Assembly: GCA_022710715.1 (NCBI GenBank)
Contig: JAKLGJ010000001.1
Coordinates: 426,041-490,040 of the forward strand
Direction: 5' to 3'
Length of the DNA stretch: 64,000 nt
Source: Candidatus Omnitrophota bacterium
Lineage (GTDB): Bacteria; Omnitrophota; Gorgyraeia; Gygaellales; Profunditerraquicolaceae
The notes below the pieces were generated by a model. That model was not told the DNA's origin. It was given only the letters and a program-made list of their open reading frames with translations, and ran no database searches. This document shows, in pieces, positions 1 to 64,000 of this stretch (positions are counted from its first letter, which is position 1; the number at the start of each line of letters is the position of its first letter). Both the position numbers and the translations under genes were made by a program.

Positions 1-211
1 CTATTTGAGAAGTCAAGCAGGTAACCGATAAAGGCAAACTACTCGAAAGAGTAGGGCCCCGCCAGAAAACGGCGGGCCCGCTGTAAAAGGCGGGGCAAAG
101 CTTCAGACCTTCACTGTAAGACTGGTGCACCCGGCACAATCGGAATGTGTGCCGGTGTTCTGTCTCTACAGAAGGTAGCTGGGCTGCCGAAGTTAACACG
201 CTTCAAATTGA

Positions 212-250
212 GCCTAATCTTTATACGATTAGGCTTTTTTATTTTTCAGG
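212..250 (+). terminator. Intrinsic terminator-like hairpin (AGCCTAATC / GATTAGGCT stem, T-run)
   Basis: Perfect 9-bp inverted repeat with a 7-nt loop followed by TTTTTTATTTTT. It lies about 10 nt upstream of the RBS and ATG of the gspC-like gene. Confidence 0.5.
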
Positions 251-258
251 AGAATCTG

Positions 259-1059
259 ATGAACAAAAAAACAATCTTAATCAGTCTGGTGGTTCTGGCG
301 GTGATCGCGGTGCAGGTGTGTATCTTCATGGTCCGGCCGAAAGTCGTGGTCGCGACCGATGATGCTGCGCAATTGCACAGCGCGCTTATTGCGGAGCCAA
401 CGAGCACTGTGGCGCAGGCTGCGATTACGCCTTCAGCTTCAGTTCCGGCAGAGCCAAAGCTGGCTAAGGCCAGAGTTGACGTTTCCTCTATGCATCTGGA
501 ACTTATCGGTACGGCTCTGGGTAACACCAAGGATCCTATAGCGATCATCAAAGATCTGGATAGCAACCGGCAGACCATGTATAAAACCGGCCATCAGATC
601 AAAGACGGTACCGTAGTGCGGATCGCCAAGGGCGAGGTTGAGCTGGATGTTGACGGAGCGCGTATGGTGTTGCGCACTGTCGACCGCAGGGCTGTTTTAG
701 CCAGAGCTGTTTATAATGAATCCATCGTTGCCCGCGAGAACAACACTTTTGACGTCAATAAGCAGAATCTGATCAGCGATGTTTCTTCGATCATGGGTAC
801 GCTGTCCAGGATCAAAGTCAAACCGTGTTATGACGCCAAGAAGGTTATCGGGCTTAAAGTCGAAGGCGTCGGCCAGGACAGCATTGTCGCGCTGGCGGGT
901 ATCCGCGATAAAGACGTGGTCACATCCGTGAATATGCAGAAGATCGACAGTTATCAGAAAGCGCTGCAGGTGTTCAATAAGGTCAAGAATCAGAAAGAGA
1001 TCAAGGTGTGCTTGCTGCGCGACGGCGAGTTTAAAGAATTTTCCTATTCCATGCGCTAA
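259..1059 (+). CDS. T2SS GspC-like protein (N-terminal TM anchor, HR secretin-interacting domain, C-terminal PDZ)
   Basis: Start moved to ATG 259 (MNKKTILISLVVLAV is a TM helix) with RBS AGGAGA upstream. The HR-like segment LELIGTALG...GD...V.I is shared with ORFs 10492 and 12493. The C-terminal GLKVEG..DSIVALAGIRDKDVV is PDZ-like. Confidence 0.5.
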   Translation: MNKKTILISLVVLAVIAVQVCIFMVRPKVVVATDDAAQLHSALIAEPTSTVAQAAITPSASVPAEPKLAKARVDVSSMHLELIGTALGNTKDPIAIIKDLDSNRQTMYKTGHQIKDGTVVRIAKGEVELDVDGARMVLRTVDRRAVLARAVYNESIVARENNTFDVNKQNLISDVSSIMGTLSRIKVKPCYDAKKVIGLKVEGVGQDSIVALAGIRDKDVVTSVNMQKIDSYQKALQVFNKVKNQKEIKVCLLRDGEFKEFSYSMR

Positions 1060-1160
1060 TTTTCAGGTGCGTTTCCCAAAGGTGGTACCCTGCGACCGCA
1101 GGGAGTCCCTGTGGGAGGGAACGCCCGCATCAATTAAGGTAGGGTAGACCAGTAGTGCGA

Positions 1161-1207
1161 TAATCGGGGGTGCTTCCCGGGTGGGAGGTAGCCCCGATTC
1201 TTTTTGG
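1161..1207 (+). terminator. Hairpin plus T-run downstream of the gspC-like gene
   Basis: AATCGGGG ... CCCCGATT stem around an internal CCCGGG palindrome, followed by CTTTTT. Confidence 0.4.
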
Positions 1208-1230
1208 GGGCCGGCGTCGACTTCCGTATA

Positions 1231-1258
1231 TTGACAACAGCCGGAAATATGCTATACT
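1231..1258 (+). promoter_or_regulatory. Sigma-70-type promoter TTGACA-N16-TGcTATACT
   Basis: Exact TTGACA at 1231-1236, a 16-nt spacer, and an extended -10 TGCTATACT at 1250-1258. It is about 75 nt upstream of the 1333 CDS. Confidence 0.45.
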
Positions 1259-1332
1259 ATCGAATCGAGGGGTCATAAGCCAAGGGGATTATGACCTTTT
1301 TTTATTTGTAAGTGGGCAACAAGGGGGGGAAC

Positions 1333-2247
1333 GTGTTGAAAAAAATTTTCGGTATTGTTGTGCTCGCCGGCTTGGTGGTATGCGGTTTGGCGCAGCAGGG
1401 TATGTGCGGTTGGGCTGATCCGTTCGGCCGCAAAGGGACGTCGTGGGGCAATGCATTTAATTCTAAGATCCCGGTAACGCGGCCCGGAACTTTGTCTAAA
1501 ACTCTGCCGATCACAAATATTTCCGCCAGTTACAGCTGGACTCCGGTAGGAGGAAAGGTCAGCAATCAGCTTTCCGCCGTATCCAAGTATGGCATGGTCA
1601 GCGTGGTCAACAATACCACGCATGCCTACACCAAAGAAGTCAATTCCCAGATATTCATCATGGATACCAAACATAACAACAGAGTGTATTATATCGAACG
1701 ATCATCTTCCGGCGCGCAGACGTCCGAACAACTGACCCTGCAGAAAGACCCTGCTCGTTACCGGGCAGTGATTACCAAAGTGACGGATACGCTGCAGGCG
1801 GCGAATTATCAGAGCAAGAACGCGGATTTTAAGTATTTGAGCGACGCTTTGAATCAGCGGGCAGGCAGGATCGCGCCGGCGCTTGCGGACAAGAATATTT
1901 CAGCTGCGGTCAGTTATACCCCGGTCAGCTCCAAGGCTACCACCACTTTGAATGCGAAAGTGGAAAATGATCAGCTGGTGATCCAGCAGACGCATTATTT
2001 CCATTATACGAAAGAGAGCGCGGAAAGTACCTTCAAGTTCGATCTGGCTACCGGCAGGGTAAGTCTGCATAAAGCCGGTTATATGGGTAATGGGTACGAA
2101 GCTATTTACCGTGACGAGAATTCGCAGCGTTATAACGAAATCGTCGCGGACGTAAAGTCCTGGCTTTCGATCGGGATCAATTACGCTGATTCGACGAATG
2201 ACGTCGGTTTCCAGAAAGCTCTGGATTACCTGAACAAAGTCAAGTAA
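1333..2247 (+). CDS. Hypothetical secreted protein
   Basis: Probable GTG start with RBS AAGGGGGG upstream. The hydrophobic N-terminus KIFGIVVLAGLVVCGLA looks like a signal peptide. No motif recognised. Confidence 0.5.
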   Translation: MLKKIFGIVVLAGLVVCGLAQQGMCGWADPFGRKGTSWGNAFNSKIPVTRPGTLSKTLPITNISASYSWTPVGGKVSNQLSAVSKYGMVSVVNNTTHAYTKEVNSQIFIMDTKHNNRVYYIERSSSGAQTSEQLTLQKDPARYRAVITKVTDTLQAANYQSKNADFKYLSDALNQRAGRIAPALADKNISAAVSYTPVSSKATTTLNAKVENDQLVIQQTHYFHYTKESAESTFKFDLATGRVSLHKAGYMGNGYEAIYRDENSQRYNEIVADVKSWLSIGINYADSTNDVGFQKALDYLNKVK

Positions 2248-2251
2248 AGTA

Positions 2252-2307
2252 AGGGGACGTTCCCCAAGGTACCACCCTCAAGGGTTTTACCTTGGGGAAC
2301 GTCCCCT
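2252..2307 (+). terminator. Long perfect hairpin (20-bp stem AGGGGACGTTCCCCAAGGTA / TACCTTGGGGAACGTCCCCT)
   Basis: A 20-bp perfect inverted repeat with a 16-nt loop, immediately after the stop at 2247. Confidence 0.45.
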
Positions 2308-2393
2308 ATCAGTTTTGTCCCCTTTAAAGCGTTTTCAAAATAATTCTGCCGGACCTTGAAATCCGGCCCGGAATAGGGTATATTTACAGTATG

Positions 2394-2446
2394 CCACGGT
2401 ACTCAATAGTTTGGAACTATTGAGTAACCGTGGCGTTTCTTTTTTG
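2394..2446 (+). terminator. Rho-independent terminator (hairpin CCACGGTACTCAATAG..CTATTGAGTAACCGTGG plus TTTCTTTTTT)
   Basis: A 16-bp stem with one bulge followed by a U-run. It sits between the 1333 gene and the giant gene. Confidence 0.55.
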
Positions 2447-2469
2447 GGGGAGAATAAAGGGGGAATCAA

Positions 2470-5400
2470 ATGGAGAGATCGATAGTTCGCAGAATAATTG
2501 CTTTAGTCATAATTTCCTGCTTTGTTTTCGAGCAGAGCGGGTTCGCTCAGGTGGCGCCGCAGCTGCCCGTGCCCACGTATTTGCAGGGGCTGCAGCCGCT
2601 GGATAAGTTTCGCCCCATGCATTTGCGCTCCATGGCTTTTGATCCGGCTCAAACCCGTTTTTCTCTTCTTCTGGACCAGGGCGACAATCTGCGTCCCAGC
2701 ACCCGGGCAGTTACCGATGCTACCGCTAAAGTCATGGAATATTTTCAGATCGGCTTGCGTCTTCCCAACAACAGCTTCTGGGTAAATTTACGGCCGGACA
2801 GTTCGCAGCGGGTCATTGATCCCGATCTGGAACGTACGGACCTGGGTAAGGTGTTTCTGGAGGCTGATCTTCAGCTCAAAAAAGATCTGGCGCAATTCAC
2901 TGCTCCGGCTACTCCGGCAGGCAAAATGTACTGGAAAAAGCTCTACGCCAGAGCCGAGAGCCTTTTCGGCCAGGAAGACGTGACTATTCCTACCATGACC
3001 CGCCCCTGGATCATTCCAGGCGAGATCATTATCAAGCAGCAGGGAACCAGCGCGTACGTGTACAAGGCGACCATGCGGGTGATGCTGGAGCAGGATTATA
3101 TCAGTAGCCGGGATGGCGCGCAGACACCTGCGGCGCTGGCTACGGCCGCGGCAATCGCCGATCCCCGGATGAAAGAATTAAACGCTTATTCCACGCAGTT
3201 GATCAAGGATTTGGTCCTGCCGCGTTTGAATCGCGAAGTCAACGCTTCCCGGCGCTATGCGGGATTACGCCAGGCGTTTTATTCCCTGGTTCTGGCGCAG
3301 TGGTTCAAAACCAGGATCGCCAGCGCGCAAGTCGGCGAGAGCGAAAAAACCGAGCACGGATATGCGCAGATGAAGCGTTTGATCGACAGCCGCGATCTGA
3401 CCGGTTTGATCTCGAAACAGCCGTGCCCGACGCAGGACTATTACCGGCAGTACCGGAAATCGTTCGAGCAGGGCGAATATAAGAAAGAGGAAGCTTTATC
3501 CACTCCGCATGGGATGGTGATCCGGCGGTATACTTCCGGCGGAATTTTCGGGGCTGTGCAGCCGCAAACCGCGGGAGTCGCAGCCGAGACCGACGTTCTG
3601 GCAGTGGACCCGGTGACCAACGGTATCGGTTATGATCCGGCAACCGGAGCGATAGATATTAATCCTGAAGGTTTGATCAACGGACAGCAGGCGGAACCGC
3701 AGCTGAAAGCGCAGGGACCGGAAACGCCGGACGGAGGTTCGCTTTCAAGGGAACTCGATTCCATACTGAACAAAGATTATTTGAAACGATCAAAGATTTT
3801 AATGCTGCGCAAGGTGCATAAATTATCGGATCAGAAGATTGTTGAGTTCGTGCAGTCGTATTACCGTCTGCGTTTAGGCCAGACTATCGAGCGGCTCAAA
3901 CCCTCTGACGCGCGCACGATCGCGGATGTGCTGGTGCGCCAGGGGTTCAGCCAGTATAAAGCGCAGCTGCGTTCTTTGCAGAAGGAAGTTCGCGCGCTTG
4001 AGCGCCCTTCGGCAGCGAGCAGGAGAGTCGGCGCGCCGGGCAATGGAGCCAGAGCGGCGCGAGTGCTGATGGCGATGGGGCTGGTGGCTACGGCAGCCGG
4101 CGTGGGTTCGATAGTGAACCAGGAATTAGCCGACGGGCAGGGTATTTCTGACCTGGCATTTATCCAGGATCAGTTGATCACCTTGATGCCGGATGCGGCC
4201 CAAGATCTGCTGACGTATTCTCCTTTTGCCGCGTCCGCGGCGATGATCGACACGTCGACGGTTCCGTACGGCGGGCCGTCCGTAGGCTGGGCGTCCGAAG
4301 TGGAGCCGGTGACCATGCCTGCGGATGTTAACGATAAATACCTTAATGTCGTGGTTAAAGCCAATGGTCAAGGAAAGGTGCGGTTTCAGCTTCTGGATAA
4401 AAATATCGTGGACGGAACGGAAGCCGGGCTTTCCGATTACATCGACGTGCAGGAAGGCGAAAATAAGATTGCCATCCCGCTGTCCGTCTATCAGGGGAAG
4501 GGCGTCAATACGGCCGAAGCGCGCGAAATCGTGATGCATGACGGCAAGAACTTCTGGAATCAGCGGGATGTCAATGATCCCGGTTTTTCCGCGCAATTCG
4601 ATTCCTATGAATTCTCTCCCGATCCCATCGTGCAGGAATCCTTCATCGACGCGATCATAAAGTTCTTTTCGAATTTGTTCAGCTTCAAGATTTCTCTGTT
4701 CGCGGTTTCCGCGGCCAATCTTGATACGTCCGTGGGGCTGGATGGGGCATGGGATGTGCCGATCAGCTCCGGAAAAGGCTGGGGCGGGGCTGAAAGCGGG
4801 GTAAGCCGGACCGGCGATGCAGTGACCGTAGAGGACTCGCGTTCGCAAAACTGGGCTTCATTCGCGGTGGATCTGGGCGGAGTGGATGTGAGCAGCAAAG
4901 AAGTGCTGCGTTTGAAGATTACCGGTACCGGCGGAGAGAAAATCGCGATCCGGGTTATCGACGGGGCTAAAGATTATACCTCCAGCCGCGGGGCGCAGCG
5001 GATCACTCTCAAGCCCGGCGAGAATGAGTATACCATCGATCTGCAAAATTTCGGGTCCGATCTGACCAAAGTGGAGCAAGTGGCGTTCAATTTGGGAAAA
5101 GAAGGCTGGGGCGGTCAGTTGAATGAGAAGGCGGTGAAAATCACCATCAGCAGCGTCAAGTTCGATATGAAAGTCGCGCAGGTAGTAGCGGCGCAGCCCC
5201 AGAAAACCCGGGCGCCGGCAGCGCCTACCGCGGCAGTGACCGCAGCGCCCACGCCTGCGCCTGCAGCGGCGTACGAAAAATACAGCGCGGAGGCGGCAGC
5301 CGCGTTTTTCGATTCCACGGTGGAAGCGAAGACCGGATTGCCGGCAAGCTTCCAGCCTACAGCTGAAGATCTTGCGGCTATCCATGATCCTGATGAAAAG

Positions 5401-8079
5401 CGGGTGCTTGAAGACGGGCTGGTGATCTACGACGGAGCCGTCATTGCGGAGCTCATGGTGTTGCTCGGCAATATGGGCATGGCGGATAAGTTCATCACGG
5501 TACTCTGGGAAAATTCCCTGCCCGGGTATCAGAGGATTGTCGGCGGATACAACGCAGGTTCCGCCGGACAGGAGTTTGTGTATGACCCGGCGGATCCGGC
5601 TTCGGTCAGCTCGTATGAAAAAGGACTGCGGGGCTGGCGCTTCAAGATCATCGATCAGTCCGGGATGTGGGAGAAAAACGGGGTCAAATGGCAGCAATGG
5701 CAGCCGATAGCCGGGGAGAACGCCTGGGTGACTATGGCGGCGATGCAGGTGTACCACAAGAAATACGGCGCTACCGTTAAGGCTGACGCTACGGAATTGA
5801 TGCTGGCCAAGGAACTCGCGCGGGTCGCCATCAAGATGCAGGCTGGCAACGGCGGGATCCGCATGGCGCCGATCGGGACCTGGAGCAGCCAGGAAGAGCC
5901 GGGAACCCCGGTTTCCGAGCAGGTGTGGTTATACAACGAGATCTCCACAGAAAACTGTATTTCCTGGTACGGCGCGTTCCGGATGCTCTTTCAGGTGACC
6001 GGAGATCAGCAGTACAAAACCGCGATGGATAAGCTCGAAGGATATTTTAAATCGGTTTACGATCCGGCGACCGGGACAGTGGCCCAGGGCATGCATTATA
6101 ACGGCAACAGCTGGGAGAAAAACGCGCCTTTCGCTACGGATTGCCAGACCTGGCTTATCGCTTCTCTGGGCGTTTCCAAGGTCGACGCGATGTTCGGCGA
6201 GGGCGCTTCGTACAAAATGTGGCAGAAAACCCGGGAGACCGCGGGCGTATTCGATCAGAGAGGCAATCTGCTGGGCGTTGATTTTACCGATTTCCGGCAA
6301 GTGGGCCGGCCGGCGATGGTGAGCGTCGAATGGACTGCCGGCGCGATTACCGCAGCCAGGGAAATGAAAGCCGCGTATGGCGCCGCGTATCCTGACCGGG
6401 CGCAGTCATTGCAGAAAGATATCGATAGCATGCGCGCGCATGTAGAGACGCTTAAGATCGTGCGCAACGGGGTTACCGCGTATGCGTATTCCTCGGCCTA
6501 CGGCGAAACCGGTCACGGCTGGCGCGCGGCAGGAAGAATGCCCAGCTCCGCTTCCACCGGATGGATGGCCATGGTGGACGCGAACGGGGGCGAGGGGTTC
6601 GATCCGTTCTTCCTGGGCGGCAAAAGCGAGGCTGCCGGCGTACCGGCAACTCCCGGCGCTACGACCGCTCCCGGCGCGCAACCGACCAAGACTCCGGGAT
6701 TCAGCGCTGTTGCGGCAATTGCCGCGGCGCTGGGAGTGAGCAGCCTGTTCGCTGCATTTCGCAAGAAACAGGCCGCGAAGCTGGAAATCAAAAGCGAGGA
6801 TGACGGCAGTAATGACGGTGGCTTAAGCTCAACTGACAAACAGGCGATCAATGCTTTATACAAAAAAATGAAAATTACTTATTTGACTCAGAGGCTCGAT
6901 CCGGCTTATGAAAAAGGTTTGAGGATTTCTGCTATTGGAGAATTACATGAATTTGGCTATACCGGAGAGGCTTTAAGGCGGTTGTTGACCACCGAGCATG
7001 ATCGTGACGTGCTGTGGAATGTACTCGTTGCATTGGAAGACAGTGATGTGCAGGGGCAGGAGATAAACGCTGCGGCTGTCCGGTTGATACGAATGGATCG
7101 GTATCGCATGATCAGTGATGGAGCTGCAAGTTTCCTGTTGAGAACGACAAGCGGAGAATTGGTGCTCATTGACCTGATCGACGAACTGGATATACAGACA
7201 AGGGAGGTTCTGTTGGATTATTTGAGTCGAAATAAAAAAAGTTCAACGACTCTGTATAAGACTTTGAAGTTACGCATATATGAACCACTTCTAAAAGATA
7301 CGAAGAGGTCCGTAAAAAGACGGATCGAGGCGGTAAGAAAACTTTCCAATTTAGATTCTTCATTGTATCCGTTGTATTCGTTCAAGGAGATTATTCAGAA
7401 TCCGGATGAAGACCGGGATGTGATTATTGAAACAGCCAAATCTTTGCAAGGTCGCATTCCGGATCGGGAGTTATTCGTTCCTCTGCTGCGATTGATCCGG
7501 ACAGGGGACTCTAGGGTTGTTGAAAAAGCCGCCGCGCTATTGCTTCACTTAGGTGGAGGCATCAAGGTTCTGGAAGCGGAATTTGACCAGGGCAATCTGC
7601 CCGAGACGGCTCTGCGACCTTTGGTCGGCACCATCAAAACTTATTTTGGTGAGGATCTGGGTGACGGCGGCACTCTGGTGCAGAATCTCTTGAGCAGGAT
7701 GAAGCAGTTGATGCAACAGCAGGCAGCCGGAACGCCGGCAGCAGCGGATCCGGTGGGTGGTATCGATATGCGCATGATGCCCATGCAGCAGCCGGGCGTG
7801 AATCCGGCGATGGGCGCAGGCGCGGCCGCGGCCGCAGCGATCAATCCGGTGTCTTTGCGGGAGCTGGATGCGCAGTGGCAGGCGATCGTGGAGCAGGTAA
7901 ATCAGGGCGCGGTGCCCTGCAAACAATTGCAGGCGTATATGGCGGCCTGCGCGACTAATCCGCAAGCGCAGGATCAGCGTAAACAGGCCGAACAGTATCT
8001 GGCCTGGGTGCTGCGCCTGGAAGAAGACGCGGGTGTGAGCGTTTCCAGCGAGATGAAAGCAGCGTTCTGCGGCGCTTAA
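2470..8079 (+). CDS. Giant (1869 aa) multi-domain secreted membrane protein: signal peptide, about 1400-aa extracytoplasmic part, Pro/Ala-rich linker, one TM helix, about 440-aa C-terminal tail
   Basis: RBS AAAGGGGG precedes the ATG. The N-terminal signal peptide is IIALVIISCFVFEQSGFA. The only internal hydrophobic helix is FSAVAAIAAALGVSSLFAAF, near nt 6697-6765, followed by RKKQ. The C-terminal region is helical-repeat-like and Q/M/P/A-rich. The central region has motifs suggestive of an (alpha/alpha)6 glycosidase-like fold; this is an unverified inference. Confidence 0.75.
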   Translation: MERSIVRRIIALVIISCFVFEQSGFAQVAPQLPVPTYLQGLQPLDKFRPMHLRSMAFDPAQTRFSLLLDQGDNLRPSTRAVTDATAKVMEYFQIGLRLPNNSFWVNLRPDSSQRVIDPDLERTDLGKVFLEADLQLKKDLAQFTAPATPAGKMYWKKLYARAESLFGQEDVTIPTMTRPWIIPGEIIIKQQGTSAYVYKATMRVMLEQDYISSRDGAQTPAALATAAAIADPRMKELNAYSTQLIKDLVLPRLNREVNASRRYAGLRQAFYSLVLAQWFKTRIASAQVGESEKTEHGYAQMKRLIDSRDLTGLISKQPCPTQDYYRQYRKSFEQGEYKKEEALSTPHGMVIRRYTSGGIFGAVQPQTAGVAAETDVLAVDPVTNGIGYDPATGAIDINPEGLINGQQAEPQLKAQGPETPDGGSLSRELDSILNKDYLKRSKILMLRKVHKLSDQKIVEFVQSYYRLRLGQTIERLKPSDARTIADVLVRQGFSQYKAQLRSLQKEVRALERPSAASRRVGAPGNGARAARVLMAMGLVATAAGVGSIVNQELADGQGISDLAFIQDQLITLMPDAAQDLLTYSPFAASAAMIDTSTVPYGGPSVGWASEVEPVTMPADVNDKYLNVVVKANGQGKVRFQLLDKNIVDGTEAGLSDYIDVQEGENKIAIPLSVYQGKGVNTAEAREIVMHDGKNFWNQRDVNDPGFSAQFDSYEFSPDPIVQESFIDAIIKFFSNLFSFKISLFAVSAANLDTSVGLDGAWDVPISSGKGWGGAESGVSRTGDAVTVEDSRSQNWASFAVDLGGVDVSSKEVLRLKITGTGGEKIAIRVIDGAKDYTSSRGAQRITLKPGENEYTIDLQNFGSDLTKVEQVAFNLGKEGWGGQLNEKAVKITISSVKFDMKVAQVVAAQPQKTRAPAAPTAAVTAAPTPAPAAAYEKYSAEAAAAFFDSTVEAKTGLPASFQPTAEDLAAIHDPDEKRVLEDGLVIYDGAVIAELMVLLGNMGMADKFITVLWENSLPGYQRIVGGYNAGSAGQEFVYDPADPASVSSYEKGLRGWRFKIIDQSGMWEKNGVKWQQWQPIAGENAWVTMAAMQVYHKKYGATVKADATELMLAKELARVAIKMQAGNGGIRMAPIGTWSSQEEPGTPVSEQVWLYNEISTENCISWYGAFRMLFQVTGDQQYKTAMDKLEGYFKSVYDPATGTVAQGMHYNGNSWEKNAPFATDCQTWLIASLGVSKVDAMFGEGASYKMWQKTRETAGVFDQRGNLLGVDFTDFRQVGRPAMVSVEWTAGAITAAREMKAAYGAAYPDRAQSLQKDIDSMRAHVETLKIVRNGVTAYAYSSAYGETGHGWRAAGRMPSSASTGWMAMVDANGGEGFDPFFLGGKSEAAGVPATPGATTAPGAQPTKTPGFSAVAAIAAALGVSSLFAAFRKKQAAKLEIKSEDDGSNDGGLSSTDKQAINALYKKMKITYLTQRLDPAYEKGLRISAIGELHEFGYTGEALRRLLTTEHDRDVLWNVLVALEDSDVQGQEINAAAVRLIRMDRYRMISDGAASFLLRTTSGELVLIDLIDELDIQTREVLLDYLSRNKKSSTTLYKTLKLRIYEPLLKDTKRSVKRRIEAVRKLSNLDSSLYPLYSFKEIIQNPDEDRDVIIETAKSLQGRIPDRELFVPLLRLIRTGDSRVVEKAAALLLHLGGGIKVLEAEFDQGNLPETALRPLVGTIKTYFGEDLGDGGTLVQNLLSRMKQLMQQQAAGTPAAADPVGGIDMRMMPMQQPGVNPAMGAGAAAAAAINPVSLRELDAQWQAIVEQVNQGAVPCKQLQAYMAACATNPQAQDQRKQAEQYLAWVLRLEEDAGVSVSSEMKAAFCGA

Positions 8080-8082
8080 AAA

Positions 8083-8160
8083 AGGGGACACAGCAAAATT
8101 AAAAGGGGACAGTTCTGCCTGATTTTGTCGACGAGGCAAAAAGGGTGGACCTGTCCCCTT
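8083..8160 (+). repeat. REP/MITE-like 78-bp element, copy A (GGGGACACAGC...GGGGACAG...GTCGACG...GGTGGACCTGTCCCC)
   Basis: Nearly identical copies occur at 27713-27796 and, inverted, at 27490-27570. The terminal 8-bp inverted repeat GGGGACAG/CTGTCCCC is followed by a T-run. Confidence 0.5.
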
Positions 8161-8164
8161 TTTG

Positions 8165-8173
8165 TGGTATAAT
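8165..8173 (+). promoter_or_regulatory. Extended -10 element TGGTATAAT
   Basis: TGnTATAAT ends 7 nt before the ATG at 8180, which would make the transcript leaderless or near-leaderless. Confidence 0.35.
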
Positions 8174-8179
8174 AGCGGC

Positions 8180-8602
8180 ATGAGAAATCGTAAGGCTTTC
8201 ACGCTGATCGAGCTTATGCTGGTGGTGATGATCATTGCCACGCTGGCGGCTCTGGTCATCCCGAAATTCACCGGCCGCGCCGAGCAGGCGAAAGTCACTG
8301 CCGCCCGTTCCGACATCGTGGCCAATATCCCTACCGCTCTCGATCTGTACGAATTAGACAACGGATTTTATCCTACCACTGAACAGGGATTGGCGGCGTT
8401 GCGCACGCAGCCGACGAGCGCGCCGGTTCCCCCGAAATGGACCGGGCCGTATTTGAAGCGTAAATCTATCGATCCCTGGGGTAATCCGTATCTCTACGAA
8501 TCTCCGGGCAAGCATAATCCCGACGCCTATGATCTGTATTCATACGGCAAAGACGGGGTCGAAGGCGGCAAGGACGATATCGGCAACTGGGAGGAGGAGT
8601 GA
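8180..8602 (+). CDS. gspG: Type II secretion major pseudopilin GspG (prepilin-type N-terminal methylation domain)
   Basis: MRNRKAFTLIELMLVVMIIATLAALVIPKF is the classic prepilin leader plus hydrophobic helix. The C-terminal LYSYGKDGVEGGKDDI resembles the GspG calcium-binding loop. Confidence 0.8.
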   Translation: MRNRKAFTLIELMLVVMIIATLAALVIPKFTGRAEQAKVTAARSDIVANIPTALDLYELDNGFYPTTEQGLAALRTQPTSAPVPPKWTGPYLKRKSIDPWGNPYLYESPGKHNPDAYDLYSYGKDGVEGGKDDIGNWEEE

Positions 8603-9882
8603 GACAATCAGGAATCTGCCTTTACGCAGATGCCGTCTCCTACGCGCACGTCAAGACCGGACAGGATGGCCGGGCTGTCCTTGAAGCAAAATCCTTCCCC
8701 AAAGATTACAAACCATCCGCAGAAAAGCTTACCCTGGTGATCCCCCGCAACGAAGTCCACTTGCGTTACCTTGATTTCCCCAGCGTCAATGAAACCGAGA
8801 TCAGAAAAATGCTCGCATTTGAAGCCGCGGATATTTTTCCTTTCAAGCCCGAAGAGATGATCGTGGATTGCGCGCTGGCGGGGGAGTCCGCTAACGGGTA
8901 TTCCCGGGTAATGCTCTGGGCGGTGCTCAAGGATGCGGTTGCGCAGAAGCTGTCGCGTTTGAAAGAGCTGGGCGCTGTTCCGGATGCGATCACGGTGAGC
9001 GCGGTTTCGTTGTTCAATCAGGCTGTGCGCGTTTATCATGACGATAAGGGTTATCTGCTGGTGTATGTGGACGCGGGTGCCGCCGAGATACTGTACATCA
9101 AGAACAAACGCCTGGAATTAAGCCGGGCGATCCTTGCCGCTGCGGGCACGCCGGCGCAGGAGAGTACGCAAGAGGAAATTGCGCGGGTGGTCGGCCAGAC
9201 CATCGCGGTGCTGGCGGATCAGGAGCAGCCGCTGGATGAGTTGATTGTGGGCGGCGCATCGGAAGCTGCCGGATTAGCCGGCGCGCTGGAGGAGAAGCTG
9301 CGGCGCCCGGTGCGGCTGGATACTTCACTGACTTCGCTCGGCGGTCTGGCTGTCCCGGGCGGGATACGCATCAATCTGCTGCCGCAGGAGACCAGGCAAC
9401 AGAAAGATAAGGCGTTGCGGGTCAAGGCGATGGTTTATTTTGCGGCATTGGTCCTTTTGAATATTTCTTTGCTGGGGAATATCGTTTTCGTGCGGTTGAA
9501 AGCCAAAGTGGAATATCTGGAATTATTGAAAAAGGAGATCAAGCGCATCAATGCCCCGGCTACGGCTTTGCAGCAGAAAATGCTTAAAGCCCAGGCCCTG
9601 CAGAAATATGTTTTCTCCGGCCGGCAGATGCTCAATGTTTTTGCCGAGCTGTATCGGGCTGCGCCGGAAGGGATACTTTTAACTTCGCTGGATATCAGCC
9701 AGGAAAAAGATGCGGGGAAGCTGGTGATGGCCGGACAGTCCAGAGATTCGGAATCGGTGCTGAAGTTTGCCGATAACCTGAAAGGTTCGGCGCTGGTCAA
9801 AAAAGCGGATGTGACCTATATTACCAAACGCAATCTGGCCGGCAGCCAGATCGCGGATTTCGAGATCCGCGCCGAGTTTTAA
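8599..9882 (+). CDS. GspL/PilM-like assembly protein (cytoplasmic actin-like domain, single TM, periplasmic domain)
   Basis: The GTG start overlaps the gspG stop and follows RBS GGAGGAGG. One TM helix (VYFAALVLLNISLLGNIVFV) sits near residue 280. Position within the operon supports the call. Confidence 0.5.
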   Translation: MRQSGICLYADAVSYAHVKTGQDGRAVLEAKSFPKDYKPSAEKLTLVIPRNEVHLRYLDFPSVNETEIRKMLAFEAADIFPFKPEEMIVDCALAGESANGYSRVMLWAVLKDAVAQKLSRLKELGAVPDAITVSAVSLFNQAVRVYHDDKGYLLVYVDAGAAEILYIKNKRLELSRAILAAAGTPAQESTQEEIARVVGQTIAVLADQEQPLDELIVGGASEAAGLAGALEEKLRRPVRLDTSLTSLGGLAVPGGIRINLLPQETRQQKDKALRVKAMVYFAALVLLNISLLGNIVFVRLKAKVEYLELLKKEIKRINAPATALQQKMLKAQALQKYVFSGRQMLNVFAELYRAAPEGILLTSLDISQEKDAGKLVMAGQSRDSESVLKFADNLKGSALVKKADVTYITKRNLAGSQIADFEIRAEF

Positions 9883-9888
9883 CGGGAG

Positions 9889-9970
9889 TTATCCACAACC
9901 AGTCCGGGACTTTCCCGTTGTCCCAGTGTTGACTTTCGAGGCGGGACTCCCTTCGGTCGCCTGTGGATAA
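9889..9970 (+). repeat. Intra-operon palindromic element (TTATCCACAA...CAGTCCGGGACT...CGGGACTCCC...TGTGGATAA)
   Basis: Outer 9-bp inverted repeat. It shares the motif CAGTCCGGGACTCCC with the element at 13282-13317 and, inverted, with 1085-1120. Confidence 0.4.
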
Positions 9971-9985
9971 GTCGGGATCGATTAA

Positions 9986-10492
9986 ATGAAGATGAAATTG
10001 CGAAAACAAGAATTGAGTTTACTGGCGATTTGGGTTATAATAATAGCCGCTGTCGGTATCGATCAGGGCGTGCGGCATTTCATCGGTAAAGCCGGCGGCC
10101 TGGATGAGGAGATCAGCCTCAATGAGGAGAAATTTATCCGGCTGCGCGGCATTCTCAAACAGGAAAAAGCAGTCGAAGAGCAGGCCGCGAAAGTCTTTGC
10201 CGGATATAAGGATATTCAATCTACGGACAGCCTTCTGCAGGAGGTTCAGGCAGTCGCCCGGAAGATCGGGGTCAACATCCTGAACGTGGTTCCTTCCACC
10301 AAGAATGAAGGCGGGCAGAAGGTTTTTTTGATCAAGATCGAAAGCCAGGACGACGTCGCCAGCGTATTGAAGTTCATCTATACGCTGACCGAAGAACTCA
10401 AAGGCGTGGGCGTTGACCACGTGCAGATCAACGCCAAGGAACGCGAACAGTTGCCGCGCATCAGCCTGTACTTACGTTCGACGGTGTTCTGA
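9986..10492 (+). CDS. GspM/PilO-like bitopic inner-membrane protein
   Basis: 168 aa with an N-terminal TM helix and a periplasmic domain. Position between gspL and gspC/D supports the call. Confidence 0.4.
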   Translation: MKMKLRKQELSLLAIWVIIIAAVGIDQGVRHFIGKAGGLDEEISLNEEKFIRLRGILKQEKAVEEQAAKVFAGYKDIQSTDSLLQEVQAVARKIGVNILNVVPSTKNEGGQKVFLIKIESQDDVASVLKFIYTLTEELKGVGVDHVQINAKEREQLPRISLYLRSTVF

Positions 10493-10965
10493 TGAAAATA
10501 GCTTTGTCTCTTAAGAAAGAGTTTTTATTTGATTTGATCCCCCGGGCGAATACCGCGCTCATTGTTTGTGCGGCGTGCCTGGGCGCGTATCTGGCGTTTT
10601 CGCTGGTCCGGCCGCATGAATACAGCGAGTTGAGCCGGCGCATCTCCGCGCAGACAGGGAGCCAGGCCGGCAGCCGGTCTTTAAGAACGATGGAAGCCAG
10701 GCCGGTATTCGCCGAAGGGACCTTTAAGGCGAAATATCTGTTCAGTTCGGTGACTAAGAAAGCCGGAGAGCAGAATAAAAAAGACTTTCAGCTGCTGGGT
10801 ATTTCCGTGGGCGCCAAGAATCTGGCGATGATCCGGGATACCCGGAACAATAAGGATTATTATTGCGCGGTGGGAGACGCTATCGGCGCATTGCGGGTCA
10901 AAGAGATTGCGCGGGATAAGGTGGTTTTGGAATCGCCTGACGGATTTATCGAGATAAACCGATGA
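10492..10965 (+). CDS. GspC-HR/PilP-like secretin-interacting protein (TM plus HR domain, no PDZ)
   Basis: The C-terminal FQLLGISVGAKN..DYYCAVGDAIGALRVKEIARDKVVLESPDG matches the HR pattern of the two PDZ-containing GspC-like proteins. The start overlaps the upstream stop (ATGA). Confidence 0.4.
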   Translation: MKIALSLKKEFLFDLIPRANTALIVCAACLGAYLAFSLVRPHEYSELSRRISAQTGSQAGSRSLRTMEARPVFAEGTFKAKYLFSSVTKKAGEQNKKDFQLLGISVGAKNLAMIRDTRNNKDYYCAVGDAIGALRVKEIARDKVVLESPDGFIEINR

Positions 10966-12488
10966 GAAAACTATTCTACCTGATGCTGGTTGGTGCGATG
11001 CTTGGCTGCAGCGTCTGCGCTTTTGCGGTTGCGCAGGACCAGGCCGGCAAACCGGTTCAGTCCCAGGAGAAAACGATCACCCTGGACGTTAAGGAAATGG
11101 AATTGAGCGACGTATTGCGCATGATCGCCGACCAGAGCGGTTTGAATATCATCGCTTCCAAGAACGTCAAGGGTCTGGTGACCATCAATCTGCAGAATGT
11201 TTCGGTGGAAAAAGTTCTAGATGCTATCCTCAAGGTCAACAACTGCGGCTTCATCAAAGAAGGTTCGATCATCCAGGTGTATACGTTGCCTGAATTGAAT
11301 CAGAAAGAGCAGTTTTCCCAGTTGATCACCCGGGTCTACCGCATCGAGCATATCAAGGCCATGGACCTGAAACAGACGCTGATGTCGCTTAAATCCGGTC
11401 GCGGCAGGATCGAGATCGAACCCAAGACCAACAGCATCATCGTTACCGATATCGACGACAATGTCCGATCCATCGAAGCTACGATCAAAGAGATGGATCG
11501 CAAGCTTGATACCCGGGTGTACCGTTTGAATTACGCCAAGCCCGCAGACGTGCAGAAGAATCTGCTTTCGATCATTCCCGCCACGGAAGGGGATATCCTG
11601 GTAGATGAGCGCACCAACAGCATCGTGGTTACTGCCGCTCCGGTGGTCCTGACTAAGATCGACGCTTTGATCCTTAATTGGGACCGCCAGATTCCCCAGG
11701 TGCTCATCGAAGCCAGGATCATCCAGATCACTCTGGGCAAGAACCGGTTCCTGGGCGTGGAGTGGCAGTATCAGAATCCGGAAAAACATACGGTAAACGT
11801 GGGAGTGACCAATCTGCCTTTGCCTACGGGCGTGACGTATGTGGACGCGTTCAAGATCGGGGTGCTGGCCGCGGACGATTACGAAGTGACCATGCGCGCG
11901 CTCGAGGGGACCAGCGACGTGGATCTGTTGTCCAGCCCGCGCATCGTGACGCTGGATAATACCGAGGCCAAGATACTCATCGGCTCCAGCGAGCCCTACG
12001 ATGTGTTCCACTACGATTCCGACGGCAATGTCACCGGCAAAGAAGTCAAGTTCGTGGAAGTGGGCATCAAGCTGACGGTTACCCCGAAGATCTCCGATGA
12101 CGGTTTTATCACCATGAATATCCGGCCGGAAGTCAGCACGCCGCGCGTGGGCACCGCCACGGATTCGCTGGCCATCGACACCACCGAAGCCACCACGGTG
12201 ATGACGGTCAAGGACGGCAATACCGTGGTCATGGGCGGTTTGATCAAGGACGAGAAGCAGAAGATCGTGGCCAAGATCCCGGTGCTCGGCGATATCCCTC
12301 TGTTGAAATATATGTTCCGCAACACCTATAACACCACCACTAAAAAAGAGATCATTATTTTCATCACCCCTAAGATCATCGATCCGATGAAAGTCGAGAC
12401 GGACCGCGAAAACTACGAGCATCAGGCGCGGGTGGACGAGATGCGCCGGTCGATGGAAGGGGTTAAGAAGCCGAAAAAGAAATGGTAA
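10962..12488 (+). CDS. gspD: Secretin (GspD/PilQ family outer-membrane channel)
   Basis: Signal peptide, then N0/N1-like domains. The C-terminal secretin signature is VLGDIPLLKYMFRNTYNTTTKKEIIIFITPKII. Confidence 0.85.
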   Translation: MRKLFYLMLVGAMLGCSVCAFAVAQDQAGKPVQSQEKTITLDVKEMELSDVLRMIADQSGLNIIASKNVKGLVTINLQNVSVEKVLDAILKVNNCGFIKEGSIIQVYTLPELNQKEQFSQLITRVYRIEHIKAMDLKQTLMSLKSGRGRIEIEPKTNSIIVTDIDDNVRSIEATIKEMDRKLDTRVYRLNYAKPADVQKNLLSIIPATEGDILVDERTNSIVVTAAPVVLTKIDALILNWDRQIPQVLIEARIIQITLGKNRFLGVEWQYQNPEKHTVNVGVTNLPLPTGVTYVDAFKIGVLAADDYEVTMRALEGTSDVDLLSSPRIVTLDNTEAKILIGSSEPYDVFHYDSDGNVTGKEVKFVEVGIKLTVTPKISDDGFITMNIRPEVSTPRVGTATDSLAIDTTEATTVMTVKDGNTVVMGGLIKDEKQKIVAKIPVLGDIPLLKYMFRNTYNTTTKKEIIIFITPKIIDPMKVETDRENYEHQARVDEMRRSMEGVKKPKKKW

Positions 12489-12492
12489 TGAA

Positions 12493-13281
12493 ATGAGCTT
12501 GAGAAAACGCGATCTGATCCTGTTATCGGCTTTATTCTGTTCCGTGATTTTTTCTCTCCACGTGGTCAGCCAGGTTAATTCCCGGCGCCAGGCGGATAAA
12601 GAATTCTCTCCGGCTATCGGTGCCGGAGCAAGGGTTGAGCCGGGAGAGAAGCAGGTTTCTTTTATCTCCGGTAACGCGCCCGCCGCCGTGCAGTCGGATT
12701 CTTTCGAGACCAAGCTCGAGCTTATCGGAACCATGATCGGGATCAACCCGATGGCCTTCATTTATGACCCGGCGGTGGAACGCAGCCATCTTTACCGCGT
12801 CAACGATTGCATCGGCGATATCAAAGTGGCCCAGATATTCTCCGGCAAGGTTATCCTGGAGCGCAACGGCGCGCAGCGCGAACTCTACCTTTCATCGCGC
12901 AAAGGCGTTTCGGTCGCCGGAGCCAGAAAAGGCGTTTCCCGCGATGAGACCGGAAAAGTGATCATCTGCAAGTCCGAGATGATGAATCAGGTGCTCCAGG
13001 CTAAGGACCTTCTCGCCAAGGTGAAAATTCTGCCGCAACCGGATGAAGCCGCAGTCAACCGGTTGAAAGGCTTCCGCATCGATAACGTGCCTTCGGGCAG
13101 CATTATCGAAGAGGCGGGGATCAAAAACGGCGATATCATCTGCTCGATTCAGGGCAGGCAGCTTTCCAGCCTGCAGGAAGCCTGGTCGATGTTCAATAAA
13201 GTCCAGGATCAGAATCACGTCGAAATAGTCTTGCTGCGGGATAACCAGCCGGTCACGCTCAATTACGAAATCGAAAAATAG
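12493..13281 (+). CDS. gspC: T2SS GspC-like protein (TM, HR domain, PDZ)
   Basis: HR domain KLELIGTMIGIN...YRVNDCIGDIKVAQIFSGKVILERNG. The C-terminal PDZ is FRIDNVPSGSIIEEAGIKNGDIICSIQG. Confidence 0.55.
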   Translation: MSLRKRDLILLSALFCSVIFSLHVVSQVNSRRQADKEFSPAIGAGARVEPGEKQVSFISGNAPAAVQSDSFETKLELIGTMIGINPMAFIYDPAVERSHLYRVNDCIGDIKVAQIFSGKVILERNGAQRELYLSSRKGVSVAGARKGVSRDETGKVIICKSEMMNQVLQAKDLLAKVKILPQPDEAAVNRLKGFRIDNVPSGSIIEEAGIKNGDIICSIQGRQLSSLQEAWSMFNKVQDQNHVEIVLLRDNQPVTLNYEIEK

Positions 13282-13317
13282 TTATACACAGGCAGTCCGG
13301 GACTCCCTGTGTATAAC
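13282..13317 (+). repeat. Intra-operon hairpin (12-bp stem GTTATACACAGG/CCTGTGTATAAC, loop CAGTCCGGGACTC)
   Basis: Perfect 12-bp inverted repeat ending 8 nt before the gspE ATG. The loop motif is shared with 9889-9970. Confidence 0.45.
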
Positions 13318-13325
13318 TCATACGG

Positions 13326-15011
13326 ATGAATCTGGGACAGATACTCACACAGCGGTTCAATCTTACCGCAGACCAGTGGCAGGCATGCCTCGACGAACAT
13401 AAACGCAGCCAGGCGTCGCTGGTGCGATTGCTCATCAATAAGAATCTTGTCCCCGAACAGAACCTGCTGCAGGTCCTTTCCGAGCATCTGAACATTCCCC
13501 TGGTCCGGATTACCCCGGAAGACATCGATACGTCCTTGATCAAAGACATTCCCGCCAAGTTCGTGACCCATTATAATTTCATGCCGCTTAAAGCTGTCGG
13601 CGCCTCCGTGCGCATCGCCGTCAATGACCCGCTGGATGTGCTGGTTCTGGACGAGATCAGCCAGTTCCTTAAGCGTCCCGTCGCCGCGGTGCTGGCCAGC
13701 GAGAAAGATATTCTCGACGCGATCAAGAATTATTACGGCGTGGGCGCCGAAACGCTGGAAGCGATGGCCGGGGAAGCGGCCCAGCCGCAGGAACTGGAAT
13801 TCCTGACCGGCTCCGACAATGCGGATTTGAAGGATGAGGATATCGATCCTTCGGTGATCAAGTTCCTCAATCAGATCTTCCAGGAAGCCATCAAGCAGCG
13901 GGCGACCGACGTTCATTTTGAGCCGTTCGAGAACGATCTGCGTATTCGTTATCGTATCGACGGCATACTCTATGAAGTTCCTGTGCCTCCCACGATCAAG
14001 CGTTTCCAGTCGTCTATCGCTTCGCGTATCAAGGTTATGGCGAATCTCGATATCGCGGAGAAGCGCCGGCCGCAGGACGGCAGGGTGGACGTGCGGATGG
14101 AAGGGGAAGTCTACGATTTGAGAATTTCGATCATGCCCACGCCTTTTGGAGAGAGTATCGGGATCCGCGTGCTGCCGCGTTCCAGCCCGGTGATCGGCCT
14201 GGAAGGATTGGGGTTGGATAGCGACGGGCTGGTTTCGCTGGAGCGGATGATCGCCAAACCCTACGGTATTATCCTGGTCACCGGCCCTACCGGCAGCGGT
14301 AAAACCACCACTCTGTACGCCAGTCTGAACAAGATTAATTCCACCGAGCGCAAGATCCTGACTATCGAAGATCCCATCGAATATCAGTTGGCCGGGATCA
14401 CCCAGATGCAGGTAGAGCCGAAGATCAGTTTCACGTTCGCCAACGCTTTGCGTTCGATGCTGCGCCATGACCCGGACGTGATGATGGTCGGAGAGATCCG
14501 TGATTCCGAGACCGCGGAGCTGGCGGTGCGCACGGCCTTGACCGGGCATCTGGTGTTTTCCACCCTGCATACCAATGATGCCGCCGGCGGGATTACCCGT
14601 TTGCTGGATATGGGTATAGATCCGTTCCTGGTCTCCTCGTCGGTTATTCTGATCATCGCGCAGAGGCTGGTGCGGATGATCTGTCCGCAGTGCCGTCAGA
14701 AAATCCCGGATTCCGAATCGCTGGTACGGCAGTTCTTTCCGGATAAACCGCTGACTGCTGCGTTGTATCAGGGCAAAGGTTGCGAAAGCTGCCGTTTCAC
14801 CGGCTATAAAGGCCGCACGGCTATTTTCGAGATGATAGTGATCAGCGATGAGATCCGGGAACTCGTTTTGAAGAAACAGCCTACCCATATCATCAAACAA
14901 AAAGCGGTCAGTCAGGGGATGAGGGCGCTCCGGGATGCGGGATGGGAGAAGATCATCCGGGGCGTGACTACCATCGACGAGGTGGTCCGGGTGACCCAGG
15001 AAGAAGCGTAA
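13326..15011 (+). CDS. gspE: Type II secretion / type IV pilus assembly ATPase GspE
   Basis: Walker A GPTGSGKTT, the Asp box, a His box, and a tetracysteine motif CPQC...CESC. Length is 561 aa. Confidence 0.9.
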   Translation: MNLGQILTQRFNLTADQWQACLDEHKRSQASLVRLLINKNLVPEQNLLQVLSEHLNIPLVRITPEDIDTSLIKDIPAKFVTHYNFMPLKAVGASVRIAVNDPLDVLVLDEISQFLKRPVAAVLASEKDILDAIKNYYGVGAETLEAMAGEAAQPQELEFLTGSDNADLKDEDIDPSVIKFLNQIFQEAIKQRATDVHFEPFENDLRIRYRIDGILYEVPVPPTIKRFQSSIASRIKVMANLDIAEKRRPQDGRVDVRMEGEVYDLRISIMPTPFGESIGIRVLPRSSPVIGLEGLGLDSDGLVSLERMIAKPYGIILVTGPTGSGKTTTLYASLNKINSTERKILTIEDPIEYQLAGITQMQVEPKISFTFANALRSMLRHDPDVMMVGEIRDSETAELAVRTALTGHLVFSTLHTNDAAGGITRLLDMGIDPFLVSSSVILIIAQRLVRMICPQCRQKIPDSESLVRQFFPDKPLTAALYQGKGCESCRFTGYKGRTAIFEMIVISDEIRELVLKKQPTHIIKQKAVSQGMRALRDAGWEKIIRGVTTIDEVVRVTQEEA

Positions 15012-15026
15012 GCCGGATGACGATCT

Positions 15027-16229
15027 ATGCCCCAGTTCAGCTATAAAGCCAAATCAGGCCCGGATCAGATCAAGAGCGGGGTTATCCAGGCCGAGAATCC
15101 CGAAGCCGTGGCGCGTAAGCTGCGCCAGGACGGTTTATTCGCTTTGAGCATCGTCGAGGTCAACCCGGCGCAGGTCAAAGCCGCGGGCGGAAGCAGGATC
15201 AATTCCGCGCAGTTGTCGGCGTTCACCCGTCAGCTGTCCAATCTGGTCCGGTCGGGGTTCCCTCTGGCCACTGCCTTATCCACGCTTTCCCAGCAGAATG
15301 CTCATCCCGGTTTAAAGAGGCTCATTGTAGATCTGCACGAGAGTATTCAGAAAGGTTCGACCTTTTCCCAGGCGCTGTCCGCCTATCCCGGCCACTTCAG
15401 CACTTTTTATATCAACATGGTCCAGATCGGCGAGTCCAGCGGCAAGCTCGACGAAACCCTGGAGCGGTTGGCGGATTTCCGGGAAAAAGACGATGAATTG
15501 CGCGCCAGCGTCCGCTCGGCTCTGACCTACCCGGCGTTCCTTCTGGTCACCGGCATACTCACGTTGTTCGTGTTGATGTCTTTTTTTATACCGCGGCTGG
15601 TCTCGATGTTTACCGATATGGGCCAGGCATTGCCCTTGCCGACCCAGATAATCATTCAATTAAGCGTATTCATGAACCGTTTCTGGTGGCTGATCGTTCT
15701 GGTTATTGCCGCTCTGGTCATGCTGGTGCGCGCCCAGTATAAACTGGAACGCAGTCGCTTGATCATTGACCGCGTGCTTACCGGTTTGCCCGGTATAGGC
15801 GCGGTGATCCAGCGCATGGAGATCTCCCGGTTCGCTTACGCTCTGGGCGTGCTTTTGAAGAACGGAGTTTCCATGCTCGAAGCGCTTAAAGTGGTGGCTC
15901 TGGGCGTGGATAACCGTTATCTGCGCGGCAAGATCGTGGCTTTCCCGGAGCAGATATCCAAAGGCAAGAGTTTAAGTAATTGTTTTCAGTCCGATACAAT
16001 CTTCCCGGCGGTATTGATCAATATGGCCGCAGTGGGAGAGGAGAGCGGCAATCTCACGGATATGTTATTCCGCATCGCCGCGTCGTTCGAAACCGAGGTT
16101 AACCGCACTCTGAAAACCGTAGTGAGTTTGATCGAACCGATCCTGATCCTGTGTATCGGAGGAGCGGTGGTCGTGCTGGTGGCGGCGATACTGCTGCCTA
16201 TTTTTCAGGCGGATTTCTTTGCGCAATAA
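15027..16229 (+). CDS. gspF: Type II secretion inner-membrane platform protein GspF
   Basis: Two repeated GspF/PilC cytoplasmic domains separated by TM helices. Length is 400 aa. Confidence 0.9.
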   Translation: MPQFSYKAKSGPDQIKSGVIQAENPEAVARKLRQDGLFALSIVEVNPAQVKAAGGSRINSAQLSAFTRQLSNLVRSGFPLATALSTLSQQNAHPGLKRLIVDLHESIQKGSTFSQALSAYPGHFSTFYINMVQIGESSGKLDETLERLADFREKDDELRASVRSALTYPAFLLVTGILTLFVLMSFFIPRLVSMFTDMGQALPLPTQIIIQLSVFMNRFWWLIVLVIAALVMLVRAQYKLERSRLIIDRVLTGLPGIGAVIQRMEISRFAYALGVLLKNGVSMLEALKVVALGVDNRYLRGKIVAFPEQISKGKSLSNCFQSDTIFPAVLINMAAVGEESGNLTDMLFRIAASFETEVNRTLKTVVSLIEPILILCIGGAVVVLVAAILLPIFQADFFAQ

Positions 16230-16250
16230 CCAAAGCCCGATAGACACAAG

Positions 16251-16279
16251 TTGAAAAATGGCCGGGGGTGTGGTATACT
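16251..16279 (+). promoter_or_regulatory. Promoter TTGAAA-N17-TGGTATACT
   Basis: The -35 element and an extended -10. The -10 ends 9 nt before the ATG at 16289, so the exosortase mRNA is near-leaderless. Confidence 0.4.
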
Positions 16280-16288
16280 CAAGCAACT

Positions 16289-17101
16289 ATGAAAAAAGAT
16301 CTCGTTGGTAAGCTCGCGGTGCTGGCCATTCTGGTGGCGATCATTTACATCCCCACATTCATCTGGATGTTCAATAGCTGGAATGTGGCGGATTCATATT
16401 ACAGCCACGGGCCGCTGGTGCCGCTCATCGCCATTTTTATTTTCTGGTTGAAACGAAAGCAGCTGAAATCATTGAAGATAAAGCCATCGCATGCCGGCTG
16501 GTTATTCTTGACTCCCGGGATCTTTATACAATTGTTAAGCGCTGTCTGGAGGGTTAATTTCACCTCCGGAATTTCTTTGCTCCTGGTTATCCCCGGGATC
16601 GTTTTGCTTTTTCTGGGGCCGTCAGTTTTGAGATTGCTCTGGTTTCCCATCGCCTTCCTGACATTCATGCTGCCTCTGCCTATGGTGGCTATCGCCAATA
16701 TCAGCTTTAAATTGAAGATCTTTGCCGCGCAGATGGCCACCTGGATGGTTAACGCCATGGGTATACCGGCTATTCGCGAGGGCAGCGTGATCAAGACGCA
16801 TAACGCTCATCTGACGGTGGAAGATCCCTGTTCGGGTATCCGGTCATTGATCGCGTTGATCGCTCTGGGCGCATTGATGGCTTATTTCAGCCGGCTCTCC
16901 CGGCCGAAGAAACTGATCTTGTTCGCGGCGTCGCTGCCGATCGCGGTGCTGGCAAACGTGATCAGGATCATTGTTTTGACCCTGGTCAGCGAGATATACG
17001 GCATGCATTTAGCCACCGGGTTCTTTCACGACATGATGGGATACGCGGTATTTGCTCTGGCTTTCTTCGGATTGGCTTTTGTAGCCAAAATCATGGAATA
17101 A
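16289..17101 (+). CDS. Exosortase (EpsH/XrtA-like polytopic membrane transpeptidase)
   Basis: Multi-TM protein with the conserved Cys motif EDPCSGIRS and a conserved Asn/Arg pair (LANVIRII). An EpsI gene and PEP-CTERM genes lie immediately downstream. Confidence 0.75.
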   Translation: MKKDLVGKLAVLAILVAIIYIPTFIWMFNSWNVADSYYSHGPLVPLIAIFIFWLKRKQLKSLKIKPSHAGWLFLTPGIFIQLLSAVWRVNFTSGISLLLVIPGIVLLFLGPSVLRLLWFPIAFLTFMLPLPMVAIANISFKLKIFAAQMATWMVNAMGIPAIREGSVIKTHNAHLTVEDPCSGIRSLIALIALGALMAYFSRLSRPKKLILFAASLPIAVLANVIRIIVLTLVSEIYGMHLATGFFHDMMGYAVFALAFFGLAFVAKIME

Positions 17102-17104
17102 ACT

Positions 17105-17722
17105 ATGCGCGAAAAACGGTTTTTTACGGTCGTTGCGGTTCTTGCCCTGACCGCTGTGGTAAGCCTGCTGGGGTATATGCCCGCGCGTTTTGAAACCGGC
17201 AGAGGGGTGAGGATCGCGGAATTTCCCCGCGCTTTCAGCGGATGGAATTCGGTGGATCTGCCGCTTGAACCCGAAGTGTACGCTTTGCTCGAAACCGATA
17301 ATCTGATCATGCGTAATTACACCAATCCGCAAGGGGAGGTGGTGAATCTCTACATCATCTATTCGGACAATAACCGTAAGGTCGCGCATCCTCCGGAACT
17401 TTGTTTGCAGGGAGCAGGCGCGTCCATCGAGGGTAAGTCCGAGATCCGTTTGACCGATCAGATCAGCGCCACGCAACTGGTTCTGGGGAACGGCGATGCC
17501 AAAGAATTGGGACTTTACTGGTATAAAGCCGGCAAGCTCTATACCGGTAGCTATATCCGTCAGCAATTTGATATTGCCGTAAAAACCCTGTTCCGACAAC
17601 CGGCTTCTATTGCCATGATCCGCCTGCTTGCTCCGGTTAAGCAATCCCCGGAAAAGACCCTGCAGCTTTTGCAGTCTTTTGCCCGGGAAATCCAGCCTTT
17701 ATTGGACCGCTACGCTCCCTGA
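17105..17722 (+). CDS. Exosortase-associated EpsI family protein
   Basis: About 200 aa with an N-terminal TM helix. It starts 4 nt after the exosortase stop, which is the typical pairing. Confidence 0.5.
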   Translation: MREKRFFTVVAVLALTAVVSLLGYMPARFETGRGVRIAEFPRAFSGWNSVDLPLEPEVYALLETDNLIMRNYTNPQGEVVNLYIIYSDNNRKVAHPPELCLQGAGASIEGKSEIRLTDQISATQLVLGNGDAKELGLYWYKAGKLYTGSYIRQQFDIAVKTLFRQPASIAMIRLLAPVKQSPEKTLQLLQSFAREIQPLLDRYAP

Positions 17723-17984
17723 TTCTCCTAAGCCTACCTGCTCCTGACGCAATGTTGATTCCCGTACAAATGTTGTTGATTATTGAGTAGAAGCGTAACA
17801 TTTTGTTATATATTAAGTTACGTTCAAGACTTATGAAAGCGCTTTCAAAAGTGTTTACATTCTCATACATATTAAATATAGATAAGTATATAAACATTTC
17901 TAAATAATAATAAAATGGCCGGTATTCCTAACTTAATATCTACCAATGATTTAAAATTTGCATTTAAGCCGGAAATTAGAAAGT

Positions 17985-18000
17985 TGGCATGAAACCTGCT
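17985..18000 (+). promoter_or_regulatory. Candidate sigma-54 promoter TGGCAT-N5-CTGCT (-24 GG, -12 GC)
   Basis: The GG-to-GC spacing is 10 nt, as in TGGCACG-N4-TTGCA. It lies inside the AT-rich island, about 160 nt upstream of the sugar transferase. rpoN and a sigma-54 activator are encoded 7-10 kb downstream. Confidence 0.4.
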
Positions 18001-18156
18001 AATACTAAGGTGCTATGAAGAATATAATATCATTGATCAAAACTATTAAAGAAAATTGGAACGAAATCAAGCGGCAAGTCGAAGTGCATATGTTCCTGCA
18101 AAGGTACATCTCCCGCAGTCGTTCTCGCGTCAAATAATTTTATAGTTGAAAGAAGG

Positions 18157-19020
18157 ATGGCAGGTATGGGCAGTCAGTTAAAGAAAATCAGTTTCGTGGT
18201 CATTCTCCTCGGGTTTTTATTCGTGCTCGAACCGGCGTTGAGGAACAAAGTCACTTTCGCGGTGCCGTTTTTCTCCAACAGCCAGGTCGATTACGAAAAG
18301 GCGCAGGATCTATTTGTGGAAACGCCGGCGATAGCGCCTGCGGCGCCGCAAAAGGGGCGTGCTCCTGAACCCGCAACGTTGATCCTCTTTCTGGGAGGGA
18401 TCGGCGGGATCATGATGCGCTACGTGCGCTTCGGTTTTGCCAAGATCAAGCGGGTCATGGATCTGGTCCTTGCCGTCGTGGGGCTGACTTTAAGCGCTCC
18501 TGTGGTGATATTCGCGGCCGCGTTGATCAAACTGGATTCTCCGGGCCCGGTGATTTATCAGCAGAAGAGGCTGGGTAAGCACGGCAAGGTTTTCAAGATT
18601 TACAAGCTGCGTACCATGGGCTGCGACGCGGAGAAGAACAGCGGCGCGGTGTGGGCTAAGAAAAACGATCCGCGTATTACCCCGGTGGGACGCCTGTTGC
18701 GTAAAACCCGCATCGATGAAATACCCCAGCTTTTGAATGTGTTCAAAGGCGAGATGAGCATAGTCGGACCGCGGCCGGAGCGCCCTGAACTGGTTCGGGA
18801 CCTGAAGGTCCTGATCTCCGATTACGAAAAGCGCTTGAGTGTCAAACCGGGCATTACCGGCATGGCGCAGGTTTTGCATAAATATGATGAGAGTATCGAT
18901 GATGTTCGCACTAAAGTCAGCTATGACCTTATGTACATCAGGAATATGCGGTTGAGCACGGATTTGCAGATCATGGCCCGCACGTTCGGCGTAGTACTGA
19001 CCGGTAAGGGAGCGAATTAA
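18157..19020 (+). CDS. Bacterial sugar transferase (EpsB/WbaP-type undecaprenyl-phosphate glycosyl-1-phosphate transferase, C-terminal domain type) carrying an in-frame N-terminal mini PEP-CTERM-like module
   Basis: The catalytic part starts with DLVLAVVGLTLSAPVVIFAALIKL and includes KLRTM and PRPE motifs. Residues 1-92 read as signal peptide, short Pro/Ala spacer, then APEPATLILFLGGIGGIMMRYVRF. An alternative start is ATG 18412, preceded by GGGAGGG. Confidence 0.8.
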   Translation: MAGMGSQLKKISFVVILLGFLFVLEPALRNKVTFAVPFFSNSQVDYEKAQDLFVETPAIAPAAPQKGRAPEPATLILFLGGIGGIMMRYVRFGFAKIKRVMDLVLAVVGLTLSAPVVIFAAALIKLDSPGPVIYQQKRLGKHGKVFKIYKLRTMGCDAEKNSGAVWAKKNDPRITPVGRLLRKTRIDEIPQLLNVFKGEMSIVGPRPERPELVRDLKVLISDYEKRLSVKPGITGMAQVLHKYDESIDDVRTKVSYDLMYIRNMRLSTDLQIMARTFGVVLTGKGAN

Positions 19021-19065
19021 TAGATGTTGTTTATTCCTAACCACGGGAAGAAAGGAAAAAAGTCA

Positions 19066-19812
19066 ATGAAGAAGAGTATACTTGCGATGATTATGCTGGG
19101 GGTTGTGCTGACGGCGGGCAGCGCTTTCGCTTACACTTTCAATGACGCCACCCATGACAGCGTGGGGTATCCTAATTTCGAGCTGTTCGGGATGAATATC
19201 AATCAGTCGGGGTCGTCTTTGACCTTCGATATCTTTACCAATTATTCCGGCCAGCAGACCGTAGGCAGCTGGACCACCTATGCCGCTGACCTGGGTATCG
19301 ATGTGGACGGCAATGCCAGCACCCTGGAATACGGCGTGGCATTCCGTAATAACGGAAGCTTGACCTCCGGCGAATTGTACCGGGTCAATACCGCTTATAA
19401 CAGCACCTTGAGCAACGGCTGGGGAACCTACGCCGATGTGCTTAACGGCTGGTATACTTCGGATCATTTCGCGCCGTATCATCATTCCGGCGTGGGGTAT
19501 ATTTACAACGAGAACCTGCCGGTGAGCATCGCCCAGATCCTGGGCGGCAGTCCTCTGGCGTACGGCACCGTGGCCTGGAGTACGCCGCAGTCTGCCATGC
19601 CCTGGAATCGCGCCAGTGTTACCCTGGATGTTTCCGCGATCTTTTCCGACGCGGCTTACACCGGTAATCTGAATGTGTTCTATGCCGGCGCGACCTGCGC
19701 CAACGATTATGTATCCGGGAAAGTTCCTCCGGCAGTACCGGAACCCGCGACCATGACTTTGCTGGGCCTGGGAGCTATGGGCCTGGTTGGGCTGAAAAAG
19801 AGAAAAGCTTAA
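19066..19812 (+). CDS. PEP-CTERM sorting-domain secreted protein 1
   Basis: Signal peptide MKKSILAMIMLGVVLTAGSAFA. C-terminus VPEPATMTLLGLGAMGLVGLKKRKA. Confidence 0.8.
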   Translation: MKKSILAMIMLGVVLTAGSAFAYTFNDATHDSVGYPNFELFGMNINQSGSSLTFDIFTNYSGQQTVGSWTTYAADLGIDVDGNASTLEYGVAFRNNGSLTSGELYRVNTAYNSTLSNGWGTYADVLNGWYTSDHFAPYHHSGVGYIYNENLPVSIAQILGGSPLAYGTVAWSTPQSAMPWNRASVTLDVSAIFSDAAYTGNLNVFYAGATCANDYVSGKVPPAVPEPATMTLLGLGAMGLVGLKKRKA

Positions 19813-19828
19813 AAAAAAGCAAGGAGCA

Positions 19829-20482
19829 ATGATGCGTTTGACAACGAAAGTATGCCTGATCCTGGTGAGCGTCATTTTTTATTCGGTTCTCTCGAGCGGC
19901 CTGGCTTTAGCCATCCCGGCTTTACAGGTTTATATTCCCGGAGCAGCATATACCGATTCGAGAGAAGAAAGCTGGGTTACGCAGGAATCCGCCTTCGAAT
20001 TATGGGTGATCGCCGCGCAGCGGGATGTTGCCGACGTTTATCTGACCATGGCGGTTCCTGGCGGGCAGAATGGTTCGATCAGTATCGCAGCTCTGCCTGT
20101 GTCCGGTCCGGCAGCAGTTTTTACCCCTGTTTTGTCCGGTAATCCCGGATACGCCCCGCACGGCGTCTATCCGTCGCTTTACGCGGAATATTTTCTCGAC
20201 GATATGCGCGTGAGCCCCGACCAACTGGTGTATAACATGGTCAATCCGGCAAGCGAAGCCGGCCAGTCCGGCAATATCGCGCGGTTTTGGGTGGAAGTGA
20301 ACGGGTACGACAGCGTGCATTTCGACGCGCGCGGCGACGGCTGGAATAATCAGGGCAAAGCAGTCACCTGCAATCCGAATTCGCATGATTCTAAATATTC
20401 CGCAGTGCCCGAGCCGTTAAGCTTGAGCCTGCTGGGGCTGGGCGTGGCGGGTCTGTTCGGTTTGAGGAAGCGCAAAGCTTGA
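19829..20482 (+). CDS. PEP-CTERM sorting-domain secreted protein 2
   Basis: RBS AAGGAG upstream. C-terminus VPEPLSLSLLGLGVAGLFGLRKRKA. Confidence 0.8.
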   Translation: MMRLTTKVCLILVSVIFYSVLSSGLALAIPALQVYIPGAAYTDSREESWVTQESAFELWVIAAQRDVADVYLTMAVPGGQNGSISIAALPVSGPAAVFTPVLSGNPGYAPHGVYPSLYAEYFLDDMRVSPDQLVYNMVNPASEAGQSGNIARFWVEVNGYDSVHFDARGDGWNNQGKAVTCNPNSHDSKYSAVPEPLSLSLLGLGVAGLFGLRKRKA

Positions 20483-20542
20483 TCGATTTTGTTTGTATAT
20501 AGATGTTAAAATAACGCACCTTGAAAGGGGGTGAGTACGTTA

Positions 20543-21175
20543 ATGCGAAAAGTTCTATTAGCAACAGTGGTAGGAGTATTGTTATGCGCTACATCTGCTT
20601 TCGCTCTGCCTTTTGATTCCAGCGGTTGGGTCAACCCCAATCTGAACGGTTTGTGGAACGAAGCTCAGGCCAGCGGGACCGCGCAATATACTTTCTACGT
20701 CGATAATCCGACTGTTTCGGTCACGGGTTTGTCTTTGCAGTTCGAAGGCGATATCTTTGACCTCTCACAGATGGATATTTCGGATTTTACCATGGTCGCT
20801 CCGGCAGGTTGGACCACCAGCATCTATGTCGAGAATTCGACATTGTACTGGTCGATGTCCGGCGGCTCGGCAGTTACTTCGGTGAATAATCCGATCACGC
20901 TCGACGTGGATTATGTTTTGCAGGACGCTAACCGGATGTATTTCGGCAATAATCAACAGGCCGGCGACGCGCAAGTGTGGGGCTGGAACGAAGCGCAGGG
21001 AGCCAATACCGCCTGGTCACAGAAGTATGCTTTGACCGGACCCGGGCCGCACCCGGTTTTAGACCCGGTGAATTTCAGCGGTGGTTCTACCGGCTCTGCA
21101 GTTCCGGAACCAGCGAGCATGATGCTTTTAGGTATGGGTTTGGCAGGGCTGGTGTCGTTGAGAAAAAAGGCCTAG
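20543..21175 (+). CDS. PEP-CTERM sorting-domain secreted protein 3
   Basis: Start MRKVLLATVV follows RBS AAAGGGGGTGAG. C-terminus VPEPASMMLLGMGLAGLVSLRKKA. Confidence 0.8.
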   Translation: MRKVLLATVVGVLLCATSAFALPFDSSGWVNPNLNGLWNEAQASGTAQYTFYVDNPTVSVTGLSLQFEGDIFDLSQMDISDFTMVAPAGWTTSIYVENSTLYWSMSGGSAVTSVNNPITLDVDYVLQDANRMYFGNNQQAGDAQVWGWNEAQGANTAWSQKYALTGPGPHPVLDPVNFSGGSTGSAVPEPASMMLLGMGLAGLVSLRKKA

Positions 21176-21203
21176 GCAGCAACAGTTTCTCAAAACAACA
21201 GTC

Positions 21204-21262
21204 TGACAATGCCCCCTAGAGGAGCATTTACGTAAGTGCACAAAAAGGGGGCAGATCAGCGA
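21204..21262 (+). terminator. Rho-independent terminator (AAGGGGGCA...TGCCCCCTT plus T7)
   Basis: A 9-bp GC-rich stem followed by TTTTTTT, immediately after PEP-CTERM gene 3. Confidence 0.6.
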
Positions 21263-21337
21263 TGATTTGCCCCTTTTTTTACAATCAAGGAAAGTACGTG
21301 GCTAATGACTTCATACGAGGCGCACAATGAGGTGACG

Positions 21338-21368
21338 GCAAAAGCTTAATCGCTTTTGCTTTTTTATT
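21338..21368 (+). terminator. Second terminator hairpin (GCAAAAGC/GCTTTTGC plus T-run)
   Basis: An 8-bp stem with a 6-nt loop, followed by TTTTTTATTT. Confidence 0.45.
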
Positions 21369-21414
21369 TATGCGCATCTAGATTAAATCTGAAAAAGAAG
21401 GGAGGTGAAATAAA

Positions 21415-21957
21415 ATGAAAAGAATGATCACTCTGATCGCGTTTGCAGTCACTCTGATGATCTCCACAGCGGCATTTGCTTTGCCGGTGTTGGTGGGCGA
21501 TGTGTATGACGGAGCAAGCTGGGGCCAGGGGTTCTACGAATCGGGAGTCGGCACGTTTGACCAGGTGGAAGTTGCCTGGTTGAGCGGCGATGTTTTTGAA
21601 GCTCCTGCTTTCCGGAACTTCTCCAGCGCGGGTTGGGTTTCTTCCGATCCGTCCGCTCTGTTTGCTTCTGCCGTAGGTCCTGATGCGACCTATCTGTCGT
21701 TCAATCTGGTTTTCGAAGGTGTCCCTGCTGATACCTACAGGACCGGATATCTCTTCCGTGCCGCTAATAACGGTAGTACGTTGGAAGTGGCTAACGCGTC
21801 TTTTAACGGCAGTAACTGGACTATCACGGCTGCCAGCCAGACCGATTGGGACAGAGCAGTGGCAAGCAACAATACCGCCGCTGTTCCTGAACCGGGAACG
21901 ATGATGCTCTTAGGGATGGGTGCACTAGGATTGGTAGGTTTGAAAAGACGGTCCTGA
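21415..21957 (+). CDS. PEP-CTERM sorting-domain secreted protein 4
   Basis: RBS GAAGGGAGG upstream, then a signal peptide. C-terminus VPEPGTMMLLGMGALGLVGLKRRS. Confidence 0.8.
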   Translation: MKRMITLIAFAVTLMISTAAFALPVLVGDVYDGASWGQGFYESGVGTFDQVEVAWLSGDVFEAPAFRNFSSAGWVSSDPSALFASAVGPDATYLSFNLVFEGVPADTYRTGYLFRAANNGSTLEVANASFNGSNWTITAASQTDWDRAVASNNTAAVPEPGTMMLLGMGALGLVGLKRRS

Positions 21958-21974
21958 CCTTCCCTGTATCTAGC

Positions 21975-22009
21975 AAGAGGGGGCAGTTGAAAGCTTGCCC
22001 CCTCTTGTG
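21975..22009 (+). terminator. Hairpin CAAGAGGGGGCA...TGCCCCCTCTTG
   Basis: A 12-bp perfect stem of the same GGGGGCA/TGCCCCC type as the terminator at 21204. The T-run is weak. Confidence 0.4.
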
Positions 22010-22051
22010 CATCATCCACTGTAACATATTGGTAAATAATTGGTTTTAACC

Positions 22052-22080
22052 TTGACAAAATGCCACGCAGGTGGTATACT
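22052..22080 (+). promoter_or_regulatory. Promoter TTGACA-N17-TGGTATACT
   Basis: Exact -35, a 17-nt spacer and an extended -10. It lies about 40 nt upstream of the RBS AGGGAAAG and ATG 22123. Confidence 0.45.
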
Positions 22081-22122
22081 TTTACCACTGTTTGTTTAAA
22101 AAAAGCAACATTAGGGAAAGCT

Positions 22123-23001
22123 ATGAAAACATCCGCAGTGAAAAAGATCTCCCTGGTTCAGGTCTATGCCGATACGTTCAAGGCAATATTCAAGCGTCCC
22201 AAAGTTCTGTGGCCGTTTGTGATTTTTGCCGGGATTGAACTGTCGACTTTAATGCTTATCTATGCCGCTCCCAGAGTGCCTTTCAATAAGCTGCTGGCGC
22301 CGCCGATCCGCGCTTTCTGGGGAGAGCGTTTCCTGCATTATCCCGCTAATTTCCTGCTTATGCCGACGCTGAATTCTATTGTGAGGAATTTCCTTTCCGT
22401 TTTTATCGCATCTTTATTGACCGGCAGCGCGGTGTATCTGATCTGGGCTCTATATAAAGGAAAGAAGCCCTCTTTTTCCGCGGCATTGAAGCAAGCCGGC
22501 AGGAAGTATTCCGCTTTCCTGGCGGTGGTGCTGCTGACCATTTTTCTCTTTTTCGTTGTGCTTAAAATCATGGATTTTCTGCTGGTAAAGTTCTTTGTCG
22601 CCGGCCATACCAGCCTTTTGAAAATGGGGCCGAGGATCTGGTTCGGACCTTTGAAGGTGATCATGAATATTTTTGCGGGCATGCTCATCCAGGGCGTGCT
22701 CGTCTATGCTATCCCGATCCTGGCTATCGGCAATGATCATTTCTTCAAGGCGATCGGCAAATCCTGCGCGTTGTTCGGCAAGCACTTTTTCAAAACCCTG
22801 ACGCTGTTGGTGCTGCCGTTTCTGGCGTATATTCCCATCGTGGTCTTGCAGTATAATTCCGCTTCTCTGGTCGATCGTTTCTTCCCCGAACTTATCCTGG
22901 GGATCTGTATAGTCGGGATACTCATCAGTTCATTGATCGTGGATTTAGTGGTCACGCTTTCGACCACGTTCTTCTATATAAGGGTTAAAGAAAATGCCTA
23001 G
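22123..23001 (+). CDS. Polytopic integral membrane protein (hypothetical)
   Basis: Start moved to MKTSAVKK, which follows the promoter and RBS. Six or more hydrophobic helices. No motif recognised. Confidence 0.5.
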   Translation: MKTSAVKKISLVQVYADTFKAIFKRPKVLWPFVIFAGIELSTLMLIYAAPRVPFNKLLAPPIRAFWGERFLHYPANFLLMPTLNSIVRNFLSVFIASLLTGSAVYLIWALYKGKKPSFSAALKQAGRKYSAFLAVVLLTIFLFFVVLKIMDFLLVKFFVAGHTSLLKMGPRIWFGPLKVIMNIFAGMLIQGVLVYAIPILAIGNDHFFKAIGKSCALFGKHFFKTLTLLVLPFLAYIPIVVLQYNSASLVDRFFPELILGICIVGILISSLIVDLVVTLSTTFFYIRVKENA

Positions 23002-23833
23002 ACGACTTTCTTCTCTGGTTGCCGTTTTACTCATCGCCTGCGCCTGCGCCGGCTGTATGGAAGACCAGTATTCGCTGGAGCGCGGTTTCTGGAAGATCAA
23101 AAAGCAGGCGGAACTGGTTTTCAGGAATCCGAAGGCTACGCCGATGAAGGAGGTCGACCGGGTCATCGGGCTGTTCGATGGTTTCATCGCCAGGTATCCC
23201 AAGAATGTTCTGGCACTATCCAGCGAATTTCAGGTCGCGCGTCTGTATCTGGTCAAGGAGGAATACGATAAGGGCAGGCAGCGTTTGAAACGGATGCTGA
23301 TTAAGTACAAGAAGCTGCCCGTAGTCTGCTCCGAGATCCAGCATTTGAACGCCACGTCGTATCAGATGCAGGACCAGTGGGCGACTGCTCTGGAAGAATT
23401 CAAGAAAGTCTATCAGCAGTACTCTTTGACGCAGCGGGGGCTGGAAACGCCTTTGTATATCGGTTTGTACTATAAAAGCAAGGTCGAGCCGGACAAAATG
23501 ATCGCGGCGCTCAATGAAGCGATCGAGCATTATTACTCCGTGATCCAGAAGTATCCGGAATCGGCGGCGGCTTTTCGTTCCTATGCCATGATCACTGCCG
23601 CCTACGGCCTGATGAAGCGCTGGCCGGAAGCAGCGCAGAATATATCGGTGATGATCGAGAAGTTCAAGGACAAGGTCCCGATGGACCGGGCGCTGTTTGA
23701 TCTGGCCGTGCTTTATCGCAAGGAATTGAAGGATACTGCGCGCGCGCGGGCGGCGTTGCTGCGTTTGACCGGCGATTATCCCAAAAGCAAGCTGGTCAAA
23801 TTAGCCAACGAGCTGCTCAAAACGCTTAAATAA
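22994..23833 (+). CDS. TPR-like lipoprotein (hypothetical)
   Basis: The signal sequence ends at the lipobox LIACACAGC. The helical repeat content is TPR-like. It overlaps the upstream gene by 8 nt. Confidence 0.45.
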   Translation: MPRRLSSLVAVLLIACACAGCMEDQYSLERGFWKIKKQAELVFRNPKATPMKEVDRVIGLFDGFIARYPKNVLALSSEFQVARLYLVKEEYDKGRQRLKRMLIKYKKLPVVCSEIQHLNATSYQMQDQWATALEEFKKVYQQYSLTQRGLETPLYIGLYYKSKVEPDKMIAALNEAIEHYYSVIQKYPESAAAFRSYAMITAAYGLMKRWPEAAQNISVMIEKFKDKVPMDRALFDLAVLYRKELKDTARARAALLRLTGDYPKSKLVKLANELLKTLK

Positions 23834-23840
23834 GGATGCT

Positions 23841-25034
23841 ATGTTAGCGGACGACAAGCACAACAGGGAACATCAGGTCAGGGAATTCCTGCGCGACAGC
23901 CTCAAGGAAATCATGGGCGTGTTGCGCGCGGAGTCGGGCTCGCTTTTTCTCTTCGATGACCGGACCAAGGAGCTTGTGCTGGAGTCCTATCAGACCCACG
24001 CCCAGCTTACCATCAATAAAGTCAAGTTCAGGGTGGGAGAGGGGGTCACGGGTAAGGTTGTGGAGAAAAAAGCGCCGGTGCTGGTCAAGGACATCGATCA
24101 GGACAACCGGTTCACCCGTAACGGGTTCAAACATTACCATACCAAATCGTTCATCTCCGTGCCCTTGATGGCTCCGGACGGGTTGCTGGGAGTAATCCAT
24201 ATCGCCGATAAATCCAATCGCGAGCCGTTCACCGAAAAGGACCTGGAATTCGCCACTACCCTGGCCCAGTACGCCTGTATTATCGCCTATAACCTTACCC
24301 TGGCCGAAAAGCTGCGCCAGGAAAAAGAAGAGCTGGATAAGCAGAAGGTGCTGCTGGAAAAATACGCCTCGGTAGGCAAGCTTGCCGCGGGCGTGGTGCA
24401 TGAAGTCAATAACCCGCTTGACGGGATCATCCGTTTTACCAATATGCTGCTCAATCAGATCGAAGATAATTCGGTGATGAAAGAGTATTTGCTGGAGATC
24501 AAGCGCGGGTTGAACCGCATCGAGAACATTACCAAGTCTTTGCTGCAGTTTTCGCATCAGGTCAACAACAGCCACCGCCACACCGCGCCTATCAGCGTGC
24601 ATGACCTGATCGAAGAATCCTTATCGGTATTCAGCGATCGGATCAACGAGGGCGTGCAGGTGAACAGAAATTTCGCAATGTTGAATGTCCGGCTGCTTGA
24701 CCTGGGATTATCGCATGTTTTCATCAATTTGATCAAGAATGCGCTGGACGCCATGCCCGACGGCGGAACGCTGGATATCGATACCCGGGTCAATGGCGAT
24801 TTTATACAGATCGTTTTTAGCGATTCCGGCACGGGAATGTCCGCCGAGGTAAGCGAACACATCTTCGAACCGTTTTTTACCACCAAGGCCAAGGATAAAG
24901 GTACGGGCCTGGGTCTGGCTATCTGTCGCGAGATAATTAACCGTTACGAGGGGACGATCGAAGTGCGCAGCGCCCTGAATGAAGGCAGCGCATTCACTAT
25001 CAGTATCCCGAGAAAGTTCCTGCAGAATGTTTAA
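23841..25034 (+). CDS. Cytoplasmic GAF-domain sensor histidine kinase
   Basis: GAF N-terminus, H-box HEVNNPL, N/G boxes DSGTGM..GTGLGLAI. No TM segments. Confidence 0.75.
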   Translation: MLADDKHNREHQVREFLRDSLKEIMGVLRAESGSLFLFDDRTKELVLESYQTHAQLTINKVKFRVGEGVTGKVVEKKAPVLVKDIDQDNRFTRNGFKHYHTKSFISVPLMAPDGLLGVIHIADKSNREPFTEKDLEFATTLAQYACIIAYNLTLAEKLRQEKEELDKQKVLLEKYASVGKLAAGVVHEVNNPLDGIIRFTNMLLNQIEDNSVMKEYLLEIKRGLNRIENITKSLLQFSHQVNNSHRHTAPISVHDLIEESLSVFSDRINEGVQVNRNFAMLNVRLLDLGLSHVFINLIKNALDAMPDGGTLDIDTRVNGDFIQIVFSDSGTGMSAEVSEHIFEPFFTTKAKDKGTGLGLAICREIINRYEGTIEVRSALNEGSAFTISIPRKFLQNV

Positions 25035-26436
25035 TCCCGAAGAGCAAGCGCGTCATATCAATATCCTGGTAGTCGACGATGAGCCGCTGGTCAGACGTTC
25101 GTTAAGCGAGTTCCTGACTCTGGAAGGCTACACGGTCAGCTCCGCTTCCAACGGGAAGGAAGGACTGCAGGCGCTTAAAGAGTACGTGGCGGATATCATT
25201 ATTACCGATATCAAAATGCCGGAAATGGACGGCATGCAGATGCTTGCGGAGGTCAGGAAGCATTATCCGCAGACGTCGGTCATCGTGATCACCGGCTACG
25301 GCAGCATCGAGAATGCGGTGGAAGCCATGAAGCAGGGGGCGTACGATTATATCACCAAGCCGATCATCGATAACGAGATCCGGCTGGTGTTGCAGCGATT
25401 GATCAGGCAGCAGCAGTTGATCGAGGAGAACATCAAGCTTAAGGAGCAGATTTCGGCGGTCCAGCGCGAGAAGTTCCTGGATATCGTGGGCAAAGACGAG
25501 AAGATGCAGAAAATTTACACGTTGATCGAAGCGATCGCCTGTACCCGTTCGACGGTATTGATTCACGGGGAAAGCGGCACCGGCAAGCATCTCATCGCCC
25601 ATGCCATACATGATTTTAACGAGATGGAGCGCGGCAAGCCGTTTGTGGAAGTCAGCTGCGGCGCATTGACCGAGACGCTTCTGGAAAGCGAACTCTTCGG
25701 GCACGTCAAGGGCGCGTTTACCGGCGCGATCAAGGATAAGGTCGGGCGTTTCGAGCTGGCTGACGGCGGCACCATTTTTCTGGACGAGATCGACGCTTTT
25801 TCGCCGGCGCTGCAGGTAAAGCTGCTGCGCGTGTTGCAGGAAGGCGAATTCGAGCGGGTCGGCGAATCGGATACCCGCAAGGTCGATGTGCGCGTGGTCG
25901 CCGCCAGCAATCAGGATCTGCAGAAGCTGATCGTGGAAGGGAAATTCCGCAAGGATTTGTATTACCGCCTGAATATCATCAATATCGATATCCCGCCGCT
26001 GCGGGATCGCAAGGTGGATATTCCGCTGTTGATCAATGATTTCCTGGTCAAACATGCCAAGCGCGTGAGCAAGAAAATAGACGGCATTTCCAACAAGGCG
26101 TTATCCATGCTGATCAATTACAACTGGCCGGGAAATATCCGCGAGCTGGAGAATGTGATAGAGCGGGCGATCATTTTGAGCAAAGGGCCGATGATCACCC
26201 CGGAGGACCTGCCGGATTTCCTGAATCACAAATCGGCGGTGGAAGGCGAAGACGAGCCGTACAGGCTCAAGGAGGCAATGCGATCGCCGGAAAAGGATCT
26301 GATCATACGGGCGCTGGATTCGGTCGACTGGAACCGGAACGAAGCGGCAAAAGTTCTGGGGATCAACCGGACCACGCTGTATAAGAAGATGCTCAAGTAC
26401 GGATTATTGAAGAATAAAAGACTGATCAATCAATGA
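25027..26436 (+). CDS. Sigma-54-dependent response regulator (NtrC family: REC, AAA+ sigma-54 activator domain, Fis-type HTH); PrsR-like
   Basis: The receiver domain has Asp in [12 protein letters not shown]. Walker A GESGTGK, GAFTGA motif ([14 protein letters not shown]), and C-terminal [23 protein letters not shown]. The start overlaps the histidine kinase stop by 8 nt. Confidence 0.85.
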
Positions 26437-27491
26437 AAGATAACGAAAAATTCACGCCTAATACCCTGCCCGGCTTCCAGGAACTTATTCCACTCGATGA
26501 ATGGAACAAGATACAGGATACTTTTTCTTCGATCACTTCGGTCGGATTGCGCACTCTTGACGCCGAAGGCAAGCTGCTTTCAGTTTCTACCGGTCAATTT
26601 TCGCTCTGCGAGGAGCTTAAAGAATCCGCTTACGGCAAGGATTTGTGCACCATGTGCCTGCCGACATTCCTGGGCGGCAAATCCGTCGTCGATAAAAATT
26701 TAAGTTTTACCTGTCCGCCGGGATTCCATAATTTCGTCGCGCCGCTGCGTCTTGACCACAGCAAAGTGGTGGCGTACATCCTGATGGGGCCGGTGGTGCT
26801 GGTGATGCGCCGCCCTAAAGAGCATTACCGTCATCTGGCGGAAGAATTGAATGTTGATTTCGAGGTGCTATGGGAAGCGATCATGTCCACCCGGGTGATT
26901 TCGTTTACCCGCATGCAGTCGCTGGTGGAATTGATCAAAGAGGTCGGCGAATTCGTGCTGCGGCTGGCGTATGAGAGTATGACGCTCGGGCAGGAGGTTG
27001 TGCGCAACGCGACCGGCCGGTTCAGCAACCTTTTACAGGTGCTGCTGGATGTGGCCATACAGGTCAGCGGCGCAGATCTGGGCTCGATTATGCTCTTCGG
27101 AAAAGACAAGCAGGAGATGAGCATCAGAGTTTCCCAGGGATTGCCGGAAAACGTGGTTCGCTCGATCCGGGTTAAGGCAGGGGAGGGGTTGAGCGGCATG
27201 GCGGTGAAAGAAAACCGGCCGATGCTGGTGGATAATGCCGTAGCCGACAACCGTATCCGCAAATACATGAACCGGCCGTATCTGAAATCCTCGATGATCC
27301 TGCCGATTGCCGCTGACGAAAAAGTCCTGGGCGTGCTTAATCTGGGCGCTCTGGAAGTTTCCCCGATCAGCTTCGATAATGAAAAGCTTGACGCCATGAA
27401 CAAGTTGATCGATCTGGCTACCGACGCTTTGTATATCCCCCTCAAGAAACACATCCCCAACAAATCCGACTACTTCTCCAGCCTCCTCTAA
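26433..27491 (+). CDS. Sensory protein with N-terminal PocR-like region and C-terminal GAF domain, no output domain
   Basis: The start overlaps the response regulator stop (ATGA). The second half is GAF-like. The function is inferred only from context. Confidence 0.5.
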   Translation: MKDNEKFTPNTLPGFQELIPLDEWNKIQDTFSSITSVGLRTLDAEGKLLSVSTGQFSLCEELKESAYGKDLCTMCLPTFLGGKSVVDKNLSFTCPPGFHNFVAPLRLDHSKVVAYILMGPVVLVMRRPKEHYRHLAEELNVDFEVLWEAIMSTRVISFTRMQSLVELIKEVGEFVLRLAYESMTLGQEVVRNATGRFSNLLQVLLDVAIQVSGADLGSIMLFGKDKQEMSIRVSQGLPENVVRSIRVKAGEGLSGMAVKENRPMLVDNAVADNRIRKYMNRPYLKSSMILPIAADEKVLGVLNLGALEVSPISFDNEKLDAMNKLIDLATDALYIPLKKHIPNKSDYFSSLL

Positions 27492-27570
27492 GGGGACAGG
27501 TCCACCCCCGAGCCTCCGTCGACAAAAACCGACAGATGTGTCCCCTTTTAAAAATGCTGTGTCCCCTTTA
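27490..27570 (-). repeat. REP/MITE-like element, copy C (inverted relative to copies A and B)
   Basis: The reverse complement aligns with 8083-8160 over about 78 nt. It starts at the GAF-gene stop codon. Confidence 0.5.
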
Positions 27571-27712
27571 GTATCTATTTTGCAGAATAGCGCACCCAGC
27601 GGCTTTATGAGCGAATTTAGAATTTCAGGTAATGCAGAGGCATTACCGACCTGAAAGGGAAAATTCTACTGTGCGAAAAAAGCCGCTGGGTGTGCTAATT
27701 TCCTGGATCGAT

Positions 27713-27796
27713 AAAAAAGGGGACACAGCAAACTACGAAGGGGACACATCTGTCCAAATTTCTCGACGAGCTGTTTGGGGTGGACCTGTCCCCTTA
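27713..27796 (+). repeat. REP/MITE-like element, copy B
   Basis: Same orientation as copy A. Together with copy C it forms an inverted pair around a 140-bp spacer that has its own nested inverted repeats (GCACACCCAGCGGCTT ... AAGCCGCTGGGTGTGC). Confidence 0.5.
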
Positions 27797-27854
27797 TTTC
27801 TGGCGGCGGTAGGTGGAGGATGTCCCCTTATTTCTGGCGGCGGTAGGTGGAGGA
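27787..27854. repeat. Perfect 34-bp tandem duplication (TGTCCCCTTATTTCTGGCGGCGGTAGGTGGAGGA x2) covering the rpoN stop and last 8 codons
   Basis: Two identical adjacent 34-nt units. The second contains the true rpoN 3' end (..STYRRQK plus stop). The first abuts the end of REP element copy B. Confidence 0.6.
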
Positions 27855-29288
27855 GAGGATCTTGAGTTCTTCGCGGTATTTGGCGATGGTGCGCCGGGCG
27901 ACGTTGAGGCTGTTTTTTTCTTTGATCACGCGGGCGATGTCTTCGTCGCTCAATGGATGGCGCTTGTCTTCTTCGGCGATCAGGTCGGTGATCAGGCTTT
28001 TGATCAGTTCCGATGAAACGGCTTCGCCGTTGGCGTCAGCTTGAGCTAGTTTGCTGGGAAAGAATTCCTTTAAAGCGAAGACCCCGCAGGGGGTCTGACA
28101 GTATTTGTTCATCACCACCCGGCAGACCGTGGATTCGTGCATGCTGATGCGTTCGGCCACTTCGCGGAAGGTCAACGGTTTTAAAAGCGAGATATCCTGC
28201 TTGATGGCTTCCTGCTGGATTTCCACGATGGTCTCGATGACCATGCGAAGGGTGCTTTTGCGTTTGTTGATCGCCCGGAGCAGCTCCAGCGCCCGGCGCA
28301 GTTTATTGCTCAAGAATTCCCTGGTTTGCGCGTCGAGATTCTTGTCTTTGAGCATCAGCCGGTATGAGCGTGAGATCATCAGCCGGGGGATGTTCTCGTG
28401 ATTGATGATGATCTTGAGCTGACCTTCGTCATTTTCTTCGATAATGATGTCCGGGATGACTTGCTGCACGTCTTCGGTGGAATAATTGCGTCCCGGTTTG
28501 GGGTTGAGCCTGGAGATCTTCTGGATCAGGGGTTCGATCTTTTCCAGCGGTTCTTTCAACGCCCTGGCGATCCGGGAATAATTCTTGGTAGCGACGTCTT
28601 CCAGATGGGAACGCACGATCGCTTCAAGCAGGGGGTCGTCTTCTTTGGCCAGGCGCAACTGGATGAGCAGGCATTCGGGGATCGAACGCGCGCCCACGCC
28701 GGCCGGGTCGAACTGCTGGATCAATTCCAGAACCGTCTCGATTTTTTCCACCGCCATGCCCATCGATTCCGCGATGGTCTCCAGCCCGGCGCGCAGGTAT
28801 CCGTTCTCATCGATATTGCCGATGATCTCTTCGCCTATGGCGATCTCTTCGGCGTTTGCCGCGGCGATGCCCAGTTGACGCAGCAGCACGTCCTGCAGGG
28901 ATACTTTTTTAGTGATGAGGCTCTGGGCGAAATCGTTTTTGGCGTCGTTGTCTTTGCCGGTTTCGTTATTCTCATACGTGGATTTATCGGGATCGTCAGG
29001 GGAGAGGGTTTCGACTATTTTGTCCAGGTCTTCGGGCAGCTCTTTGGGGTGATCCGCTTCGGATTCGGCGCCCGCATCGCCTTCAGCGTCAGCCGCGGCG
29101 TCTTTGTCGGATTTTTCTTTTTTTTCCGGCAGCACCTGCTCGAAAGATTCTTCCAGCACCGGATTGTCCAGCATTTCTTCCTCGACCAGGGTTTTCAGAT
29201 CGAGTATGGGCAGCGCCAGGATCTTCAGGGACTGGCGCAGTTCCGGGGCCAGCAGTTTTCTTAGTTCGAGTTTTTGTTTGAGTTCCAT
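27828..29288 (-). CDS. rpoN: RNA polymerase sigma-54 factor RpoN
   Basis: The C-terminal RpoN box ARRTIAKYREELKI and an HTH are present, with an acidic region II. Length is 486 aa. Confidence 0.9.
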   Translation of the reverse strand: MELKQKLELRKLLAPELRQSLKILALPILDLKTLVEEEMLDNPVLEESFEQVLPEKKEKSDKDAAADAEGDAGAESEADHPKELPEDLDKIVETLSPDDPDKSTYENNETGKDNDAKNDFAQSLITKKVSLQDVLLRQLGIAAANAEEIAIGEEIIGNIDENGYLRAGLETIAESMGMAVEKIETVLELIQQFDPAGVGARSIPECLLIQLRLAKEDDPLLEAIVRSHLEDVATKNYSRIARALKEPLEKIEPLIQKISRLNPKPGRNYSTEDVQQVIPDIIIEENDEGQLKIIINHENIPRLMISRSYRLMLKDKNLDAQTREFLSNKLRRALELLRAINKRKSTLRMVIETIVEIQQEAIKQDISLLKPLTFREVAERISMHESTVCRVVMNKYCQTPCGVFALKEFFPSKLAQADANGEAVSSELIKSLITDLIAEEDKRHPLSDEDIARVIKEKNSLNVARRTIAKYREELKILSSTYRRQK

Positions 29289-29466
29289 CTCGTGCTAACC
29301 TCGTGTGGGCTAAGTATATAGCTTAAGTATAGCACAAATTATTTATTTATCCAGCGTTTAGGGATTGAAAGCCTTTGCAGCATTGCCCGTCGCAGGTCTT
29401 GAAATGAGCTTTTTTATGAGGTATCTTTAAGCGGATCAAGTATCTGCGATCAAAGGGAGGGATTTG

Positions 29467-31194
29467 ATGAAAGCGTTGAGTGCGCTTTTTTTGATTATTT
29501 TTTTTACTGCCGCTCCGGTTTGGGCGGCTACCAACTCTAATTTTTCTCTGACTACCGGGAACAAAACCATATCTCAAGGCGCTCTGCTCAAAAGCTCCTG
29601 GTCGCAACCCGCGCAGAAATCAATTGCGCCTTCCGGCTCGACTACTGCGTCCAGCCAGTTCAGTTTTAGCTCGGTATTTTCCGGGCTCAATCTGTCCGGG
29701 TTGAATTCCCAGCAGCATTTTTCTTTACAGTCCGCCAGCTTGTCCATCGGCGTGCCGCAATCCACGGCGATCGTTAAGCAGCTTAAAACCACATTTACTG
29801 CCCCCGGGATGCAGTCGTTGGTTACCGACAATCCGGAACGCTTTGCCCGGCGCATGGGCGCAATCAACAGCGTGGGGCTGGAAAATTTTACCGCAGTGTC
29901 CGCGTTTTTAACTTCCAGCCAGACCGGCACAGAGCACTGGCGCGATCTTGCGCAAAACCGTCCGGACCTGTTTGTCGATTCGGTAGTGGATATTACCGCT
30001 AGCGGCGGGGTAGATACCTATAAGCAGCTATGCGCTTCTTTTGACGCGTATGCGGGAGAAGGGTATACCGCTGAATATCTGGCCGGCGGGAATTCGCTGA
30101 ATGCGGTAACGGGAGCCCGCGATGCCGGCGTGCTGGATTATTTTTCCTCGCTTGAATCCATGGGCGCCACCAGGGAGCAGATCCGGGGCGTGCTGGAGAA
30201 ACGGGATGTGTCGTTGTTTCTTCCCGGAGATATCGGCACGTGTCTTGATGAAAACGGACTGGAGCGGGTAACTGCGATGACCGGCGATCTGGTTAAGACT
30301 TTCGGCTTGAATGAAGTGGTTGGGGCGATGCAAAATAGCGCTCTGGCTTTCTTTGGCGGTGTCGGTCTGGGACCGGAAATCGGCGTTTTTGACAATGCAG
30401 CCCTGCAAGAGGGAATACCGGCATTGGTTTCGAACCTGGTCAATCAGGGGTACAGTCAGGCAGACGCGGAAAAAGCGGTTAAGGATACGGGAATATTCGC
30501 TTTTTCCCGGTTCGAATCGGCTGACTACCGGGCTGTGCTGAAGAATTGTCTGGAAGCGGACGATCAGAGGCCGCTGGCAGTGATCATTGGTAATAAAAGC
30601 GATCATAACGGCGCATACAATAATAAGCAGGAATATTGGGGGCAGTTGCTGGATTCCGGGTATTATCGCGTGGTGTATTACGAAGTCGGTAATGAAAAGG
30701 AGTTCGCGCAGGCTTTAAGTTCGGCAACCGGCGATGGCCGGCAGCCGGCAGAGTTGATCATGATTTGCGGGCATGGCGAGCAGGATAGTGTGCGTTTCGG
30801 CGGTAAGTCCGGTTCTGCGGATGAGACGTTGACCCTGGATTTCGGTGATTTCGACGAGTTAAAAAAGCAGAAGAATGTCCTGAACGATAACGGCAGTATT
30901 ATTTTGATCTCCTGCAATACCGGCAGGTTCGGCAGTGAAGAGAAGAATATCGCGAACATGCTGGCAGATGTTTTTCCGCAAGCGCAGATGGTAGCCGGAC
31001 CGAAACACGAATCTAGGCTCAATAGCCTGATTTTTGACGGCCAGGGGAGGCTGGAAGACATCCAATATGATCTGACCACCAGATATAATGCCGCAGAGGA
31101 GGATCTGGATTTCATGAAATTGCCGAAACCCTCCGGTAGAGAAGATTACACGGGCGGCACGATTCAGCGCTTCCAGGTTAAGAAAACACCCTAG
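29467..31194 (+). CDS. Secreted protein with a C-terminal caspase-like (clan CD / CHAT-like) His-Cys dyad domain
   Basis: RBS AGGGAGGG upstream, then a signal peptide ending AAPVWA. The C-terminal part has hydrophobic strand plus MICGHG, about 45 aa, then hydrophobic strand plus ILISCNTG. Family assignment is an inference. Confidence 0.55.
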   Translation: MKALSALFLIIFFTAAPVWAATNSNFSLTTGNKTISQGALLKSSWSQPAQKSIAPSGSTTASSQFSFSSVFSGLNLSGLNSQQHFSLQSASLSIGVPQSTAIVKQLKTTFTAPGMQSLVTDNPERFARRMGAINSVGLENFTAVSAFLTSSQTGTEHWRDLAQNRPDLFVDSVVDITASGGVDTYKQLCASFDAYAGEGYTAEYLAGGNSLNAVTGARDAGVLDYFSSLESMGATREQIRGVLEKRDVSLFLPGDIGTCLDENGLERVTAMTGDLVKTFGLNEVVGAMQNSALAFFGGVGLGPEIGVFDNAALQEGIPALVSNLVNQGYSQADAEKAVKDTGIFAFSRFESADYRAVLKNCLEADDQRPLAVIIGNKSDHNGAYNNKQEYWGQLLDSGYYRVVYYEVGNEKEFAQALSSATGDGRQPAELIMICGHGEQDSVRFGGKSGSADETLTLDFGDFDELKKQKNVLNDNGSIILISCNTGRFGSEEKNIANMLADVFPQAQMVAGPKHESRLNSLIFDGQGRLEDIQYDLTTRYNAAEEDLDFMKLPKPSGREDYTGGTIQRFQVKKTP

Positions 31195-31470
31195 CCGCGT
31201 GGAACAATCACCTCCTAAGCAGAAGATCAAAACCCCGCTTTTCACAACCGATTCTTAATAAATAACTTACATAGCCGCCTAATTACAGATGGACCATGTT
31301 ATTGGGTGTGTACCCAAAATAACCCTGGCGTTAAGTTTGAGGAAGTTTAATGAATTATTTTGTATTGTGCGTAAAGCTATGGATAGTCAAGGAAGGCTGC
31401 GTGAGAGGATTGTTTGAAACAGGGCACGGTTATCGGTTTGAAAGCGCTTTAAAAAAATATTTGCCGAGCC

Positions 31471-31499
31471 TTGAAAAGTATTGATTCATGGTGTATATT
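31471..31499 (+). promoter_or_regulatory. Promoter TTGAAA-N17-TATATT
   Basis: It places the TSS about 7 nt downstream of the -10 end, just upstream of the conserved leader element that begins at 31510. Confidence 0.35.
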
Positions 31500-31507
31500 T
31501 TTAATGC

Positions 31508-31630
31508 ACATTTTCCGATAAAGCCTGCCCGGGGGGGTGGGAAAGCCACGGTCGAAAAATAAGTTTGTTTGCTTTTTGCTGTTTTCGAACCTGGTTGCCG
31601 AAGAAAAGCGCGCAACCGGGTTTTTTTATT
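31508..31630 (+). promoter_or_regulatory. Conserved structured 5' leader (candidate riboswitch/cis-regulatory RNA), copy 1, with terminator-type expression platform
   Basis: TTTCCGATAAAGCCyGCC..GGG..GGGAAAGCCACGGTCGAAAA and CGAACCTGGTTGCCGAA are conserved with 32647-32735. A terminator hairpin follows. Confidence 0.45.
31588..31628 (+). terminator. Leader-internal intrinsic terminator (AACCUGGUUGC / GCAACCGGGUU plus U7)
   Basis: An 11-bp stem (one G-U pair), a 13-nt loop, then TTTTTTT. It lies 35 nt upstream of the CDS start, which is an attenuator arrangement. Confidence 0.5.
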
Positions 31631-31662
31631 TGCATCGAAGGGAAAATGTAAGGGGGTGGGGG

Positions 31663-32607
31663 ATGCAAAGATGCGCTCGCGCAATCGTTGTTTTAGCCTG
31701 TCTGTCGTTGCTGGCCGGAGTTGATGCGTACGCCGGCGGGATAAGCAAAGGCGATACAGTATTTAAAGACGGGGCAAGGATCGGAATAATTACCGCAGTA
31801 AACGGCAAAAGCGTTACTTTTGTCAAGCCCAACGGACTTTCCACTTCAACCACCACGGATAATTTATCGATCTTAGGTTTGACCATACGTAAGGCAATGG
31901 CGGAGGCCAAGAAAATTTCGACGCCTGCTTCCAGGGTTGAAGATAAGTTGTATTGCACGTCGGTTTCCGTTGTCAAGCAACCTTCAGGCAAGCCGGACGC
32001 CGTGAATGAAATAACCAAAGGCGGCAAGGCAAACAAAGCAATCGCTGTGCGGGTTGTTGGCGGCGATTCCGGGTCGACGATCAGAAGCGCCGGCGTTGAT
32101 ATAGAGATCAAGCCTTCGGAGCATGGCAATTACGACGTAAAGGCGTGTGAGTCCTTTAAGCAGGGTGTGATCGACAATTACGGCTTCACGGAGCAGGCCA
32201 AAGCGTATTTGCGCACTGTCTCGCTGGTTGTGGCGCGCAGCACCTGGAATTCATCGATTGACGGCGGAGCGCACTGGCATGTCGACAGGCAGGAAATCAA
32301 TTCTTCAGGCTGGGGCGAAGAAGGCGCGGTGCACGAAATGGCCCACGCCTGGTATGATCAGGATAAAAGCGGCAGGCCCTGGACCGATAGCGAGTTGCTC
32401 CGGGCCACGCAGCGGCTCGCGGCTATGGATCCCGCGCGGAACGCCCGTTTTGCCGACGCCATAAAAGAGGCGCGCCAGTATGTCGCTGATGCCAGGCCGG
32501 CGTTCGAAGTATTTGCCAGTTTCGCCAGTTTCGCGAAAGCCAAGAACGGCGGAAATGCGATGCCCGAGTTCATGAATAAATTTTACGCGTCGCTTTTTGC
32601 GTCTTGA
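31663..32607 (+). CDS. Secreted putative zinc metallopeptidase (HExxH motif HEMAHAWYD)
   Basis: Start moved to MQRCARAIVVLACLSLLAGVDAYA (signal peptide) after RBS AAGGGGG. The HEMAH motif is near the C-terminus. Family unknown. Confidence 0.6.
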   Translation: MQRCARAIVVLACLSLLAGVDAYAGGISKGDTVFKDGARIGIITAVNGKSVTFVKPNGLSTSTTTDNLSILGLTIRKAMAEAKKISTPASRVEDKLYCTSVSVVKQPSGKPDAVNEITKGGKANKAIAVRVVGGDSGSTIRSAGVDIEIKPSEHGNYDVKACESFKQGVIDNYGFTEQAKAYLRTVSLVVARSTWNSSIDGGAHWHVDRQEINSSGWGEEGAVHEMAHAWYDQDKSGRPWTDSELLRATQRLAAMDPARNARFADAIKEARQYVADARPAFEVFASFASFAKAKNGGNAMPEFMNKFYASLFAS

Positions 32608-32647
32608 AACCGTTTTTTGACAAGCGGTCGTTTTTAAGAATGCAATC

Positions 32648-32735
32648 TTTCCGATAAAGCCCGCCAAGGGGAGCGGGAAAGCCACGGTCGAAAAGAGCAT
32701 TGGGTTTTTGTCACCTCGAACCTGGTTGCCGAAAA
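32648..32735 (+). promoter_or_regulatory. Conserved structured 5' leader, copy 2
   Basis: Aligns with 31510-31602. A possible promoter TTGACA-N18-TGCAAT at 32617-32646 precedes it. Confidence 0.45.
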
Positions 32736-32779
32736 AGATTGATGCAGGTAGTTTGTTTTTTGCAAAAAAAGGGGGGGGG

Positions 32780-33361
32780 ATGAGAATTTTAGCTATTGCT
32801 GTTTTGCTGGTTGCGGTGTGCGTGTCGCAGGCGTATTGCGCGGATAAAGTGACCACAGGGTGTTCCTATGAAGGCGCGACCATGGAAGTTGCGAACTCTA
32901 AATATTTCAAGCCTGTGAGCAAGATTGTGCAAACTGGCGGCACTGCGACTCAGCAAATGGAATATGTGGGGCCTGCAAATAAGTTTAAAGACATAGTAAG
33001 CGTGGGTGTTGGTATTAAGGGCGCAGCGGCTAAGAAGGATTCGGCGCCTACTTCTAAACTTGAGGGAAAGATATATTCGGCGTCGGTAGTTAGCACTGCC
33101 AAGAAAGTCGCGGCGCCTACTTCTAAAATCGAGGGCAAGTTGTATTCTGCATCGGCGTCGGTAGTTAGCACTGCCAAGAAAGTCGCGGCGCCTGCTTCTA
33201 AAATCGAGGGCAAGTCGTATTATTATGCAGGGGTTCCTGCTGGACTCAAGGACAAGTTGGTTGCTTCATCTCTGACGGGTCCCGCTTCTTTTTCGCGCGT
33301 TTATTGGGTAAACGGAATAAAAGTTGAAACAGGGTGGAGTCGTTTGCCGCAGAAAAAATAA
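32780..33361 (+). CDS. Secreted tandem-repeat protein (hypothetical)
   Basis: The start MRILAIAVLLVAVCVSQAYCA follows a G-rich RBS. It contains about 2.5 copies of a 23-25-aa repeat, AAPTSK(L/I)EGK(I/L)YSASVVSTAKKV. Confidence 0.6.
   Translation: MRILAIAVLLVAVCVSQAYCADKVTTGCSYEGATMEVANSKYFKPVSKIVQTGGTATQQMEYVGPANKFKDIVSVGVGIKGAAAKKDSAPTSKLEGKIYSASVVSTAKKVAAPTSKIEGKLYSASASVVSTAKKVAAPASKIEGKSYYYAGVPAGLKDKLVASSLTGPASFSRVYWVNGIKVETGWSRLPQKK
33044..33228 (+). repeat. Intragenic tandem repeat (units of 69 and 75 nt plus a partial third)
   Basis: Near-identical nucleotide units GCGCCTACTTCTAAA..GTAGTTAGCACTGCCAAGAAAGTCGCG. Confidence 0.6.
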
Positions 33362-33379
33362 TAGTAAATAGATCACAAA

Positions 33380-33428
33380 GAGCCGGACTGACAGGTATCG
33401 CTGGTCAATCCGGCTCTTTATTTTTGAA
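33380..33428 (+). terminator. Rho-independent terminator (AGAGCCGGA...TCCGGCTCT plus TTTATTTTT)
   Basis: A 9-bp stem followed by a T-run, 19 nt after the stop at 33361. Confidence 0.6.
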
Positions 33429-33431
33429 CTC

Positions 33432-33460
33432 TTGACAAAGCGAGATAATGAGTATATACT
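33432..33460 (+). promoter_or_regulatory. Consensus promoter TTGACA-N17-TATACT overlapping a 12-bp palindrome GAGTATATACTC
   Basis: Exact -35 and a near-consensus -10 with a 17-nt spacer. The perfect palindrome at 33451-33462 spans the -10 and is a possible operator. Confidence 0.55.
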
Positions 33461-33525
33461 CATTATTAATTATTAAGTCCCGGGAGGGTTTTATGGATGA
33501 TCGTCAGTTTGCCCATAAGAAAATA

Positions 33526-33978
33526 ATGGCCCGTCGTGGCCGCCCTATAAAGAAGCGCATGGTTGTCGGCAGCCCCAGAATAAGCCTGTTCAGCCCCAGG
33601 GGCAGGCCCGGCAGGCCGGATTATGTGCTTTTGGGGGTAGATCAATTAGAGGCTTTGAGGCTTGCGGATTACCAGGGAAAAGACCAGAAATCCGCGGCCC
33701 AGTCCATGAGAATATCCCAGCAGACCTTTAGTCGTATCCTTAAAAAGGCGCGCCAGGCCGTGTCGGATGCCATTGTTAACGGCAAAATTATCCATATCCA
33801 GGGAGGCGCGATTGTTCAGGAAATGGAGCCGAAGTCATTAAGGGAGTTCGTGGAAATCAAGCAGGGCGCACGCAATCAGCCGCAGAAAAGTAAACCCGCC
33901 AAAGAATACGAGCATCCGCAGTTAATCAAAGAGAACCCGTATCAGTTTGATTTCTGGAAAGAAGCACCAGGTAAATAG
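33526..33978 (+). CDS. DUF134/UPF0251 family predicted DNA-binding protein
   Basis: The N-terminus MARRGRPIKKRMVVGSPRISLFSPRG matches the MxRxxRxxK.R.V...P....F.P.G signature of DUF134, and a sigma-70 region-4-like HTH follows. The start was moved from 33448. Confidence 0.5.
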   Translation: MARRGRPIKKRMVVGSPRISLFSPRGRPGRPDYVLLGVDQLEALRLADYQGKDQKSAAQSMRISQQTFSRILKKARQAVSDAIVNGKIIHIQGGAIVQEMEPKSLREFVEIKQGARNQPQKSKPAKEYEHPQLIKENPYQFDFWKEAPGK

Positions 33979-34366
33979 TCGGGCTCAAGAGACCCTTAGA
34001 AACGATTTTCTCGTCTATTAACCCAAAATTGATTACTTCCTATAATATATCTTATGTTAACTTCACAATATAGCGAATTTGCTTCAAGACTATGTTGATT
34101 TAGGGGTTACAGCAATAGTGAATTTGCTGTGAATAACTCGCTTTTGACTTACTTCTTTTTACTTGTTTTATTCGATCATTGCAGGCGTGTGCAATTCGAT
34201 GAGAAAACTAAATCAAAATCAATTAGGCAGAAAGTTTTCTTAAAGAAGAGTAACCGGTTATGGGAAGAATAATCTTGCCGGGACGTGGGGAAATGAACGG
34301 GGTGAAGAGCGCTGCAGATCAACAGGCCTCTCCCCCGGTTTTTTCAGGTATGTCGGAAGGGAGGTT

Positions 34367-34597
34367 TTAATGCAGTTCTTGAGAGGATTGAATTTCCACC
34401 CCGGTGGTCTTAAGGAAATTCAGGGTTTTATTCAGCTCTTCTTTGTTGCCTTCCAGGATGACTACCGCCCATCCGGTATCCGTGGAAAATGAGGCTTCCA
34501 GGATGCTCATGGTTACCAGGAATTCTTTACAGAGGTTGCACAGGATGGGATCATCTTTGAGTTTGCCCGGGAAGGTCAGTTCGGCTCTTATTTTCAT
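34367..34597 (-). CDS. Small ferredoxin-fold/NIL-like protein (hypothetical, 76 aa)
   Basis: Last gene of the tightly overlapping minus-strand operon. Weak resemblance to the NIL/ACT-like fold. Confidence 0.35.
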   Translation of the reverse strand: MKIRAELTFPGKLKDDPILCNLCKEFLVTMSILEASFSTDTGWAVVILEGNKEELNKTLNFLKTTGVEIQSSQELH

Positions 34598-35072
34598 GTT
34601 TGAAGAGGGTTATGGCTGCTAGAACAGCCAGGTACATGAGTAAACCAAAGCCTATTGCCAGGACGAGATACCCCAGTAAAACCGGCAGGATTAATTTCAG
34701 GATTGTGGGGTCTAAAAGGTGTGCCCAGTGGAAGTTTCGTACGATTTCTTGCCAGTTGGATTGGACTTCCTGCCATTGCAAATGCATTATAGCAGATCCG
34801 ACTTTGATTGACAAGAGAATTGTCAGAAAAGACAGCCAGGTGTTGGTGAGTAACCCTCCCAGAAAAGCCGCGGCTTTATTCACCCGGAATGCGGCTGCCA
34901 GCAGCAATGCGGCCAGAGGTCCGGTTCCCGGCAGAATACCCAGGAACGCGCCCAGGCCGAAGCCAATGGCGATGCGCTGCGGGGAATCGTTCATCCGGAT
35001 CAGGCGCAGGTACAGGGCTTTGAAAAAGCGGATCAGCCTATTTTGAATTGCTTTCTTGGTTTCTTTCTTCAT
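34551..35072 (-). CDS. DUF2062 family membrane protein
   Basis: IAIGFGLGAFLGILPGTGPLAALLLAAAF is typical of DUF2062. It overlaps both neighbouring genes. Confidence 0.5.
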   Translation of the reverse strand: MKKETKKAIQNRLIRFFKALYLRLIRMNDSPQRIAIGFGLGAFLGILPGTGPLAALLLAAAFRVNKAAAFLGGLLTNTWLSFLTILLSIKVGSAIMHLQWQEVQSNWQEIVRNFHWAHLLDPTILKLILPVLLGYLVLAIGFGLLMYLAVLAAITLFKHENKSRTDLPGQTQR

Positions 35073-36600
35073 CCTGGAGCATTCTTTTGAGTATCTTGCC
35101 GGTTGAATTCTTTGGCAGTATGTCGCGCACTTCGATCAGTTTGGGGATTTTGTAGGCCGCCAGGTGTTCGCGCAGGAAGTGCGTCAGTTCATGGGAAGCG
35201 ACTTGTTCGCCTTCTTTGAGGACCACGAATCCTTTGGGCACTTCTCCCTTGTGTTCATCGGCAATACCGATCACCGCCGCTTCTTTGACCTTGGGGTGCC
35301 GGTAAAGGACCTCTTCGATTTCCCGCGGATAGACATTCAGGCCGCGCACATTGATCATTTCTTTCTTGCGGCCGGCAATATAGACATAGCCGTCTTTATC
35401 GAACCGGGCCATATCCCCGGTGTACAGCCAGCCGTTCTTGAGCGTTTCCCGGTTGGCGTCCAGCTGCTGGTAATATCCCCGCATTACGTTGGGGCCCCGG
35501 ACCAGCAATTCACCGATTTTGCCGGTTTCCACATCGCGCCCTTTTTCATCCACGATACGCAGGTCAATGCGTCCGGAGAGACGTTTGCCTATGGATCCGG
35601 GTTTACGCGTTCCATTGACCGGGTTCAGGGTGACTACCGGCGAAGCTTCGGTCAGGCCGTACCCTTCGATCAGCGGGATGCGGAATTTTTTCTCGAATCC
35701 TTGCAGCGTTTCTACCGGCAGCGCCGCGGCTCCGGAAACGCAGAGTTTAACGGGATTGAAAAGTTTGATCAGCGGGCTGTGAAATATGCGGGGCAGCTTG
35801 ATGTTCTTGAACACGGTGTAGATCGAAGGAATTCCCACAAAGATGGAAACCCGGTTGTTGCGTATGGCCCGGACCACCCGTTTAAAGGGTTTCAGCGATT
35901 TCATGATCACTATTCTGGCGCCGATGAATAACGGCAGGTTCATGCATACGGTTGCGGCAAAAGAATGAAATAACGGCAGTATGCAGATAAACGTGTCCCG
36001 GGGCAGTATGCGTAAGGCTTGTGAGCAGTCAACGGTATTGGCGATCAGGTTGTAATGCGTCAGCATTGCGCCTTTGGGATGTCCGGTAGTGCCTGAAGTG
36101 TACAGGAGCACGGCGATATCATCCCAGCTGGGCGCTACTTTTTCCAGAACGTCGACGCGCGCGCGTTTGATGCGTTGCAGGTCCGGCATCCTGTCTTTGA
36201 TCCGGGTGGTGGTGATGATATGCTTGAGGCTTTCCACGCGCATGAGCAGCTCTTCGGCCATTTCCAGATTCAACCGCGAAGTGATCAGGAACTCGGCTTC
36301 GCTGTTTTCCAGAATGTATCTGGCTTCGTCCATCTTGAACATGTAATTGATCGGAACGATAATGCCGCCGGCTTTGGCAATGGCGTAATAGCTGATCACG
36401 AATTCGGGACAGTTGTCCAGCAGTACTGCCACCGTATCGCCTTTTGAAATACCCATGCGCACTAATCCGGCAGCGATCTGATCGGTGGTCTCATCAAGGG
36501 TTTTGTAGGTGATCTTCTTGCGGCCGAAAATGATCGCGGTACGTTGCGGGAAACGTTTTGCGCTGGCGGTAAGGAGTTCTCCCAGATTATGCGGGTTCAT
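35038..36600 (-). CDS. AMP-dependent synthetase/ligase (long-chain fatty acid--CoA ligase-like)
   Basis: AMP-binding motif LYTSGTTGHPKGAML, and YGLTE, GDMARFDKDGYVYIAGRKKE and PKNSTGKILKR motifs. Confidence 0.8.
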   Translation of the reverse strand: MNPHNLGELLTASAKRFPQRTAIIFGRKKITYKTLDETTDQIAAGLVRMGISKGDTVAVLLDNCPEFVISYYAIAKAGGIIVPINYMFKMDEARYILENSEAEFLITSRLNLEMAEELLMRVESLKHIITTTRIKDRMPDLQRIKRARVDVLEKVAPSWDDIAVLLYTSGTTGHPKGAMLTHYNLIANTVDCSQALRILPRDTFICILPLFHSFAATVCMNLPLFIGARIVIMKSLKPFKRVVRAIRNNRVSIFVGIPSIYTVFKNIKLPRIFHSPLIKLFNPVKLCVSGAAALPVETLQGFEKKFRIPLIEGYGLTEASPVVTLNPVNGTRKPGSIGKRLSGRIDLRIVDEKGRDVETGKIGELLVRGPNVMRGYYQQLDANRETLKNGWLYTGDMARFDKDGYVYIAGRKKEMINVRGLNVYPREIEEVLYRHPKVKEAAVIGIADEHKGEVPKGFVVLKEGEQVASHELTHFLREHLAAYKIPKLIEVRDILPKNSTGKILKRMLQDEERNQESNSK

Positions 36601-37577
36601 GTACCCTCGGATTCTTTTTTGAATACGGATTTTATATGCACTCCGGCCAGACTTTCCAGCCCTCCGGCTTCCTGTATCCAGCCGTTGCCCAGTCCGTATT
36701 CTTCCATGATCTGCTGCGCTTTTTCGTATTCCTGCAGGGAAATCCTGCGATTAATTTCCGGATACTCTGCGGCTTTATAGTATGGCGTGTACTGGCTCAT
36801 CAGGCTGACGTAGGTTTCGGTGGACAGCTCTTGAGCGATGAATCGCATTATGGTCTCCGTGCCGGATGCTCCGCCCGGCAGCACCAGGTGGCGAATGATC
36901 AAACCGCGTTCGATGATGCCGTTGAGGTCGAAAACGGCTGTTCCGACCTGTCGGAACATCTCTTTGACTGCCGCCTGGTTGTATGCGGGATAGTCGGGAG
37001 CCAGGGAATATTTTCGGGACATGGCGCTGTCCCCGTAGCGCATATCCGGCAGGTAGATATCGATGATGCCATCGAGCATCCGGATCCGTTCTGCCAGCTC
37101 ATAACCGCTGGTGTTGTAAACCAGAGGAATGTTGAGCCCCCCGGGAATGGCCAGGAGCAGGGCATTCAGGATCTGGGGCAGGACATGGGTCGGGGTAACG
37201 AAATTGAGGTTATGGCAGCCTCTCCCCTGCAATTCCAGCATTATATCGGCCAATTCAGACGGGGTAAGTTCTTTTGAGCCTCCCCCCTTCTGGCTAAACT
37301 CGAAATTCTGGCAATAGTGACAGGCCATAGTGCAGTGCGAGAAGAATATCGTGCCTGAACCGCGGCTGCCGGATACCGGCGGCTCCTCTCCTTGATGGCA
37401 TAAATAACTGTAAACCGAGGCTTTATCCGTAGTTTTGCAGAAGCTTTTTTGTCCTTTTAACCGGTTGATTTTGCATTCTCTGGGGCAGAGTCGGCAGGAT
37501 TCCAGCATGGCTGTGGCTTGTCGGGCGATCCGGGCCAGTTGTCCGCTGGCATACGTTTCAAGATAGCGTGGAGTCAT
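36597..37577 (-). CDS. Radical SAM enzyme, AmmeMemoRadiSam-system (AmrS)/PflA-like family
   Basis: N-terminal CRLCPRECKI..C Cys cluster, then GSGTIFFSHCTMACHYCQNFEFS, which carries the CX3CX2C motif, and GGEP-like and glycine-rich motifs. Confidence 0.65.
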   Translation of the reverse strand: MTPRYLETYASGQLARIARQATAMLESCRLCPRECKINRLKGQKSFCKTTDKASVYSYLCHQGEEPPVSGSRGSGTIFFSHCTMACHYCQNFEFSQKGGGSKELTPSELADIMLELQGRGCHNLNFVTPTHVLPQILNALLLAIPGGLNIPLVYNTSGYELAERIRMLDGIIDIYLPDMRYGDSAMSRKYSLAPDYPAYNQAAVKEMFRQVGTAVFDLNGIIERGLIIRHLVLPGGASGTETIMRFIAQELSTETYVSLMSQYTPYYKAAEYPEINRRISLQEYEKAQQIMEEYGLGNGWIQEAGGLESLAGVHIKSVFKKESEGT

Positions 37578-38341
37578 CGTTTCCGCATTTCCTCTTCCAC
37601 TTGCGCGATACGTTGTTTGGTCGGAGGATGCGAACTCAAGAAAACCGGCGGCGCGCTGCGGCCTTTTTGAGCGGCATCAGTTTCAAGTTTGTGGAAAAAA
37701 GTCACGATCCCCAGCGGGCTGTATCCGGCGCGTCTGGTGTAACGAACGGCCAGCTTATCCGCCAGCAGTTCATCTTTGCGGCTGTAACCGAGATTGGCCA
37801 GATCAAAGACTACGCTCAACGCTTGAGATACCGGCAGTTGTCCGCTGGCGCCGGTCACGATACCCATCAATAACTGGAATCCCATCAGGCCCTGTAATTG
37901 TTTGACGCTATGCCGGGCGGCGATATGACCGATCTCGTGCGCGATCACTCCGGCCAGTTCCGCGTCATTGGCGGTTTGCGCCAGGCCGCTGTGAATATAC
38001 ACGTATCCGCCGGGTACGGCGAAGGCGTTCAGGGTTTTATCTTCAACTACCTGGAAGACGTAGTGCAGGTCCTGCCGGTCGGAATACCGGGCAACCCGTT
38101 GGCCGATGTTCCTGACCCGCGCCAGTTGCGCCGGATCGGTGGCGAACTTCATTTTCTTGTGCAGCTCGGCGTCCAGTTCTTTGCCCAGGGCGACTTCTGC
38201 CGCGGTATCCATGAACAGCGTCTCCCGGCGTTCGGTGGCCGGATTGTACACCGTAACGCATCCGCAGAGCGTCAGGCACGCGGTAAGCGCGATCAGCACG
38301 CCCAAGAGACCGGCGTTATTTCTGTTTGATCTGTAAAGCAT
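37574..38341 (-). CDS. M48 family zinc metallopeptidase, lipoprotein
   Basis: HEIGHIAARH (HExxH), and a lipobox LTACLTLCGC after start MLYRSNRNNAGLLGVLIAL. The start was moved in from 38530. Confidence 0.7.
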   Translation of the reverse strand: MLYRSNRNNAGLLGVLIALTACLTLCGCVTVYNPATERRETLFMDTAAEVALGKELDAELHKKMKFATDPAQLARVRNIGQRVARYSDRQDLHYVFQVVEDKTLNAFAVPGGYVYIHSGLAQTANDAELAGVIAHEIGHIAARHSVKQLQGLMGFQLLMGIVTGASGQLPVSQALSVVFDLANLGYSRKDELLADKLAVRYTRRAGYSPLGIVTFFHKLETDAAQKGRSAPPVFLSSHPPTKQRIAQVEEEMRKR

Positions 38342-38843
38342 AGAGTTCCCGTATGCGGTTGAATATCCGGATATACTCTTGCGTTTGATAATCCGGATAG
38401 GTCCAGGTCCAGGGATGGAAACTTTTATCCTGGTAGTGCAGGGTGATCTCGGCGAAGATGCCTTTGTTGAGATGGATACGGTGAACGTAATCTTTCGTGG
38501 AAGCCAGCACCAGCTTGGCCAGGTCGACATAGCCCGGGTCGATGTTCACGGTGCGGTTGCGGCCTTCGCAAAAGGAGCTTTCGATCCTGTTGGTGATGAT
38601 TTTGATCTCGGAGAGTTTCTGGGAAGGGATGAGTTTTTTGAAGCTGACAAACGCGCGTTGGAGCGCAGCGCCGAATTCTTTCTCGTAATAGTGGGTCAGC
38701 GTGAACGGCAGGATGGCGCTTTCGTAATCGATTTCTCCAAATCGGCGGACGAGTTGTTGTCTGGCTCGCAGATAGAGCGTTTCTTGCTTGAAGATAAAAC
38801 CTGCGATCAGTTTAACAGGATCGGCTTTTTGTATGATTCCCAT
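38316..38843 (-). CDS. DUF4416 family protein (hypothetical)
   Basis: MGIIQKADPVKLIAGFIF..YYEKEFG resembles DUF4416. It overlaps the M48 start by 26 nt. Confidence 0.4.
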   Translation of the reverse strand: MGIIQKADPVKLIAGFIFKQETLYLRARQQLVRRFGEIDYESAILPFTLTHYYEKEFGAALQRAFVSFKKLIPSQKLSEIKIITNRIESSFCEGRNRTVNIDPGYVDLAKLVLASTKDYVHRIHLNKGIFAEITLHYQDKSFHPWTWTYPDYQTQEYIRIFNRIRELYALQIKQK

Positions 38844-38891
38844 TGTTCCAGTAAGCAGCTCGGGATGCCGTTGCTACTTCCCGGGGAGAAT

Positions 38892-39248
38892 TTATGGTAA
38901 GAATTGATTAATATATTCGGCGATCCTGACTTTAGGCATTTCTTTGATACGGTTGAAAAAAATAGCCACGTTGAATCCGCCGCTGGCAGCGTCTTCGGTC
39001 CTGACGATCACGCCTTCGCACTCCACTTCCTTGTCGTTGCGTAATCCCCGTTCCTGTATGGGAAGGTTCATTTTGATTTTGACCCGGGTAAACGGGGGGA
39101 CGTATTTGTCGATATGACAATATGCGCCCAGCGCGCTGACGTTCTGGGTGTTGCTCACGAAATCATAGCCGTTGGCGATGACGTTGATGGGCACCTGTTT
39201 GTTGATTCTGGGTGATATGCGTCTTTCTTTGAAATCGCGTTTTATCAT
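38892..39248 (-). CDS. PilZ domain protein (c-di-GMP binding)
   Basis: RRISPRINKQ (RxxxR) and NVSALGAYC (D/NxSxxG), 118 aa. The start ATG overlaps the stop of the zinc-ribbon ORF (ATGA). Confidence 0.6.
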   Translation of the reverse strand: MIKRDFKERRISPRINKQVPINVIANGYDFVSNTQNVSALGAYCHIDKYVPPFTRVKIKMNLPIQERGLRNDKEVECEGVIVRTEDAASGGFNVAIFFNRIKEMPKVRIAEYINQFLP

Positions 39249-39415
39249 TTCTGCTCACCTTCCTGCGGCTTGGATTTCGTGGCTTTAATCCAGCACTTTC
39301 TGGTGCAATATAACTTACCGTTACGATAATACCGTCTTAATTTCTTAAGGGGCTTTCCGCAGCCCAGACAGTTCGTTTGTTTTTCTTCGGTTGGTGCCTT
39401 CTGTTCGTCAGCCAT
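39245..39415 (-). CDS. Unannotated small zinc-ribbon protein (56 aa, CxxCGK...YCxxKC; YacG/TRASH-like)
   Basis: Translation: MADEQKAPTEEKQTNCLGCGKPLKKLRRYYRNGKLYCTRKCWIKATKSKPQEGEQK. GGAG lies upstream. It sits between the two PilZ genes with 6-nt and overlapping junctions. It is absent from the ORF track because it is shorter than 60 aa. Confidence 0.4.
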   Translation of the reverse strand: MADEQKAPTEEKQTNCLGCGKPLKKLRRYYRNGKLYCTRKCWIKATKSKPQEGEQK

Positions 39416-39421
39416 GGTGCG

Positions 39422-39772
39422 TTACGCTCCTTGTTCTTGATGGGTTTTCATAGTGATATATTCCGAAAGGAATTTCTTTTCATTGTCGTCGAATTCAATG
39501 AAAGAAATGCCTGTTTTGAACCTGTCTGAATGTGAGACGGGTGAAGTCCAGACTACTTTTCCGATGGGCCGCAGTACCTTGGACAACAGCTTGATTTCCA
39601 TGGTTAACTGCGTCTGTGGAGGCATGTATCGACTGTTGAGAAACGCGAGACCCCCGAGACTTATGTCTTCCAACAACGTGTAGTTGTAATCGGACACGCC
39701 TCGAGTTCGGTAGTGCAGCGGTTCTTTCAGCTTGACCCTTGGGAAAAGCCGTTGGTCTGATTTGTTATTCAT
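39422..39772 (-). CDS. PilZ domain protein (c-di-GMP binding)
   Basis: RLFPRVKLKE (RxxxR) and DISLGGLAF (DxSxGG), 116 aa. Confidence 0.6.
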   Translation of the reverse strand: MNNKSDQRLFPRVKLKEPLHYRTRGVSDYNYTLLEDISLGGLAFLNSRYMPPQTQLTMEIKLLSKVLRPIGKVVWTSPVSHSDRFKTGISFIEFDDNEKKFLSEYITMKTHQEQGA

Positions 39773-39811
39773 AGTTAATTGTAAAGACCGTGGCTTTGTT
39801 GTAATACATAA

Positions 39812-39839
39812 AGTATAACATAAATTTTATGTATGTCAA
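39812..39839 (-). promoter_or_regulatory. Promoter TTGACA-N16-TATACT (minus strand) for the PilZ-led operon
   Basis: Reverse complement of TGTCAA at 39834-39839 and of AGTATA at 39812-39817. This gives a 5' UTR of about 30 nt to ATG 39772. Confidence 0.45.
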
Positions 39840-39929
39840 TAGACAAGCCGGTCGGCTTTTTTCTCTGTTTACCGTCGCAGTCACGGGTATGCGGGGCACT
39901 GCGATGAGAGCACGTTTTGCTCCGCAGCG

Positions 39930-40607
39930 TTATTCGATTTCGTAAGAAATAATGACGTTGAACGATAATTGCGGGTAATTCAGTTCTTTAGGGAAAGGCG
40001 GAAAGGGCGAAGCGCCGCGGACACTGCGCAGCGAAATATCCCGCAGGTAGTAACTGGGAGTCGATTTTTCGGGAATGAGTTTGACATCCCGCAAGAACCC
40101 TTCCTGGGTGATGACGAATGTCAGGTATGCTTCTCCTTCTTCCGTGCGGGCATAATTCTGGTAAGCGGCGCGCCGGATCTTTTCCCGGACCAGCTGGTAA
40201 TAACCGATATAAGACGGGTTGTTCATTTTCGCGATATCAAGAGGCGGCAGGGTGACTCTCTTCTTGACCGCGATAATATCGGGCTTTATGGAAAGCGGTT
40301 TGAGGGCCGGTTCCTGGGAAATCAGGCGTTTGCTCTGGGCTAGCAGCGCTTCGCGGTCTTTGAGCGGCTGGGGTAAAGACTGTTTATCCGCTACTTTAAT
40401 GCTGGGGCGGCTAAGGGGGTTCTTCCTGTCTATGAGTTTCTTTTCTATTTCAACGGGAAGCTGGGAATCCTTGACATACGCTATTTTCATGGGTTTGTTC
40501 TTTGGGGCGATAAAAAGGCTGAATTGCGGACTTTTGATAAAGACCGCGGTATGCAGCGTCGTGGAAAGAATCAATGCGGAAAAAAAGATCTTATTCGAAG
40601 TTAACAT
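39930..40607 (-). CDS. TonB-like energy transducer (C-terminal TonB domain)
   Basis: N-terminal TM helix, a Pro/Lys-rich spacer, and C-terminal YLTFVITQEGFLRDVKLI...YPQLSFNVIISYEI. Confidence 0.55.
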   Translation of the reverse strand: MLTSNKIFFSALILSTTLHTAVFIKSPQFSLFIAPKNKPMKIAYVKDSQLPVEIEKKLIDRKNPLSRPSIKVADKQSLPQPLKDREALLAQSKRLISQEPALKPLSIKPDIIAVKKRVTLPPLDIAKMNNPSYIGYYQLVREKIRRAAYQNYARTEEGEAYLTFVITQEGFLRDVKLIPEKSTPSYYLRDISLRSVRGASPFPPFPKELNYPQLSFNVIISYEIE

Positions 40608-40678
40608 CCGGTAGGCCCTTTCTTTGACCCACTATAAAGCAGGCTGTCGGGAAAGTCAAGCGAAAACCAGGCTGCATT

Positions 40679-42688
40679 TCAGAAACTGTATTGCATCTTG
40701 ATGAAGACACTGCGCTCCGGCGATGGATAATAAACCTTTTTGCCGGTCCCGGTGTTACAGGTGGCATATTCCGAGTAGCGCTTATTCAGCAGATTGTTGA
40801 TCCCCAGCAGCGCCGTCACATCCTTGAAGGTATAGGCAATATTGGTATCCAGGGTAACATAGCCGTTCAGACGCGATAACACGTTAGCCTGGTCATTGAT
40901 GAAATACCTCTCCCCTATGTAATTTCCGGACAGATTCAACTCCATCTGGCGCATCAAACGGTAGCGCAACCCCAGGCTGGCTTTGTGGCGCGGCACCAGC
41001 GGGATGGTTTTATTATTGTACACCCCTCCGTCAAAAACTGCCCGGGTGTAGGTATAGCTGCCGAAAAGCGTCGCCTGCGCCGCGAGACGGGCTTCGAATC
41101 CCGACTCAACTCCTTCATGCCGGGTTTTGTCGTAGTTTTTATTGGAAAAACTGGAATAGTCATAATAAAGTTCGTCTTTGAGGTTCATCCTGAATACGGT
41201 CAGGTCGGCTTTGATCCGGGGGCTGATATGGTGCTTGAACCCGATTTCATAATGCCTGCCGGTTTGCGGCTTGAGCGAAGTATCCACGCTGTGCGCGGGC
41301 CAGGTGATGGAATATTCTTCCGGGTTGGGAAATCGGAAACTGCGGCTTACGTTGATAAAAGCGCTGGAGTCCGGCGAATATTTATAGACCAGACCGGAAT
41401 TGAAGGCTTTTTTGCCGGGAGTGACCGCGGTGTCCAGCGGATCTGTGCCGCCGGCGTTGTTGTAATCGAACTCATAGCGCGTTTTCTCGTAGCGGTATCC
41501 TCCCAGGAGAAACATGTTGCGGGTAACGGTCAACTCATCCTGCAGATAATACCCTGCGGAGATTTTGTTGATGTCGGAGAAGCTTTGGATCACGTCGGCG
41601 TAATCGTAATTGTTCGACGCGTAGTCGCTGCGGTAGTAATCCAGGCCGCAGATCAGGGTGTTTTCTTTTCGAGAGAACGGTTTTTTGATGATCAGCTTCG
41701 GGGTCAGGCCGGTAGTAGTGATGCGGTTTTTATAGACCGGGCTGCCGAATCCGCCGTAGAATACCCGCCAATAGGTGTCCATATCTCTTCTGCGTAAAGA
41801 CGCGCCCACGTCGAACCGGGCCCAGTCGGTGAAGTCATAGGCGCCTCCCCCGTCGATAAAGGCGTCGGTTTCTTTGGCGAAATCATCGCCGTATTTAGAG
41901 GCGCGCCGGGATAAGGTTTCCAGTTCGGCGTCGGAAAGTTCACCCGGCAGGCCGTAGTCTGATTTGTGTATCCCGTTGCTCATGCGCAGATTCAATGCGG
42001 GGCTGACTGCCCAGGTAAAGGCGGAACTGAAATCGCCGGCCCGCGCATGACTGTTTTCGCGGTAACCGTGAGTGGATTCGCGGCTGGCGGAGAAAAAATA
42101 GGTGGCGCCGTTGTGCGCGCCGTCCAGGGAGAGTCTTTGTTTGTTGAAATCGTAGCTGCCGATCTGGGTATCGATGTGCCATGTGGGTTTGCCGACGCCG
42201 GTGCGGGTGATAATATTGATCACGCCTCCCGTGGCATTGTCTCCGTAGAGAACGCTGCCGCTCCCTCCCCGCACCACCTCGATTTTTTCGACGCGGTCCA
42301 GCGGGATCTGCGTCCAGTCAACGCCGCTTAAGTCGATTTCGTTGACTCGGCGGCCGTCGACCAGCACCAGGGTATTTTCCGGGCTGCGCTCTCCGAATCC
42401 GCGCATATCCACGGAAACTTTGGTGCCGTTACCGTACCAGTCGCGCACTGCCAGTCCGGTCTCGCTTTTAAGGATGCCGGGTATGCTTTGAGCGTTGGAT
42501 TGTTCGATCTGCTGCCGGTTGATGATGGTGATCCCGGCGGCGGTATTGAGAATTTCTTCTTCGTAACGGTAGGGCGTGACTACGATCTTGTTCAGGCCGA
42601 TATCGTCATCAGCGCCTGTTGAAGCGAACAGCGAGGTGCAACTGGACAGCAGACATGCGATTCCCAGAAAAACGCGTTGTGTACCCAT
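40679..42688 (-). CDS. TonB-dependent outer-membrane receptor (likely BtuB-like corrinoid receptor given the upstream riboswitch)
   Basis: Signal peptide, a plug domain with a TonB-box-like segment, a 22-strand beta-barrel length of 669 aa, and a C-terminal aromatic residue (..MQYSF). Confidence 0.85.
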   Translation of the reverse strand: MGTQRVFLGIACLLSSCTSLFASTGADDDIGLNKIVVTPYRYEEEILNTAAGITIINRQQIEQSNAQSIPGILKSETGLAVRDWYGNGTKVSVDMRGFGERSPENTLVLVDGRRVNEIDLSGVDWTQIPLDRVEKIEVVRGGSGSVLYGDNATGGVINIITRTGVGKPTWHIDTQIGSYDFNKQRLSLDGAHNGATYFFSASRESTHGYRENSHARAGDFSSAFTWAVSPALNLRMSNGIHKSDYGLPGELSDAELETLSRRASKYGDDFAKETDAFIDGGGAYDFTDWARFDVGASLRRRDMDTYWRVFYGGFGSPVYKNRITTTGLTPKLIIKKPFSRKENTLICGLDYYRSDYASNNYDYADVIQSFSDINKISAGYYLQDELTVTRNMFLLGGYRYEKTRYEFDYNNAGGTDPLDTAVTPGKKAFNSGLVYKYSPDSSAFINVSRSFRFPNPEEYSITWPAHSVDTSLKPQTGRHYEIGFKHHISPRIKADLTVFRMNLKDELYYDYSSFSNKNYDKTRHEGVESGFEARLAAQATLFGSYTYTRAVFDGGVYNNKTIPLVPRHKASLGLRYRLMRQMELNLSGNYIGERYFINDQANVLSRLNGYVTLDTNIAYTFKDVTALLGINNLLNKRYSEYATCNTGTGKKVYYPSPERSVFIKMQYSF

Positions 42689-42919
42689 TTTCTCCTCCCC
42701 AGAGAATACTTACCGGGATCAGGCAATAGACCGGGCTAAAAGGCGGCATGCTATAGCCTCTTTTACCGTTGCTGGGCAGCGCCTGGAATCAAACCAGGAC
42801 TTCCTTTGCTTGTCCGGTGAGTGAACAAAAAACCCTTGACCTCTTCCATATGAGAAGTCAAGGGTAACCCCTATTTTACCCTTGGTCCGGCGCCAGGTGT
42901 GGTGTTCGATCGTGTACGC

Positions 42920-43122
42920 GTAAAGGCAGGTATTCTGACTTCCCTGCGGCTTGAACAGAACCTTCCCGGTTACCCAGTGGTTGTGTCCGTCCTGGTGTTT
43001 ACAGACGTGAGTTCAGCCTCTGACTCTGAAAGAAGCGATTCCAGAGTGCAGGGTTACAGCAGCGGGACTGTGGCCGAATTCCCCTCGTGCTCAAGGAGTT
43101 CACGGCCTTCCCTTGCCTACAA
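42920..43122 (-). promoter_or_regulatory. Cobalamin (AdoCbl) riboswitch, minus strand
   Basis: On the minus strand: AGGGAAGGCCGUGAACUCC...CCCGCUGCUGUAACC...CCACUGGGUAACCGGGAAGG...AAGUCAGAAUACCUGCC. These match GGGAA, GUGaAAnuCC, CCCGCnnCUGUAA, the B12 box and AGUCAG-A-ACCUGCC. It lies about 230 nt upstream of the TBDR start. Confidence 0.8.
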
Positions 43123-43125
43123 CGT

Positions 43126-43632
43126 TCATTTCTTCGAAAGAACGGAAGCTAATTTGCCGTCGCGGGTCAATTTTGCGATCAGCTCGTATGTGCCGAATAA
43201 AGCGAAACTATATATCACGGTCGCCGCGGTAAAATCGCGCAGGAACGGCAGCGCCATGACGTAGCAGTCGACCAGACCCTGCGCAGTACGGGGATACCAT
43301 CCCATCAGCCATACGCCGAAGTTCGTGATGACGTAGAACAACAGCGATGAGGCTAAAGACAAAGCGGCAATGCGGCCGGCTGAAGGTTTTTGTTTCATGC
43401 GGTAACCCAAAAGCGCGATGAGCGCGAAGCTGCCCCAGGTAAACAGTACGGTGTTGTGCAGGCCGAGTATGACGTCGCTTGCGATCATCAACAGTAAAGG
43501 CACGAAGAACGATTGTTTCTTATTTAAATACGCTCCGCCGAATAAAGCGATGGCGGCGACAGGAGCGAAATTCGGTGCGTGGGGAACAAAGCGTAAAAGT
43601 ACGCCGATAAGAATCAAGCTCAATGCTAACAT
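43126..43632 (-). CDS. Small polytopic membrane protein, possibly a vitamin/corrinoid transporter S-component-like
   Basis: 168 aa with 5-6 TM helices, between cobO and the B12 riboswitch. No diagnostic motif, so the call rests on context. Confidence 0.35.
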   Translation of the reverse strand: MLALSLILIGVLLRFVPHAPNFAPVAAIALFGGAYLNKKQSFFVPLLLMIASDVILGLHNTVLFTWGSFALIALLGYRMKQKPSAGRIAALSLASSLLFYVITNFGVWLMGWYPRTAQGLVDCYVMALPFLRDFTAATVIYSFALFGTYELIAKLTRDGKLASVLSKK

Positions 43633-43724
43633 GTTTAATCCTCCTTACAAGTGGGTGTGGAATTTCATTATAGGCTTACCACCGGTAGTGTCAAGTTAAT
43701 TTTTGGTCCCGGCGTGAGCCTTCA

Positions 43725-44267
43725 TCAGTGCTCGATCCCTTTGCGGGCTTTTATCCCCTGCCGGTAATAGTGTTTGATCTCTTTGATTTCGCTGACCAGG
43801 TCGGCGGCTTTGACGATCTGCCGGGGCGCATGCCGGCCGGTGAGGACCAGTTCGACTGATTTCGGCGCATGATCGATCAGGTTGAGTACGTCGCGGGTGC
43901 GCAGCAGCTTGAGCCGCATCGCCACGTTGATTTCGTCGAGTATAACCAGGTTATATTTTTTTGAGGCGATGATCTGATCGATCCGGCACAGGCCGAGATG
44001 CGCCAGAGCGATATCTTTCTCCCGGGGTTGTGAACGGATAAAACAACCTCTGCCGAATTGCTCCAGGGTGATCCCTCTGATTTTTTTGAGCGCGGTGATT
44101 TCGCTGTAGCAACGGCCTTTGATGAACTGTCCGATAAAAACGCGCTTCCCCGCTCCGATCGCTCGCAAAGCCAATCCCAGCGCCGCAGTAGTCTTCCCTT
44201 TTCCGTTGCCCGTATATACCTGTATCATATCCGCAGACGCTTTCCCTATTCGCATGCAGCGCAGCAA
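43725..44267 (-). CDS. cobO: Cob(I)yrinic acid a,c-diamide / corrinoid adenosyltransferase (CobO/BtuR family)
   Basis: IQVYTGNGKGKTTAALGLALRAIGAGKRVFIGQFIKG. The true start is probably the internal Met of MIQVY. Confidence 0.8.
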   Translation of the reverse strand: MLRCMRIGKASADMIQVYTGNGKGKTTAALGLALRAIGAGKRVFIGQFIKGRCYSEITALKKIRGITLEQFGRGCFIRSQPREKDIALAHLGLCRIDQIIASKKYNLVILDEINVAMRLKLLRTRDVLNLIDHAPKSVELVLTGRHAPRQIVKAADLVSEIKEIKHYYRQGIKARKGIEH

Positions 44268-44360
44268 TTTACAAAAATATTATTTGCAAGTTAGAAATTG
44301 GTTGATAAAGAATATTTTTGTAACTTTCTGTGCTGTAATCAATAAGGGAAAGCGTCTCCC

Positions 44361-45002
44361 TTAGTGCTGGAGGCCGAATTTGCCTATCAGCGGAACGAAT
44401 ACGCAGCTGGTAAAGCTCTCGCCGCGCAATTGCCCGTGGTCCTTATGGAAAACGGTCAGTGTCTGGCTGAATAGTTCTCCGATCGGTGCGACGATCAATC
44501 CGTCATCGGTAAGCTGTTTCGACAGCGGGTCCGGAACTTCGGCGGTTGCCGCGGTAATGATGATGCGGTCAAATGGCGCTTGCTCCGGCCAGCCCAGCGT
44601 CCCGTCGCCGACCTTGAATGAAATGTTTTTATAGCCCATCTCCCGCAGCAGCCGGTGCGCGGGTTCTGCCAGCAGCGCGTGGCGTTCGATAGTGTAAACT
44701 TCTTTTGCCAGCTCCGCCAGGATCGCCGACTGGTATCCGGATCCGGTGCCGATCTCCAGGATCCTCTCCGTGCCCCGCAACTGCAGGCATTCGGTCATCA
44801 GCGCTACCATATACGGTTGCGAGATCGTTTGTTTCTCGCCTATCGGTAAAGGATAATCCCCGTAGGCTTTTTCCCGCGCTTCTGCCGGCACGAACCGATG
44901 TCTCTCTACTTTCAGGAATGTCTGCAGCACCCGTTTGTCCTGAATTCCTCGCGGGATCAGCTGTTCCTCTACCATTTGTTTCCGTAGCGCCGGGTAGTCC
45001 AT
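44361..45002 (-). CDS. pcm: Protein-L-isoaspartate O-methyltransferase
   Basis: SAM motif VLEIGTGSGYQSAIL, plus TISQPYMVA. Length is 213 aa. Confidence 0.85.
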   Translation of the reverse strand: MDYPALRKQMVEEQLIPRGIQDKRVLQTFLKVERHRFVPAEAREKAYGDYPLPIGEKQTISQPYMVALMTECLQLRGTERILEIGTGSGYQSAILAELAKEVYTIERHALLAEPAHRLLREMGYKNISFKVGDGTLGWPEQAPFDRIIITAATAEVPDPLSKQLTDDGLIVAPIGELFSQTLTVFHKDHGQLRGESFTSCVFVPLIGKFGLQH

Positions 45003-45017
45003 GATGAGCCAGAGATA

Positions 45018-45683
45018 CTAACGGGATTTTTTATACCGCCGCACGAATTTGAAGAAACGAATAGTGTCGCTGATCGGATTGATATGGCTGTTTTCGCTTC
45101 TGTAGATCGTTTTGACCGGGACCGAATGAATGACAAAACCGAGCTTGGCGGTTTCAAACAATATTTCCGATTCGGTTTCGAATTTACGCGTGCTCAATTT
45201 TGTTTTCTGGAGCACTTCCTTCTTGATCAGGCGGAATCCGCACTGTGAATCAGGAATGCGCTGTTTGCATATTTTGGAGATCATCCAGGACATAAAGGTG
45301 TTGGTGATGACGCGTACCATCGGCATGTTCCTGACTGCCGCCATCCGGTTGCCGATGACGATGCCGTAACGGGGTTCTGCCGCGGCTTGCAAAAAAGCCG
45401 GAATGTCGGAAGGCAGGTGTTGTCCGTCGGCATCCATGGTGATCACAGCGTCAAAACCGTTGCGCATGGCGTATTCGAATCCTTTGATCAGGGTTGCGCC
45501 TTTGCCCAGGTTCCTCCCGTTGCTCAAGACGGCGGCGTCGGTTTTTCGGGCGACTCCGAGAGAATTGTCGGTTGAACCGTCATCAATGACCACGACCGGC
45601 AGGTTGAACCGGCGGATTTGATGGATCAGTTCTTCAAGGGTTTGTTCTTCATTGTGCGATGGGAGAATAACGCAGATTTTCAT
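45018..45683 (-). CDS. Family 2 glycosyltransferase (dolichyl/polyprenyl-phosphate sugar transferase-like)
   Basis: ICVILPSHNEE..VVVIDDGSTDNS..DADGQH. The start was moved to MKICV, which overlaps the upstream stop by 4 nt. Confidence 0.75.
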   Translation of the reverse strand: MKICVILPSHNEEQTLEELIHQIRRFNLPVVVIDDGSTDNSLGVARKTDAAVLSNGRNLGKGATLIKGFEYAMRNGFDAVITMDADGQHLPSDIPAFLQAAAEPRYGIVIGNRMAAVRNMPMVRVITNTFMSWMISKICKQRIPDSQCGFRLIKKEVLQKTKLSTRKFETESEILFETAKLGFVIHSVPVKTIYRSENSHINPISDTIRFFKFVRRYKKSR

Positions 45684-46528
45684 TCGATCCAGAATTTTTT
45701 GAACATGAACCATTGGTCCGGGTAGGCGCGGATGTAGTTTTCGATGATTTTTTTGTAGTTATTGATCACTTCTTCGATCGATTGCTGACGGTCGACTTCC
45801 ACCGTTCTCTCAAACCGCAAAGTAAAGGTGTCGTCGGAATTGCGGACCATGAATCCCGGCACGATCGCCGCCCCGGTTTTAAGCGCCAGCACCGCCGGTC
45901 CTTTGGGCAGGTACGTGGCTTTCCCGAAAAAAGTGATCACTTCTCCGCCGTCGTTGCTGAAATCGCGGTCGCCCACCAGCGCGAGCATCTGGTTCTCCAG
46001 CAGGATCTTGAAGCATGTCCGGGCAGCTTTGCCGAAGGGGATCACCTGGATCCCTTTTTTCTCCCTCCGGGAATTAAAAAACGCGTTGATCTCTTCGGAT
46101 TTGTGCGGCAGGGCCACTGCCCATAAAGGATAATCCATCTGCGCGATCACCGCCCCTCCCAGTTCCCAGTTGCCGATATGCGCGGTTAACAGGATCACGC
46201 CTTTTTTCTTCTGTATGGCTTCGTTGACGAACTCGATATTTTCCACCCGCACATTTTTTTCAATAAAGGCTTTATTCATCAGCGGGAAGCGGAAGAAATC
46301 GACCAGGTATTTCGCGAAATTCCGGAACATCTTCAGCCGGATCGCGCGCAATTCTTTGTCGGATTTGTCCGGGAAGATCGTTTTTAAATTCGCCCAGGTG
46401 TCCGCGCGGTCCTTGTCGGCAAAGATGAAATGCACGTCCGAGAAGAATGTCGCGACCGCATAACACAACTTAAGCGGCAGGCTTAACGCGATGGATTGGC
46501 CGATCTTGAATAACGAATAGCTGTACAT
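45680..46528 (-). CDS. Lysophospholipid/lipid A-type acyltransferase (LpxL/HtrB family)
   Basis: Its length and motifs resemble the LABLAT family (HIGNWEL..). Neighbouring glycolipid genes support the context. Confidence 0.6.
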   Translation of the reverse strand: MYSYSLFKIGQSIALSLPLKLCYAVATFFSDVHFIFADKDRADTWANLKTIFPDKSDKELRAIRLKMFRNFAKYLVDFFRFPLMNKAFIEKNVRVENIEFVNEAIQKKKGVILLTAHIGNWELGGAVIAQMDYPLWAVALPHKSEEINAFFNSRREKKGIQVIPFGKAARTCFKILLENQMLALVGDRDFSNDGGEVITFFGKATYLPKGPAVLALKTGAAIVPGFMVRNSDDTFTLRFERTVEVDRQQSIEEVINNYKKIIENYIRAYPDQWFMFKKFWIE

Positions 46529-46534
46529 GTCGGA

Positions 46535-47656
46535 CTAAGCTACCTCCAGTATCAGTTTGGCGATATCCATGCTGGCATTGGGCTTGCTCAACGCGCCGGC
46601 GCATTCGGACAGCTGCGAAATTTTATGGGGATGTTCGAAGAGGTCCTGCACGACCAGGTCGATATGCCGCGGATGGTCGATTTTGATCGCAGCGTTCTTC
46701 TCGGTCAGGTAAACGGTATTGCTGGCTTCCTGTCCGGGGATCGGCTTGATGATCAACATGGGCAGTTTCTTGGAAAGCGCTTCCGACGTGGTGATCCCGC
46801 CGGGTTTGGTGACGATCAGCTGGGAGATCGTCATCAGCTCGTTGATATTGTCGACGTATTTGAGCAAGACGATCTTCTTGCCGTATTTCTTGATTTTCTT
46901 TTGCAAAGACGAGTAGAGCTTTTTGTTTACGCCGCAGACGATGATTTCCTGGAAATCCATCTCCACTTTTTCCAGCGCTTTGACGATGGATTTGATCGGA
47001 CCCAGCCCCTGCCCCCCGCCCATCAGCAGCATGGTCGGCACGCGAGGGTCAAGTCCCAGGGAGGCGTACACTTTGTGCCTGTCTACCGGGGCGTTGAATT
47101 TGAAATCGAACGGTATGCCCAGCGGTTTGATCTTTTCCGGCGGCACTCCTTTGAGCATCAACCGGTGGCCGATTTCCTCCGACGGAACGACGTAAAAGTC
47201 GACATTGTCATAAATCCAGTAGGAGTGCGGTACGTAGTCCGTCAGGACCGCGATCAGCGGGAAATGGGCGTTATACATCTTCTTGTAATCCGCCACCATC
47301 CCGCACGGGAATGCCTGGGTGCAGATGACCGCGTCCGGATGGAATTTCCCGAACAGCCGCTGGAATTTCTTGGAATTCATCTTATGTATGGCGTCCTTGA
47401 TCTTTTCCAGCCGCTCCTTGACCGTGGGATTGTCGTAGATCAGGTCCCAGATCATCGGGGTGCGTTTGATCACCGTAGTATAAATCTGGTTGACGACTTT
47501 TTCCGAAATGGGATTGGTATATCTGAAAGCGTTGATATTGAGCGTTTCTATATTCGAAGAAAGCGTGTGCAGCGCTTTCTCGATCGCCAGCGTCGCGCTG
47601 TGATGGCCGGATACCTCCGAAATATACATGAGGACGACGTTTTTTTTCTTGAGCAT
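46535..47656 (-). CDS. MGDG-synthase-like diacylglycerol glycosyltransferase (GT28)
   Basis: An N-terminal MGDG_synth-like region (SEVSGHHSATLAIEKAL) and a C-terminal GT28 domain (KPGGITTSEAL..P.L.IKPIPGQE). Confidence 0.65.
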   Translation of the reverse strand: MLKKKNVVLMYISEVSGHHSATLAIEKALHTLSSNIETLNINAFRYTNPISEKVVNQIYTTVIKRTPMIWDLIYDNPTVKERLEKIKDAIHKMNSKKFQRLFGKFHPDAVICTQAFPCGMVADYKKMYNAHFPLIAVLTDYVPHSYWIYDNVDFYVVPSEEIGHRLMLKGVPPEKIKPLGIPFDFKFNAPVDRHKVYASLGLDPRVPTMLLMGGGQGLGPIKSIVKALEKVEMDFQEIIVCGVNKKLYSSLQKKIKKYGKKIVLLKYVDNINELMTISQLIVTKPGGITTSEALSKKLPMLIIKPIPGQEASNTVYLTEKNAAIKIDHPRHIDLVVQDLFEHPHKISQLSECAGALSKPNASMDIAKLILEVA

Positions 47657-47657
47657 G

Positions 47658-48821
47658 CTACAATTTCCCTTCGCGGTACAATTCCACCATGGCTACGGCA
47701 ACATCCGGATGGAACTGCTTGCCGGCTAGTTTCTCGATCTCGTCCATCGCTTTTTCCTGGGGCAGCCCTTTACGATAGGGCCGGTCCGAGACCATGGCGT
47801 CGTAGGAATCGGCTACCGCGATTATCGCGGCGATCAGCGGGATCTGGGCGCCTTTGAGGCCTTCGGGATACCCGGTTCCGTCGTAGCGTTCGTGATGGTA
47901 TTTTACCCCTTTAACGCAGTTTTCCAGTTCCTGGATCGATTCCAGGATCTTTTCGCCGATGACCGTGTGCTCTTTCATCGTATTCCATTCTTCCGGGCTC
48001 AACGGTCCCTGTTTGTTCAGAATACTCTCCGGAATGCCGATCTTGCCGATATCGTGCAGCACGCTGGCGATTTCCAGGTCTTCGGAAAAAGCGTCGTCTA
48101 TCAGGTCGGGGTATTTCTGACTGAGTTTATCGCTGACTTTCTGGCTGACTTCGCGCACCCGGTCGGTATGGCCGCCGGTATAATTGTCTTTGGCGTCGAT
48201 CGCCGCAGCCAGGGCTTTGGTGATGTTCTTGAACAGGGCTTTTCTCTTGTCCAGTTCGTCGGTAAGATCTTTGAAAAGCTTGGCGTTGCGGATGGCCATG
48301 CCGACATCCGAAGCCAGCGCCACGAAGAATTGCATTTCGTCTGCTTCGAATTCGGTTCCGTCCTTCTTGGAGCCTAAGAGCAGGATGCCCAGCAGGTCAT
48401 GCTGGAAATAGCACGGCACGCAGGCAACCGCATCGAATATCTCCATCTGATAGAGTGCGCCGCGCAGCAGGTCGCTGTTCTCATTCTTCACCAGGATATC
48501 CAGGATCTTCTTGGCTTTAGGATAAACGATAGTGTTGTCGCTTGAGAAAAGGGTGGCTTTTTCCTCGCTGAATATCCTGATCAGGGCATTATCATTATCC
48601 ATCCGGGTGAAGCCTTCCGGAACTTTCAATCCCAGCGGGCCGCGGGATACTTTCATGATATAGGAATCGGCGATGTGGTTGTGCAGGAGGATATTGGCGT
48701 GGCTGACTTTGACCTTCTGGACGAGCATGCGCACGATCATCTTGATCAGGGTGTCAGGCTCATGCACCAGGATCATCGTCTTGGAGGCTTTTTCGAGTTC
48801 TTTCTTGTAATCTATGGACAT
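47658..48821 (-). CDS. GAF-domain HD-GYP phosphodiesterase (c-di-GMP hydrolase family)
   Basis: HDIGKIGIP and HHERYDGTGYP motifs. Confidence 0.75.
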   Translation of the reverse strand: MSIDYKKELEKASKTMILVHEPDTLIKMIVRMLVQKVKVSHANILLHNHIADSYIMKVSRGPLGLKVPEGFTRMDNDNALIRIFSEEKATLFSSDNTIVYPKAKKILDILVKNENSDLLRGALYQMEIFDAVACVPCYFQHDLLGILLLGSKKDGTEFEADEMQFFVALASDVGMAIRNAKLFKDLTDELDKRKALFKNITKALAAAIDAKDNYTGGHTDRVREVSQKVSDKLSQKYPDLIDDAFSEDLEIASVLHDIGKIGIPESILNKQGPLSPEEWNTMKEHTVIGEKILESIQELENCVKGVKYHHERYDGTGYPEGLKGAQIPLIAAIIAVADSYDAMVSDRPYRKGLPQEKAMDEIEKLAGKQFHPDVAVAMVELYREGKL

Positions 48822-48824
48822 GGT

Positions 48825-49190
48825 TTAAGGATTGAGGGCTTTCATCACCACCTGTTCGAGCTCTTCGAGCTTTAACGGTTTGTGCACGTATCCGCAGGCG
48901 CCCAGTTGCACACAGGTGTTATAGGATTCGTTTTCTTCCGGCCGGGTGCCGGTGACCATCACCGCTTTGATCGTAGCATCCAGCTTTTTGATCGCTTCCA
49001 GGGTTTGGATCCCGTTCATCCCGCCCATGCGGATATCCAGCAGGACCAGGTCAGGGCGGTCTTCTTTGACTTTATTCAGCGCTTCTTCTCCGCTTCCTGC
49101 GGTGCGGGTGTCGATTTTTCGCTTGCGAAAGAAATTCGCGGCAAATTCCCGCACATCTTCCTCGTCGTCAACAATAAGCATTTTCGGCAT
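48825..49190 (-). CDS. Single-domain response regulator (CheY-like receiver)
   Basis: Contains the phospho-acceptor Asp (LVLLDIRMGGMNG) and a conserved Lys. Length is 121 aa. Confidence 0.8.
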   Translation of the reverse strand: MPKMLIVDDEEDVREFAANFFRKRKIDTRTAGSGEEALNKVKEDRPDLVLLDIRMGGMNGIQTLEAIKKLDATIKAVMVTGTRPEENESYNTCVQLGACGYVHKPLKLEELEQVVMKALNP

Positions 49191-49258
49191 GGTTCATTTC
49201 CTCCCCGTAAGAAACCAATTATTCACTATACAACACAAACCCCGGTTTGTTAAGCGTT

Positions 49259-51478
49259 TTATTGAGACGCAGCCGCTGTGTTCCCGTTGACCGCTAACGG
49301 CAGCTCAAGGATAAACCGCGTTCCCACCTTATGCTCCGATTCGAAATTGATCTTTCCCTGATGCGTCTCGGTAATGATATTCTTGATCACGTACAGGCCT
49401 AAACCGGTGCCTTTGCGTGAAGAAACCTTGGTGGTGAAAAACGGCGTAAAAAGCTTTTTGATGTCCTCGCTCTTCACGCCCATGCCGTTGTCCTGCACGA
49501 TGATCTCCATCATTTTTTCTTTGGGCCGCGCGGTAACGGTGATCTTGCCGCGGTAACCCGGCTCTTTCAAGGTCGTGCGCCGTTCCACCATGGAATCGTA
49601 GGCGTTATCGATAAAATTGAAGAACGCTTCTTCCAGCTGCACGAGGTTGCCTTTGATCTTCGGCAGGTCCTGGGGATAATTGCGGACCAGGTCGATCTCC
49701 TGCAGCTTGACTTTGTACTGGACCATGGTGATCGTTCCGTCGATGACCTGGTCGAGAGTCAGCGGCTCCAGGCCCTCGTCTCCTTTGCGGGTATACTTGA
49801 GGATGCCTTTGACCACTTCCCCTCCCTGCATGACATTGGACTGAATGCGTTCCAGCGCGGCGTTGATCTGTTTGATCATCTCCTGGATCTCGGGGGAGCA
49901 TTTGGAGGTGTCGGTCAGTTTGATGGTATCGATGGAGTCCCCGGCGATCAAAGAAAGGGCGTAAAAACGGTTGTTGATCTGATGCGATAAGCCGTCGGCC
50001 ATGGTGCCTACCGTAGCCATCTTCTCCGCTTGCGCGATCTGCGCCTGCATCTCTTTCGCTTCTTCATAGAACTGCGCGTTTTCGATCGCCAGCGCGGCTT
50101 GAGAAGCCAGGATCTGGAAGACATTGAGATCTTCGGGGGTATAGATCTGCCCGGATAGTTTATCGCCCAGCACCACAAAAGCGGTCAGTTTATTCTCCAG
50201 GAAACAGGGAATGACCACCGCGGCGTTGATCTTGCGCAGGTCCTGTTCCAGCAGCTTGAACGTGGCGTCGTTGGAATCCTGCATCTGGCGTTTGACTTCT
50301 TCGTAGACCACCGGTTGTTTTTTGGTGATCAACCAGGTGATCAGGGTATGATCGGCGGTCAGGGTGCGCGCCGGCTGTTCCCCGCGCGAGCGGTTCACCT
50401 GGAGAGCATATTCGTTGTTCTCTTCGCTGTGCAGATAGATCGCGGCGAAGCGGATACGCACGGTTTTGGTAATGATGTGCGCGATCAGGCTAAGCAGTTT
50501 GCGCAGGTTGCGGATACGGGTCATGCCGATCGCTGCGTGCTTGAGGGTATCCTGGTAGCGTTTCTGCTCGCGCAGCAACCTCTCTTCCGTCCTGCGCTGC
50601 AGGAAGATGTAAAAGAACGGTCCAATGGTGGCTAATGCGGCCATAAGAACCATAGGCAGAATCCACCAGTTAGCAGCTAATTTTGTTTCAAACCAGTTTC
50701 GATAGTAGCCGGCTAAAGCAAAAGGAAAGCCCAGTACTAGAGTATATACCGCTATAAAAAGTCCAGCGCGGGTTATTGCCAGTCGAATATCCAGGAGACG
50801 ATATTTGATTACAGCGTAAGTAATGATAAAAGGATAAATAGCCAGGAAGATATTGGAAAAGGGATACATGGGACTGCCAAAGACACTGGAATAGACGCCA
50901 TGCGGTCCCAACCAGCCGATAACTGAAGCAAGAATGAAATATTTTATTTGATTTCGAACAACGCCTTTTGAATGAATAAACTGGAGAATAAGCAAGGCAA
51001 ACGAGTAGGTAAGGAAAATCCAGTAGAAAAAGATGTAAAAAACAAGATAGAGAATGTTCTTTTTGATCGGCCAATAATGTAAATAAAATTCGTTAAATGA
51101 GAACCGTACATCACCCAGAAAGAGGTCGTGTCGGGGCAAGAAGTTTATCACTGTGAAAGCGATGCCTATGGTGTATGCCAGGATAAGAAGTAATTTAGCA
51201 TAACGCTGTTTAAGTTTAAGGAATGCATAGACGAAGTGATAATATACGACTGGAGTGAAGATGATACCGATGTGAGCTATCTGCCACCAGAAGAAAGCTT
51301 TGTCGGGTAGTTTTGCAGTTGAGAAACCGAACCCGCCAACGCCCCATAGGGCAATGAAAAAACAAAACAAAGCCCAAACATAGCTTAAACGTTTGTCTTT
51401 GCCTTTTATCAAAACGAGAACAATGAGTATTAAGCTGGAGATAATGACTATTAAAGATGAGAAACTGAATAGATTCAT
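49259..51478 (-). CDS. Sensor histidine kinase with N-terminal 7TM-receptor-like module, GAF, HisKA, HATPase
   Basis: About 7 N-terminal TM helices, an H-box (..DGLSHQINN..) and an ATPase G-box. It is paralogous to 59032-61185. Confidence 0.8.
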   Translation of the reverse strand: MNLFSFSSLIVIISSLILIVLVLIKGKDKRLSYVWALFCFFIALWGVGGFGFSTAKLPDKAFFWWQIAHIGIIFTPVVYYHFVYAFLKLKQRYAKLLLILAYTIGIAFTVINFLPRHDLFLGDVRFSFNEFYLHYWPIKKNILYLVFYIFFYWIFLTYSFALLILQFIHSKGVVRNQIKYFILASVIGWLGPHGVYSSVFGSPMYPFSNIFLAIYPFIITYAVIKYRLLDIRLAITRAGLFIAVYTLVLGFPFALAGYYRNWFETKLAANWWILPMVLMAALATIGPFFYIFLQRRTEERLLREQKRYQDTLKHAAIGMTRIRNLRKLLSLIAHIITKTVRIRFAAIYLHSEENNEYALQVNRSRGEQPARTLTADHTLITWLITKKQPVVYEEVKRQMQDSNDATFKLLEQDLRKINAAVVIPCFLENKLTAFVVLGDKLSGQIYTPEDLNVFQILASQAALAIENAQFYEEAKEMQAQIAQAEKMATVGTMADGLSHQINNRFYALSLIAGDSIDTIKLTDTSKCSPEIQEMIKQINAALERIQSNVMQGGEVVKGILKYTRKGDEGLEPLTLDQVIDGTITMVQYKVKLQEIDLVRNYPQDLPKIKGNLVQLEEAFFNFIDNAYDSMVERRTTLKEPGYRGKITVTARPKEKMMEIIVQDNGMGVKSEDIKKLFTPFFTTKVSSRKGTGLGLYVIKNIITETHQGKINFESEHKVGTRFILELPLAVNGNTAAASQ

Positions 51479-51484
51479 AGGTTT

Positions 51485-52057
51485 TTAGCTTATGGTAACT
51501 ACGGTATTCTTTTTTCTCGGGCTTCTTTTTCCTTTACTTAGAGGATAACCTAATGTTAAAACAGCGACCATTTCGTCCTTGATCTTCAGCAGCTTATTAA
51601 TTTCTTCTCGACAGAAAAGCGGCATATCTAGCCAACAAGTTCCGATCCCGAGATTCTCCGCTTCCAATAACATGTTTTGAATTGCCGCTGCAATAGCCGA
51701 AATTTCCGCCAGCTCAGCTTTTTTGAAGTATTCCTTGTTGAAGCGTTCGATAATTCCGGTGAAATCCTTGGTGTTATATACGCAGATCAATAATTTCGAA
51801 TTAGCCATTGTTTTTATGGTTGGATAAAGGAGAAACGTGGGCGTATTGATGTCTTCGAGTTTCTTTTCAACCATGCGATTGATTTTTTTTATCAAAGCCA
51901 CATTCTTGATTATTACGAATTTCCAGGGTTGAAAATGATGCAGCGCCGGTCCCCAAATACCCGCTTCGAGGATCTTTTTTAAAGCTGTTTGCGAAATCGG
52001 TTTGTTGGTATAGTGTCGTGTAGTGCTTCGTTGTTTCATCAGTTTAAGCACATCCAT
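51485..52057 (-). CDS. Nitroreductase-family flavoprotein
   Basis: RHYTNKPI...GPALHHFQPW is nitroreductase-like. Length is 190 aa. Confidence 0.6.
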   Translation of the reverse strand: MDVLKLMKQRSTTRHYTNKPISQTALKKILEAGIWGPALHHFQPWKFVIIKNVALIKKINRMVEKKLEDINTPTFLLYPTIKTMANSKLLICVYNTKDFTGIIERFNKEYFKKAELAEISAIAAAIQNMLLEAENLGIGTCWLDMPLFCREEINKLLKIKDEMVAVLTLGYPLSKGKRSPRKKNTVVTIS

Positions 52058-52066
52058 TTTTATTCC

Positions 52067-53176
52067 TCACCGTTTTTTCCGGGTTAAATAGAGCAATAAA
52101 CAATTTAATTTCTTAATCCCGTGAGATTGATACCTGAAACCGATGCGTCCTAAAAGTTGTACCGTTAAAACTCCGGAAAGTTTCAAATTAAAGTTAAGCG
52201 ACATGACGCTTCTTTTAAGAATATTTTTTTGAATGGGAGTTAACGCTATCGTTCTGAAAGCATCTGGTTGGATGCTGCGAGGATTTTTAAATTCCATTAA
52301 CTCGCTTGCTTTTTTTAGAATGGATGAGATTGAAACGTTTCCCGCCGGGAATATGTGGTAAGTTTTGTTGTCTCCAGGGGCTTTCTGGGAGATTATGTAC
52401 AGCGCCTTTACGGTATCATCGATAAAGACCAGATTTATCGAGAAGTTCAAGATTGGTAGAGCATCGAAAAGTTCGAGTTTGCACAGATTGAGGAATTGAT
52501 AGACATTCTTGAACTGGGAAATCTTGCCGGTGCGGGATTCTCCTACGACCATGGCAGGGCGAAAGATGTCAACCGTGAGCCTGTTCCTGTACGAATGTGC
52601 GAGTTGTTCGGCTTCGAATTTGCTCTGTTCGTACGTGGTATTGAACTTCTGTCCGACATCGAGGTCTGTTTCCCTGAAAATACCCTGATGGGTGCCGGCA
52701 ACATACGCGGTGCTGATGTGATTGACTTTGACCAGCGACGGGCAGGTGACGGCGAAGTCCAGCAAATTTTTTGTCCCGTGTACGTTGGTTTTGCGGATCT
52801 CTTCCAACGGCCGCCCGATTTCCGTAACTGCCGCCGAGTGGAATATTTCTTCGGTTTGCTTGCGCACGGTTGCGGCAACGGCCGCGTTCAATCCCAGTCG
52901 CGGTCCGGCGGTAATATCCCCCTCCACTACTACCAGATTGCGGCGGTGTCTGGACAGGACCTTTTTATCCCAGAACGCGAGGGCTTTCTCCACTCGCTGC
53001 CGGGCGGTTTCCTGCGCTTTGCCGCGGGCCAGGCAGAAAACTTTATGGCCGTTAAGCAGTAGTATTTTGAGCAGGTATGAGCCGATCAGCCCGGTGGCGC
53101 CGGTAAGCAGGACAGTCCTTTTGTGCGCCGAGCGGTGCCGGGTCATCCTGATTGTGCGAGGTGCGGATTTTTTCAT
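52067..53176 (-). CDS. NAD(P)-dependent reductase with NAD_binding_4 (thioester/fatty acyl reductase-like) domain
   Basis: TGATGLIGSYLL Rossmann motif and the YxxxK region. Confidence 0.55.
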   Translation of the reverse strand: MKKSAPRTIRMTRHRSAHKRTVLLTGATGLIGSYLLKILLLNGHKVFCLARGKAQETARQRVEKALAFWDKKVLSRHRRNLVVVEGDITAGPRLGLNAAVAATVRKQTEEIFHSAAVTEIGRPLEEIRKTNVHGTKNLLDFAVTCPSLVKVNHISTAYVAGTHQGIFRETDLDVGQKFNTTYEQSKFEAEQLAHSYRNRLTVDIFRPAMVVGESRTGKISQFKNVYQFLNLCKLELFDALPILNFSINLVFIDDTVKALYIISQKAPGDNKTYHIFPAGNVSISSILKKASELMEFKNPRSIQPDAFRTIALTPIQKNILKRSVMSLNFNLKLSGVLTVQLLGRIGFRYQSHGIKKLNCLLLYLTRKKR

Positions 53177-53619
53177 GATCTGGGTTTGATGCCGAAACCG
53201 ATACTGGCTTCGGCGACGACAGTCTCTCCTACTTTGGCTTTTGCTTCCACGATCCCGGTGTTGTTCAGGATCTTGACCGCTTCGATTTCGAAATCAACTG
53301 CGTCTCCCGGGAATACGGCCTGTTTGAATTTGACTTCCGCTTTGCCCAGGTAATACATGGGGTTCCGGGCGGCGATCTCCGGCTTGAGCGCGGCAAACAG
53401 GATAATGCTGGATTGAGCCATGGCTTCGGTCAGGATTACTCCGGGCACGACGGGATTGCCGGGGAAATGCCCGGCGAAGAAATAATCATTGATGGTGAAC
53501 AGTTTTCGACAGACGACTTTTCTTGCCGCAGTGTCGATAGCGGTGACCTTGTCGATAAACAAGAACGGATAGCGGTGGGGCAAAATCTCCTGAATGCGGT
53601 CGATATCCCAGGCGTCCAT
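53173..53619 (-). CDS. 3-hydroxyacyl-ACP dehydratase (FabZ/FabA hotdog family)
   Basis: ILPHRYPFLFIDKV and the catalytic His in GHFPGNPVVPGV. Confidence 0.75.
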   Translation of the reverse strand: MDAWDIDRIQEILPHRYPFLFIDKVTAIDTAARKVVCRKLFTINDYFFAGHFPGNPVVPGVILTEAMAQSSIILFAALKPEIAARNPMYYLGKAEVKFKQAVFPGDAVDFEIEAVKILNNTGIVEAKAKVGETVVAEASIGFGIKPRS

Positions 53620-53620
53620 A

Positions 53621-53869
53621 TTATTTGATCCGTTTTTCCAGTATCGCGTAAACGTCGTTAAGGCAGCGGATGGTGGGAATTTCCTCTTCCGGGATGCTGA
53701 TCTTGTATTTTTTCTCGATGCTGGCGACGATCTCCAGGGCCATCATGCTGTCCACTCCCAGGTCTTCCACGAATTTCGCATCTTCCTTGAGTTTGTCTTC
53801 GGGCAGCTCGGTGATCTCCGCGACCTTCTTTTTGACGTCCTTTTTGATCTCTTCGAAATTTGCCGCCAT
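53621..53869 (-). CDS. Acyl carrier protein
   Basis: The phosphopantetheine attachment motif is DLGVDSMMALEI. The start was moved to MAANFEEIKK (GGAGGG RBS). Confidence 0.75.
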   Translation of the reverse strand: MAANFEEIKKDVKKKVAEITELPEDKLKEDAKFVEDLGVDSMMALEIVASIEKKYKISIPEEEIPTIRCLNDVYAILEKRIK

Positions 53870-53895
53870 AACGTTAACCCTCCATGGTTGGTAAA

Positions 53896-55104
53896 CTATT
53901 CCTTGAACTTTTTGATGACCAGGCACGAGTTGTTGCCTCCGAAGGCAAACCCGTTGTTTAAAGCGATGTTGATTTTCTTCTTGCGCGCTTTATTCGGCAC
54001 GCAGTCCAGATCGCACTCGGGATCCGGGGTTTCATAGTTGATCGTCGGCGCGATGAGGTCTTCTTTGACCGTCAGGCAGCAACTGATCGCTTCCAGCGCC
54101 GACGCCGCGCCCATGGGGTGCCCGAGCATGGATTTGATCGAATTGATCGGGACCTGTTGCGCGCGTTCTTTGAGCACGTTTTTGATGGCAAGACATTCCA
54201 CTTTGTCGTTGGTGGGAGTGCCGGTGCCGTGCGTACAGATGAAATCCACATCTTTGTAGGTCAACCCGGTTTCCTGGAGGGCTTTTTCCATGACTCTGGT
54301 CACACCTCTGGGATCCGGCGCAGTGGCGTGGTAAGCGTCGCAGGACAATCCGTATCCGAGGATTTCAGCGTAGATCCTGGCGTTGCGTTTTACCGCGGAA
54401 TCGAGGCTTTCCAGAAGGAGTATGCCTGCTCCTTCGCCGAGCATCATGCCTTTGCGGTTTTTGTCGAACGGTTGACAGCGGTCCTGGGCCATGGCGTACA
54501 GACTCTGGAATCCCACGAAAGCGACATAGAAGAACGCGTCGGCCCCTCCGGCAAAGGCAAAGTCCAGTTCGCCGCTTTTGATCAGGTCAAAGCCGTAGCC
54601 GATAGCGTAATTGCCGGCGGCGCAGGCGGTGGGAAACATGTAATTTGCCCCCTGGGTTTTCAGGTGTAACGCTACATTTGCCGAGAGGTTGTTCACCGAA
54701 GCCTGAAGTATGCGGATGCGGTCGAGGTCTTTCAATCCTCCCTGCACCCAGGTGCGGATCAGCTCTTCCAGGGGTTTTTCTCCCATGGTCGTGCCCATGA
54801 ATACGCCGGTGCGCGTTTTGGGCAGCGTTCCGACGCCGGCGTCCTCCTGCGCCAGGAGCGCAGCGGAGATCGCCAACTGCGAAGCCCTGCCCAGGAATTT
54901 GAGCTTGCGCTGCTGAATGAACTCTTCGGGTTTGAATGGCTTGGCTTCCCCTCCCCGGTGGCATTTGAAACCGGAAGTGTCGAAGGCGGTGATTTCGCTG
55001 ATGCCGGACGTGCCGGCGGTCAGCGCTCTCCAGAAATCTTTTCTGCCGACGCCGATCGATGAAACCGGCCCCAATCCCGTGACGACTACGCGATGATTAT
55101 TCAT
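53896..55104 (-). CDS. Beta-ketoacyl-ACP synthase (FabF/KAS II-like, catalytically complete KS)
   Basis: Active-site Cys in PTACAAGNYAIG, His residues in ICTHGTGTP and MLGHPMGAAS, and C-terminal NNGFAFGGNNSCLVI. Confidence 0.85.
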   Translation of the reverse strand: MNNHRVVVTGLGPVSSIGVGRKDFWRALTAGTSGISEITAFDTSGFKCHRGGEAKPFKPEEFIQQRKLKFLGRASQLAISAALLAQEDAGVGTLPKTRTGVFMGTTMGEKPLEELIRTWVQGGLKDLDRIRILQASVNNLSANVALHLKTQGANYMFPTACAAGNYAIGYGFDLIKSGELDFAFAGGADAFFYVAFVGFQSLYAMAQDRCQPFDKNRKGMMLGEGAGILLLESLDSAVKRNARIYAEILGYGLSCDAYHATAPDPRGVTRVMEKALQETGLTYKDVDFICTHGTGTPTNDKVECLAIKNVLKERAQQVPINSIKSMLGHPMGAASALEAISCCLTVKEDLIAPTINYETPDPECDLDCVPNKARKKKINIALNNGFAFGGNNSCLVIKKFKE

Positions 55105-55573
55105 GTATTTTATAGGGTTTTATCCTGAACGTTTCAGTGGTTTCCATGACGCCGTCGCCGAAAGACCGTGCGTCGAATCTCTCTTTAACCCGGATCAACG
55201 CTGTCCCCTCTTCTATTCCGACCAGCGTGTAGGTGATAAATGCGTGATGGCCGTCCGAGAGCATGCAAGCCTGATCTTTGCGCAGCGTGATCTGGTTATG
55301 ATCGTCTCCCGGCGTTACCAGGTTGCCTTCAGCCATCTGCCAGAAAAACAACCCGTATCCGGGAATTTGCTTTTCGGCGTCTTCGCTGTAATTTGCGTCT
55401 ACCAGAGAAACGGAATCATCCGCATTCACGCGCAGTTCGGCAATGCCCCAGAGTCGTCCGGTTTTCTTCATATAATCGATATCGCCGTTATACTCCGGCT
55501 GCTGCGCGAGTGCCGCGCAGGAAATGGCGCCGTAGAATAAGGTTATGAGGATCCTCGCGAATACGGTACGCAT
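55097..55573 (-). CDS. Small secreted protein (hypothetical; possible lipid-carrier role inferred from context only)
   Basis: N-terminal signal peptide and 158 aa. It is embedded between the two KS genes with overlapping stop and start codons. Confidence 0.4.
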   Translation of the reverse strand: MRTVFARILITLFYGAISCAALAQQPEYNGDIDYMKKTGRLWGIAELRVNADDSVSLVDANYSEDAEKQIPGYGLFFWQMAEGNLVTPGDDHNQITLRKDQACMLSDGHHAFITYTLVGIEEGTALIRVKERFDARSFGDGVMETTETFRIKPYKIHE

Positions 55574-55577
55574 GCGT

Positions 55578-56801
55578 TTACCTGCTGATAATGGCCGCGG
55601 CGTTATTGCCGCCCGGACCGAAATTGTTCACCAGCACCGTGTTGATCTTTTTCTGCCTGGCCTGATTGGGTACGTAATCGAGGTCGCAGACCGGGTCGAT
55701 CTCCCGGTAATTGATCGTCGGTGGAATAAAACCCTGCTGGATCGAGCCGATCCCCGCGGCGATCTGCAATAATCCGGAAGCGCTGACCGTTTCTCCCAGC
55801 ATGGATTTTGTCGCGCTGACCGGGATGCGCGCCGCCTGCGCGCCGAAGACCTCTTTGATCACCGCGGTTTCGATCGCATCCTGATGGACCACGGAGTTGG
55901 CGGTGGCGCAGATGTAATCGAGTTTTTCCGGCGCCAGCCGGGCATTCTGCATGGCTTCGCTGATAGAACGTTTCAATCCTACGGCTTTCGGGTTATATTT
56001 ACCGCTGCGGAATGGATCGAAGAAGCTTTCTACAGCCGCTACCCGGGCGTAGATTGTCGCGCCGCGCGACCGGGCGAATTCCTCGTCTTCCACCACCAAC
56101 ACGCATGAGCCTTCCCCCAGGATGATGCCGTTTCGACGTTTGTCGAAGGGGCAGGATAGTTCCTCTCCTTTGATCCCCGCCAGGAACTCGAGTTTATAAA
56201 AGCCGACAAAGGTTTGAAAGAACAGCGATTCAACGGCAGCAACCAGCACGGCTTTGCTGCGGCCGGATTTGATCATATCCACGGAATATTTCAGAGCGTC
56301 GAGGCTGGCGGAATAGCCGGTCGAGACGGTGGCGTTGAAGCCTTTGATCCCGAAACGGATGGCGAGCTGGCTTGACGGCGAGTTGATCGTGGTGCCGGGA
56401 AACATCGCCGGGTTGACGTATTGCGGCCCTTCCTGCGCGGCGTCTTTGGTGAATTGAGAAATATTGAAAATGACGGACAGGGTGGTTGCGGTGGTTACTC
56501 CGACATCGTCGGTATTGTTTTCGCCGATCTGGAGACCGGCGTCGTCAATGGCGAGTTTGGTAGCCGAACACAGCAATCTGGTGCTGCGGTCCATATTGCG
56601 CAGACCTTTGGAGCCGAGAAATCGCTCCGCCTCGAAATCCGCGATCTCTCCGGCGGTGTGCGCTTTGAAAAAAGCGGTTTCGAACACGCTGATCGGCCGT
56701 ATGCCGGACGTTCCTTCGCGCAGGGCTTTCCAGTAGTTTTCTTTGCCGATGCCGTTGGGAGCGATGACTCCGATCCCGGTTATGACAGGTTGCGCGTTCA
56801 T
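55578..56801 (-). CDS. KS-like chain-length-factor-type partner (beta-ketoacyl synthase fold lacking the Cys/His/His triad)
   Basis: The active-site position reads VSTGYSASLD, with Cys replaced. The HGTGT and GH motifs are replaced by TANSVV and LGETVSAS. Confidence 0.65.
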   Translation of the reverse strand: MNAQPVITGIGVIAPNGIGKENYWKALREGTSGIRPISVFETAFFKAHTAGEIADFEAERFLGSKGLRNMDRSTRLLCSATKLAIDDAGLQIGENNTDDVGVTTATTLSVIFNISQFTKDAAQEGPQYVNPAMFPGTTINSPSSQLAIRFGIKGFNATVSTGYSASLDALKYSVDMIKSGRSKAVLVAAVESLFFQTFVGFYKLEFLAGIKGEELSCPFDKRRNGIILGEGSCVLVVEDEEFARSRGATIYARVAAVESFFDPFRSGKYNPKAVGLKRSISEAMQNARLAPEKLDYICATANSVVHQDAIETAVIKEVFGAQAARIPVSATKSMLGETVSASGLLQIAAGIGSIQQGFIPPTINYREIDPVCDLDYVPNQARQKKINTVLVNNFGPGGNNAAAIISR

Positions 56802-57544
56802 GAGATGCTTAAGCCTCCGTCCATCACGATCACCTGCCCGGTGATATATCCCGCCCGTTCGCTGATGAGGAATTGTACCGCTTTGGCTACCTCTTCCGGT
56901 TTGCCGAATCGTCCCAGGGGGATCTTTGCGTTGAGTTTGGCTCTCAAGTCGTCTTTCAGCTGGCCGACCATATCCGTTTCGATGAACCCCGGGGCCACGG
57001 CGTTGACCCGGATACCATACGCCGCAACTTCCTTGGCCAGCGCTTTGGTGAAACCGATGATCCCGGCTTTCGAGGCGGCATAATTGGTTTGCCGCGGCAT
57101 GCCCACCACTCCGGTAACCGAGGAAATGTTGACGATCTGTCCGGATTTCTGCTTGAGCAGCGTCATGATCGCCGCCCGGGATAAATTGATCGTGCCGATA
57201 AGGTTGGTGTTGATGACTTCCAACCAGTCTTCGGGCGCCATCATAGCCAGGGCTTTGTCCCGGATGATCCCGGCATTATTGATCACGATATCCAGCCCGC
57301 CGAACGTTTCTTTGGATTTGTTGACCCAATCCGCTACCGCGCCGAAGTCTTTGATATCCGACTGGAAAGCTTTGGCGCAGCTGCCCAGAGCGGCGATCTC
57401 TTTTTCCAGGTCCAGGGCTTCGTTAACACTTTTGAGATAGTTAAAGCTGATCTTTGCGCCCTGGCGGGCGAGTTCCAGGGCAATGGCTTTGCCGATGCCG
57501 CGGGTCGCTCCGCTGATAATCGCAGTTTTTCCTTTCAGGGTCAT
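56798..57544 (-). CDS. fabG: 3-oxoacyl-ACP reductase (FabG, SDR family)
   Basis: GATRGIGKAIA, NNAGI, and the S..YxASK catalytic motif. Confidence 0.85.
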   Translation of the reverse strand: MTLKGKTAIISGATRGIGKAIALELARQGAKISFNYLKSVNEALDLEKEIAALGSCAKAFQSDIKDFGAVADWVNKSKETFGGLDIVINNAGIIRDKALAMMAPEDWLEVINTNLIGTINLSRAAIMTLLKQKSGQIVNISSVTGVVGMPRQTNYAASKAGIIGFTKALAKEVAAYGIRVNAVAPGFIETDMVGQLKDDLRAKLNAKIPLGRFGKPEEVAKAVQFLISERAGYITGQVIVMDGGLSIS

Positions 57545-57915
57545 GTGAGATTTTTCTTAACTGCGCCGATAAATTCGTCGGTGCTGAAGGGTTTATAAAT
57601 AAATCCGGCGACTTTGAGCTCCAGGGCGTTTTTCAGGCTTGCTTCTTCGACAAAGCCGGTGATCAATACTTCCGGAATAGGCTGTTTTCCGGCGTTGTTG
57701 CGCAGTTCCCGGATCTTCTTGAGCGTTTCGATGCCGTTCATGCCCGGCATTTTGATATCGGAAACAATCAAGTCGAAGTCCTGATTTTTGACCAGTTCCA
57801 CCGCTTGTTCGCCGTTAGCGGCAATAGTTGCGGATAAGCCTTCTTTTTTAAGCAGTTTCTGCAGGCTTTTGGTGATCAGATGATCATCATCAACAATGAG
57901 GATCTGTTTTTCCAT
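57541..57915 (-). CDS. Single-domain response regulator (receiver)
   Basis: DLIVSDIKMPGMNG. Its start overlaps the fabG stop. Confidence 0.75.
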   Translation of the reverse strand: MEKQILIVDDDHLITKSLQKLLKKEGLSATIAANGEQAVELVKNQDFDLIVSDIKMPGMNGIETLKKIRELRNNAGKQPIPEVLITGFVEEASLKNALELKVAGFIYKPFSTDEFIGAVKKNLT

Positions 57916-58175
57916 ATCCTTGCTCCTGTTTGAGTTGCGAGTCTTATTATACCAGAAAACCCGGATTCGTGTTACAATTTTCGCCGGAGCGAAAATTTTA
58001 TGTAATAAGCCTGGACAGGCGTTGGAAAGTGTGGGATACTGCTCGTTTATAAATCACCGTATTTCGTACTTAACCATCCCCCGCGCAGATCGCACCTAAC
58101 GCTAATAAGGAATTGCGTTAGTGTGGCCCTGTGGCCAAATTGCGTTAGGGTTCCGCTCGTGCGGAAGGAGGTTCT

Positions 58176-58655
58176 ATGTTGAAAGCTAAAACCGGCGATA
58201 CCGTCAAAGTGCATTATGTGGGAACCATCGAGAACAATGTCGTATTCGACGATTCGTATCAACGCAAACAGCCTATGGAATTCAAGATCGGCGCAAATAT
58301 GCTCATCCAGAAGTTCGAAGATACCGTCGTAGGTATGTCGATCGGCGAAAAACGCACGGTGAACATCCCTTCAGACGAAGCTTACGGTCCGCACAAGAAA
58401 GAAATGGTGGTTACTGTCCCCCGCAATCAACTGCCGGCTGATATTCAACCGGTGGTTGGAATGCAACTGCAGGTGAGCCAGGATGAACAGGTTTTTGCGG
58501 TGACCATAGCCGAGGTCACCGACACCACGCTTTCTCTGGACGCCAATCATCCGTTGGCCGGAAAAGACCTCACCTTCAACATCGAGCTGGTGGAGATCCT
58601 GCCTCCGGGAACCGAATGCCACGGGTCTTCCTGTTCCTGCGGCGGGCATCATTAA
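58176..58655 (+). CDS. slyD: FKBP-type peptidyl-prolyl isomerase SlyD with His/Cys-rich metal-binding tail
   Basis: FKBP core plus an IF domain. C-terminus CHGSSCSCGGHH. Confidence 0.8.
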   Translation: MLKAKTGDTVKVHYVGTIENNVVFDDSYQRKQPMEFKIGANMLIQKFEDTVVGMSIGEKRTVNIPSDEAYGPHKKEMVVTVPRNQLPADIQPVVGMQLQVSQDEQVFAVTIAEVTDTTLSLDANHPLAGKDLTFNIELVEILPPGTECHGSSCSCGGHH

Positions 58656-59026
58656 GTCAGGCACCGTTCCACCGCTGCCATGAATTCCCCGATATCGAAA
58701 GGCTTATAGATATACGCCGCTACCTGCATCTCCTGCGCTTCTTTTTGTAAATCGTCAGAAGCGTATCCGGTAATGATGATCTCTTGGGGATGCGCGCGTC
58801 CCTGAAGGGAATTGATCTCTCTGATCTTGCGGATAGCTTCCAGGCCGTTCATTTCCGGCATGCGGATATCCGCAACGATCAGATCAAAAGCCAGCCGCTG
58901 CGCCAGCGCGATCGCGGTTTTGCCGCTGTCCGCGGATTCCACCTCATACCCTTTGACTTTCAGGTATTTGACGATGCTTTTGGTCACCAGTACGTCGTCG
59001 TCAATTACCAGGATTTTTTTTGCCAT
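58652..59026 (-). CDS. Single-domain response regulator (receiver)
   Basis: FDLIVADIRMPEMNG. Paralogous to 48825 and 57541. Confidence 0.75.
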   Translation of the reverse strand: MAKKILVIDDDVLVTKSIVKYLKVKGYEVESADSGKTAIALAQRLAFDLIVADIRMPEMNGLEAIRKIREINSLQGRAHPQEIIITGYASDDLQKEAQEMQVAAYIYKPFDIGEFMAAVERCLT

Positions 59027-59031
59027 CTGAT

Positions 59032-61185
59032 TTATTTTTTTGCCCGGGGAATATCGATGGTGACGATGGTTCCCTTGCCGGTTTTCGATTTCACACGGAT
59101 CATGCCGTGATGCTTGTCGATGATCGACTGGCAGATGGATAGTCCCAGCCCCAGTCCTTTTCCCACTTCTTTGGTGGTGAAAAAGGGATCGAATATCCTC
59201 CCGATGATCTCCTGCGGGATACCCCCTCCTTCGTCTTTGATGGAAACGTTCACCCAGTTTTGATCCTGGCTTAGTTCGATTTCGATGGTTCCATCCGGTC
59301 TGATTTGTTTGATGGCGTCGCGGGCATTAAGCAACACATTGGTGATCACCTGTTCCATTTCGTTATGATTGCCCCGGATCGGGTAGTTTTTGTCAGGAGC
59401 GTTGAGCACGGTTTTCACATTATCCTGCTCGAACTGGAATTTGAGGAACGAAACGGCGGTCGTGATCACGTCCAGCAGATTGAAATCGTACACCATCGTG
59501 GTTTCCAGCGGTTTCTTGGAGTACGTCATCAATTTCTGGACGATGATCTTGCAGCGTTTAGTGGCTTCTTCGATGATCTCCAGCGATTCTTTGGTATCGG
59601 CGTCAAGGTTTTCGCAGACCGCCAGCAGCATCTGGGCGTTGGTCAGGATCGCGGTCAGCGGATTATTGATCTCGTGCGCCACGCCTCCGGCCAGCGTGCC
59701 GATGGTGGCCAGTTTTTCCGCCTGCACCAGTTGTTTTTGCACGTCCATCAGTTGTTGGGTGCGCTGCTTGACCTGGTTTTCCATATTCTGGTACAGTGCA
59801 GCGTTCTCGATGGCCAGAGATATCTGGTTGGCCAGAACGGAAAAAACAGCCAGGTCATCCGGTTGGTAGGTATCTCCCCCGGCTTTGTCGCCGAGTATCA
59901 GCAGGTTTGCCAGCCGGTTTTCCAGGAAGCTGGGAACGATCAGCGTCGCTTTCAACGCCTGCATCTCCTGCGCGATATCATTGAACGGGGTGCCGGGGTT
60001 CTCTTCGGCTTTTCGATTGATTTCCTCTCGTATCAGAGGTTCTTTCAGATTTTCTATAAAGGTGATCAACGGGTTGGTCTGTGCGATTTCCGGGGGCTGG
60101 TCGGCGTACATATGATGACCGGCCAGGAGTATAAAAGAGTTTTTCGGAGTATCCCAGGTGTAGAGCGCTGCGTGCGAGACGTGGATGGTTTCGGCGATAG
60201 TCTCGAAAATGAACTCGGTCAGTTGTTCCAGGTTGCGGATGCGCGTCATTTCTGCAGCCGCAGAGCGCAGCGTTTCCCGGTAAGCGCGTTGTTTGCGCAG
60301 CAAAATGGCTTCCGCTCTTTTCTGCAGGTTGATGTAGACGAACGGTCCGATAGTCGCCAGGAACATCAAAAGAGTCAGCGGCGCCAGCCACCAGTTAGGC
60401 CCTAACAGGTGCATCAGCCAGTTTTTGCCGATGGTCACCAGCACCAGCGGGACGCCCAGTACGATTGCGTAGACGGCGGTAAATATCCCGGTGCGGGTGA
60501 TGACCGCGTTGATCGCCATCAGCCGGTAGCGCAGAATGGCAAAAGTGATCAGCAGCGGATAAAAAACGAACAGGATGATCGGGTACGGCAGCAGGGGAAT
60601 ATTAAAGGCCAGGCCGAAGGTGCTCCCTCCCCCGATAAACCCGAATAACGAAGCGATGGCGACGTACTGGATCTGGAGGAATTTTTCTTTTCCTTTTGTG
60701 CCCGCTGATCGCAGCAAGAGCAGCAGCCCATACGTGGGCACAACCGCGAAATACGCCACAAAGAGCGCGGCCAGGGGGCCCAGGTCATCATAGAATCTGA
60801 ACATGGCTTTCGCGGTCACATCCTTGATGAACCAGTGGCTGGACAGCAGGCTCAAGAAGATCACGCTGCCGATCAGGGCCAGGAGTAAATGTTTTTTGTG
60901 GCCGGAAACGGCGTTCAAGAGGGCGAAAACGAAATACAGGTAGCAGACGGGAATGAGGATTGCGCTGGCGTAGAGAATGTAAGCGAACCGCCAGGCCAGA
61001 TTGTAATCGGGCGTGACCGCCATGATGAAGTGGCTTACGCTCCAGGTGCCGGCAGTCAGGGAAAGCAAGAACCAGGATTTATTGACGGAAGAACGGCTGT
61101 TCTTAAAAAGTACCCAGACGCCGCTGACGTAGCAGGCCAGGGCTCCGAGCAGGAAACTGATCGAAAAATAATTGATGGCGTTCAT
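59032..61185 (-). CDS. Sensor histidine kinase with 7TM-receptor-like N-terminus, GAF, HisKA, HATPase
   Basis: H-box HEINNPL, G-boxes DEGGGI and GKGLGLGL, and N-terminal multi-TM region. Paralogous to 49259-51478. Confidence 0.8.
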   Translation of the reverse strand: MNAINYFSISFLLGALACYVSGVWVLFKNSRSSVNKSWFLLSLTAGTWSVSHFIMAVTPDYNLAWRFAYILYASAILIPVCYLYFVFALLNAVSGHKKHLLLALIGSVIFLSLLSSHWFIKDVTAKAMFRFYDDLGPLAALFVAYFAVVPTYGLLLLLRSAGTKGKEKFLQIQYVAIASLFGFIGGGSTFGLAFNIPLLPYPIILFVFYPLLITFAILRYRLMAINAVITRTGIFTAVYAIVLGVPLVLVTIGKNWLMHLLGPNWWLAPLTLLMFLATIGPFVYINLQKRAEAILLRKQRAYRETLRSAAAEMTRIRNLEQLTEFIFETIAETIHVSHAALYTWDTPKNSFILLAGHHMYADQPPEIAQTNPLITFIENLKEPLIREEINRKAEENPGTPFNDIAQEMQALKATLIVPSFLENRLANLLILGDKAGGDTYQPDDLAVFSVLANQISLAIENAALYQNMENQVKQRTQQLMDVQKQLVQAEKLATIGTLAGGVAHEINNPLTAILTNAQMLLAVCENLDADTKESLEIIEEATKRCKIIVQKLMTYSKKPLETTMVYDFNLLDVITTAVSFLKFQFEQDNVKTVLNAPDKNYPIRGNHNEMEQVITNVLLNARDAIKQIRPDGTIEIELSQDQNWVNVSIKDEGGGIPQEIIGRIFDPFFTTKEVGKGLGLGLSICQSIIDKHHGMIRVKSKTGKGTIVTIDIPRAKK

Positions 61186-61199
61186 ACCGTCCGTGGTTT

Positions 61200-62693
61200 T
61201 TACCGTGGCGGTGTAAACAACGAATGCGATGACAAATACTTCCCCAGTCCGACAAGCGTTTCCCAGGAGATGTTGATGCCGTGCTGGGGTTCCACGTGTA
61301 TGTCTCCCAGGAATTCAATGCCGAGATAGATGCTTTCCTCGACGGCGGTTTCTTTGCCTTTAAAGGCGAAAATGGCGGCCTGTGAAGAGGAACAGAGCAC
61401 CGGCGGATTCTCTGTCCCGTAGGTAAACCAGCCCAGGGGAATCAGCTCCGGCAGTATCTGTCCGTGCCAGTGCACCAGCGCCGCTCCCCGCTCTTCGAGA
61501 ATGCGCGGGAAGTGCGCCCCGGGGTTGGTTGCTTTTATCGCCGCGGCATAAATGGCGTTGGCAACGCAATGCGATAAGATTACCCGGGTATCGAACGACG
61601 GCTTATAATCTTCGGTAATATCTATTCCCGGCGGGATCTCCATATACATCTGTCCGTTGGCCAGTCCGACTTTGAGGATATCGCGGTAAGGATCAAGCCG
61701 GGTTTTTTCCGATCCTGAACGGGACATCAGTACCCAGACCTGCGGGATCTCCAGGATAAATTTTTTGCGCTGTATATCCAGAGCCAGATAGAGTTGCTGA
61801 TCTTTCAAAAAAAGGTCCCGCGCTATTTTTTTGCCGTTGGTGATGGTTTTTGCATCCTGGTACGCAACGGGAACGGGCAGTTTGACCGGCAATTGGCGGC
61901 AGATAAAGCCGTAACTCATGCCGGAACGCTCATCCAGGTGCAGGCTGGCGGCCCATTTGTAGAAATCGTTGCGGTAGGAGAATGAATCCAACCGGTTCAT
62001 CGGCCAGAATAGATTGCTGGCGGCGAACGCCGGGCCGCTTTCCACGATATCCTTCATGAACGGTTGTAACGTCTGTGTATCCATGAAATTAAGATGCGTT
62101 TTGATCAACTTAAAATCCTGCAACTGGGGCGGGAATACCCGGGTGGCGATCTTGGGTACGAAATCCGAGAGAATGTATTCGCTGAACGGCCCGGAAGCCG
62201 GGTAGAATGATGAAAACCCGTTAAAGCTGAACATCATCCACTCCCGCGCATCGACGCAGATGATTACATTGCTCATATGCCAGGTGAACAGGCGCAGTCC
62301 GATCTGCATGAATTCCCGTCCGGAAAGGTGCGGTTGAAGTTCCTGCGGCCGGTCGAGAATGGTGACGATGGGATTATTGGTGAAACTGAAGGTATAGTCA
62401 ATGGGCAGTTTTCCGGTTTCGCAATCGCCTGTGGCGAAGACCACGATTCCCGGGCGGATCTTTTTACCCACATCTTTGATCATGGTGAAACTTTGCTCGA
62501 ACGGGATGATCTGCGCGCCCAGCCCTTTCAGGGTTTTCTGCAGGGCGCGGGCAAACGCCAGAAGCACCGCGCTGGCATTGGGCGCCGGCGGCAGAAAAGT
62601 GATTTTGAGCCGTCTGGCCATGTCCCGGGTATTGAGACAGCCGCGGCTTTTGATACCGAGGATCGTTTTAACCGCTTCCAGGCTTACATTCAT
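61200..62693 (-). CDS. Hypothetical protein (497 aa)
   Basis: Long ORF with coding-like composition that overlaps its neighbours by 4 nt. No motif recognised. Confidence 0.4.
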   Translation of the reverse strand: MNVSLEAVKTILGIKSRGCLNTRDMARRLKITFLPPAPNASAVLLAFARALQKTLKGLGAQIIPFEQSFTMIKDVGKKIRPGIVVFATGDCETGKLPIDYTFSFTNNPIVTILDRPQELQPHLSGREFMQIGLRLFTWHMSNVIICVDAREWMMFSFNGFSSFYPASGPFSEYILSDFVPKIATRVFPPQLQDFKLIKTHLNFMDTQTLQPFMKDIVESGPAFAASNLFWPMNRLDSFSYRNDFYKWAASLHLDERSGMSYGFICRQLPVKLPVPVAYQDAKTITNGKKIARDLFLKDQQLYLALDIQRKKFILEIPQVWVLMSRSGSEKTRLDPYRDILKVGLANGQMYMEIPPGIDITEDYKPSFDTRVILSHCVANAIYAAAIKATNPGAHFPRILEERGAALVHWHGQILPELIPLGWFTYGTENPPVLCSSSQAAIFAFKGKETAVEESIYLGIEFLGDIHVEPQHGINISWETLVGLGKYLSSHSLFTPPR

Positions 62694-63889
62694 GTGTGCG
62701 TTTCGATCTGTTTATTCTCCCAGAAAAAATCGCTCACGGTAAATCCATGTTTTGCGCCCAGGGCGCGGATCTCTTCTATTTTCTGGGGCATGATGTTCCC
62801 CCTGCCCGAAGAGAAACTCTCATATCGTTTCTCCAGGTCGAGGATGATGCCTTCGGCAAACGCGCCGTACACCGTGTTTTGAGACGGCAGTCCCAGGTCG
62901 ACAGGGAAACAGAACGGCGATGGCGTCCGGGCCAGTCCGCCGGCAAAAATAAAAACATCCTCGCGCGTTTTTTTCTCTTCATGGTGAACGTTGCGCGGGT
63001 AACCGGCGTCGCAGACGATTGCGCCGGATTTGAACCATGTGAGGTCCAGGAATGACGCGGTGGCGCTGGCTACCGCGATGACGATGTCCGCATCTTTGAC
63101 TGCAGCCCGGTTATCGGTAGATATCGCGATTGCGGCTTTGTGTTTTTTCTTCAATTCAGCCTGGGCGCGGGTCAAATTGGTTTTTTTGACTCCGGTAATG
63201 GTCAAGTGTTTGACTTTTTCCGCGAAAACCCGGCTGCAGGCGCTGCCGATGTCCCCCGCTCCCCCCACGATGGTCATCTTGAGGTTATGCAGGTCTTTGT
63301 TCTGCGCCGCGGCGGCTTTGAGCACGCCGTCTATAATCATCGCTGCGGTAAAGGTATTGCCCGTGGTTACCGGGATATCCAGTTCCTGGCTGAAATCGTG
63401 CTCGATGCGTTGCAGAATGATCGAAGAAAATCCGAACAGGCAGACGATACCCATGCCGTGTTTTTCGGCTATTTTGCAGGCGCGCACGACCTTGGAAAGA
63501 ACGGCCCAGGAATCCTTTTCCAGCATATCCGGCATAAAGGTCGCCATAATGTAACAGCCGTTGATCGTCTGTCCGGATGCGGACCGGAAATCGGTGAAAT
63601 CGTAGAGTTTGAACGACGGGCTGGTATGGAACAGCTGGCTGATGAATTCAGGCGACGGCATGGTGAATTGCGGATTGAGCATGCTGAAACAGGTTTCCAG
63701 ATGTTTAAGATTATACGGATGGCCGACCAGGCCGACGCCGGCGAGTTTGTCGGTGTTGCCTTTTTTGTAACTGGAATAACGCAGCGAGATGAGCCGGTGT
63801 TCCAGCCCTTCCAGTATGGCCTCGAAATTGCGGGTGACCAGTTTTTTGAGATAGCCCTGAGCAAATTCTTTAATCGCCGGGATGCCCAC
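62690..63889 (-). CDS. Putative NAD(P)-binding dehydrogenase (Rossmann-fold; shikimate/saccharopine-dehydrogenase-like)
   Basis: Glycine-rich loop TIVGGAGDIGSA, and DIVIAVASA. The frame stays open upstream of the annotated GTG/ATG to the window edge (..WRFEDHPDGTRIAVDITFK), so the protein may be longer or fused. Confidence 0.4.
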   Translation of the reverse strand: MGIPAIKEFAQGYLKKLVTRNFEAILEGLEHRLISLRYSSYKKGNTDKLAGVGLVGHPYNLKHLETCFSMLNPQFTMPSPEFISQLFHTSPSFKLYDFTDFRSASGQTINGCYIMATFMPDMLEKDSWAVLSKVVRACKIAEKHGMGIVCLFGFSSIILQRIEHDFSQELDIPVTTGNTFTAAMIIDGVLKAAAAQNKDLHNLKMTIVGGAGDIGSACSRVFAEKVKHLTITGVKKTNLTRAQAELKKKHKAAIAISTDNRAAVKDADIVIAVASATASFLDLTWFKSGAIVCDAGYPRNVHHEEKKTREDVFIFAGGLARTPSPFCFPVDLGLPSQNTVYGAFAEGIILDLEKRYESFSSGRGNIMPQKIEEIRALGAKHGFTVSDFFWENKQIETHT

Positions 63890-64000
63890 CTTGAAAGTAA
63901 TATCGACGGCGATGCGGGTGCCGTCCGGATGGTCCTCGAACCGCCATTCGCCGCTGAAATCCTGCAGGTCTCCTTCCAGGGCGCGAAAATAGATCCTGTT

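Follow-up and report, generated by a model that had tools for sequence, protein, structure and literature searches.

A PEP-CTERM-type sorting element conserved ahead of the catalytic domain in a family of phosphoglycosyl transferases from Omnitrophota

Introduction

Many environmental bacteria possess PEP-CTERM/exosortase systems, whose genes are associated with exopolysaccharide loci. A lineage of phosphoglycosyl transferases (PGTs) has been linked to the XrtA systems by phylogenetic profiling. To our knowledge, the chemistry of the exosortases has not been established, with regard both to the target on which cargo is attached and to the reason these systems travel with exopolysaccharide genes, and we know of no acceptor for an exosortase. 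The locus described here, from a 64,000-nucleotide stretch of DNA of a Candidatus Omnitrophota bacterium that was analysed as a whole (the window), bears on this problem in an unusual way. Within it, a gene situated between an exosortase/EpsI pair and a set of PEP-CTERM cargo genes encodes a PGT in which an initial annotation had noticed a miniature PEP-CTERM module, in frame and ahead of the transferase. The locus therefore raises the question of whether a sorting signal has been joined to a glycan-priming enzyme, and what such a signal might do at this position. No description of, or precedent for, a PEP-CTERM signal fused to a PGT was found in open-access papers and bioRxiv.

Architecture of the transferase

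The gene and the segments of its product are as follows.

18157..19020, plus strand: whole open reading frame of the PEP-CTERM-bearing PGT, 287 aa; true start probably ATG 18166 (284 aa)
18166..18228, plus strand: N-terminal signal-anchor-like segment, residues 4-24, KK followed by a 14-residue hydrophobic core, as read from the sequence
18229..18360, plus strand: predicted periplasmic linker, residues 25-68 (alignments A1 and A2; AF2)
18361..18453, plus strand: internal PEP-CTERM-type element, A69-P-E-P72 followed by a Gly-rich TM helix (73-87) and a basic cluster (TIGR02595)
18442..19014, plus strand: monotopic PGT catalytic domain, residues 96-286 (PF02397; sequence matches to WbaP and PglC)

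A Shine-Dalgarno-like AAGAAGG can be read at 18150-18156. Because it abuts ATG 18157 and sits 8-9 nt before ATG 18166, the latter is the likelier start. Two public proteins are identical to the window PGT (P0001 and P0002), and NCBI calls P0002 as 284 aa.

For comparison, 240 homologues were sampled from two subfamilies that are approximately 45% identical overall, comprising 120 close homologues of the window PGT and 120 members of subfamily 2. The hydrophobic N-terminal segment of the window PGT (residues 4-24, MGSQLKKISFVVILLGFLFVL) contains no AxA-type cleavage site on reading of the sequence, nor does that of subfamily 1, to which it belongs. An AF2 monomer, with a mean pLDDT of 72, places a helix at residues 4-28 and supports the predicted helices of the protein. 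The distribution of charge also agrees with the positive-inside rule, as K9/K10 precede the first TM segment (TM1) and five Lys or Arg residues, R88, R91, K96, K98 and R99, form a basic cluster within 12 residues after the second (TM2). The linker between them opens with a conserved ‘LEPxLRxKxTFAVxFF’ motif and continues as a variable stretch; in alignments A1 and A2, E25, P26 and F34 are conserved in at least 90% of sequences and A35 is invariant, and the pLDDT of the AF2 monomer falls below 50 over residues 31-68. The initial annotation described a spacer of about 40 aa rich in Pro and Ala, which is accurate for the last third of the linker and inaccurate for the remainder. A variable linker before the PEP motif is a feature that this family shares with real PEP-CTERM proteins.

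The catalytic domain is matched by PF02397 over residues 98-281, with 223.5 bits against a gathering score of 27. It contains the re-entrant helix, which includes P115, and the pair D187-E188, all three of which are invariant columns in the alignments of both subfamilies; we presume that these residues act as established for PglC. The PF02397 score, the Pro of the re-entrant helix and the Asp-Glu pair together place the protein in the monotopic PGT superfamily.

The PEP-CTERM element

The in-frame module itself is borne out by profile comparison. TIGR02595 matches residues 69-88 at 19.2 bits when the whole protein is scored and at 22.1 bits for a 93-aa fragment, relative to a cut-off of 16, and the extension that carries it is present in all 240 homologues. 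The motif A69-P70-E71-P72, encoded by nt 18361-18372, directly abuts a hydrophobic TM stretch, which is followed by the basic cluster. PF07589 scores lower, at 15.6 bits for the whole protein and 17.8 bits for the fragment, under its gathering score of 20.7; nevertheless, precomputed annotation assigns both PF07589 and PF02397 to 28 of the 120 subfamily-2 members. Among 35 sampled family members, TIGR02595 matches 25 at E<=0.01, and the C-terminal part of floc_PepA matches 26.

The position of the element is atypical. PEP-CTERM signals lie near the C-terminus, and in 87% of them less than 10 residues remain beyond the signal (Haft 2006; PMC1569441); here, approximately 196-199 residues follow the element, and 218 separate PEP from the stop. 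The same study suggested that atypically placed copies may lack function (Haft 2006; PMC1569441). A six-frame regular-expression scan of the 64 kb found only five PEP+TM+basic motifs, all at 18.3-21.9 kb, of which four stand 23-24 residues before a stop codon and the fifth, that of the PGT, lies 218 residues away. Owing to this rarity, the conservation in all 240 homologues and the TIGR02595 matches in 25 of 35, the motif in the PGT is not a chance occurrence.

In its details, the element follows the cargo tails encoded at the same loci, with which its glycine register (G+8, G+10 and G+13) and PEP-x-[ST] pattern agree; in subfamily 1, including the window PGT, the glycine register is offset by one. 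The residues that precede PEP are different. Positions -3 and -2 are a conserved [R/H]-A in the PGTs, whereas the local cargo tails have variable or β-branched residues there, with mostly V, I or T at -2. Because this difference is systematic, the signal of the PGT may be handled unlike that of the cargo.

Conservation across the family

The initial annotation proposed comparing the N-termini of orthologous transferases, and this comparison found none of the 240 homologues to lack the extension. The physical link of an exosortase signal to a priming enzyme is accordingly a conserved, family-wide architecture. Every named homologue is from Omnitrophota/Omnitrophica, the taxonomic breadth of the family being judged from source names only, and as all named members belong to one phylum, the homologue counts are inflated by shared ancestry. 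Exact PEP is found in 228 of the 240 sequences and Ala at -2 of PEP in 234, and the distance from the PEP Glu to the first Asp of the PGT domain (Asp102) is 31 residues without exception (240/240). In alignment A3, P70, E71 and P72 are invariant in both subfamilies. Members of subfamily 2 carry a classical, cleavable signal peptide with ‘TAWA|T’ at its end, followed by a short Ser/Thr-rich spacer; by sequence, their N-terminus reads as exactly a miniature PEP-CTERM preprotein.

Such an N-terminus could suggest that a small PEP-CTERM gene had fused with the transferase, as was initially proposed. An exhaustive HMM search, in which only 40 representatives reached E<=1e-3, recovered no free-standing small PEP-CTERM proteins resembling the N-terminal module. 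The strongest matches, when read, proved to be PGT N-termini, contig-end fragments or chimeric calls, and the weak ones ordinary PEP-CTERM proteins. With no free-standing precursor gene found, a recent fusion with an existing small gene is without support.

Gene neighbourhood and regulation

The surroundings of the PGT gene comprise the following features.

16268..17101, plus strand: exosortase (XrtA-like), presumed partner of the PGT (PF09721, 229.9 bits)
17105..17722, plus strand: EpsI, exosortase-associated periplasmic protein (TIGR02914, 91.9 bits, cut-off 42.8; PF11984, 118.9 bits)
17985..18000, plus strand: sigma-54-type promoter ahead of the PGT gene, TGGCAT-N5-CTGCT (motif search)
19024..21957, plus strand: four ordinary PEP-CTERM cargo genes directly 3' of the PGT gene (PF07589, 28.0-33.6 bits)
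22994..29288, rpoN on the minus strand: regulatory set
22994-23833: TPR protein
23841-25034: GAF-HisK
24979-26436: sigma-54-dependent response regulator
26433-27491: PocR-GAF
27828-29288, minus strand: rpoN

The exosortase is recognized by TIGR02602 (190.8 bits; cut-off 105.55) and by the TIGR04178 signature (74.8 bits; cut-off 23), and its score of 194.6 bits falls short of the cut-off of 208 for the XrtA-specific model. The cargo genes (19024-19812, 19829-20482, 20531-21175 and 21415-21957) each encode a PF07589 match at the extreme C-terminus. This organization is found in nine of ten independent loci, where the PGT gene is preceded by exosortase and EpsI genes within 0.3-7 kb and followed directly by PEP-CTERM cargo genes. 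At L002/L003, exosortase, EpsI and cargo genes are all absent within 8 kb and the motif of the PGT is intact.

The sigma-54 motif occurs twice in the window, compared with 0.48 matches expected from shuffles, and precedes the PGT gene in all ten loci. At L001, L002/3, L004, L085-L088 and L090 it is found 36-172 nt before the start of the orthologous gene, as is a TGGTAT variant at L089. At L001, L004, L085, L087 and L090, the PGT and cargo genes are succeeded by the same regulatory set; at L002, the genes after that for the PGT are those for the kinase, response regulator, PocR and rpoN, and the cargo and TPR genes are missing. A sigma-54 promoter and regulator pattern has been described for PEP-CTERM genes, and the PGT loci show the same pattern (Haft 2006; PMC1569441).

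Relationship to known systems

Like the classical PEP-CTERM/exosortase system (EpsH/XrtA with EpsI; Haft 2006; PMC1569441), the locus combines a tripartite signal, composed of PEP, an abutting Gly-rich TM helix and a basic cluster, with an N-terminal segment resembling a signal or anchor ahead of it, an adjacent exosortase/EpsI pair and a regulatory context of the sigma-54/PrsR-PrsK-TPR-like kind. It differs in that the signal is not C-terminal, being followed by a predicted cytoplasmic enzyme of 195 aa, and in that the ‘cargo’ part of the PGT amounts to just 45-65 aa or so.

Relatives outside the family were drawn from an out-group of 80 loci listed from a contig search using generic PGT motifs of the full-length alignment (A1), all of them outside the PEP-PGT family. 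Among the matches listed, the closest catalytic-domain relatives, at 45-56% identity, include XrtA-system PGTs of TIGR03013 (EpsB_2), so the earlier label of ‘EpsB-type’ was a fair one. The three that were scored, L005, L012 and L018, are true TIGR03013 members at 490-533 bits against a cut-off of 393.35. These enzymes share the genetic association with exosortase systems, but are approximately 460-490 aa long, consist of a polytopic N-domain of some 250 aa and a cytoplasmic domain, and carry no PEP; in none of the out-group relatives checked, among the matches listed, is the PGT domain preceded by a PEP-CTERM element. The window PGT scores 255.1 bits with TIGR03013 and aligns to profile positions 253-442 only, under the full-length cut-off (393.35) because the N-terminal 250 residues are lacking. 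With TIGR03025 (EPS_sugtrans) it reaches 292.3 bits against 295.55, over profile positions 257-444 only. Since the TIGR03013 relatives possess the polytopic N-domain and no PEP, an exosortase-linked PGT would seem to have swapped this N-domain for an exosortase signal.

The window PGT also matches residues 330-527 of WbaP (8t53) and residues 10-189 of PglC (8e37) in sequence. Its catalytic domain is homologous, from KRxxD onward, to PglC (PDB 8e37/8g1n) and the WbaP C-terminal domain, inclusive of the re-entrant helix with its conserved Pro and the Asp-Glu pair. PglC, however, begins at the re-entrant helix, whereas the window PGT has a two-helix hairpin of about 95 aa with the sorting signal ahead of it.

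Possible roles of the fused signal

From the features above, we infer a topology for the PGT, an interaction with the exosortase and a possible cleavage at PEP. The N-terminal signal or anchor segment would carry the chain across the inner membrane, and the periplasmic linker of roughly 45 aa would end in [R/H]-A-P-E-P at the membrane surface. The Gly-rich helix would then return to the cytoplasmic side, where the basic cluster would be followed, 31 residues past the PEP Glu, by a PglC-like monotopic PGT domain on the cytoplasmic face that is expected to make the first polyprenyl-diphosphate-sugar. With the PEP+TM+basic element probably a genuine PEP-CTERM signal, the PGT would be a client of the exosortase/EpsI pair encoded just upstream. 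It would be bound in the substrate site of the exosortase, which might clip it at PEP and thereby remove a short leader. The priming enzyme would in this way be held beside the exosortase, and the synthesis of lipid-linked glycan tied to the processing of co-transcribed, sigma-54-controlled cargo. This coupling of lipid-linked sugar synthesis to cargo processing, by means of a PGT docked on and possibly clipped by the exosortase, is the reading that we favour, with somewhat better than even confidence.

Three other readings of the same N-terminus need to be weighed against it. That the upstream frame is an untranslated artefact of annotation, and the enzyme begins at ATG 18412 or 18415, is extremely unlikely. 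The first of these codons, which the initial annotation had considered as an alternative start, does have an SD-like GGGAGGG 12 nt upstream, and a product beginning MMRYVRFGFAKIKRVMD would look like the start of PglC. These internal Met residues (86/87), however, are Met in only eight and three of the 120 close homologues, respectively. All 240 homologues retain, at the amino acid level, the 85 codons upstream of 18412, and indels are limited to the linker, and the GGGAGGG itself encodes the conserved Gly80-Gly81. Because the Met is unconserved, the upstream residues are strongly conserved and the sigma-54 promoter lies upstream of the whole, long ORF, the internal start at ATG 18412 was rejected. 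A more credible alternative, albeit still an unlikely one, is a passive membrane anchor. The two-helix hairpin would merely replace the lost polytopic N-domain, and might have been gained by capturing a small PEP-CTERM gene, with PEP and the Gly residues serving in helix capping or in packing on the re-entrant helix and not in exosortase recognition. TM2 is indeed conserved beyond what a disposable sorting helix would require, since in subfamily 2 the residues L+6, F+7, G+8, G+10, G+13, M+14, F+18, R+20 and Y+23 are conserved at 96-100%; the fixed length of the linker to the catalytic domain likewise suggests intramolecular packing. The internal position of the element and its retention at L002/L003 with no exosortase nearby point the same way. 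Yet the residues conserved are those of the PEP-CTERM signature and of no known PGT feature, and small PGTs such as PglC have no need of an extra TM helix. An anchor would also leave the location of the gene between exosortase and cargo genes in nine of ten loci unaccounted for, and would render superfluous the full signal peptide and spacer of subfamily 2.

The remaining reading takes the leader as the real cargo. The exosortase would cut at PEP to transfer or release an N-terminal peptide of 25-60 aa, for example as a primer or signal, and the PGT would act as carrier or leaving group, or have its activity turned on or off by this cleavage. In geometry the protein resembles a normal exosortase substrate, and the leaders hold short conserved motifs, which read ‘TFAV’ in subfamily 1 and, in subfamily 2, ‘SF[VI]K’ located where the mature protein is predicted to begin. 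As the leader is otherwise mostly short and variable, as one peptide per enzyme molecule would be an odd stoichiometry of production, and as TM1 would keep the subfamily-1 leader anchored in the membrane, this reading appears improbable.

Should the PGT be an exosortase client, as we favour, a PGT lineage linked to XrtA would have physically acquired an exosortase recognition signal, conserved in every relative sampled. A direct coupling of the priming glycosyl-phosphate transferase to the sorting protease is thereby gained as a hypothesis, for which the exosortase, EpsI, the PEP-PGT and the cargo provide a compact gene set for reconstitution; the layout could show how protein sorting is coupled to the synthesis of a sugar coat. 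More generally, a ‘C-terminal’ sorting signal can be functional, or can at any rate be kept by selection, when placed near the N-terminus of an enzyme, where annotation pipelines with domain-position filters would miss it.

Links between sorting and lipid-linked glycans are familiar from other systems. Sortase A uses lipid II as a glycolipid acceptor. T9SS cargo is reported to be joined to a linking sugar of A-LPS (PMC7468200), and one-to-one sorting systems consist of dedicated enzyme/target pairs (Haft 2023 preprint). These systems resemble the present locus by analogy only, in that the function of a sorting transpeptidase depends on a pathway of lipid-linked glycans or that genes for an enzyme and its special target lie side by side; they differ in that, in the window, the sorting signal and the glycan-priming enzyme are covalently fused. 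By the same analogy, the lipid-linked sugar from the PGT, or a short glycan extended from that sugar, might be the acceptor onto which the exosortase transfers PEP-CTERM cargo, although we regard this as quite unlikely. The PEP-CTERM tether would then place synthesis of the acceptor at the transpeptidase. In six of the ten loci, genes for a GT2 and a polysaccharide de-N-acetylase adjoin the PGT gene, and their products could lengthen the sugar and leave it with an exposed free amine. In the clusters of the window, L001 and L002, no carbohydrate enzyme other than the PGT is encoded.

Domain organization of the window protein

The open reading frame at 18157-19020 (+) encodes a 287-residue phosphoglycosyl transferase (PGT) with an internal PEP-CTERM element, herein referred to as PEP-PGT and numbered on this form. 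Public data hold the identical protein, called either from 18157 (P0001) or from the ATG at 18166 (P0002; 284 aa; labelled "sugar transferase, Candidatus Omnitrophota"). Because the Shine-Dalgarno (SD)-like AAGAAGG read at 18150-18156 touches the first ATG and lies 8-9 nt ahead of the second, the shorter form is the likelier product. The C-terminal two thirds are filled by a Bac_transf domain (PF02397; residues 98-281; 223.5 bits). Homology to the C-terminal domain of WbaP (8t53), and also to all of PglC (8e37/8g1n, residues 10-189), already starts at the beginning of this domain. Residues before ~96 are thus accessory, and are organized as follows:

K9-K10, then a hydrophobic core of 14 residues (residues 11-24)
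Linker (residues 25-68)
A69-P-E-P72 (nt 18361-18372)
ATLILFLGGIGGIMM (residues 73-87), directly after the PEP
Basic residues R88, R91, K96, K98 and R99, then D102, the aspartate of the KRxxD motif opening the PGT domain

The AF2 model (mean pLDDT 72) contains helices at residues 4-28, 72-92 and 94-127, with residues 31-68 disordered and the PGT fold following the helices.

The initial annotation had described a PEP-CTERM-like module in frame ahead of the transferase, and this was confirmed. TIGR02595 scores residues 69-88 at 19.2 bits (full protein) and 22.1 bits (fragment), against a cut-off of 16; the corresponding Pfam model, PF07589, is sub-threshold (15.6/17.8 against 20.7). A six-frame regex scan of the 64-kb window for a PEP, a transmembrane (TM) segment and a basic cluster returned only five motifs, all within 18.3-21.9 kb. 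Four belong to genes for ordinary PEP-CTERM proteins (cargo) and sit 23-24 residues from the stop codon, while the fifth is the PEP-PGT element, 218 residues from the stop. Among 35 sampled family members, 25 match TIGR02595 at E<=0.01 and 26 match the C-terminal part of the PepA model.

Conservation and origin of the N-terminal extension

The 120 best database matches to PEP-PGT (56-100% identical; 260-316 aa) align across 90% or more of the query, and all named ones are from Omnitrophota/Omnitrophica. An alignment of 34 close homologues shows a conserved N-terminal region ("LEPxLRxKxTFAV"), in which E25, P26 and F34 are conserved in at least 90% and A35 is invariant, followed by a variable linker and then "QKxHAPEPSTxILxLGGIxGxIVRFARKxFxxFKR". 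When the N-terminal profile alone was run exhaustively as an HMM against 1.84 billion cluster representatives, only 40 reached E<=1e-3, the strongest of those inspected being PGT N-termini or fragments. This search also revealed a more distantly related subfamily 2 (P0141, P0151 and others), for which P0151 as query retrieved 120 further proteins of ~280 aa, the named ones again from Omnitrophota. The two subfamilies are ~45% identical overall, and P70, E71, P72, L77, R91, K98, R99 and D102 of the N-terminal module are invariant across both. Comparison of orthologue N-termini showed the extension to be conserved, with an exact PEP in 228 of 240 proteins, Ala at -2 in 234, and the first PGT aspartate 31 residues after the PEP glutamate in all 240.

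Translation from ATG 18412 (M86), preceded by GGGAGGG, had been offered as an alternative, which would leave the upstream frame untranslated. However, Met occupies this position in only 8 of the 120 close homologues, and the next position (M87; 18415) in 3, while the GGGAGGG is coding sequence for the conserved Gly80-Gly81. The extension thus belongs to the protein, and an untranslated upstream frame is highly improbable.

Two further proteins matched by the N-terminal profile appear to bear multiple PEP-CTERM units. P0148 (928 aa) was called as one protein with several such units, each then followed by an apparent new signal peptide, and represents either a polyprotein processed by exosortase and signal peptidase or an artefact of gene calling or genetic code. 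In P0135 (2500 aa), the PEP-CTERM part of the profile matches eight times.

Generic PGT motifs were searched in GTDB species genomes, and among the matches listed, none of which is a family member, the nearest relatives of the catalytic domain outside the family (45-56% identity) come from Nitrospirae, Deltaproteobacteria, Acidobacteriota, Roseateles, Zoogloea and others; most lie in open frames of roughly 430-600 codons, and some in frames of about 230-310. None of the matches listed has, ahead of its catalytic domain, a PEP-CTERM element made up of PEP, Gly-rich helix and basic cluster. The three that were scored belong to TIGR03013, the "XrtA/PEP-CTERM system glycosyltransferase" (490-533 bits against a cut-off of 393), so the designation "EpsB-type" holds for the catalytic domain. 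PEP-PGT itself is not a member, matching only positions 253-442 (255 bits). In PEP-PGT, a putative signal peptide and a PEP-CTERM element have taken the place of the ~250-aa polytopic N-terminal domain.

Comparison with PEP-CTERM cargo

Subfamily 2 begins with a classical signal peptide (basic n-region, hydrophobic core, "TAWA|T"), followed by a Ser/Thr-rich spacer of 25-40 aa and the motif "R-A-P-E-P-x-T-x-x-L-F-G-x-G-x-x-G-M-x-x-x-F-x-R-R-T-Y-x-x-x-K-R-x-F-D". This predicted layout makes the earlier "mini preprotein" reading explicit. The register of its glycines (+8, +10 and +13) agrees with that of the cargo tails from the same loci, while in the window's own subfamily 1 the register is off by one (G+9/+10, G+12/+13) and a signal-peptidase site is not obvious in the N-terminal segment. 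At -3/-2, both subfamilies carry [R/H]-A, whereas local cargo is variable at -3 and mostly V/I/T at -2.

With K9/K10 ahead of TM1 and five K/R within 12 residues after TM2, the charge distribution fits an N-in/loop-out/C-in topology, in which the PEP would lie at the periplasmic face and the enzyme would be cytoplasmic. This geometry would match a normal PEP-CTERM substrate, with an enzyme in place of the cytoplasmic "tail".

Gene neighbourhood and regulation

In the window, PEP-PGT is surrounded by the following genes:

145-16229 (+), T2SS/T4P-like genes: GspC/PDZ, PilM/N, secretin, PDZ, GspE, GspF
16268-17101, exosortase
17105-17722, EpsI
AT-rich gap of 435 nt between EpsI and PEP-PGT
Next after PEP-PGT, four PEP-CTERM cargo genes
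Next after the cargo genes, 313-aa ORF with no Pfam match
After the 313-aa ORF, TPR protein, GAF-HisK, sigma-54 response regulator, PocR-GAF
After the PocR-GAF gene, rpoN (opposite strand)

Ten independent loci from both subfamilies were compared (window, L001, L002/L003, L004, L085-L090). Exosortase and EpsI lie just upstream of PEP-PGT in nine, and cargo genes just downstream in nine. L002/L003, the exception, retains an intact PEP-PGT motif (8001-8882; HAPEPSTLILFLGG...) and the sigma-54 regulators, but within 8 kb it lacks exosortase, EpsI and cargo genes alike; GspF is also missing from this locus, where the T2SS/T4P-like set stops at GspE. In the window and L001, that set runs straight into the exosortase gene and is a candidate outer-membrane export route for the cargo. 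At the head of the window cluster, an 1869-aa ORF (2470-8079, +) has only a sub-threshold HEAT match and no significant Pfam match.

In nine loci, a sigma-54-type promoter (TGGCAY-N5-NTGCT) precedes the PGT start by 36-172 nt, and L089 has a TGGTAT variant upstream. The 64-kb window contains only two matches, against 0.48 expected; the one at 17985-18000 stands upstream of the long ORF, which, as far as sequence can tell, also speaks against an untranslated upstream frame. Proteobacterial PEP-CTERM genes have a sigma-54 site and an upstream activator site, along with PrsR, PrsK and a TPR protein (Haft et al. 2006, PMC1569441). The arrangement here is exactly alike; PEP-PGT thus heads a cargo operon and is apparently under the same control as cargo. 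Within the window, "GTTTACA" at 17851-17858, ~127 nt upstream of the sigma-54 site and also found upstream in L001 and L086, is similar to the 3' end (TTTACA) of "motif 1", a presumed enhancer site for PrsR reported only in Proteobacteria (Haft et al. 2006, PMC1569441). Subfamily 2 loci carry a repeated "TGTCATnGTATGTCC" in its place.

A second sigma-54-like site, TGGCATTGGGCTTGCT, lies at 46573-46588 (+), and a 410-aa ORF without a Pfam match (46625-47857) starts ~37 nt downstream of it. Two 7TM-GAF-HisK kinases (PF16927), whose layout we take to be that of PrsK, the PEP-CTERM system kinase, are encoded at 49259-51478 (-) and 59032-61185 (-); they would come on top of the soluble GAF-HisK beside the cargo operon. 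A 40-aa ORF (MKNIISLIKTIKENWNEIKRQVEVHMFLQRYISRSRSRVK; 18015-18137, +), situated between the sigma-54 promoter and PEP-PGT, shows amino-acid conservation in L001 and L002/L003, with codon position 2 varying least, and is joined in frame to the PGT N-terminus in P0093, P0114 and P0118. The loci L004, L088, L089 and all those of subfamily 2 lack this ORF, and a Pfam search with it gave no match; it could encode a leader peptide or a small cytoplasmic partner.

Proposed role of the PEP-CTERM element

From the observed architecture, conservation, neighbourhood, promoter motif and homology of PEP-PGT, we infer how it may function. We lean towards the element being a functional exosortase recognition signal, with the PGT as a client of the adjacent exosortase/EpsI, docked and possibly clipped. 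The PGT would be docked in the exosortase substrate site and might be cut at the PEP; docking would bring the first step of lipid-linked glycan synthesis together with cargo processing, coordinating both. The canonical signature argues that the element enters the exosortase active site, while the distinct [R/H]-A, highly conserved TM2 and fixed 31-residue linker argue for a lasting and specific interaction. PEP-PGT would therein act like a substrate, but without the C-terminal position that defines the PEP-CTERM domain. Haft et al. 2006 (PMC1569441) considered copies in atypical positions probably non-functional; the atypically placed PEP-PGT copy ranks among the most conserved parts of its protein. 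We consider a passive anchor or fusion relic rather unlikely. That the short leader is instead the true transferred product, or a cleavage switch, has a slim chance. The literature searched describes neither a PGT with a PEP-CTERM element nor any exosortase system of Omnitrophota, yet the combination is already visible in automated annotation, with PF07589 and PF02397 marked in some members (precomputed for 28 of the 120 matches to P0151).

By analogy with sortase and lipid II, the lipid-linked product of the PGT might serve as the exosortase acceptor, although we regard this as quite doubtful; the linking sugar of T9SS (PMC7468200) offers another parallel. Directly before exosortase-EpsI-PGT, six of the ten loci (L085-L090) encode a polysaccharide deacetylase (PF01522) and GT2 proteins, and, speculatively, a de-N-acetylated sugar from this deacetylase could supply an amine nucleophile.

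Follow-up and report, generated by a model that had tools for sequence, protein, structure and literature searches.

Two secreted-protein leaders of Candidatus Omnitrophota belong to a shortened, divergent form of the GEMM-I (cyclic-di-GMP) riboswitch group

Why do two neighboring genes for secreted proteins begin behind leaders that are, in part, the same? The question arises in a 64,000-nucleotide stretch of a Candidatus Omnitrophota genome (hereafter the window, in whose numbering all positions are given unless another locus is named), where the two genes are as follows.

31663..32607, + strand: gene 1, presumed regulated, a 314-aa HExxH (HEMAH) protein with a signal-peptide-like N-terminus
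32780..33361, + strand: gene 2, presumed regulated, a 193-aa repeat protein with a signal-peptide-like N-terminus

The original prediction read these leaders as a riboswitch that acts through a terminator, with a possible kinship to GEMM-I, a class that it could not confirm by eye. Matches to the Rfam model RF03167, relatives in other genomes, the fold, covariation and the competition between aptamer and terminator in the first leader (copy 1) all support this prediction, and the class can now be named as the GEMM-I clan. The two leaders are divergent members of the GEMM-I (cyclic-di-GMP) riboswitch group, in a shortened form of Omnitrophota with a truncated P2 helix that falls below the Rfam thresholds, and they most likely turn on the secreted-protein genes that follow them.

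The shared core and its fold

The common core of the two leaders is real: GGGAAAGCCACGGTCGAAAA is found by exact matching at 31539 and 32675 and TCGAACCTGGTTGCCGAA at 31585 and 32716, and none of 100 dinucleotide-preserving shuffles contained two matches to either pattern. Pairwise alignment gives 84% identity over 31508-31558 and 100% over 31585-31602 of the aptamer core, whereas distal P3 is 27% identical, the platform downstream of the aptamer 45% and the region upstream of it 44%. This difference between core and variable parts indicates that the duplication is old and that only a defined core has been kept. A search with the covariance model R1 (see below), its filters off, found no third copy in the window; the region upstream of the secreted-protein gene at 29464 (576 aa) is likewise without one.

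That the similarity reflects nothing more than a recent segmental duplication free of structural constraint had been named beforehand as an explanation that would undo the prediction. We regard this reading, whether the duplicated unit is a promoter with its leader or the conserved sequence a DNA-level operator, as hardly credible. The bases near the promoter that both copies also have in common in the alignment of the upstream regions (CTTGAAA and AATGCA) would suit such an origin, but the contrast between core and flanks argues for age, the differences between the copies in P1 and P2 preserve pairing, and the element stands upstream of homologous genes elsewhere as well as at many other Omnitrophota loci. 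The core/flank contrast and the orthologous leaders contradict it directly.

The individual folds, RNAalifold and covariation agree on a junction of three helices in which P1 closes P2 and P3. The centroid fold of the copy 1 aptamer segment is this three-way junction, as is the fold of the copy 2 aptamer part taken alone, while the single-sequence folding z-scores of the aptamers (-0.29 and +0.56) are unremarkable. The anatomy of both copies is listed here with the scores of RF03167 and of R1, a covariance model built from ten distinct short-P2 sequences from outside the window, whose scores are partly circular because these training sequences were fished with a window-derived pattern. The equivalents of the Vc2 nucleotides G20, A47 and C92 were read off covariance-model alignments, and the assignment of A47 presumes a fully paired P2 register.

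31508..31609, + strand: copy 1 aptamer; RF03167 over its full length, 18.2 bits; R1 49.7 bits, E = 1.5e-11
31511-31517 with 31599-31607, + strand: P1 of copy 1, with an AA bulge
31518-31523, + strand: J1/2 of copy 1, AUAAAG, with G31523 as the G20 equivalent
31524-31541, + strand: P2 of copy 1, CCUGCCC-GGGG-GGGUGGG
31542-31543, + strand: J2/3 of copy 1, A31542 (A47 equivalent) and A31543
31544-31596, + strand: P3 of copy 1
31597-31598, + strand: J3/1 of copy 1, G31597 and C31598 (C92 equivalent)
32644..32740, + strand: copy 2 aptamer; RF03167 17.4 bits; R1 51.2 bits, E = 5.5e-12
32644-32653 with 32730-32740, + strand: P1 of copy 2
32654-32659, + strand: J1/2 of copy 2, with G32659 as the G20 equivalent
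32660-32677, + strand: P2 of copy 2, CCCGC...GCGGG, followed by A32678 as the A47 equivalent
32680-32727, + strand: P3 of copy 2, followed by C32729 as the C92 equivalent

RNAalifold recovers all three helices, P1, P2 and P3, from the ten sequences on which R1 is built. In an alignment of 40 distinct family members, standard pairs fill 94.6% of the cells, as against 25-57% when the partners are slid, and double-sided changes occur in 18 of the 27 pairs; these alignments were fitted by a covariance model and lean to its structure. When only the two window copies and the elements at the two loci with distant HExxH homologues (L131 and L135, see below) are considered, 89% of the cells are paired, with changes on both sides in 11 pairs. 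The P2 stems of these four illustrate the point, reading CCUGCCC/GGGUGGG, CCCGC/GCGGG, CCCGUU/AACGGG and CCCCU/AGGGG. Covariation in related leaders, which the original prediction had made one of its touchstones, therefore backs P1, P2 and the distal part of P3.

The loop of P2 is GGGG in copy 1 and CAAGGGGA in copy 2, and other short-P2 relatives carry UCAA, UUAA, AUGC, UCUA or UUG, so that the loop is not conserved in the family. A GGGG run does occur in the P2 loop of all three elements of the window lineage (31531-31534, 32668-32671 and about 3391-3394 of L131), within loops reading GGGG, AAGGGGA and GGGG; a partner sequence for it was not identified.

Placement within the GEMM-I clan

At gathering score, Rfam gives no match at the leader locus. 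In E-value mode, the scan that had been proposed as a check returns RF03167, a model of the GEMM-I clan CL00126, for both copies and over its full length (1-80 of 80), at sub-threshold scores corresponding to E = 0.26 and 0.44 for copies 1 and 2, respectively, the gathering threshold being 59. Matches to dinG and ASpks at the same locus in this mode were set aside as chance.

A degenerate core pattern, applied to one genome per species, matches more than 118 loci. Thermodesulfobacteriota account for most of those listed, and Planctomycetes, Omnitrophota and other phyla for the remainder; the usual form of these loci is CGAUAAAG-CC-AAA-CC[stem-GNRA-stem]GG-GAC-GG-AA-AGCCACGGG...AGCCGGGUUGCCGAAG. 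Among the 18 loci tested with Rfam, this form is called as RF03167 (60-72 bits) or RF01051 (45-54 bits). A minority of the listed loci have instead a short, continuous P2 like that of the window copies; one of them, L095, barely passes RF01051 (36.9 bits), the other short-P2 loci fail, and the element at L131 is not detected by Rfam at all. In the genome collection, every short-P2 element among the matches listed comes from an Omnitrophota MAG, and a metagenome scan limited to short P2 added 12 loci. None of the pattern-scan matches listed is a close relative of the window lineage, which is marked by ACGGUCGA...CCUGG. What emerges is a graded series that runs from Rfam-recognized GEMM-I elements via L095 to the window copies.

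When the entire window is searched with R1, again without filters, only the two copies are recovered, the next match reaching 10 bits. In a less circular comparison, R1 places them in the same range as the Rfam-called long-P2 elements at the relatives' loci, several of which were not selected by the pattern (L076 5535-5647, L093 4121-4286 and two in L119).

A route independent of the pattern leads to the same family, as two distant homologues of the HExxH protein, 40% and 34% identical, were found through protein search alone. The locus of the first is syntenic (rpoN, a 674-aa gene, a 127-aa gene, HExxH, DUF134), and one element alone (L131 3368-3458, 51.5 bits), with the window-specific features of the lineage, stands at the head of its operon of three genes; the 674-aa first gene of this operon shows no homology to the 576-aa protein of the window. 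The second has an element directly upstream (L135 214-296, 61.8 bits). Three lines therefore place the copies in the family, namely the graded series, the R1 scores near 50 bits and the elements found beside HExxH homologues.

Each of the short-P2 elements checked precedes a gene whose large product has a signal-peptide-like N-terminus, the ORFs ranging from 226 to more than 1500 aa, some ended by the contig edge. On two Omnitrophota contigs, four or five GEMM-I-type elements are clustered within 16 kb (JAKPTF010000035, 176-192 kb, L076/L082; JAGOOP010000003, 72-88 kb, L093/L095), and both clusters mix short-P2 and long-P2 forms.

How far do the window copies agree with characterized GEMM-I aptamers? 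The latter combine a tetraloop/receptor contact with a "universally conserved" interhelical C44-G83 pair (PMC4744006), and the G83C mutation abolishes detectable binding in Vc2 (PMC11705072). Vc2 contacts c-di-GMP through G20, A47 and C92 (PMC6140456, PMC4744006), of which G20 makes a Hoogsteen-edge contact to G-alpha and C92 is the Watson-Crick partner of G-beta (PMC6140456, PMC5888326, PMC4744006). Both window copies keep all three ligand-contact nucleotides, and all short-P2 members have G, AA and (G/A)CC at the corresponding columns. They also resemble Vc2 and RF01051 in the P1-P2-P3 three-way junction, in the AA bulge of P1, in the P3-base strands AAAGCC.CGG and CC.GGUU.CCGA, including the A48/U90 positions, in their location in 5' leaders of secreted- or surface-protein genes, and in a terminator that overlaps the aptamer 3' strand.

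The differences are concentrated in P2 and its contacts. In the window, P2 is a continuous hairpin of 5-7 bp that lacks the AAA/GAC internal loop and hence offers no GAC bulge from which a C44-G83 pair could form. It is too short for a tetraloop arm, and the GNRA tetraloop and its P3 receptor are missing from the window copies as from the short-P2 subclass as a whole. The 3' bulge of P3 is A, not AG, and the closing pair of P2 is C-G, not G-C. J1/2 reads AUAAAG, the canonical sequence being CACAGG, and the P3 base of the window lineage is distinguished by an A-U pair together with a bulged C (ACGG/CCUGG). At the position of G83, the second nucleotide of the P3 bulge, G is found in 25 of 25 long-P2 versus 2 of 13 short-P2 elements, and both window copies have A; loss of the C44 bulge would seem to go together with a change of G83 to A in the short-P2 form. 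With fold and pocket retained and two defining features absent, the copies qualify as a GEMM-I variant and not as ordinary members.

The best Rfam match, RF03167 (c-di-GMP-I-GGC), shares with the window an A-rich J1/2 (AAAAAG) and the strands AGCCACGG / CCGGGUUGCCGAA; the elements that Rfam assigns to it are frequent in Thermodesulfobacteriota and also turn up on the Omnitrophota contigs that carry short-P2 elements. The window copies differ in having neither the AAA/GAC loop nor the GNRA loop of the model, and they reach 18 bits against its threshold. They also differ at position 47, where the model consensus (...GCGAAGCC), from which we infer the meaning of "GGC", has a G, whereas an A lies directly 3' of P2 in the window and in its short-P2 relatives. 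The cmscan register for the window would put a G at 47, but at the cost of three broken P2 pairs. In Vc2, the nucleotide at this position, A47, intercalates between the two ligand guanines. Many Thermodesulfobacteriota elements (L002, L003, L005 and other loci) score above the RF03167 threshold yet have A at 47, not G, so that the "GGC" label is not a reliable report of the binding-site variant.

The GGC variant was reportedly defined by Weinberg in 2017 (PNAS), and GEMM-Ib by Kellenberger in 2015. GEMM-Ib, as exemplified by Gs1761, has the GEMM-I fold and serves as a transcriptional ON switch upstream of extracellular-protein genes; its P2 is presumably closed, as in the window copies, by a 5' C opposite a 3' G, after which comes AAAGCC. 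The sequences of Vc2 and Gs1761 served for the register checks. Unlike the window copies, GEMM-Ib keeps a long P2 with internal loop and tetraloop. A second difference lies in the pocket, since the cGAMP-selective GEMM-Ib of Geobacter carries A at position 20 (PMC6140456), where the window has G31523 and G32659.

Terminators and the proposed switch

The elements that surround the two aptamers are listed below.

31471..31499, + strand: copy 1 putative sigma-70-like promoter, TTGAAA-17-TATATT, 10 of 12 consensus matches
about 31587..31627, + strand: copy 1 intrinsic terminator, 31590-31600 pairing with 31609-31620, then U7 at 31621-31627
32609..32637, + strand: terminator-like hairpin of 7 bp with a T-rich tail, after the HExxH stop codon and ahead of copy 2
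32720..32766, + strand: copy 2 decayed counterpart of the terminator, a 5-bp ACCUG/CAGGU stem, a long loop, then GUUUGUUUUUU

It had been claimed that -10 elements place both transcription starts at the very beginning of the element. A consensus scan bears this out for copy 1, whose predicted start at about 31505-31508 coincides with the 5' end of P1, and finds no such element for copy 2. A comparable TTGAAA-17-TAAATT can be read upstream of the L131 element. Farther upstream of that promoter, L131 3186-3270 holds tandem direct repeats of ACCTACGAGGTAGT-like units of about 14-15 nt. A sigma-54 promoter, sought because rpoN adjoins, was rejected by eye, since both copies read GG-N14-GC and not GG-N10-GC.

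The hairpin and U7 run proposed for copy 1 stand: the terminator has a computed energy of -20.4 kcal/mol (ViennaRNA) and ends 35 nt before ATG 31663. Its 5' strand comprises the 3' side of P3, J3/1 and the first nucleotides of the 3' side of P1, and in the minimum-energy fold of the whole copy 1 leader the terminator forms while P3 and P1 are given up. In L131 (-22.7 kcal/mol), L135 (-25.6 kcal/mol) and L076 (-19.2 kcal/mol), too, the terminator draws on the 3' side of P3, and the overlap of aptamer and terminator is also present in short-P2 sequences of the metagenome scan. Copy 1 and these three relatives have in common the arrangement of an ON-type platform, in which the 5' strand of the terminator is shared with the 3' strands of the aptamer.

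Copy 2 appears to have largely lost this platform. The terminator strand GCAACCGGG of copy 1 has become GAUGCAGGU, leaving a 5-bp stem before a U-rich run; a terminator scan gives no match here, and the best 3' hairpin (-9.7 kcal/mol) is not terminator-like. The separate hairpin at 32609..32637 overlaps the relic of the duplicated promoter, as judged from the scan and from the upstream alignment.

Based on this architecture, we propose that transcription of copy 1 would begin near 31506. Binding of the ligand at the P1/P2/P3 junction, by G31523, A31542 and C31598, would let P3 and P1 hold 31590-31600, so that the terminator could not form and the HExxH gene would be transcribed. When the ligand is absent, 31590-31600 would pair with 31609-31620 and transcription would stop at the U7 run. 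The ON direction of copy 1 is what we infer from ligand stabilization of P1 and P3 blocking termination. Copy 2, in which the aptamer is kept and the terminator and -10 element have decayed, would probably act on read-through or weakly initiated transcripts.

Could such a leader be structured and yet bind no small molecule, as a protein-binding or RNA-stability element or a relic, with a terminator that is constitutive or answers to another factor? We consider this improbable. The scores under the Rfam thresholds, the lost tertiary contacts and the decay of the terminator and -10 element in copy 2 could be read in this way, but the pocket nucleotides are strictly kept while the helices around them covary, the overlap of aptamer and terminator is maintained in four lineages, and the core is identical in two old copies whose flanks have diverged.

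Ligand, regulated proteins and significance

Our main reading, which we hold to be likely, is that each leader contains a cyclic-dinucleotide aptamer of the GEMM-I fold with a truncated P2, most likely for c-di-GMP, and that copy 1 is an ON switch. The choice of c-di-GMP would follow from the G20, A47 and C92 equivalents together with two genes of the window. One (47658-48821, - strand) encodes an HD-GYP protein with the intact motif HHERYDGTGYP, HHERYDGTGYPEGL, which is likely a cyclic-dinucleotide phosphodiesterase, and the other (13326-15011, + strand) a T2SSE ATPase with an MshEN domain. Both fit a c-di-GMP-using organism; a GGDEF gene was not seen in the window. The presence of G20 argues for c-di-GMP over cGAMP, because GEMM-Ib has A20.

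Binding by the short-P2 scaffold is nevertheless not assured, given that both C44-G83 and the tetraloop/receptor contact are lost and that Vc2 G83C shows no detectable binding. Somewhat tentatively, we suggest that these RNAs may represent a natural minimal GEMM-I aptamer of Omnitrophota that works without either P2-P3 contact, an undescribed subclass for c-di-GMP or another ligand, which would govern a group of large secreted proteins in a phylum that has received little study. If c-di-GMP is bound, the affinity of the simplified scaffold would probably be lower.

It is also conceivable, though unlikely, that the short-P2 subclass retains the fold and the switching logic and responds to something else, such as 3'3'-cGAMP or another cyclic or linear dinucleotide, or to c-di-GMP only at much higher levels; it would then form a class of its own in functional terms. 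The short-P2 form lacks both tertiary contacts that Vc2 needs (PMC11705072), its J1/2 departs from the canonical one, and it coexists in the same Omnitrophota contigs with canonical-like long-P2 GEMM-I elements, a coexistence that resembles that of GEMM-I and GEMM-Ib in Geobacter (PMC6140456). A switch to another ligand would nonetheless have left G20, A47 and C92 all in place, the cGAMP-selective GEMM-Ib is distinguished by A20 (PMC6140456), and the HD-GYP and MshEN genes of the window are typical of c-di-GMP signaling. We therefore retain c-di-GMP as the most likely ligand.

The proteins that would be under this control have few recognizable relatives. Pfam assigns no family to three secreted proteins of the window, including the HExxH and repeat proteins, and a PDB sequence search with the secreted proteins gives only weak, implausible matches. 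The HExxH protein has four homologues, among which the motif HE.AHAWYD is invariant; an AlphaFold model on a 4-sequence alignment reaches a pLDDT of 52. The repeat protein consists in part of 2.5 tandem 25-residue repeats (KIEGKLYSASVVSTAKKVAAPTS), with a period of 75 nt at 33042-33221, and its sole relative in the database is itself. The earlier view that the two downstream proteins are unrelated holds only in part, as a 26-residue repeat-unit motif is common to both (E = 2e-5). Residues 79-104 of the HExxH protein (31897-31974) form one such repeat unit, MAEAKKISTPASRVEDKLYCTSVSVV compared with AKKVAAPTSKIEGKLYSASASVV of the repeat protein. In the alignment, the 72%-identical HExxH homologue P0002 has mostly a gap here, so that the region has the look of a repeat unit that was inserted, and it may serve as a substrate-like or pro-peptide segment.

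Both public gene calls read through the riboswitch. The HExxH call (P0001, 356 aa) starts at GTG 31537 inside the aptamer, and the repeat-protein call (P0005, 211 aa) at about 32726. Judging from the sequence, ATG 31663 and ATG 32780, each after the terminator region and preceded by a G-rich Shine-Dalgarno run, are more likely to be the truer starts.

Elsewhere in the window, a surface and secretion cluster of T2SS/T4P-like character (145-21175, + strand) comprises T2SSC, PilN, secretin, a PDZ protein, the T2SSE ATPase and T2SSF, and also exosortase EpsH with DUF3485, a sugar transferase, three PEP-CTERM proteins and a 1869-aa ORF (2470-8079) that has no Pfam match. A cobalamin riboswitch (42908-43135, - strand; RF00174, 47.2 bits, E = 1.1e-8) precedes the gene of a TonB-dependent receptor (40679-42688, - strand).

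Elements of the short-P2 form lie mostly below the Rfam thresholds, and gene callers start the downstream genes within the aptamers. If this form binds c-di-GMP, two long-range contacts that are essential in Vc2 would be dispensable in nature, which would bear on the pre-organization of the pocket and on the design of minimal biosensors. Candidatus Omnitrophota is a phylum known from metagenomes only. Our reading, if true, would provide a first handle on secreted proteins controlled by a cyclic dinucleotide in this phylum, and among the regulated products would be a putative metalloprotein (the HExxH protein) and a repeat protein, which have a repeat-unit motif in common.

Follow-up and report, generated by a model that had tools for sequence, protein, structure and literature searches.

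Gene organization of the locus

The window, a 64,000-nucleotide stretch of a Candidatus Omnitrophota MAG, harbours nine open reading frames extending from position 39772 to position 34367, all on the minus strand. In reading order they encode a PilZ protein (PilZ1), a small zinc-ribbon protein, a second PilZ protein (PilZ2), a DUF4416 protein, an M48 metalloprotease, a radical SAM enzyme, an AMP-forming acyl-CoA ligase, a DUF2062 membrane protein and a stand-alone NIL-domain protein. The successive junctions measure 6, -4, 48, -26, -4, -4, -35 and -47 nt (negative values denote overlaps), and all three 4-nt overlaps have the sequence ATGA. The -26 junction is valid only if the M48 gene is read from its internal ATG at 38341; NCBI uses that start (255-aa form), whereas JGI has a 243-aa form. 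The nine frames were confirmed at the positions given in the original prediction, and its junction lengths were all exact when recomputed.

A sigma-70-type promoter-like site, TTGACA-N16-(TG)TATACT, is located on the minus strand at 39812..39839. It matches the consensus at 11 of 12 positions, as expected from the predicted upstream promoter, and a TG precedes the -10 element. A scan returned 15 promoter-like sites in 9.7 kb, compared with 8.8 +/- 3.3 in shuffles, and TTGACA-16-TATACT alone is therefore weak evidence. The case for this promoter rests on its position and not on its sequence alone: it lies inside the 157-nt intergenic gap downstream of the preceding gene, the first ATG follows 40 nt downstream of the end of the -10 element, and in many relatives PilZ1 is preceded by a divergent gene, so that transcription has to start at this point in those loci. 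A second promoter-like site is internal (34814-34786) and lies ahead of the NIL gene. A search for an intrinsic terminator downstream of the NIL gene, the last of the nine, found none, and no internal terminator was found within the nine-gene unit; the next gene past NIL encodes DUF134 and is convergent. The common strand, the junctions and the promoter position support the prediction that the genes form one unit, read in one direction from a promoter of its own, and from these features the nine genes are probably expressed as one transcript. The packing itself is not exceptional: close or overlapping gene ends are usual in this genome, and a crude gene call puts 24 of the 50 junctions between same-strand genes of the window at no more than 10 nt.

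The PilZ proteins and the zinc ribbon

Conservation was assessed in a comparison set of 160 DUF4416 loci, of which the 61 with the radical SAM gene downstream are referred to as related loci. PilZ1 (39422..39772, minus strand) is a single-domain PilZ protein of 116 aa that matches PF07238 with 37.6 bits (cutoff 22.5). Its RxxxR and DxSxxG motifs are conserved across 40 orthologues, and the gene is present in 43 of 55 related loci. PilZ2 (38892..39248, minus strand; 118 aa; PF07238, 30.2 bits with the same cutoff) is likewise a single-domain protein, with RRxxPR and NxSxxG conserved across 47 orthologues. It was found in all of the related loci scored (60/60), mostly 10-50 nt upstream of DUF4416. 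Between the two lies a 56-aa protein of the CxxC...CxxxC zinc-ribbon type (39245..39415, minus strand), present in 58/59 related loci, with four cysteines and a YYR motif conserved in 39 orthologues; no family scored above threshold for it, and LIM appeared only at E 0.0015. The earlier assignment of two PilZ proteins and a zinc ribbon was thus correct.

Because both PilZ proteins retain the RxxxR and [DN]xSxxG binding motifs, c-di-GMP gating of the cluster is plausible. HD-GYP genes neighbour the cluster here and in several relatives. PilZ proteins with intact motifs are also encoded together with membrane or envelope genes in the PilZ-coupled envelope operons of the cellulose (bcs), alginate (alg44) and YcgR type. 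In contrast to these, the present locus has two free-standing small PilZ proteins and a zinc ribbon, its PilZ domains are neither fused to nor beside a known synthase or motor, and their partners are the function-orphan families DUF4416, PflX and DUF2062.

DUF4416

The DUF4416 protein (38316..38843, minus strand) is cytoplasmic and 175 aa long, and its match to PF14385 (204 bits) bears out the label it was first given. The family comprises about 2400 sequence clusters, and some 35 of its positions, occupied by polar or aromatic residues, do not vary between phyla. An AF2 model (pLDDT 78) predicts a ferredoxin-like fold. Its best PDB match is the pterin pyrophosphokinase HPPK, a weak match (E 2.6e-3, TM 0.43), and PII and ribosomal proteins of the same fold score close to it. 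A profile comparison with an approximate sequence of E. coli FolK gave no match. No paper mentioning DUF4416 was found in a literature search, in line with the original statement that no described operon matches this cluster.

Outside the Omnitrophota clade DUF4416 is still about 50% identical, and there it neighbours housekeeping genes (mnmE/mnmG/rsmG, thiI, radC, surE, peptidase S58). Elsewhere it is fused or adjacent to Ste24-type M48 proteases (at least five loci, plus the fusion P0314, found in two assemblies). AnmK is another such partner, as is an HldE-like domain assigned by reading the motif NGCFDILHxGH. In some Chloroflexota, DUF4416 is located near the same radical SAM family as in the window (L085, L088, L090, L103, L170, L174). 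These pairs are convergent and not co-transcribed, and when approached from the radical SAM side the pairing was absent in four of six sampled Chloroflexota contexts.

The radical SAM enzyme

The radical SAM enzyme (36597..37577, minus strand; 326 aa; PF04055) is putatively of the PflX type. JGI names the enzyme and many homologues with 60-69% identity "putative pyruvate formate lyase activating enzyme", a name that we take to be linked to K04070/COG1313 (PflX-type). Proteins of this class are about 320 aa long and combine an N-terminal CxxCPRxC...C motif with the radical SAM cluster. In the present enzyme and its orthologues CxxxCxxC and four N-terminal cysteines (C28, C31, C35 and C47) are invariant. 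Radical_SAM and Fer4_12 were the only Pfam matches. The AF2 model (pLDDT 91.5) predicts a partial TIM barrel similar to that of PFL-AE, with the CxxxCxxC cluster; its top PDB matches were 3c8f, 3cb8 and 8fo0 (E 9e-9 to 2.5e-7), the best being PFL-AE 3c8f (E 9e-9, TM 0.71 on the target).

The enzyme had been described as AmrS-like, of the AmmeMemoRadiSam family, and this identity was rejected: the protein scores 18.1 bits with TIGR04337 against a cutoff of 220, and neither the nine proteins nor the genes called up to 10 kb to each side include AMMECR1 or Memo. What it shares with AmrS is a similar size, N-terminal cysteines and a likewise obscure substrate. With glycyl-radical activases such as PFL-AE it shares the GSGTIFF-x-CxxxCxYC cluster region and the modelled fold. 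It differs from PFL-AE by an extra N-terminal four-Cys motif, by a score with the PFL-AE model TIGR02493 far below the cutoff (15.7 against 231.75 bits), and by its surroundings, in which no glycyl-radical enzyme (PFL-like or Gly_radical domain) is encoded within 10 kb on either side. A role of the cluster in RiPP or peptide maturation is not supported either. A domain search found no SPASM or RRE domain in the enzyme, the cluster has no precursor-like peptide gene, and its small open reading frames encode the conserved zinc ribbon and the NIL domain.

DUF2062 and the optional genes

Pfam matches upheld the first labels of the protease, the ligase and the DUF2062 protein. The last (34551..35072, minus strand; 173 aa; PF09835, 85 bits) has hydrophobic segments at residues ~40-70, 80-100 and 120-160 and is present in 30/34 related loci. 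TIGR03545 (AsmA-like) and TIGR03546 (DUF2062) are described in TIGRFAMs as partner families. The DUF2062 protein matches TIGR03546 weakly (24.8 against 79 bits), and in L016, L017 and L023 a TIGR03545-like AsmA-like gene, also a weak match (22.4 against 173 bits), lies just upstream of DUF2062; the window, in contrast, has no AsmA-like gene.

The remaining three genes are optional. The M48 zinc metalloprotease (37574..38341, minus strand; PF01435, 125 bits) has a lipoprotein signal, with the HEIGH motif and the lipobox cysteine conserved, and occurs in 15 of 61 related loci. It shares the M48 domain, HExxH and the lipoprotein signal with BepA and LoiP, but unlike BepA it has no TPR domain, and it falls below the equivalog cutoffs of both (105 against 570 bits for BepA, 81 against 365 for LoiP). 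The ligase (35038..36600, minus strand; 520 aa; AMP-binding and AMP-binding_C) belongs to the "long-chain-fatty-acid--CoA ligase" subfamily NF004837 (510 bits, cutoff 476). Of the related loci, 11/45 carry it, and its in-cluster orthologues are 63-70% identical. The NIL-domain protein (34367..34597, minus strand; 76 aa; PF09383, 50 bits, cutoff 24), rightly anticipated as a small ferredoxin-fold protein, is present in 7/30.

Conservation of the cluster

The comparison defines a conserved core, (PilZ1)-zinc ribbon-PilZ2-DUF4416-PflX-type radical SAM-DUF2062, in one large Omnitrophota clade, into which the M48 protease, the FadD-type acyl-CoA ligase and NIL are inserted as optional genes. In 88-100% of the related loci five families are found together (zinc ribbon, PilZ2, DUF4416, radical SAM enzyme, DUF2062), whereas all nine genes were found together only in the window, L047 and L145. 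The expectation of conserved co-occurrence thus held for these five families and failed for the protease, the ligase and NIL. The nine-gene unit of the window is this core in elaborated form, and the core is a previously undescribed gene cluster of Omnitrophota.

The core remains a block while its upstream context varies between TonB genes (the window, L009, L012, L155) and aroB/ExeA (most others). It is also steadier than its flanks: the zinc ribbon and PilZ2 are present in 34/34 loci, compared with 27/34 for aroB, 25/34 for an SH3 protein and 19/34 for an ExeA-like gene within 6 kb upstream. Since the background synteny is high (aroB), part of the cluster conservation may be inertia, and the association appears to have a single origin in a single clade. 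The radical SAM gene has been lost in L024 and L054/L156, where PilZ-DUF4416 is retained. Lineage-specific inserts comprise the M48 protease, a BamD/YbgF-like lipoprotein, an AsmA-like protein and a fatty-acid-type CoA ligase; unrelated mid-cluster insertions in some loci are a nitroreductase, DUF362 and a PMT_2 glycosyltransferase.

Proposed function and alternative explanations

Our best explanation of the whole, to which we give a probability of about 0.4, is that the nine-gene unit is an elaborated core cluster and that the core is a c-di-GMP-responsive, envelope-linked module. PilZ1 and PilZ2, perhaps joined through the zinc ribbon, would be the c-di-GMP receptors and would relay the signal by direct contact to DUF4416 in the cytoplasm, which is the most constant PilZ neighbour and enzyme-like in appearance. 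The partners of DUF4416 would be the radical SAM enzyme, which resembles PFL activase, and DUF2062 in the inner membrane, and their process would be directed at the cell envelope. The envelope is proposed as the target because the genes slotted in by different lineages are all envelope or lipid genes; the Ste24-type M48, AnmK and HldE-like partners of DUF4416 in other loci point the same way. A literature search found no support for any step of this model.

A serious rival, which could quite possibly be correct, is a mixed housekeeping operon, co-transcribed as a result of a compact genome and clade synteny, in which each gene has its own job and no pathway is shared. It would account for the tight junctions that make up about half of the same-strand junctions in the window, for flanks (aroB, SH3 protein) nearly as conserved as the cluster, and for the varying presence of M48, ligase, NIL, nitroreductase, DUF362 and AsmA-like genes inside it. 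It also agrees with the many different housekeeping genes that neighbour DUF4416 elsewhere and with the frequent location of small pilZ genes beside unrelated loci in Omnitrophota (bioRxiv 10.1101/2023.11.21.568195). The greater constancy of the zinc ribbon and PilZ2 (34/34 against 19-27/34 for the flanks) argues against it, as do the movement of the core as a block into differing contexts and the closeness of DUF4416 and this radical SAM family in Chloroflexota as well. Another reading, which we consider unlikely, places the DUF4416-radical SAM pair in RNA modification or pterin/folate-type cofactor chemistry and away from the envelope, with PilZ and DUF2062 as bystanders or regulators. Outside the clade DUF4416 is found between mnmG and rsmG (L046, L062), after mnmE-folE (L166/L167), and adjoining thiI (L086, L174), a QueG-like protein (L052, L058, L078, L083) or MTHFR, FolD and FTHFS (L170), and HPPK is the best fold match of its model. 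That match is weak, however, with PII and ribosomal proteins scoring similarly and the FolK comparison negative, and such neighbours are scattered over single lineages, with no folate gene recurring in the pooled counts.

The original prediction had suggested, as a possibility, a c-di-GMP-gated modification of a lipid or peptide. In the form weighed here, radical SAM enzyme, adenylating ligase and protease would all have to work together in it. All three genes are present and overlapping in the window, the full set recurs in L047 and L145, and the in-cluster ligases are well conserved. Such a pathway is nevertheless quite improbable: since ligase, protease and NIL fail to co-occur with the core, it is not the conserved unit, and most genomes seen keep the core without ligase and protease. 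The features that speak against peptide maturation weigh here as well (no SPASM, RRE or precursor-like gene, and 56-aa and 76-aa proteins that are folded, conserved domains), as does the failed AmrS label. That the locus is a mobile accessory island or serves anti-phage defence is effectively refuted: nothing favours it apart from the signalling domains and a radical SAM enzyme, none of the nine proteins matches any PADLOC model, and the locus is syntenic across many MAGs; the GC content is also flat across the region.

If the core genes cooperate, the cluster provides a concrete and testable context for the orphan families DUF4416, PflX-type radical SAM and DUF2062, and a new output of c-di-GMP signalling in Omnitrophota, a group for which we know of no cultured model organism. 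To our knowledge, the thousands of PflX-type radical SAM enzymes have no known substrate. If the genes do not cooperate, the locus is one more compact operon of orphan genes, and the main value of the analysis is the corrected AmrS label. A further and highly speculative reading, for which the odds are long, is that DUF4416 and the activase-like enzyme would constitute a new two-protein radical system, switched by c-di-GMP through the PilZ pair and zinc ribbon and tied to the membrane by DUF2062. The target of the radical SAM enzyme might then be DUF4416 itself, with the invariant N-[IL]-D-P-G-[YF] hairpin as one candidate site, or else a substrate held by DUF4416. Such a system would be a first role for the three orphan families and a novel c-di-GMP output.

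Layout and transcription of the gene cluster

Nine ORFs were found on the minus strand from 39772 to 34367 by ORF analysis of the window. The leading gene encodes a PilZ protein (PilZ1, 39422-39772; Pfam PilZ, 37.6 bits) and is followed by genes for a 56-aa zinc-ribbon protein (39245-39415; no Pfam family match), a second PilZ protein (PilZ2, 38892-39248; 30.2 bits), DUF4416 (38316-38843; Pfam, 204 bits), an M48 protease (37574-38341; Peptidase_M48), a radical SAM enzyme (36597-37577; Radical_SAM), an acyl-CoA ligase (35038-36600; AMP-binding and AMP-binding_C), a DUF2062 protein (34551-35072; DUF2062) and a NIL protein (34367-34597; NIL), all on the minus strand. The Pfam labels of the original prediction (two PilZ, DUF4416, M48, AMP-dependent ligase and DUF2062) were borne out, and its junction values were exact when recomputed from the ORF coordinates (6, -4, 48, -26, -4, -4, -35 and -47 nt), although the value of -26 presupposes that M48 begins at the ATG at 38341. 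NCBI annotates this 255-aa form, whereas JGI gives one of 243 aa.

The promoter site proposed earlier, TTGACA-N16-TATACT, is present at 39839-39812 (-), with a TG preceding its -10 element, and falls within the 157-nt gap behind the upstream gene. Since promoter-like sites number 15 in the cluster region versus 8.8 +/- 3.3 in shuffled sequence, the match alone says little and the argument rests on position. In many loci the ExeA-like ATPase gene 5' of PilZ1 runs divergently, and a transcription start at PilZ1 is thus conserved. Just upstream of the promoter a GC hairpin with a T-run (39845-39858) is terminator-like on the plus strand only, and no plus-strand gene terminates there. Another strong promoter-like site occurs within the DUF2062 gene at 34786-34814 (-), some 190 nt ahead of the NIL start (TTGTCA-17-(TG)TATAAT, 11/12 matched), and NIL may be transcribed from a promoter of its own. 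A terminator scan found no intrinsic terminator 3' of the NIL gene.

Conservation of the core

A DUF4416 profile search yielded 80 genome and 80 metagenome loci (160 non-redundant), onto which the window proteins were mapped by tblastn. In 61 of the 160 a radical SAM gene lies 3' of DUF4416 on the same strand, and these served as the reference set, with denominators restricted to loci with enough sequence. PilZ2 was present in 60/60 and the zinc ribbon in 58/59, followed by DUF2062 (30/34) and PilZ1 (43/55). The conserved unit is (PilZ1)-zinc ribbon-PilZ2-DUF4416-radical SAM-DUF2062, and the protease (15/61), the ligase (11/45) and NIL (7/30) are accessories. Of the co-occurrence for which a survey had been proposed, the part concerning the core families holds and that concerning these three does not; the pathway envisaged earlier from radical SAM and adenylating chemistry, taken here to include the protease, is a combination that is not the conserved part. 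The full nine-gene set occurs only in the window and in two other DUF4416 loci (L047 and L145) among the 160. Elsewhere the ligase slot holds a BamD/YbgF-like lipoprotein or an AsmA-like protein, and in some lineages a nitroreductase, DUF362 or PMT_2 glycosyltransferase gene stands between PilZ2 and DUF4416. Loci that lack the radical SAM gene (L024, L054/L156) still retain PilZ-DUF4416, which makes zinc ribbon-PilZ2-DUF4416 the tightest link.

Modest independent support for the link between DUF4416 and the radical SAM enzyme comes from Chloroflexota, where DUF4416 lies 2-4 kb from the same radical SAM family in six loci (L085, L088, L090, L103, L170 and L174), the pairs being usually convergent with a FecR-domain gene in between. 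DUF4416 was absent from four other radical SAM contexts. In the Chloroflexota MAG locus L170, DUF4416 (2839-3375) and a PflX-type radical SAM gene (6001-6942) are 2.6 kb apart in a folate one-carbon cluster with MTHFR, FTCD_C, FolD and FTHFS.

The encoded proteins

The c-di-GMP motifs RxxxR and [DN]xSxxG are kept in both PilZ proteins across 40-47 orthologues. The radical SAM enzyme had been assigned to the AmrS/AmmeMemoRadiSam family, a label that fails with 18 bits against the TIGR04337 cutoff of 220. Its homologues are named 'putative pyruvate formate lyase activating enzyme' by JGI, a family that we take to be K04070/COG1313 'PflX', and the CxxxCxxC motif and four N-terminal cysteines are invariant in the orthologues. 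Its AlphaFold model (pLDDT 91.5) is closest to E. coli PFL-activase (E 9e-9, TM 0.71 on target). No glycyl-radical enzyme gene was found among the called neighbour genes of the cluster. By sequence, neither this enzyme nor DUF4416 gave a usable match to PDB chains. The ligase belongs to the long-chain fatty-acid-CoA ligase subfamily NF004837 (510 bits, cutoff 476; NCBIfam), and the M48 protease falls far under the NCBIfam cutoffs for BepA and LoiP.

A RiPP cluster was excluded, as the radical SAM enzyme has no SPASM or RRE domain and a precursor is absent, and so was a defence island (0 matches of the nine proteins to PADLOC defence models). A link of PF09835 (DUF2062) to DedA/Tmem41b was dropped as a false text match, the term being absent from the paper's main text.

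About 35 polar or aromatic residues of DUF4416 are invariant across phyla, which suggests an enzyme. Clustering at 50% identity divides the family into about 2400 clusters, nearly all of them stand-alone proteins of about 180 aa, and members outside the Omnitrophota clade are still about 50% identical. The model has a ferredoxin-like alpha/beta fold (pLDDT 78, poor at residues 116-132); its top PDB match is HPPK (E 2.6e-3, TM 0.43), with PII and ribosomal proteins scoring about as high, and hhalign gave no match to E. coli FolK (an approximate sequence). The apparent HPPK likeness is a weak lead.

Pooled neighbour counts outside the clade revealed no single recurring partner. The gene was seen between mnmG and rsmG (mnmE-mnmG-DUF4416-rsmG-parA), in the order surE-QueG-like-DUF4416-Ste24-type M48, 5' of a peptidase S58 gene in Poribacteria, 3' of radC, adjoining thiI and behind mnmE-folE. 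Fusions join DUF4416 to a Ste24-type M48, AnmK, a putative HldE-like cytidylyltransferase (read from a sequence motif) or a Ub-Mut7C domain. The fusion with the Ste24-type (CAAX) M48, a 540-aa protein (P0314), looks genuine and occurs in two assemblies (L166 8001-9623; L167 7621-9243). With M48 both as cluster gene and as Ste24-type partner, two M48 subtypes recur beside DUF4416. In L166/L167 a GTP cyclohydrolase I gene overlaps the 5' end of the fusion by 4 nt, with mnmE before it. A 463-aa DUF4416+M48 ORF of L047 was rejected as probable spacer read-through.

Interpretation

We prefer a model in which the cluster would form a c-di-GMP-responsive module directed at the envelope. For its mechanistic steps we infer that the PilZ and zinc-ribbon proteins would regulate DUF4416, which in turn would work alongside DUF2062, a membrane protein, and the PFL-activase-like enzyme. 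It is the accessory and fused genes (M48, BamD-like, AsmA-like, acyl-CoA ligase, AnmK, HldE-like) that suggest the envelope theme. The boldest reading compatible with the data, a c-di-GMP-switched radical system with the activase-like enzyme acting on or with DUF4416, we consider improbable.

The chief competing explanation is that of a mixed housekeeping operon, kept by genome compaction and clade-wide synteny. Tight packing is nothing special in this genome, with 24 of the 50 same-strand junctions in the window at 10 nt or less (crude gene call), and synteny is high throughout the clade, genes within 6 kb upstream being kept at 27/34 (aroB), 25/34 (SH3 protein) and 19/34 (ExeA-like). Against this, the zinc ribbon and PilZ2 reach 34/34, so that the core is steadier than its flanks, by a margin that is not wide. 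A third reading places DUF4416 and the radical SAM enzyme in RNA modification or a pterin/folate role, in keeping with the scattered neighbour genes and the weak HPPK fold match.

Nothing relevant on DUF4416/PF14385, COG1313/pflX/K04070, DUF2062 or this cluster appeared in the literature searched, nor on PilZ in Omnitrophota beyond a remark that small pilZ genes are common there; this agrees with the original remark that no such described operon was known. The cluster brings known, uncharacterised families together with predicted PilZ receptors in an association that extends across the clade and is undescribed; it does not amount to a demonstrated new mechanism.

Genomic surroundings

GCA_035453765.1, a Candidatus Omnitrophota MAG, carries an identical locus, as does a 1.62-Mb JGI contig. 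The same strand bears upstream, in order, genes for a response regulator, an HD-GYP phosphodiesterase, an MGDG-synthase-like glycosyltransferase, a lipid A acyltransferase, GT2, a methyltransferase, CobO and DUF6580, the run from response regulator to methyltransferase being co-directional at about 44361-48843 (-). GAF/HD-GYP genes occur near the cluster in relatives too (e.g. L034, L040 and L047). The CobO and DUF6580 genes are just upstream of a cobalamin riboswitch (RF00174, 47 bits, 42908-43135 (-)), which directly precedes a TonB-dependent receptor gene (42688-40679 (-)) and then a TonB-C-like gene (40607-39930 (-)). A terminator-like hairpin after the riboswitch, at 42865-42832 (-), could be its expression platform.

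Convergent with the 3' end of the cluster is a DUF134 gene (33448-33978 (+)), and an opposite-strand homologue lies within a few kb downstream in many relatives (e.g. L009, L018, L023, L040, L144, L155 and L164). Giant genes and then small pilZ genes have been reported in Omnitrophota, the small pilZ genes being frequent there (bioRxiv 10.1101/2023.11.21.568195). In the window itself, 2470-8079 (+) is occupied by a very long ORF (1869 aa).
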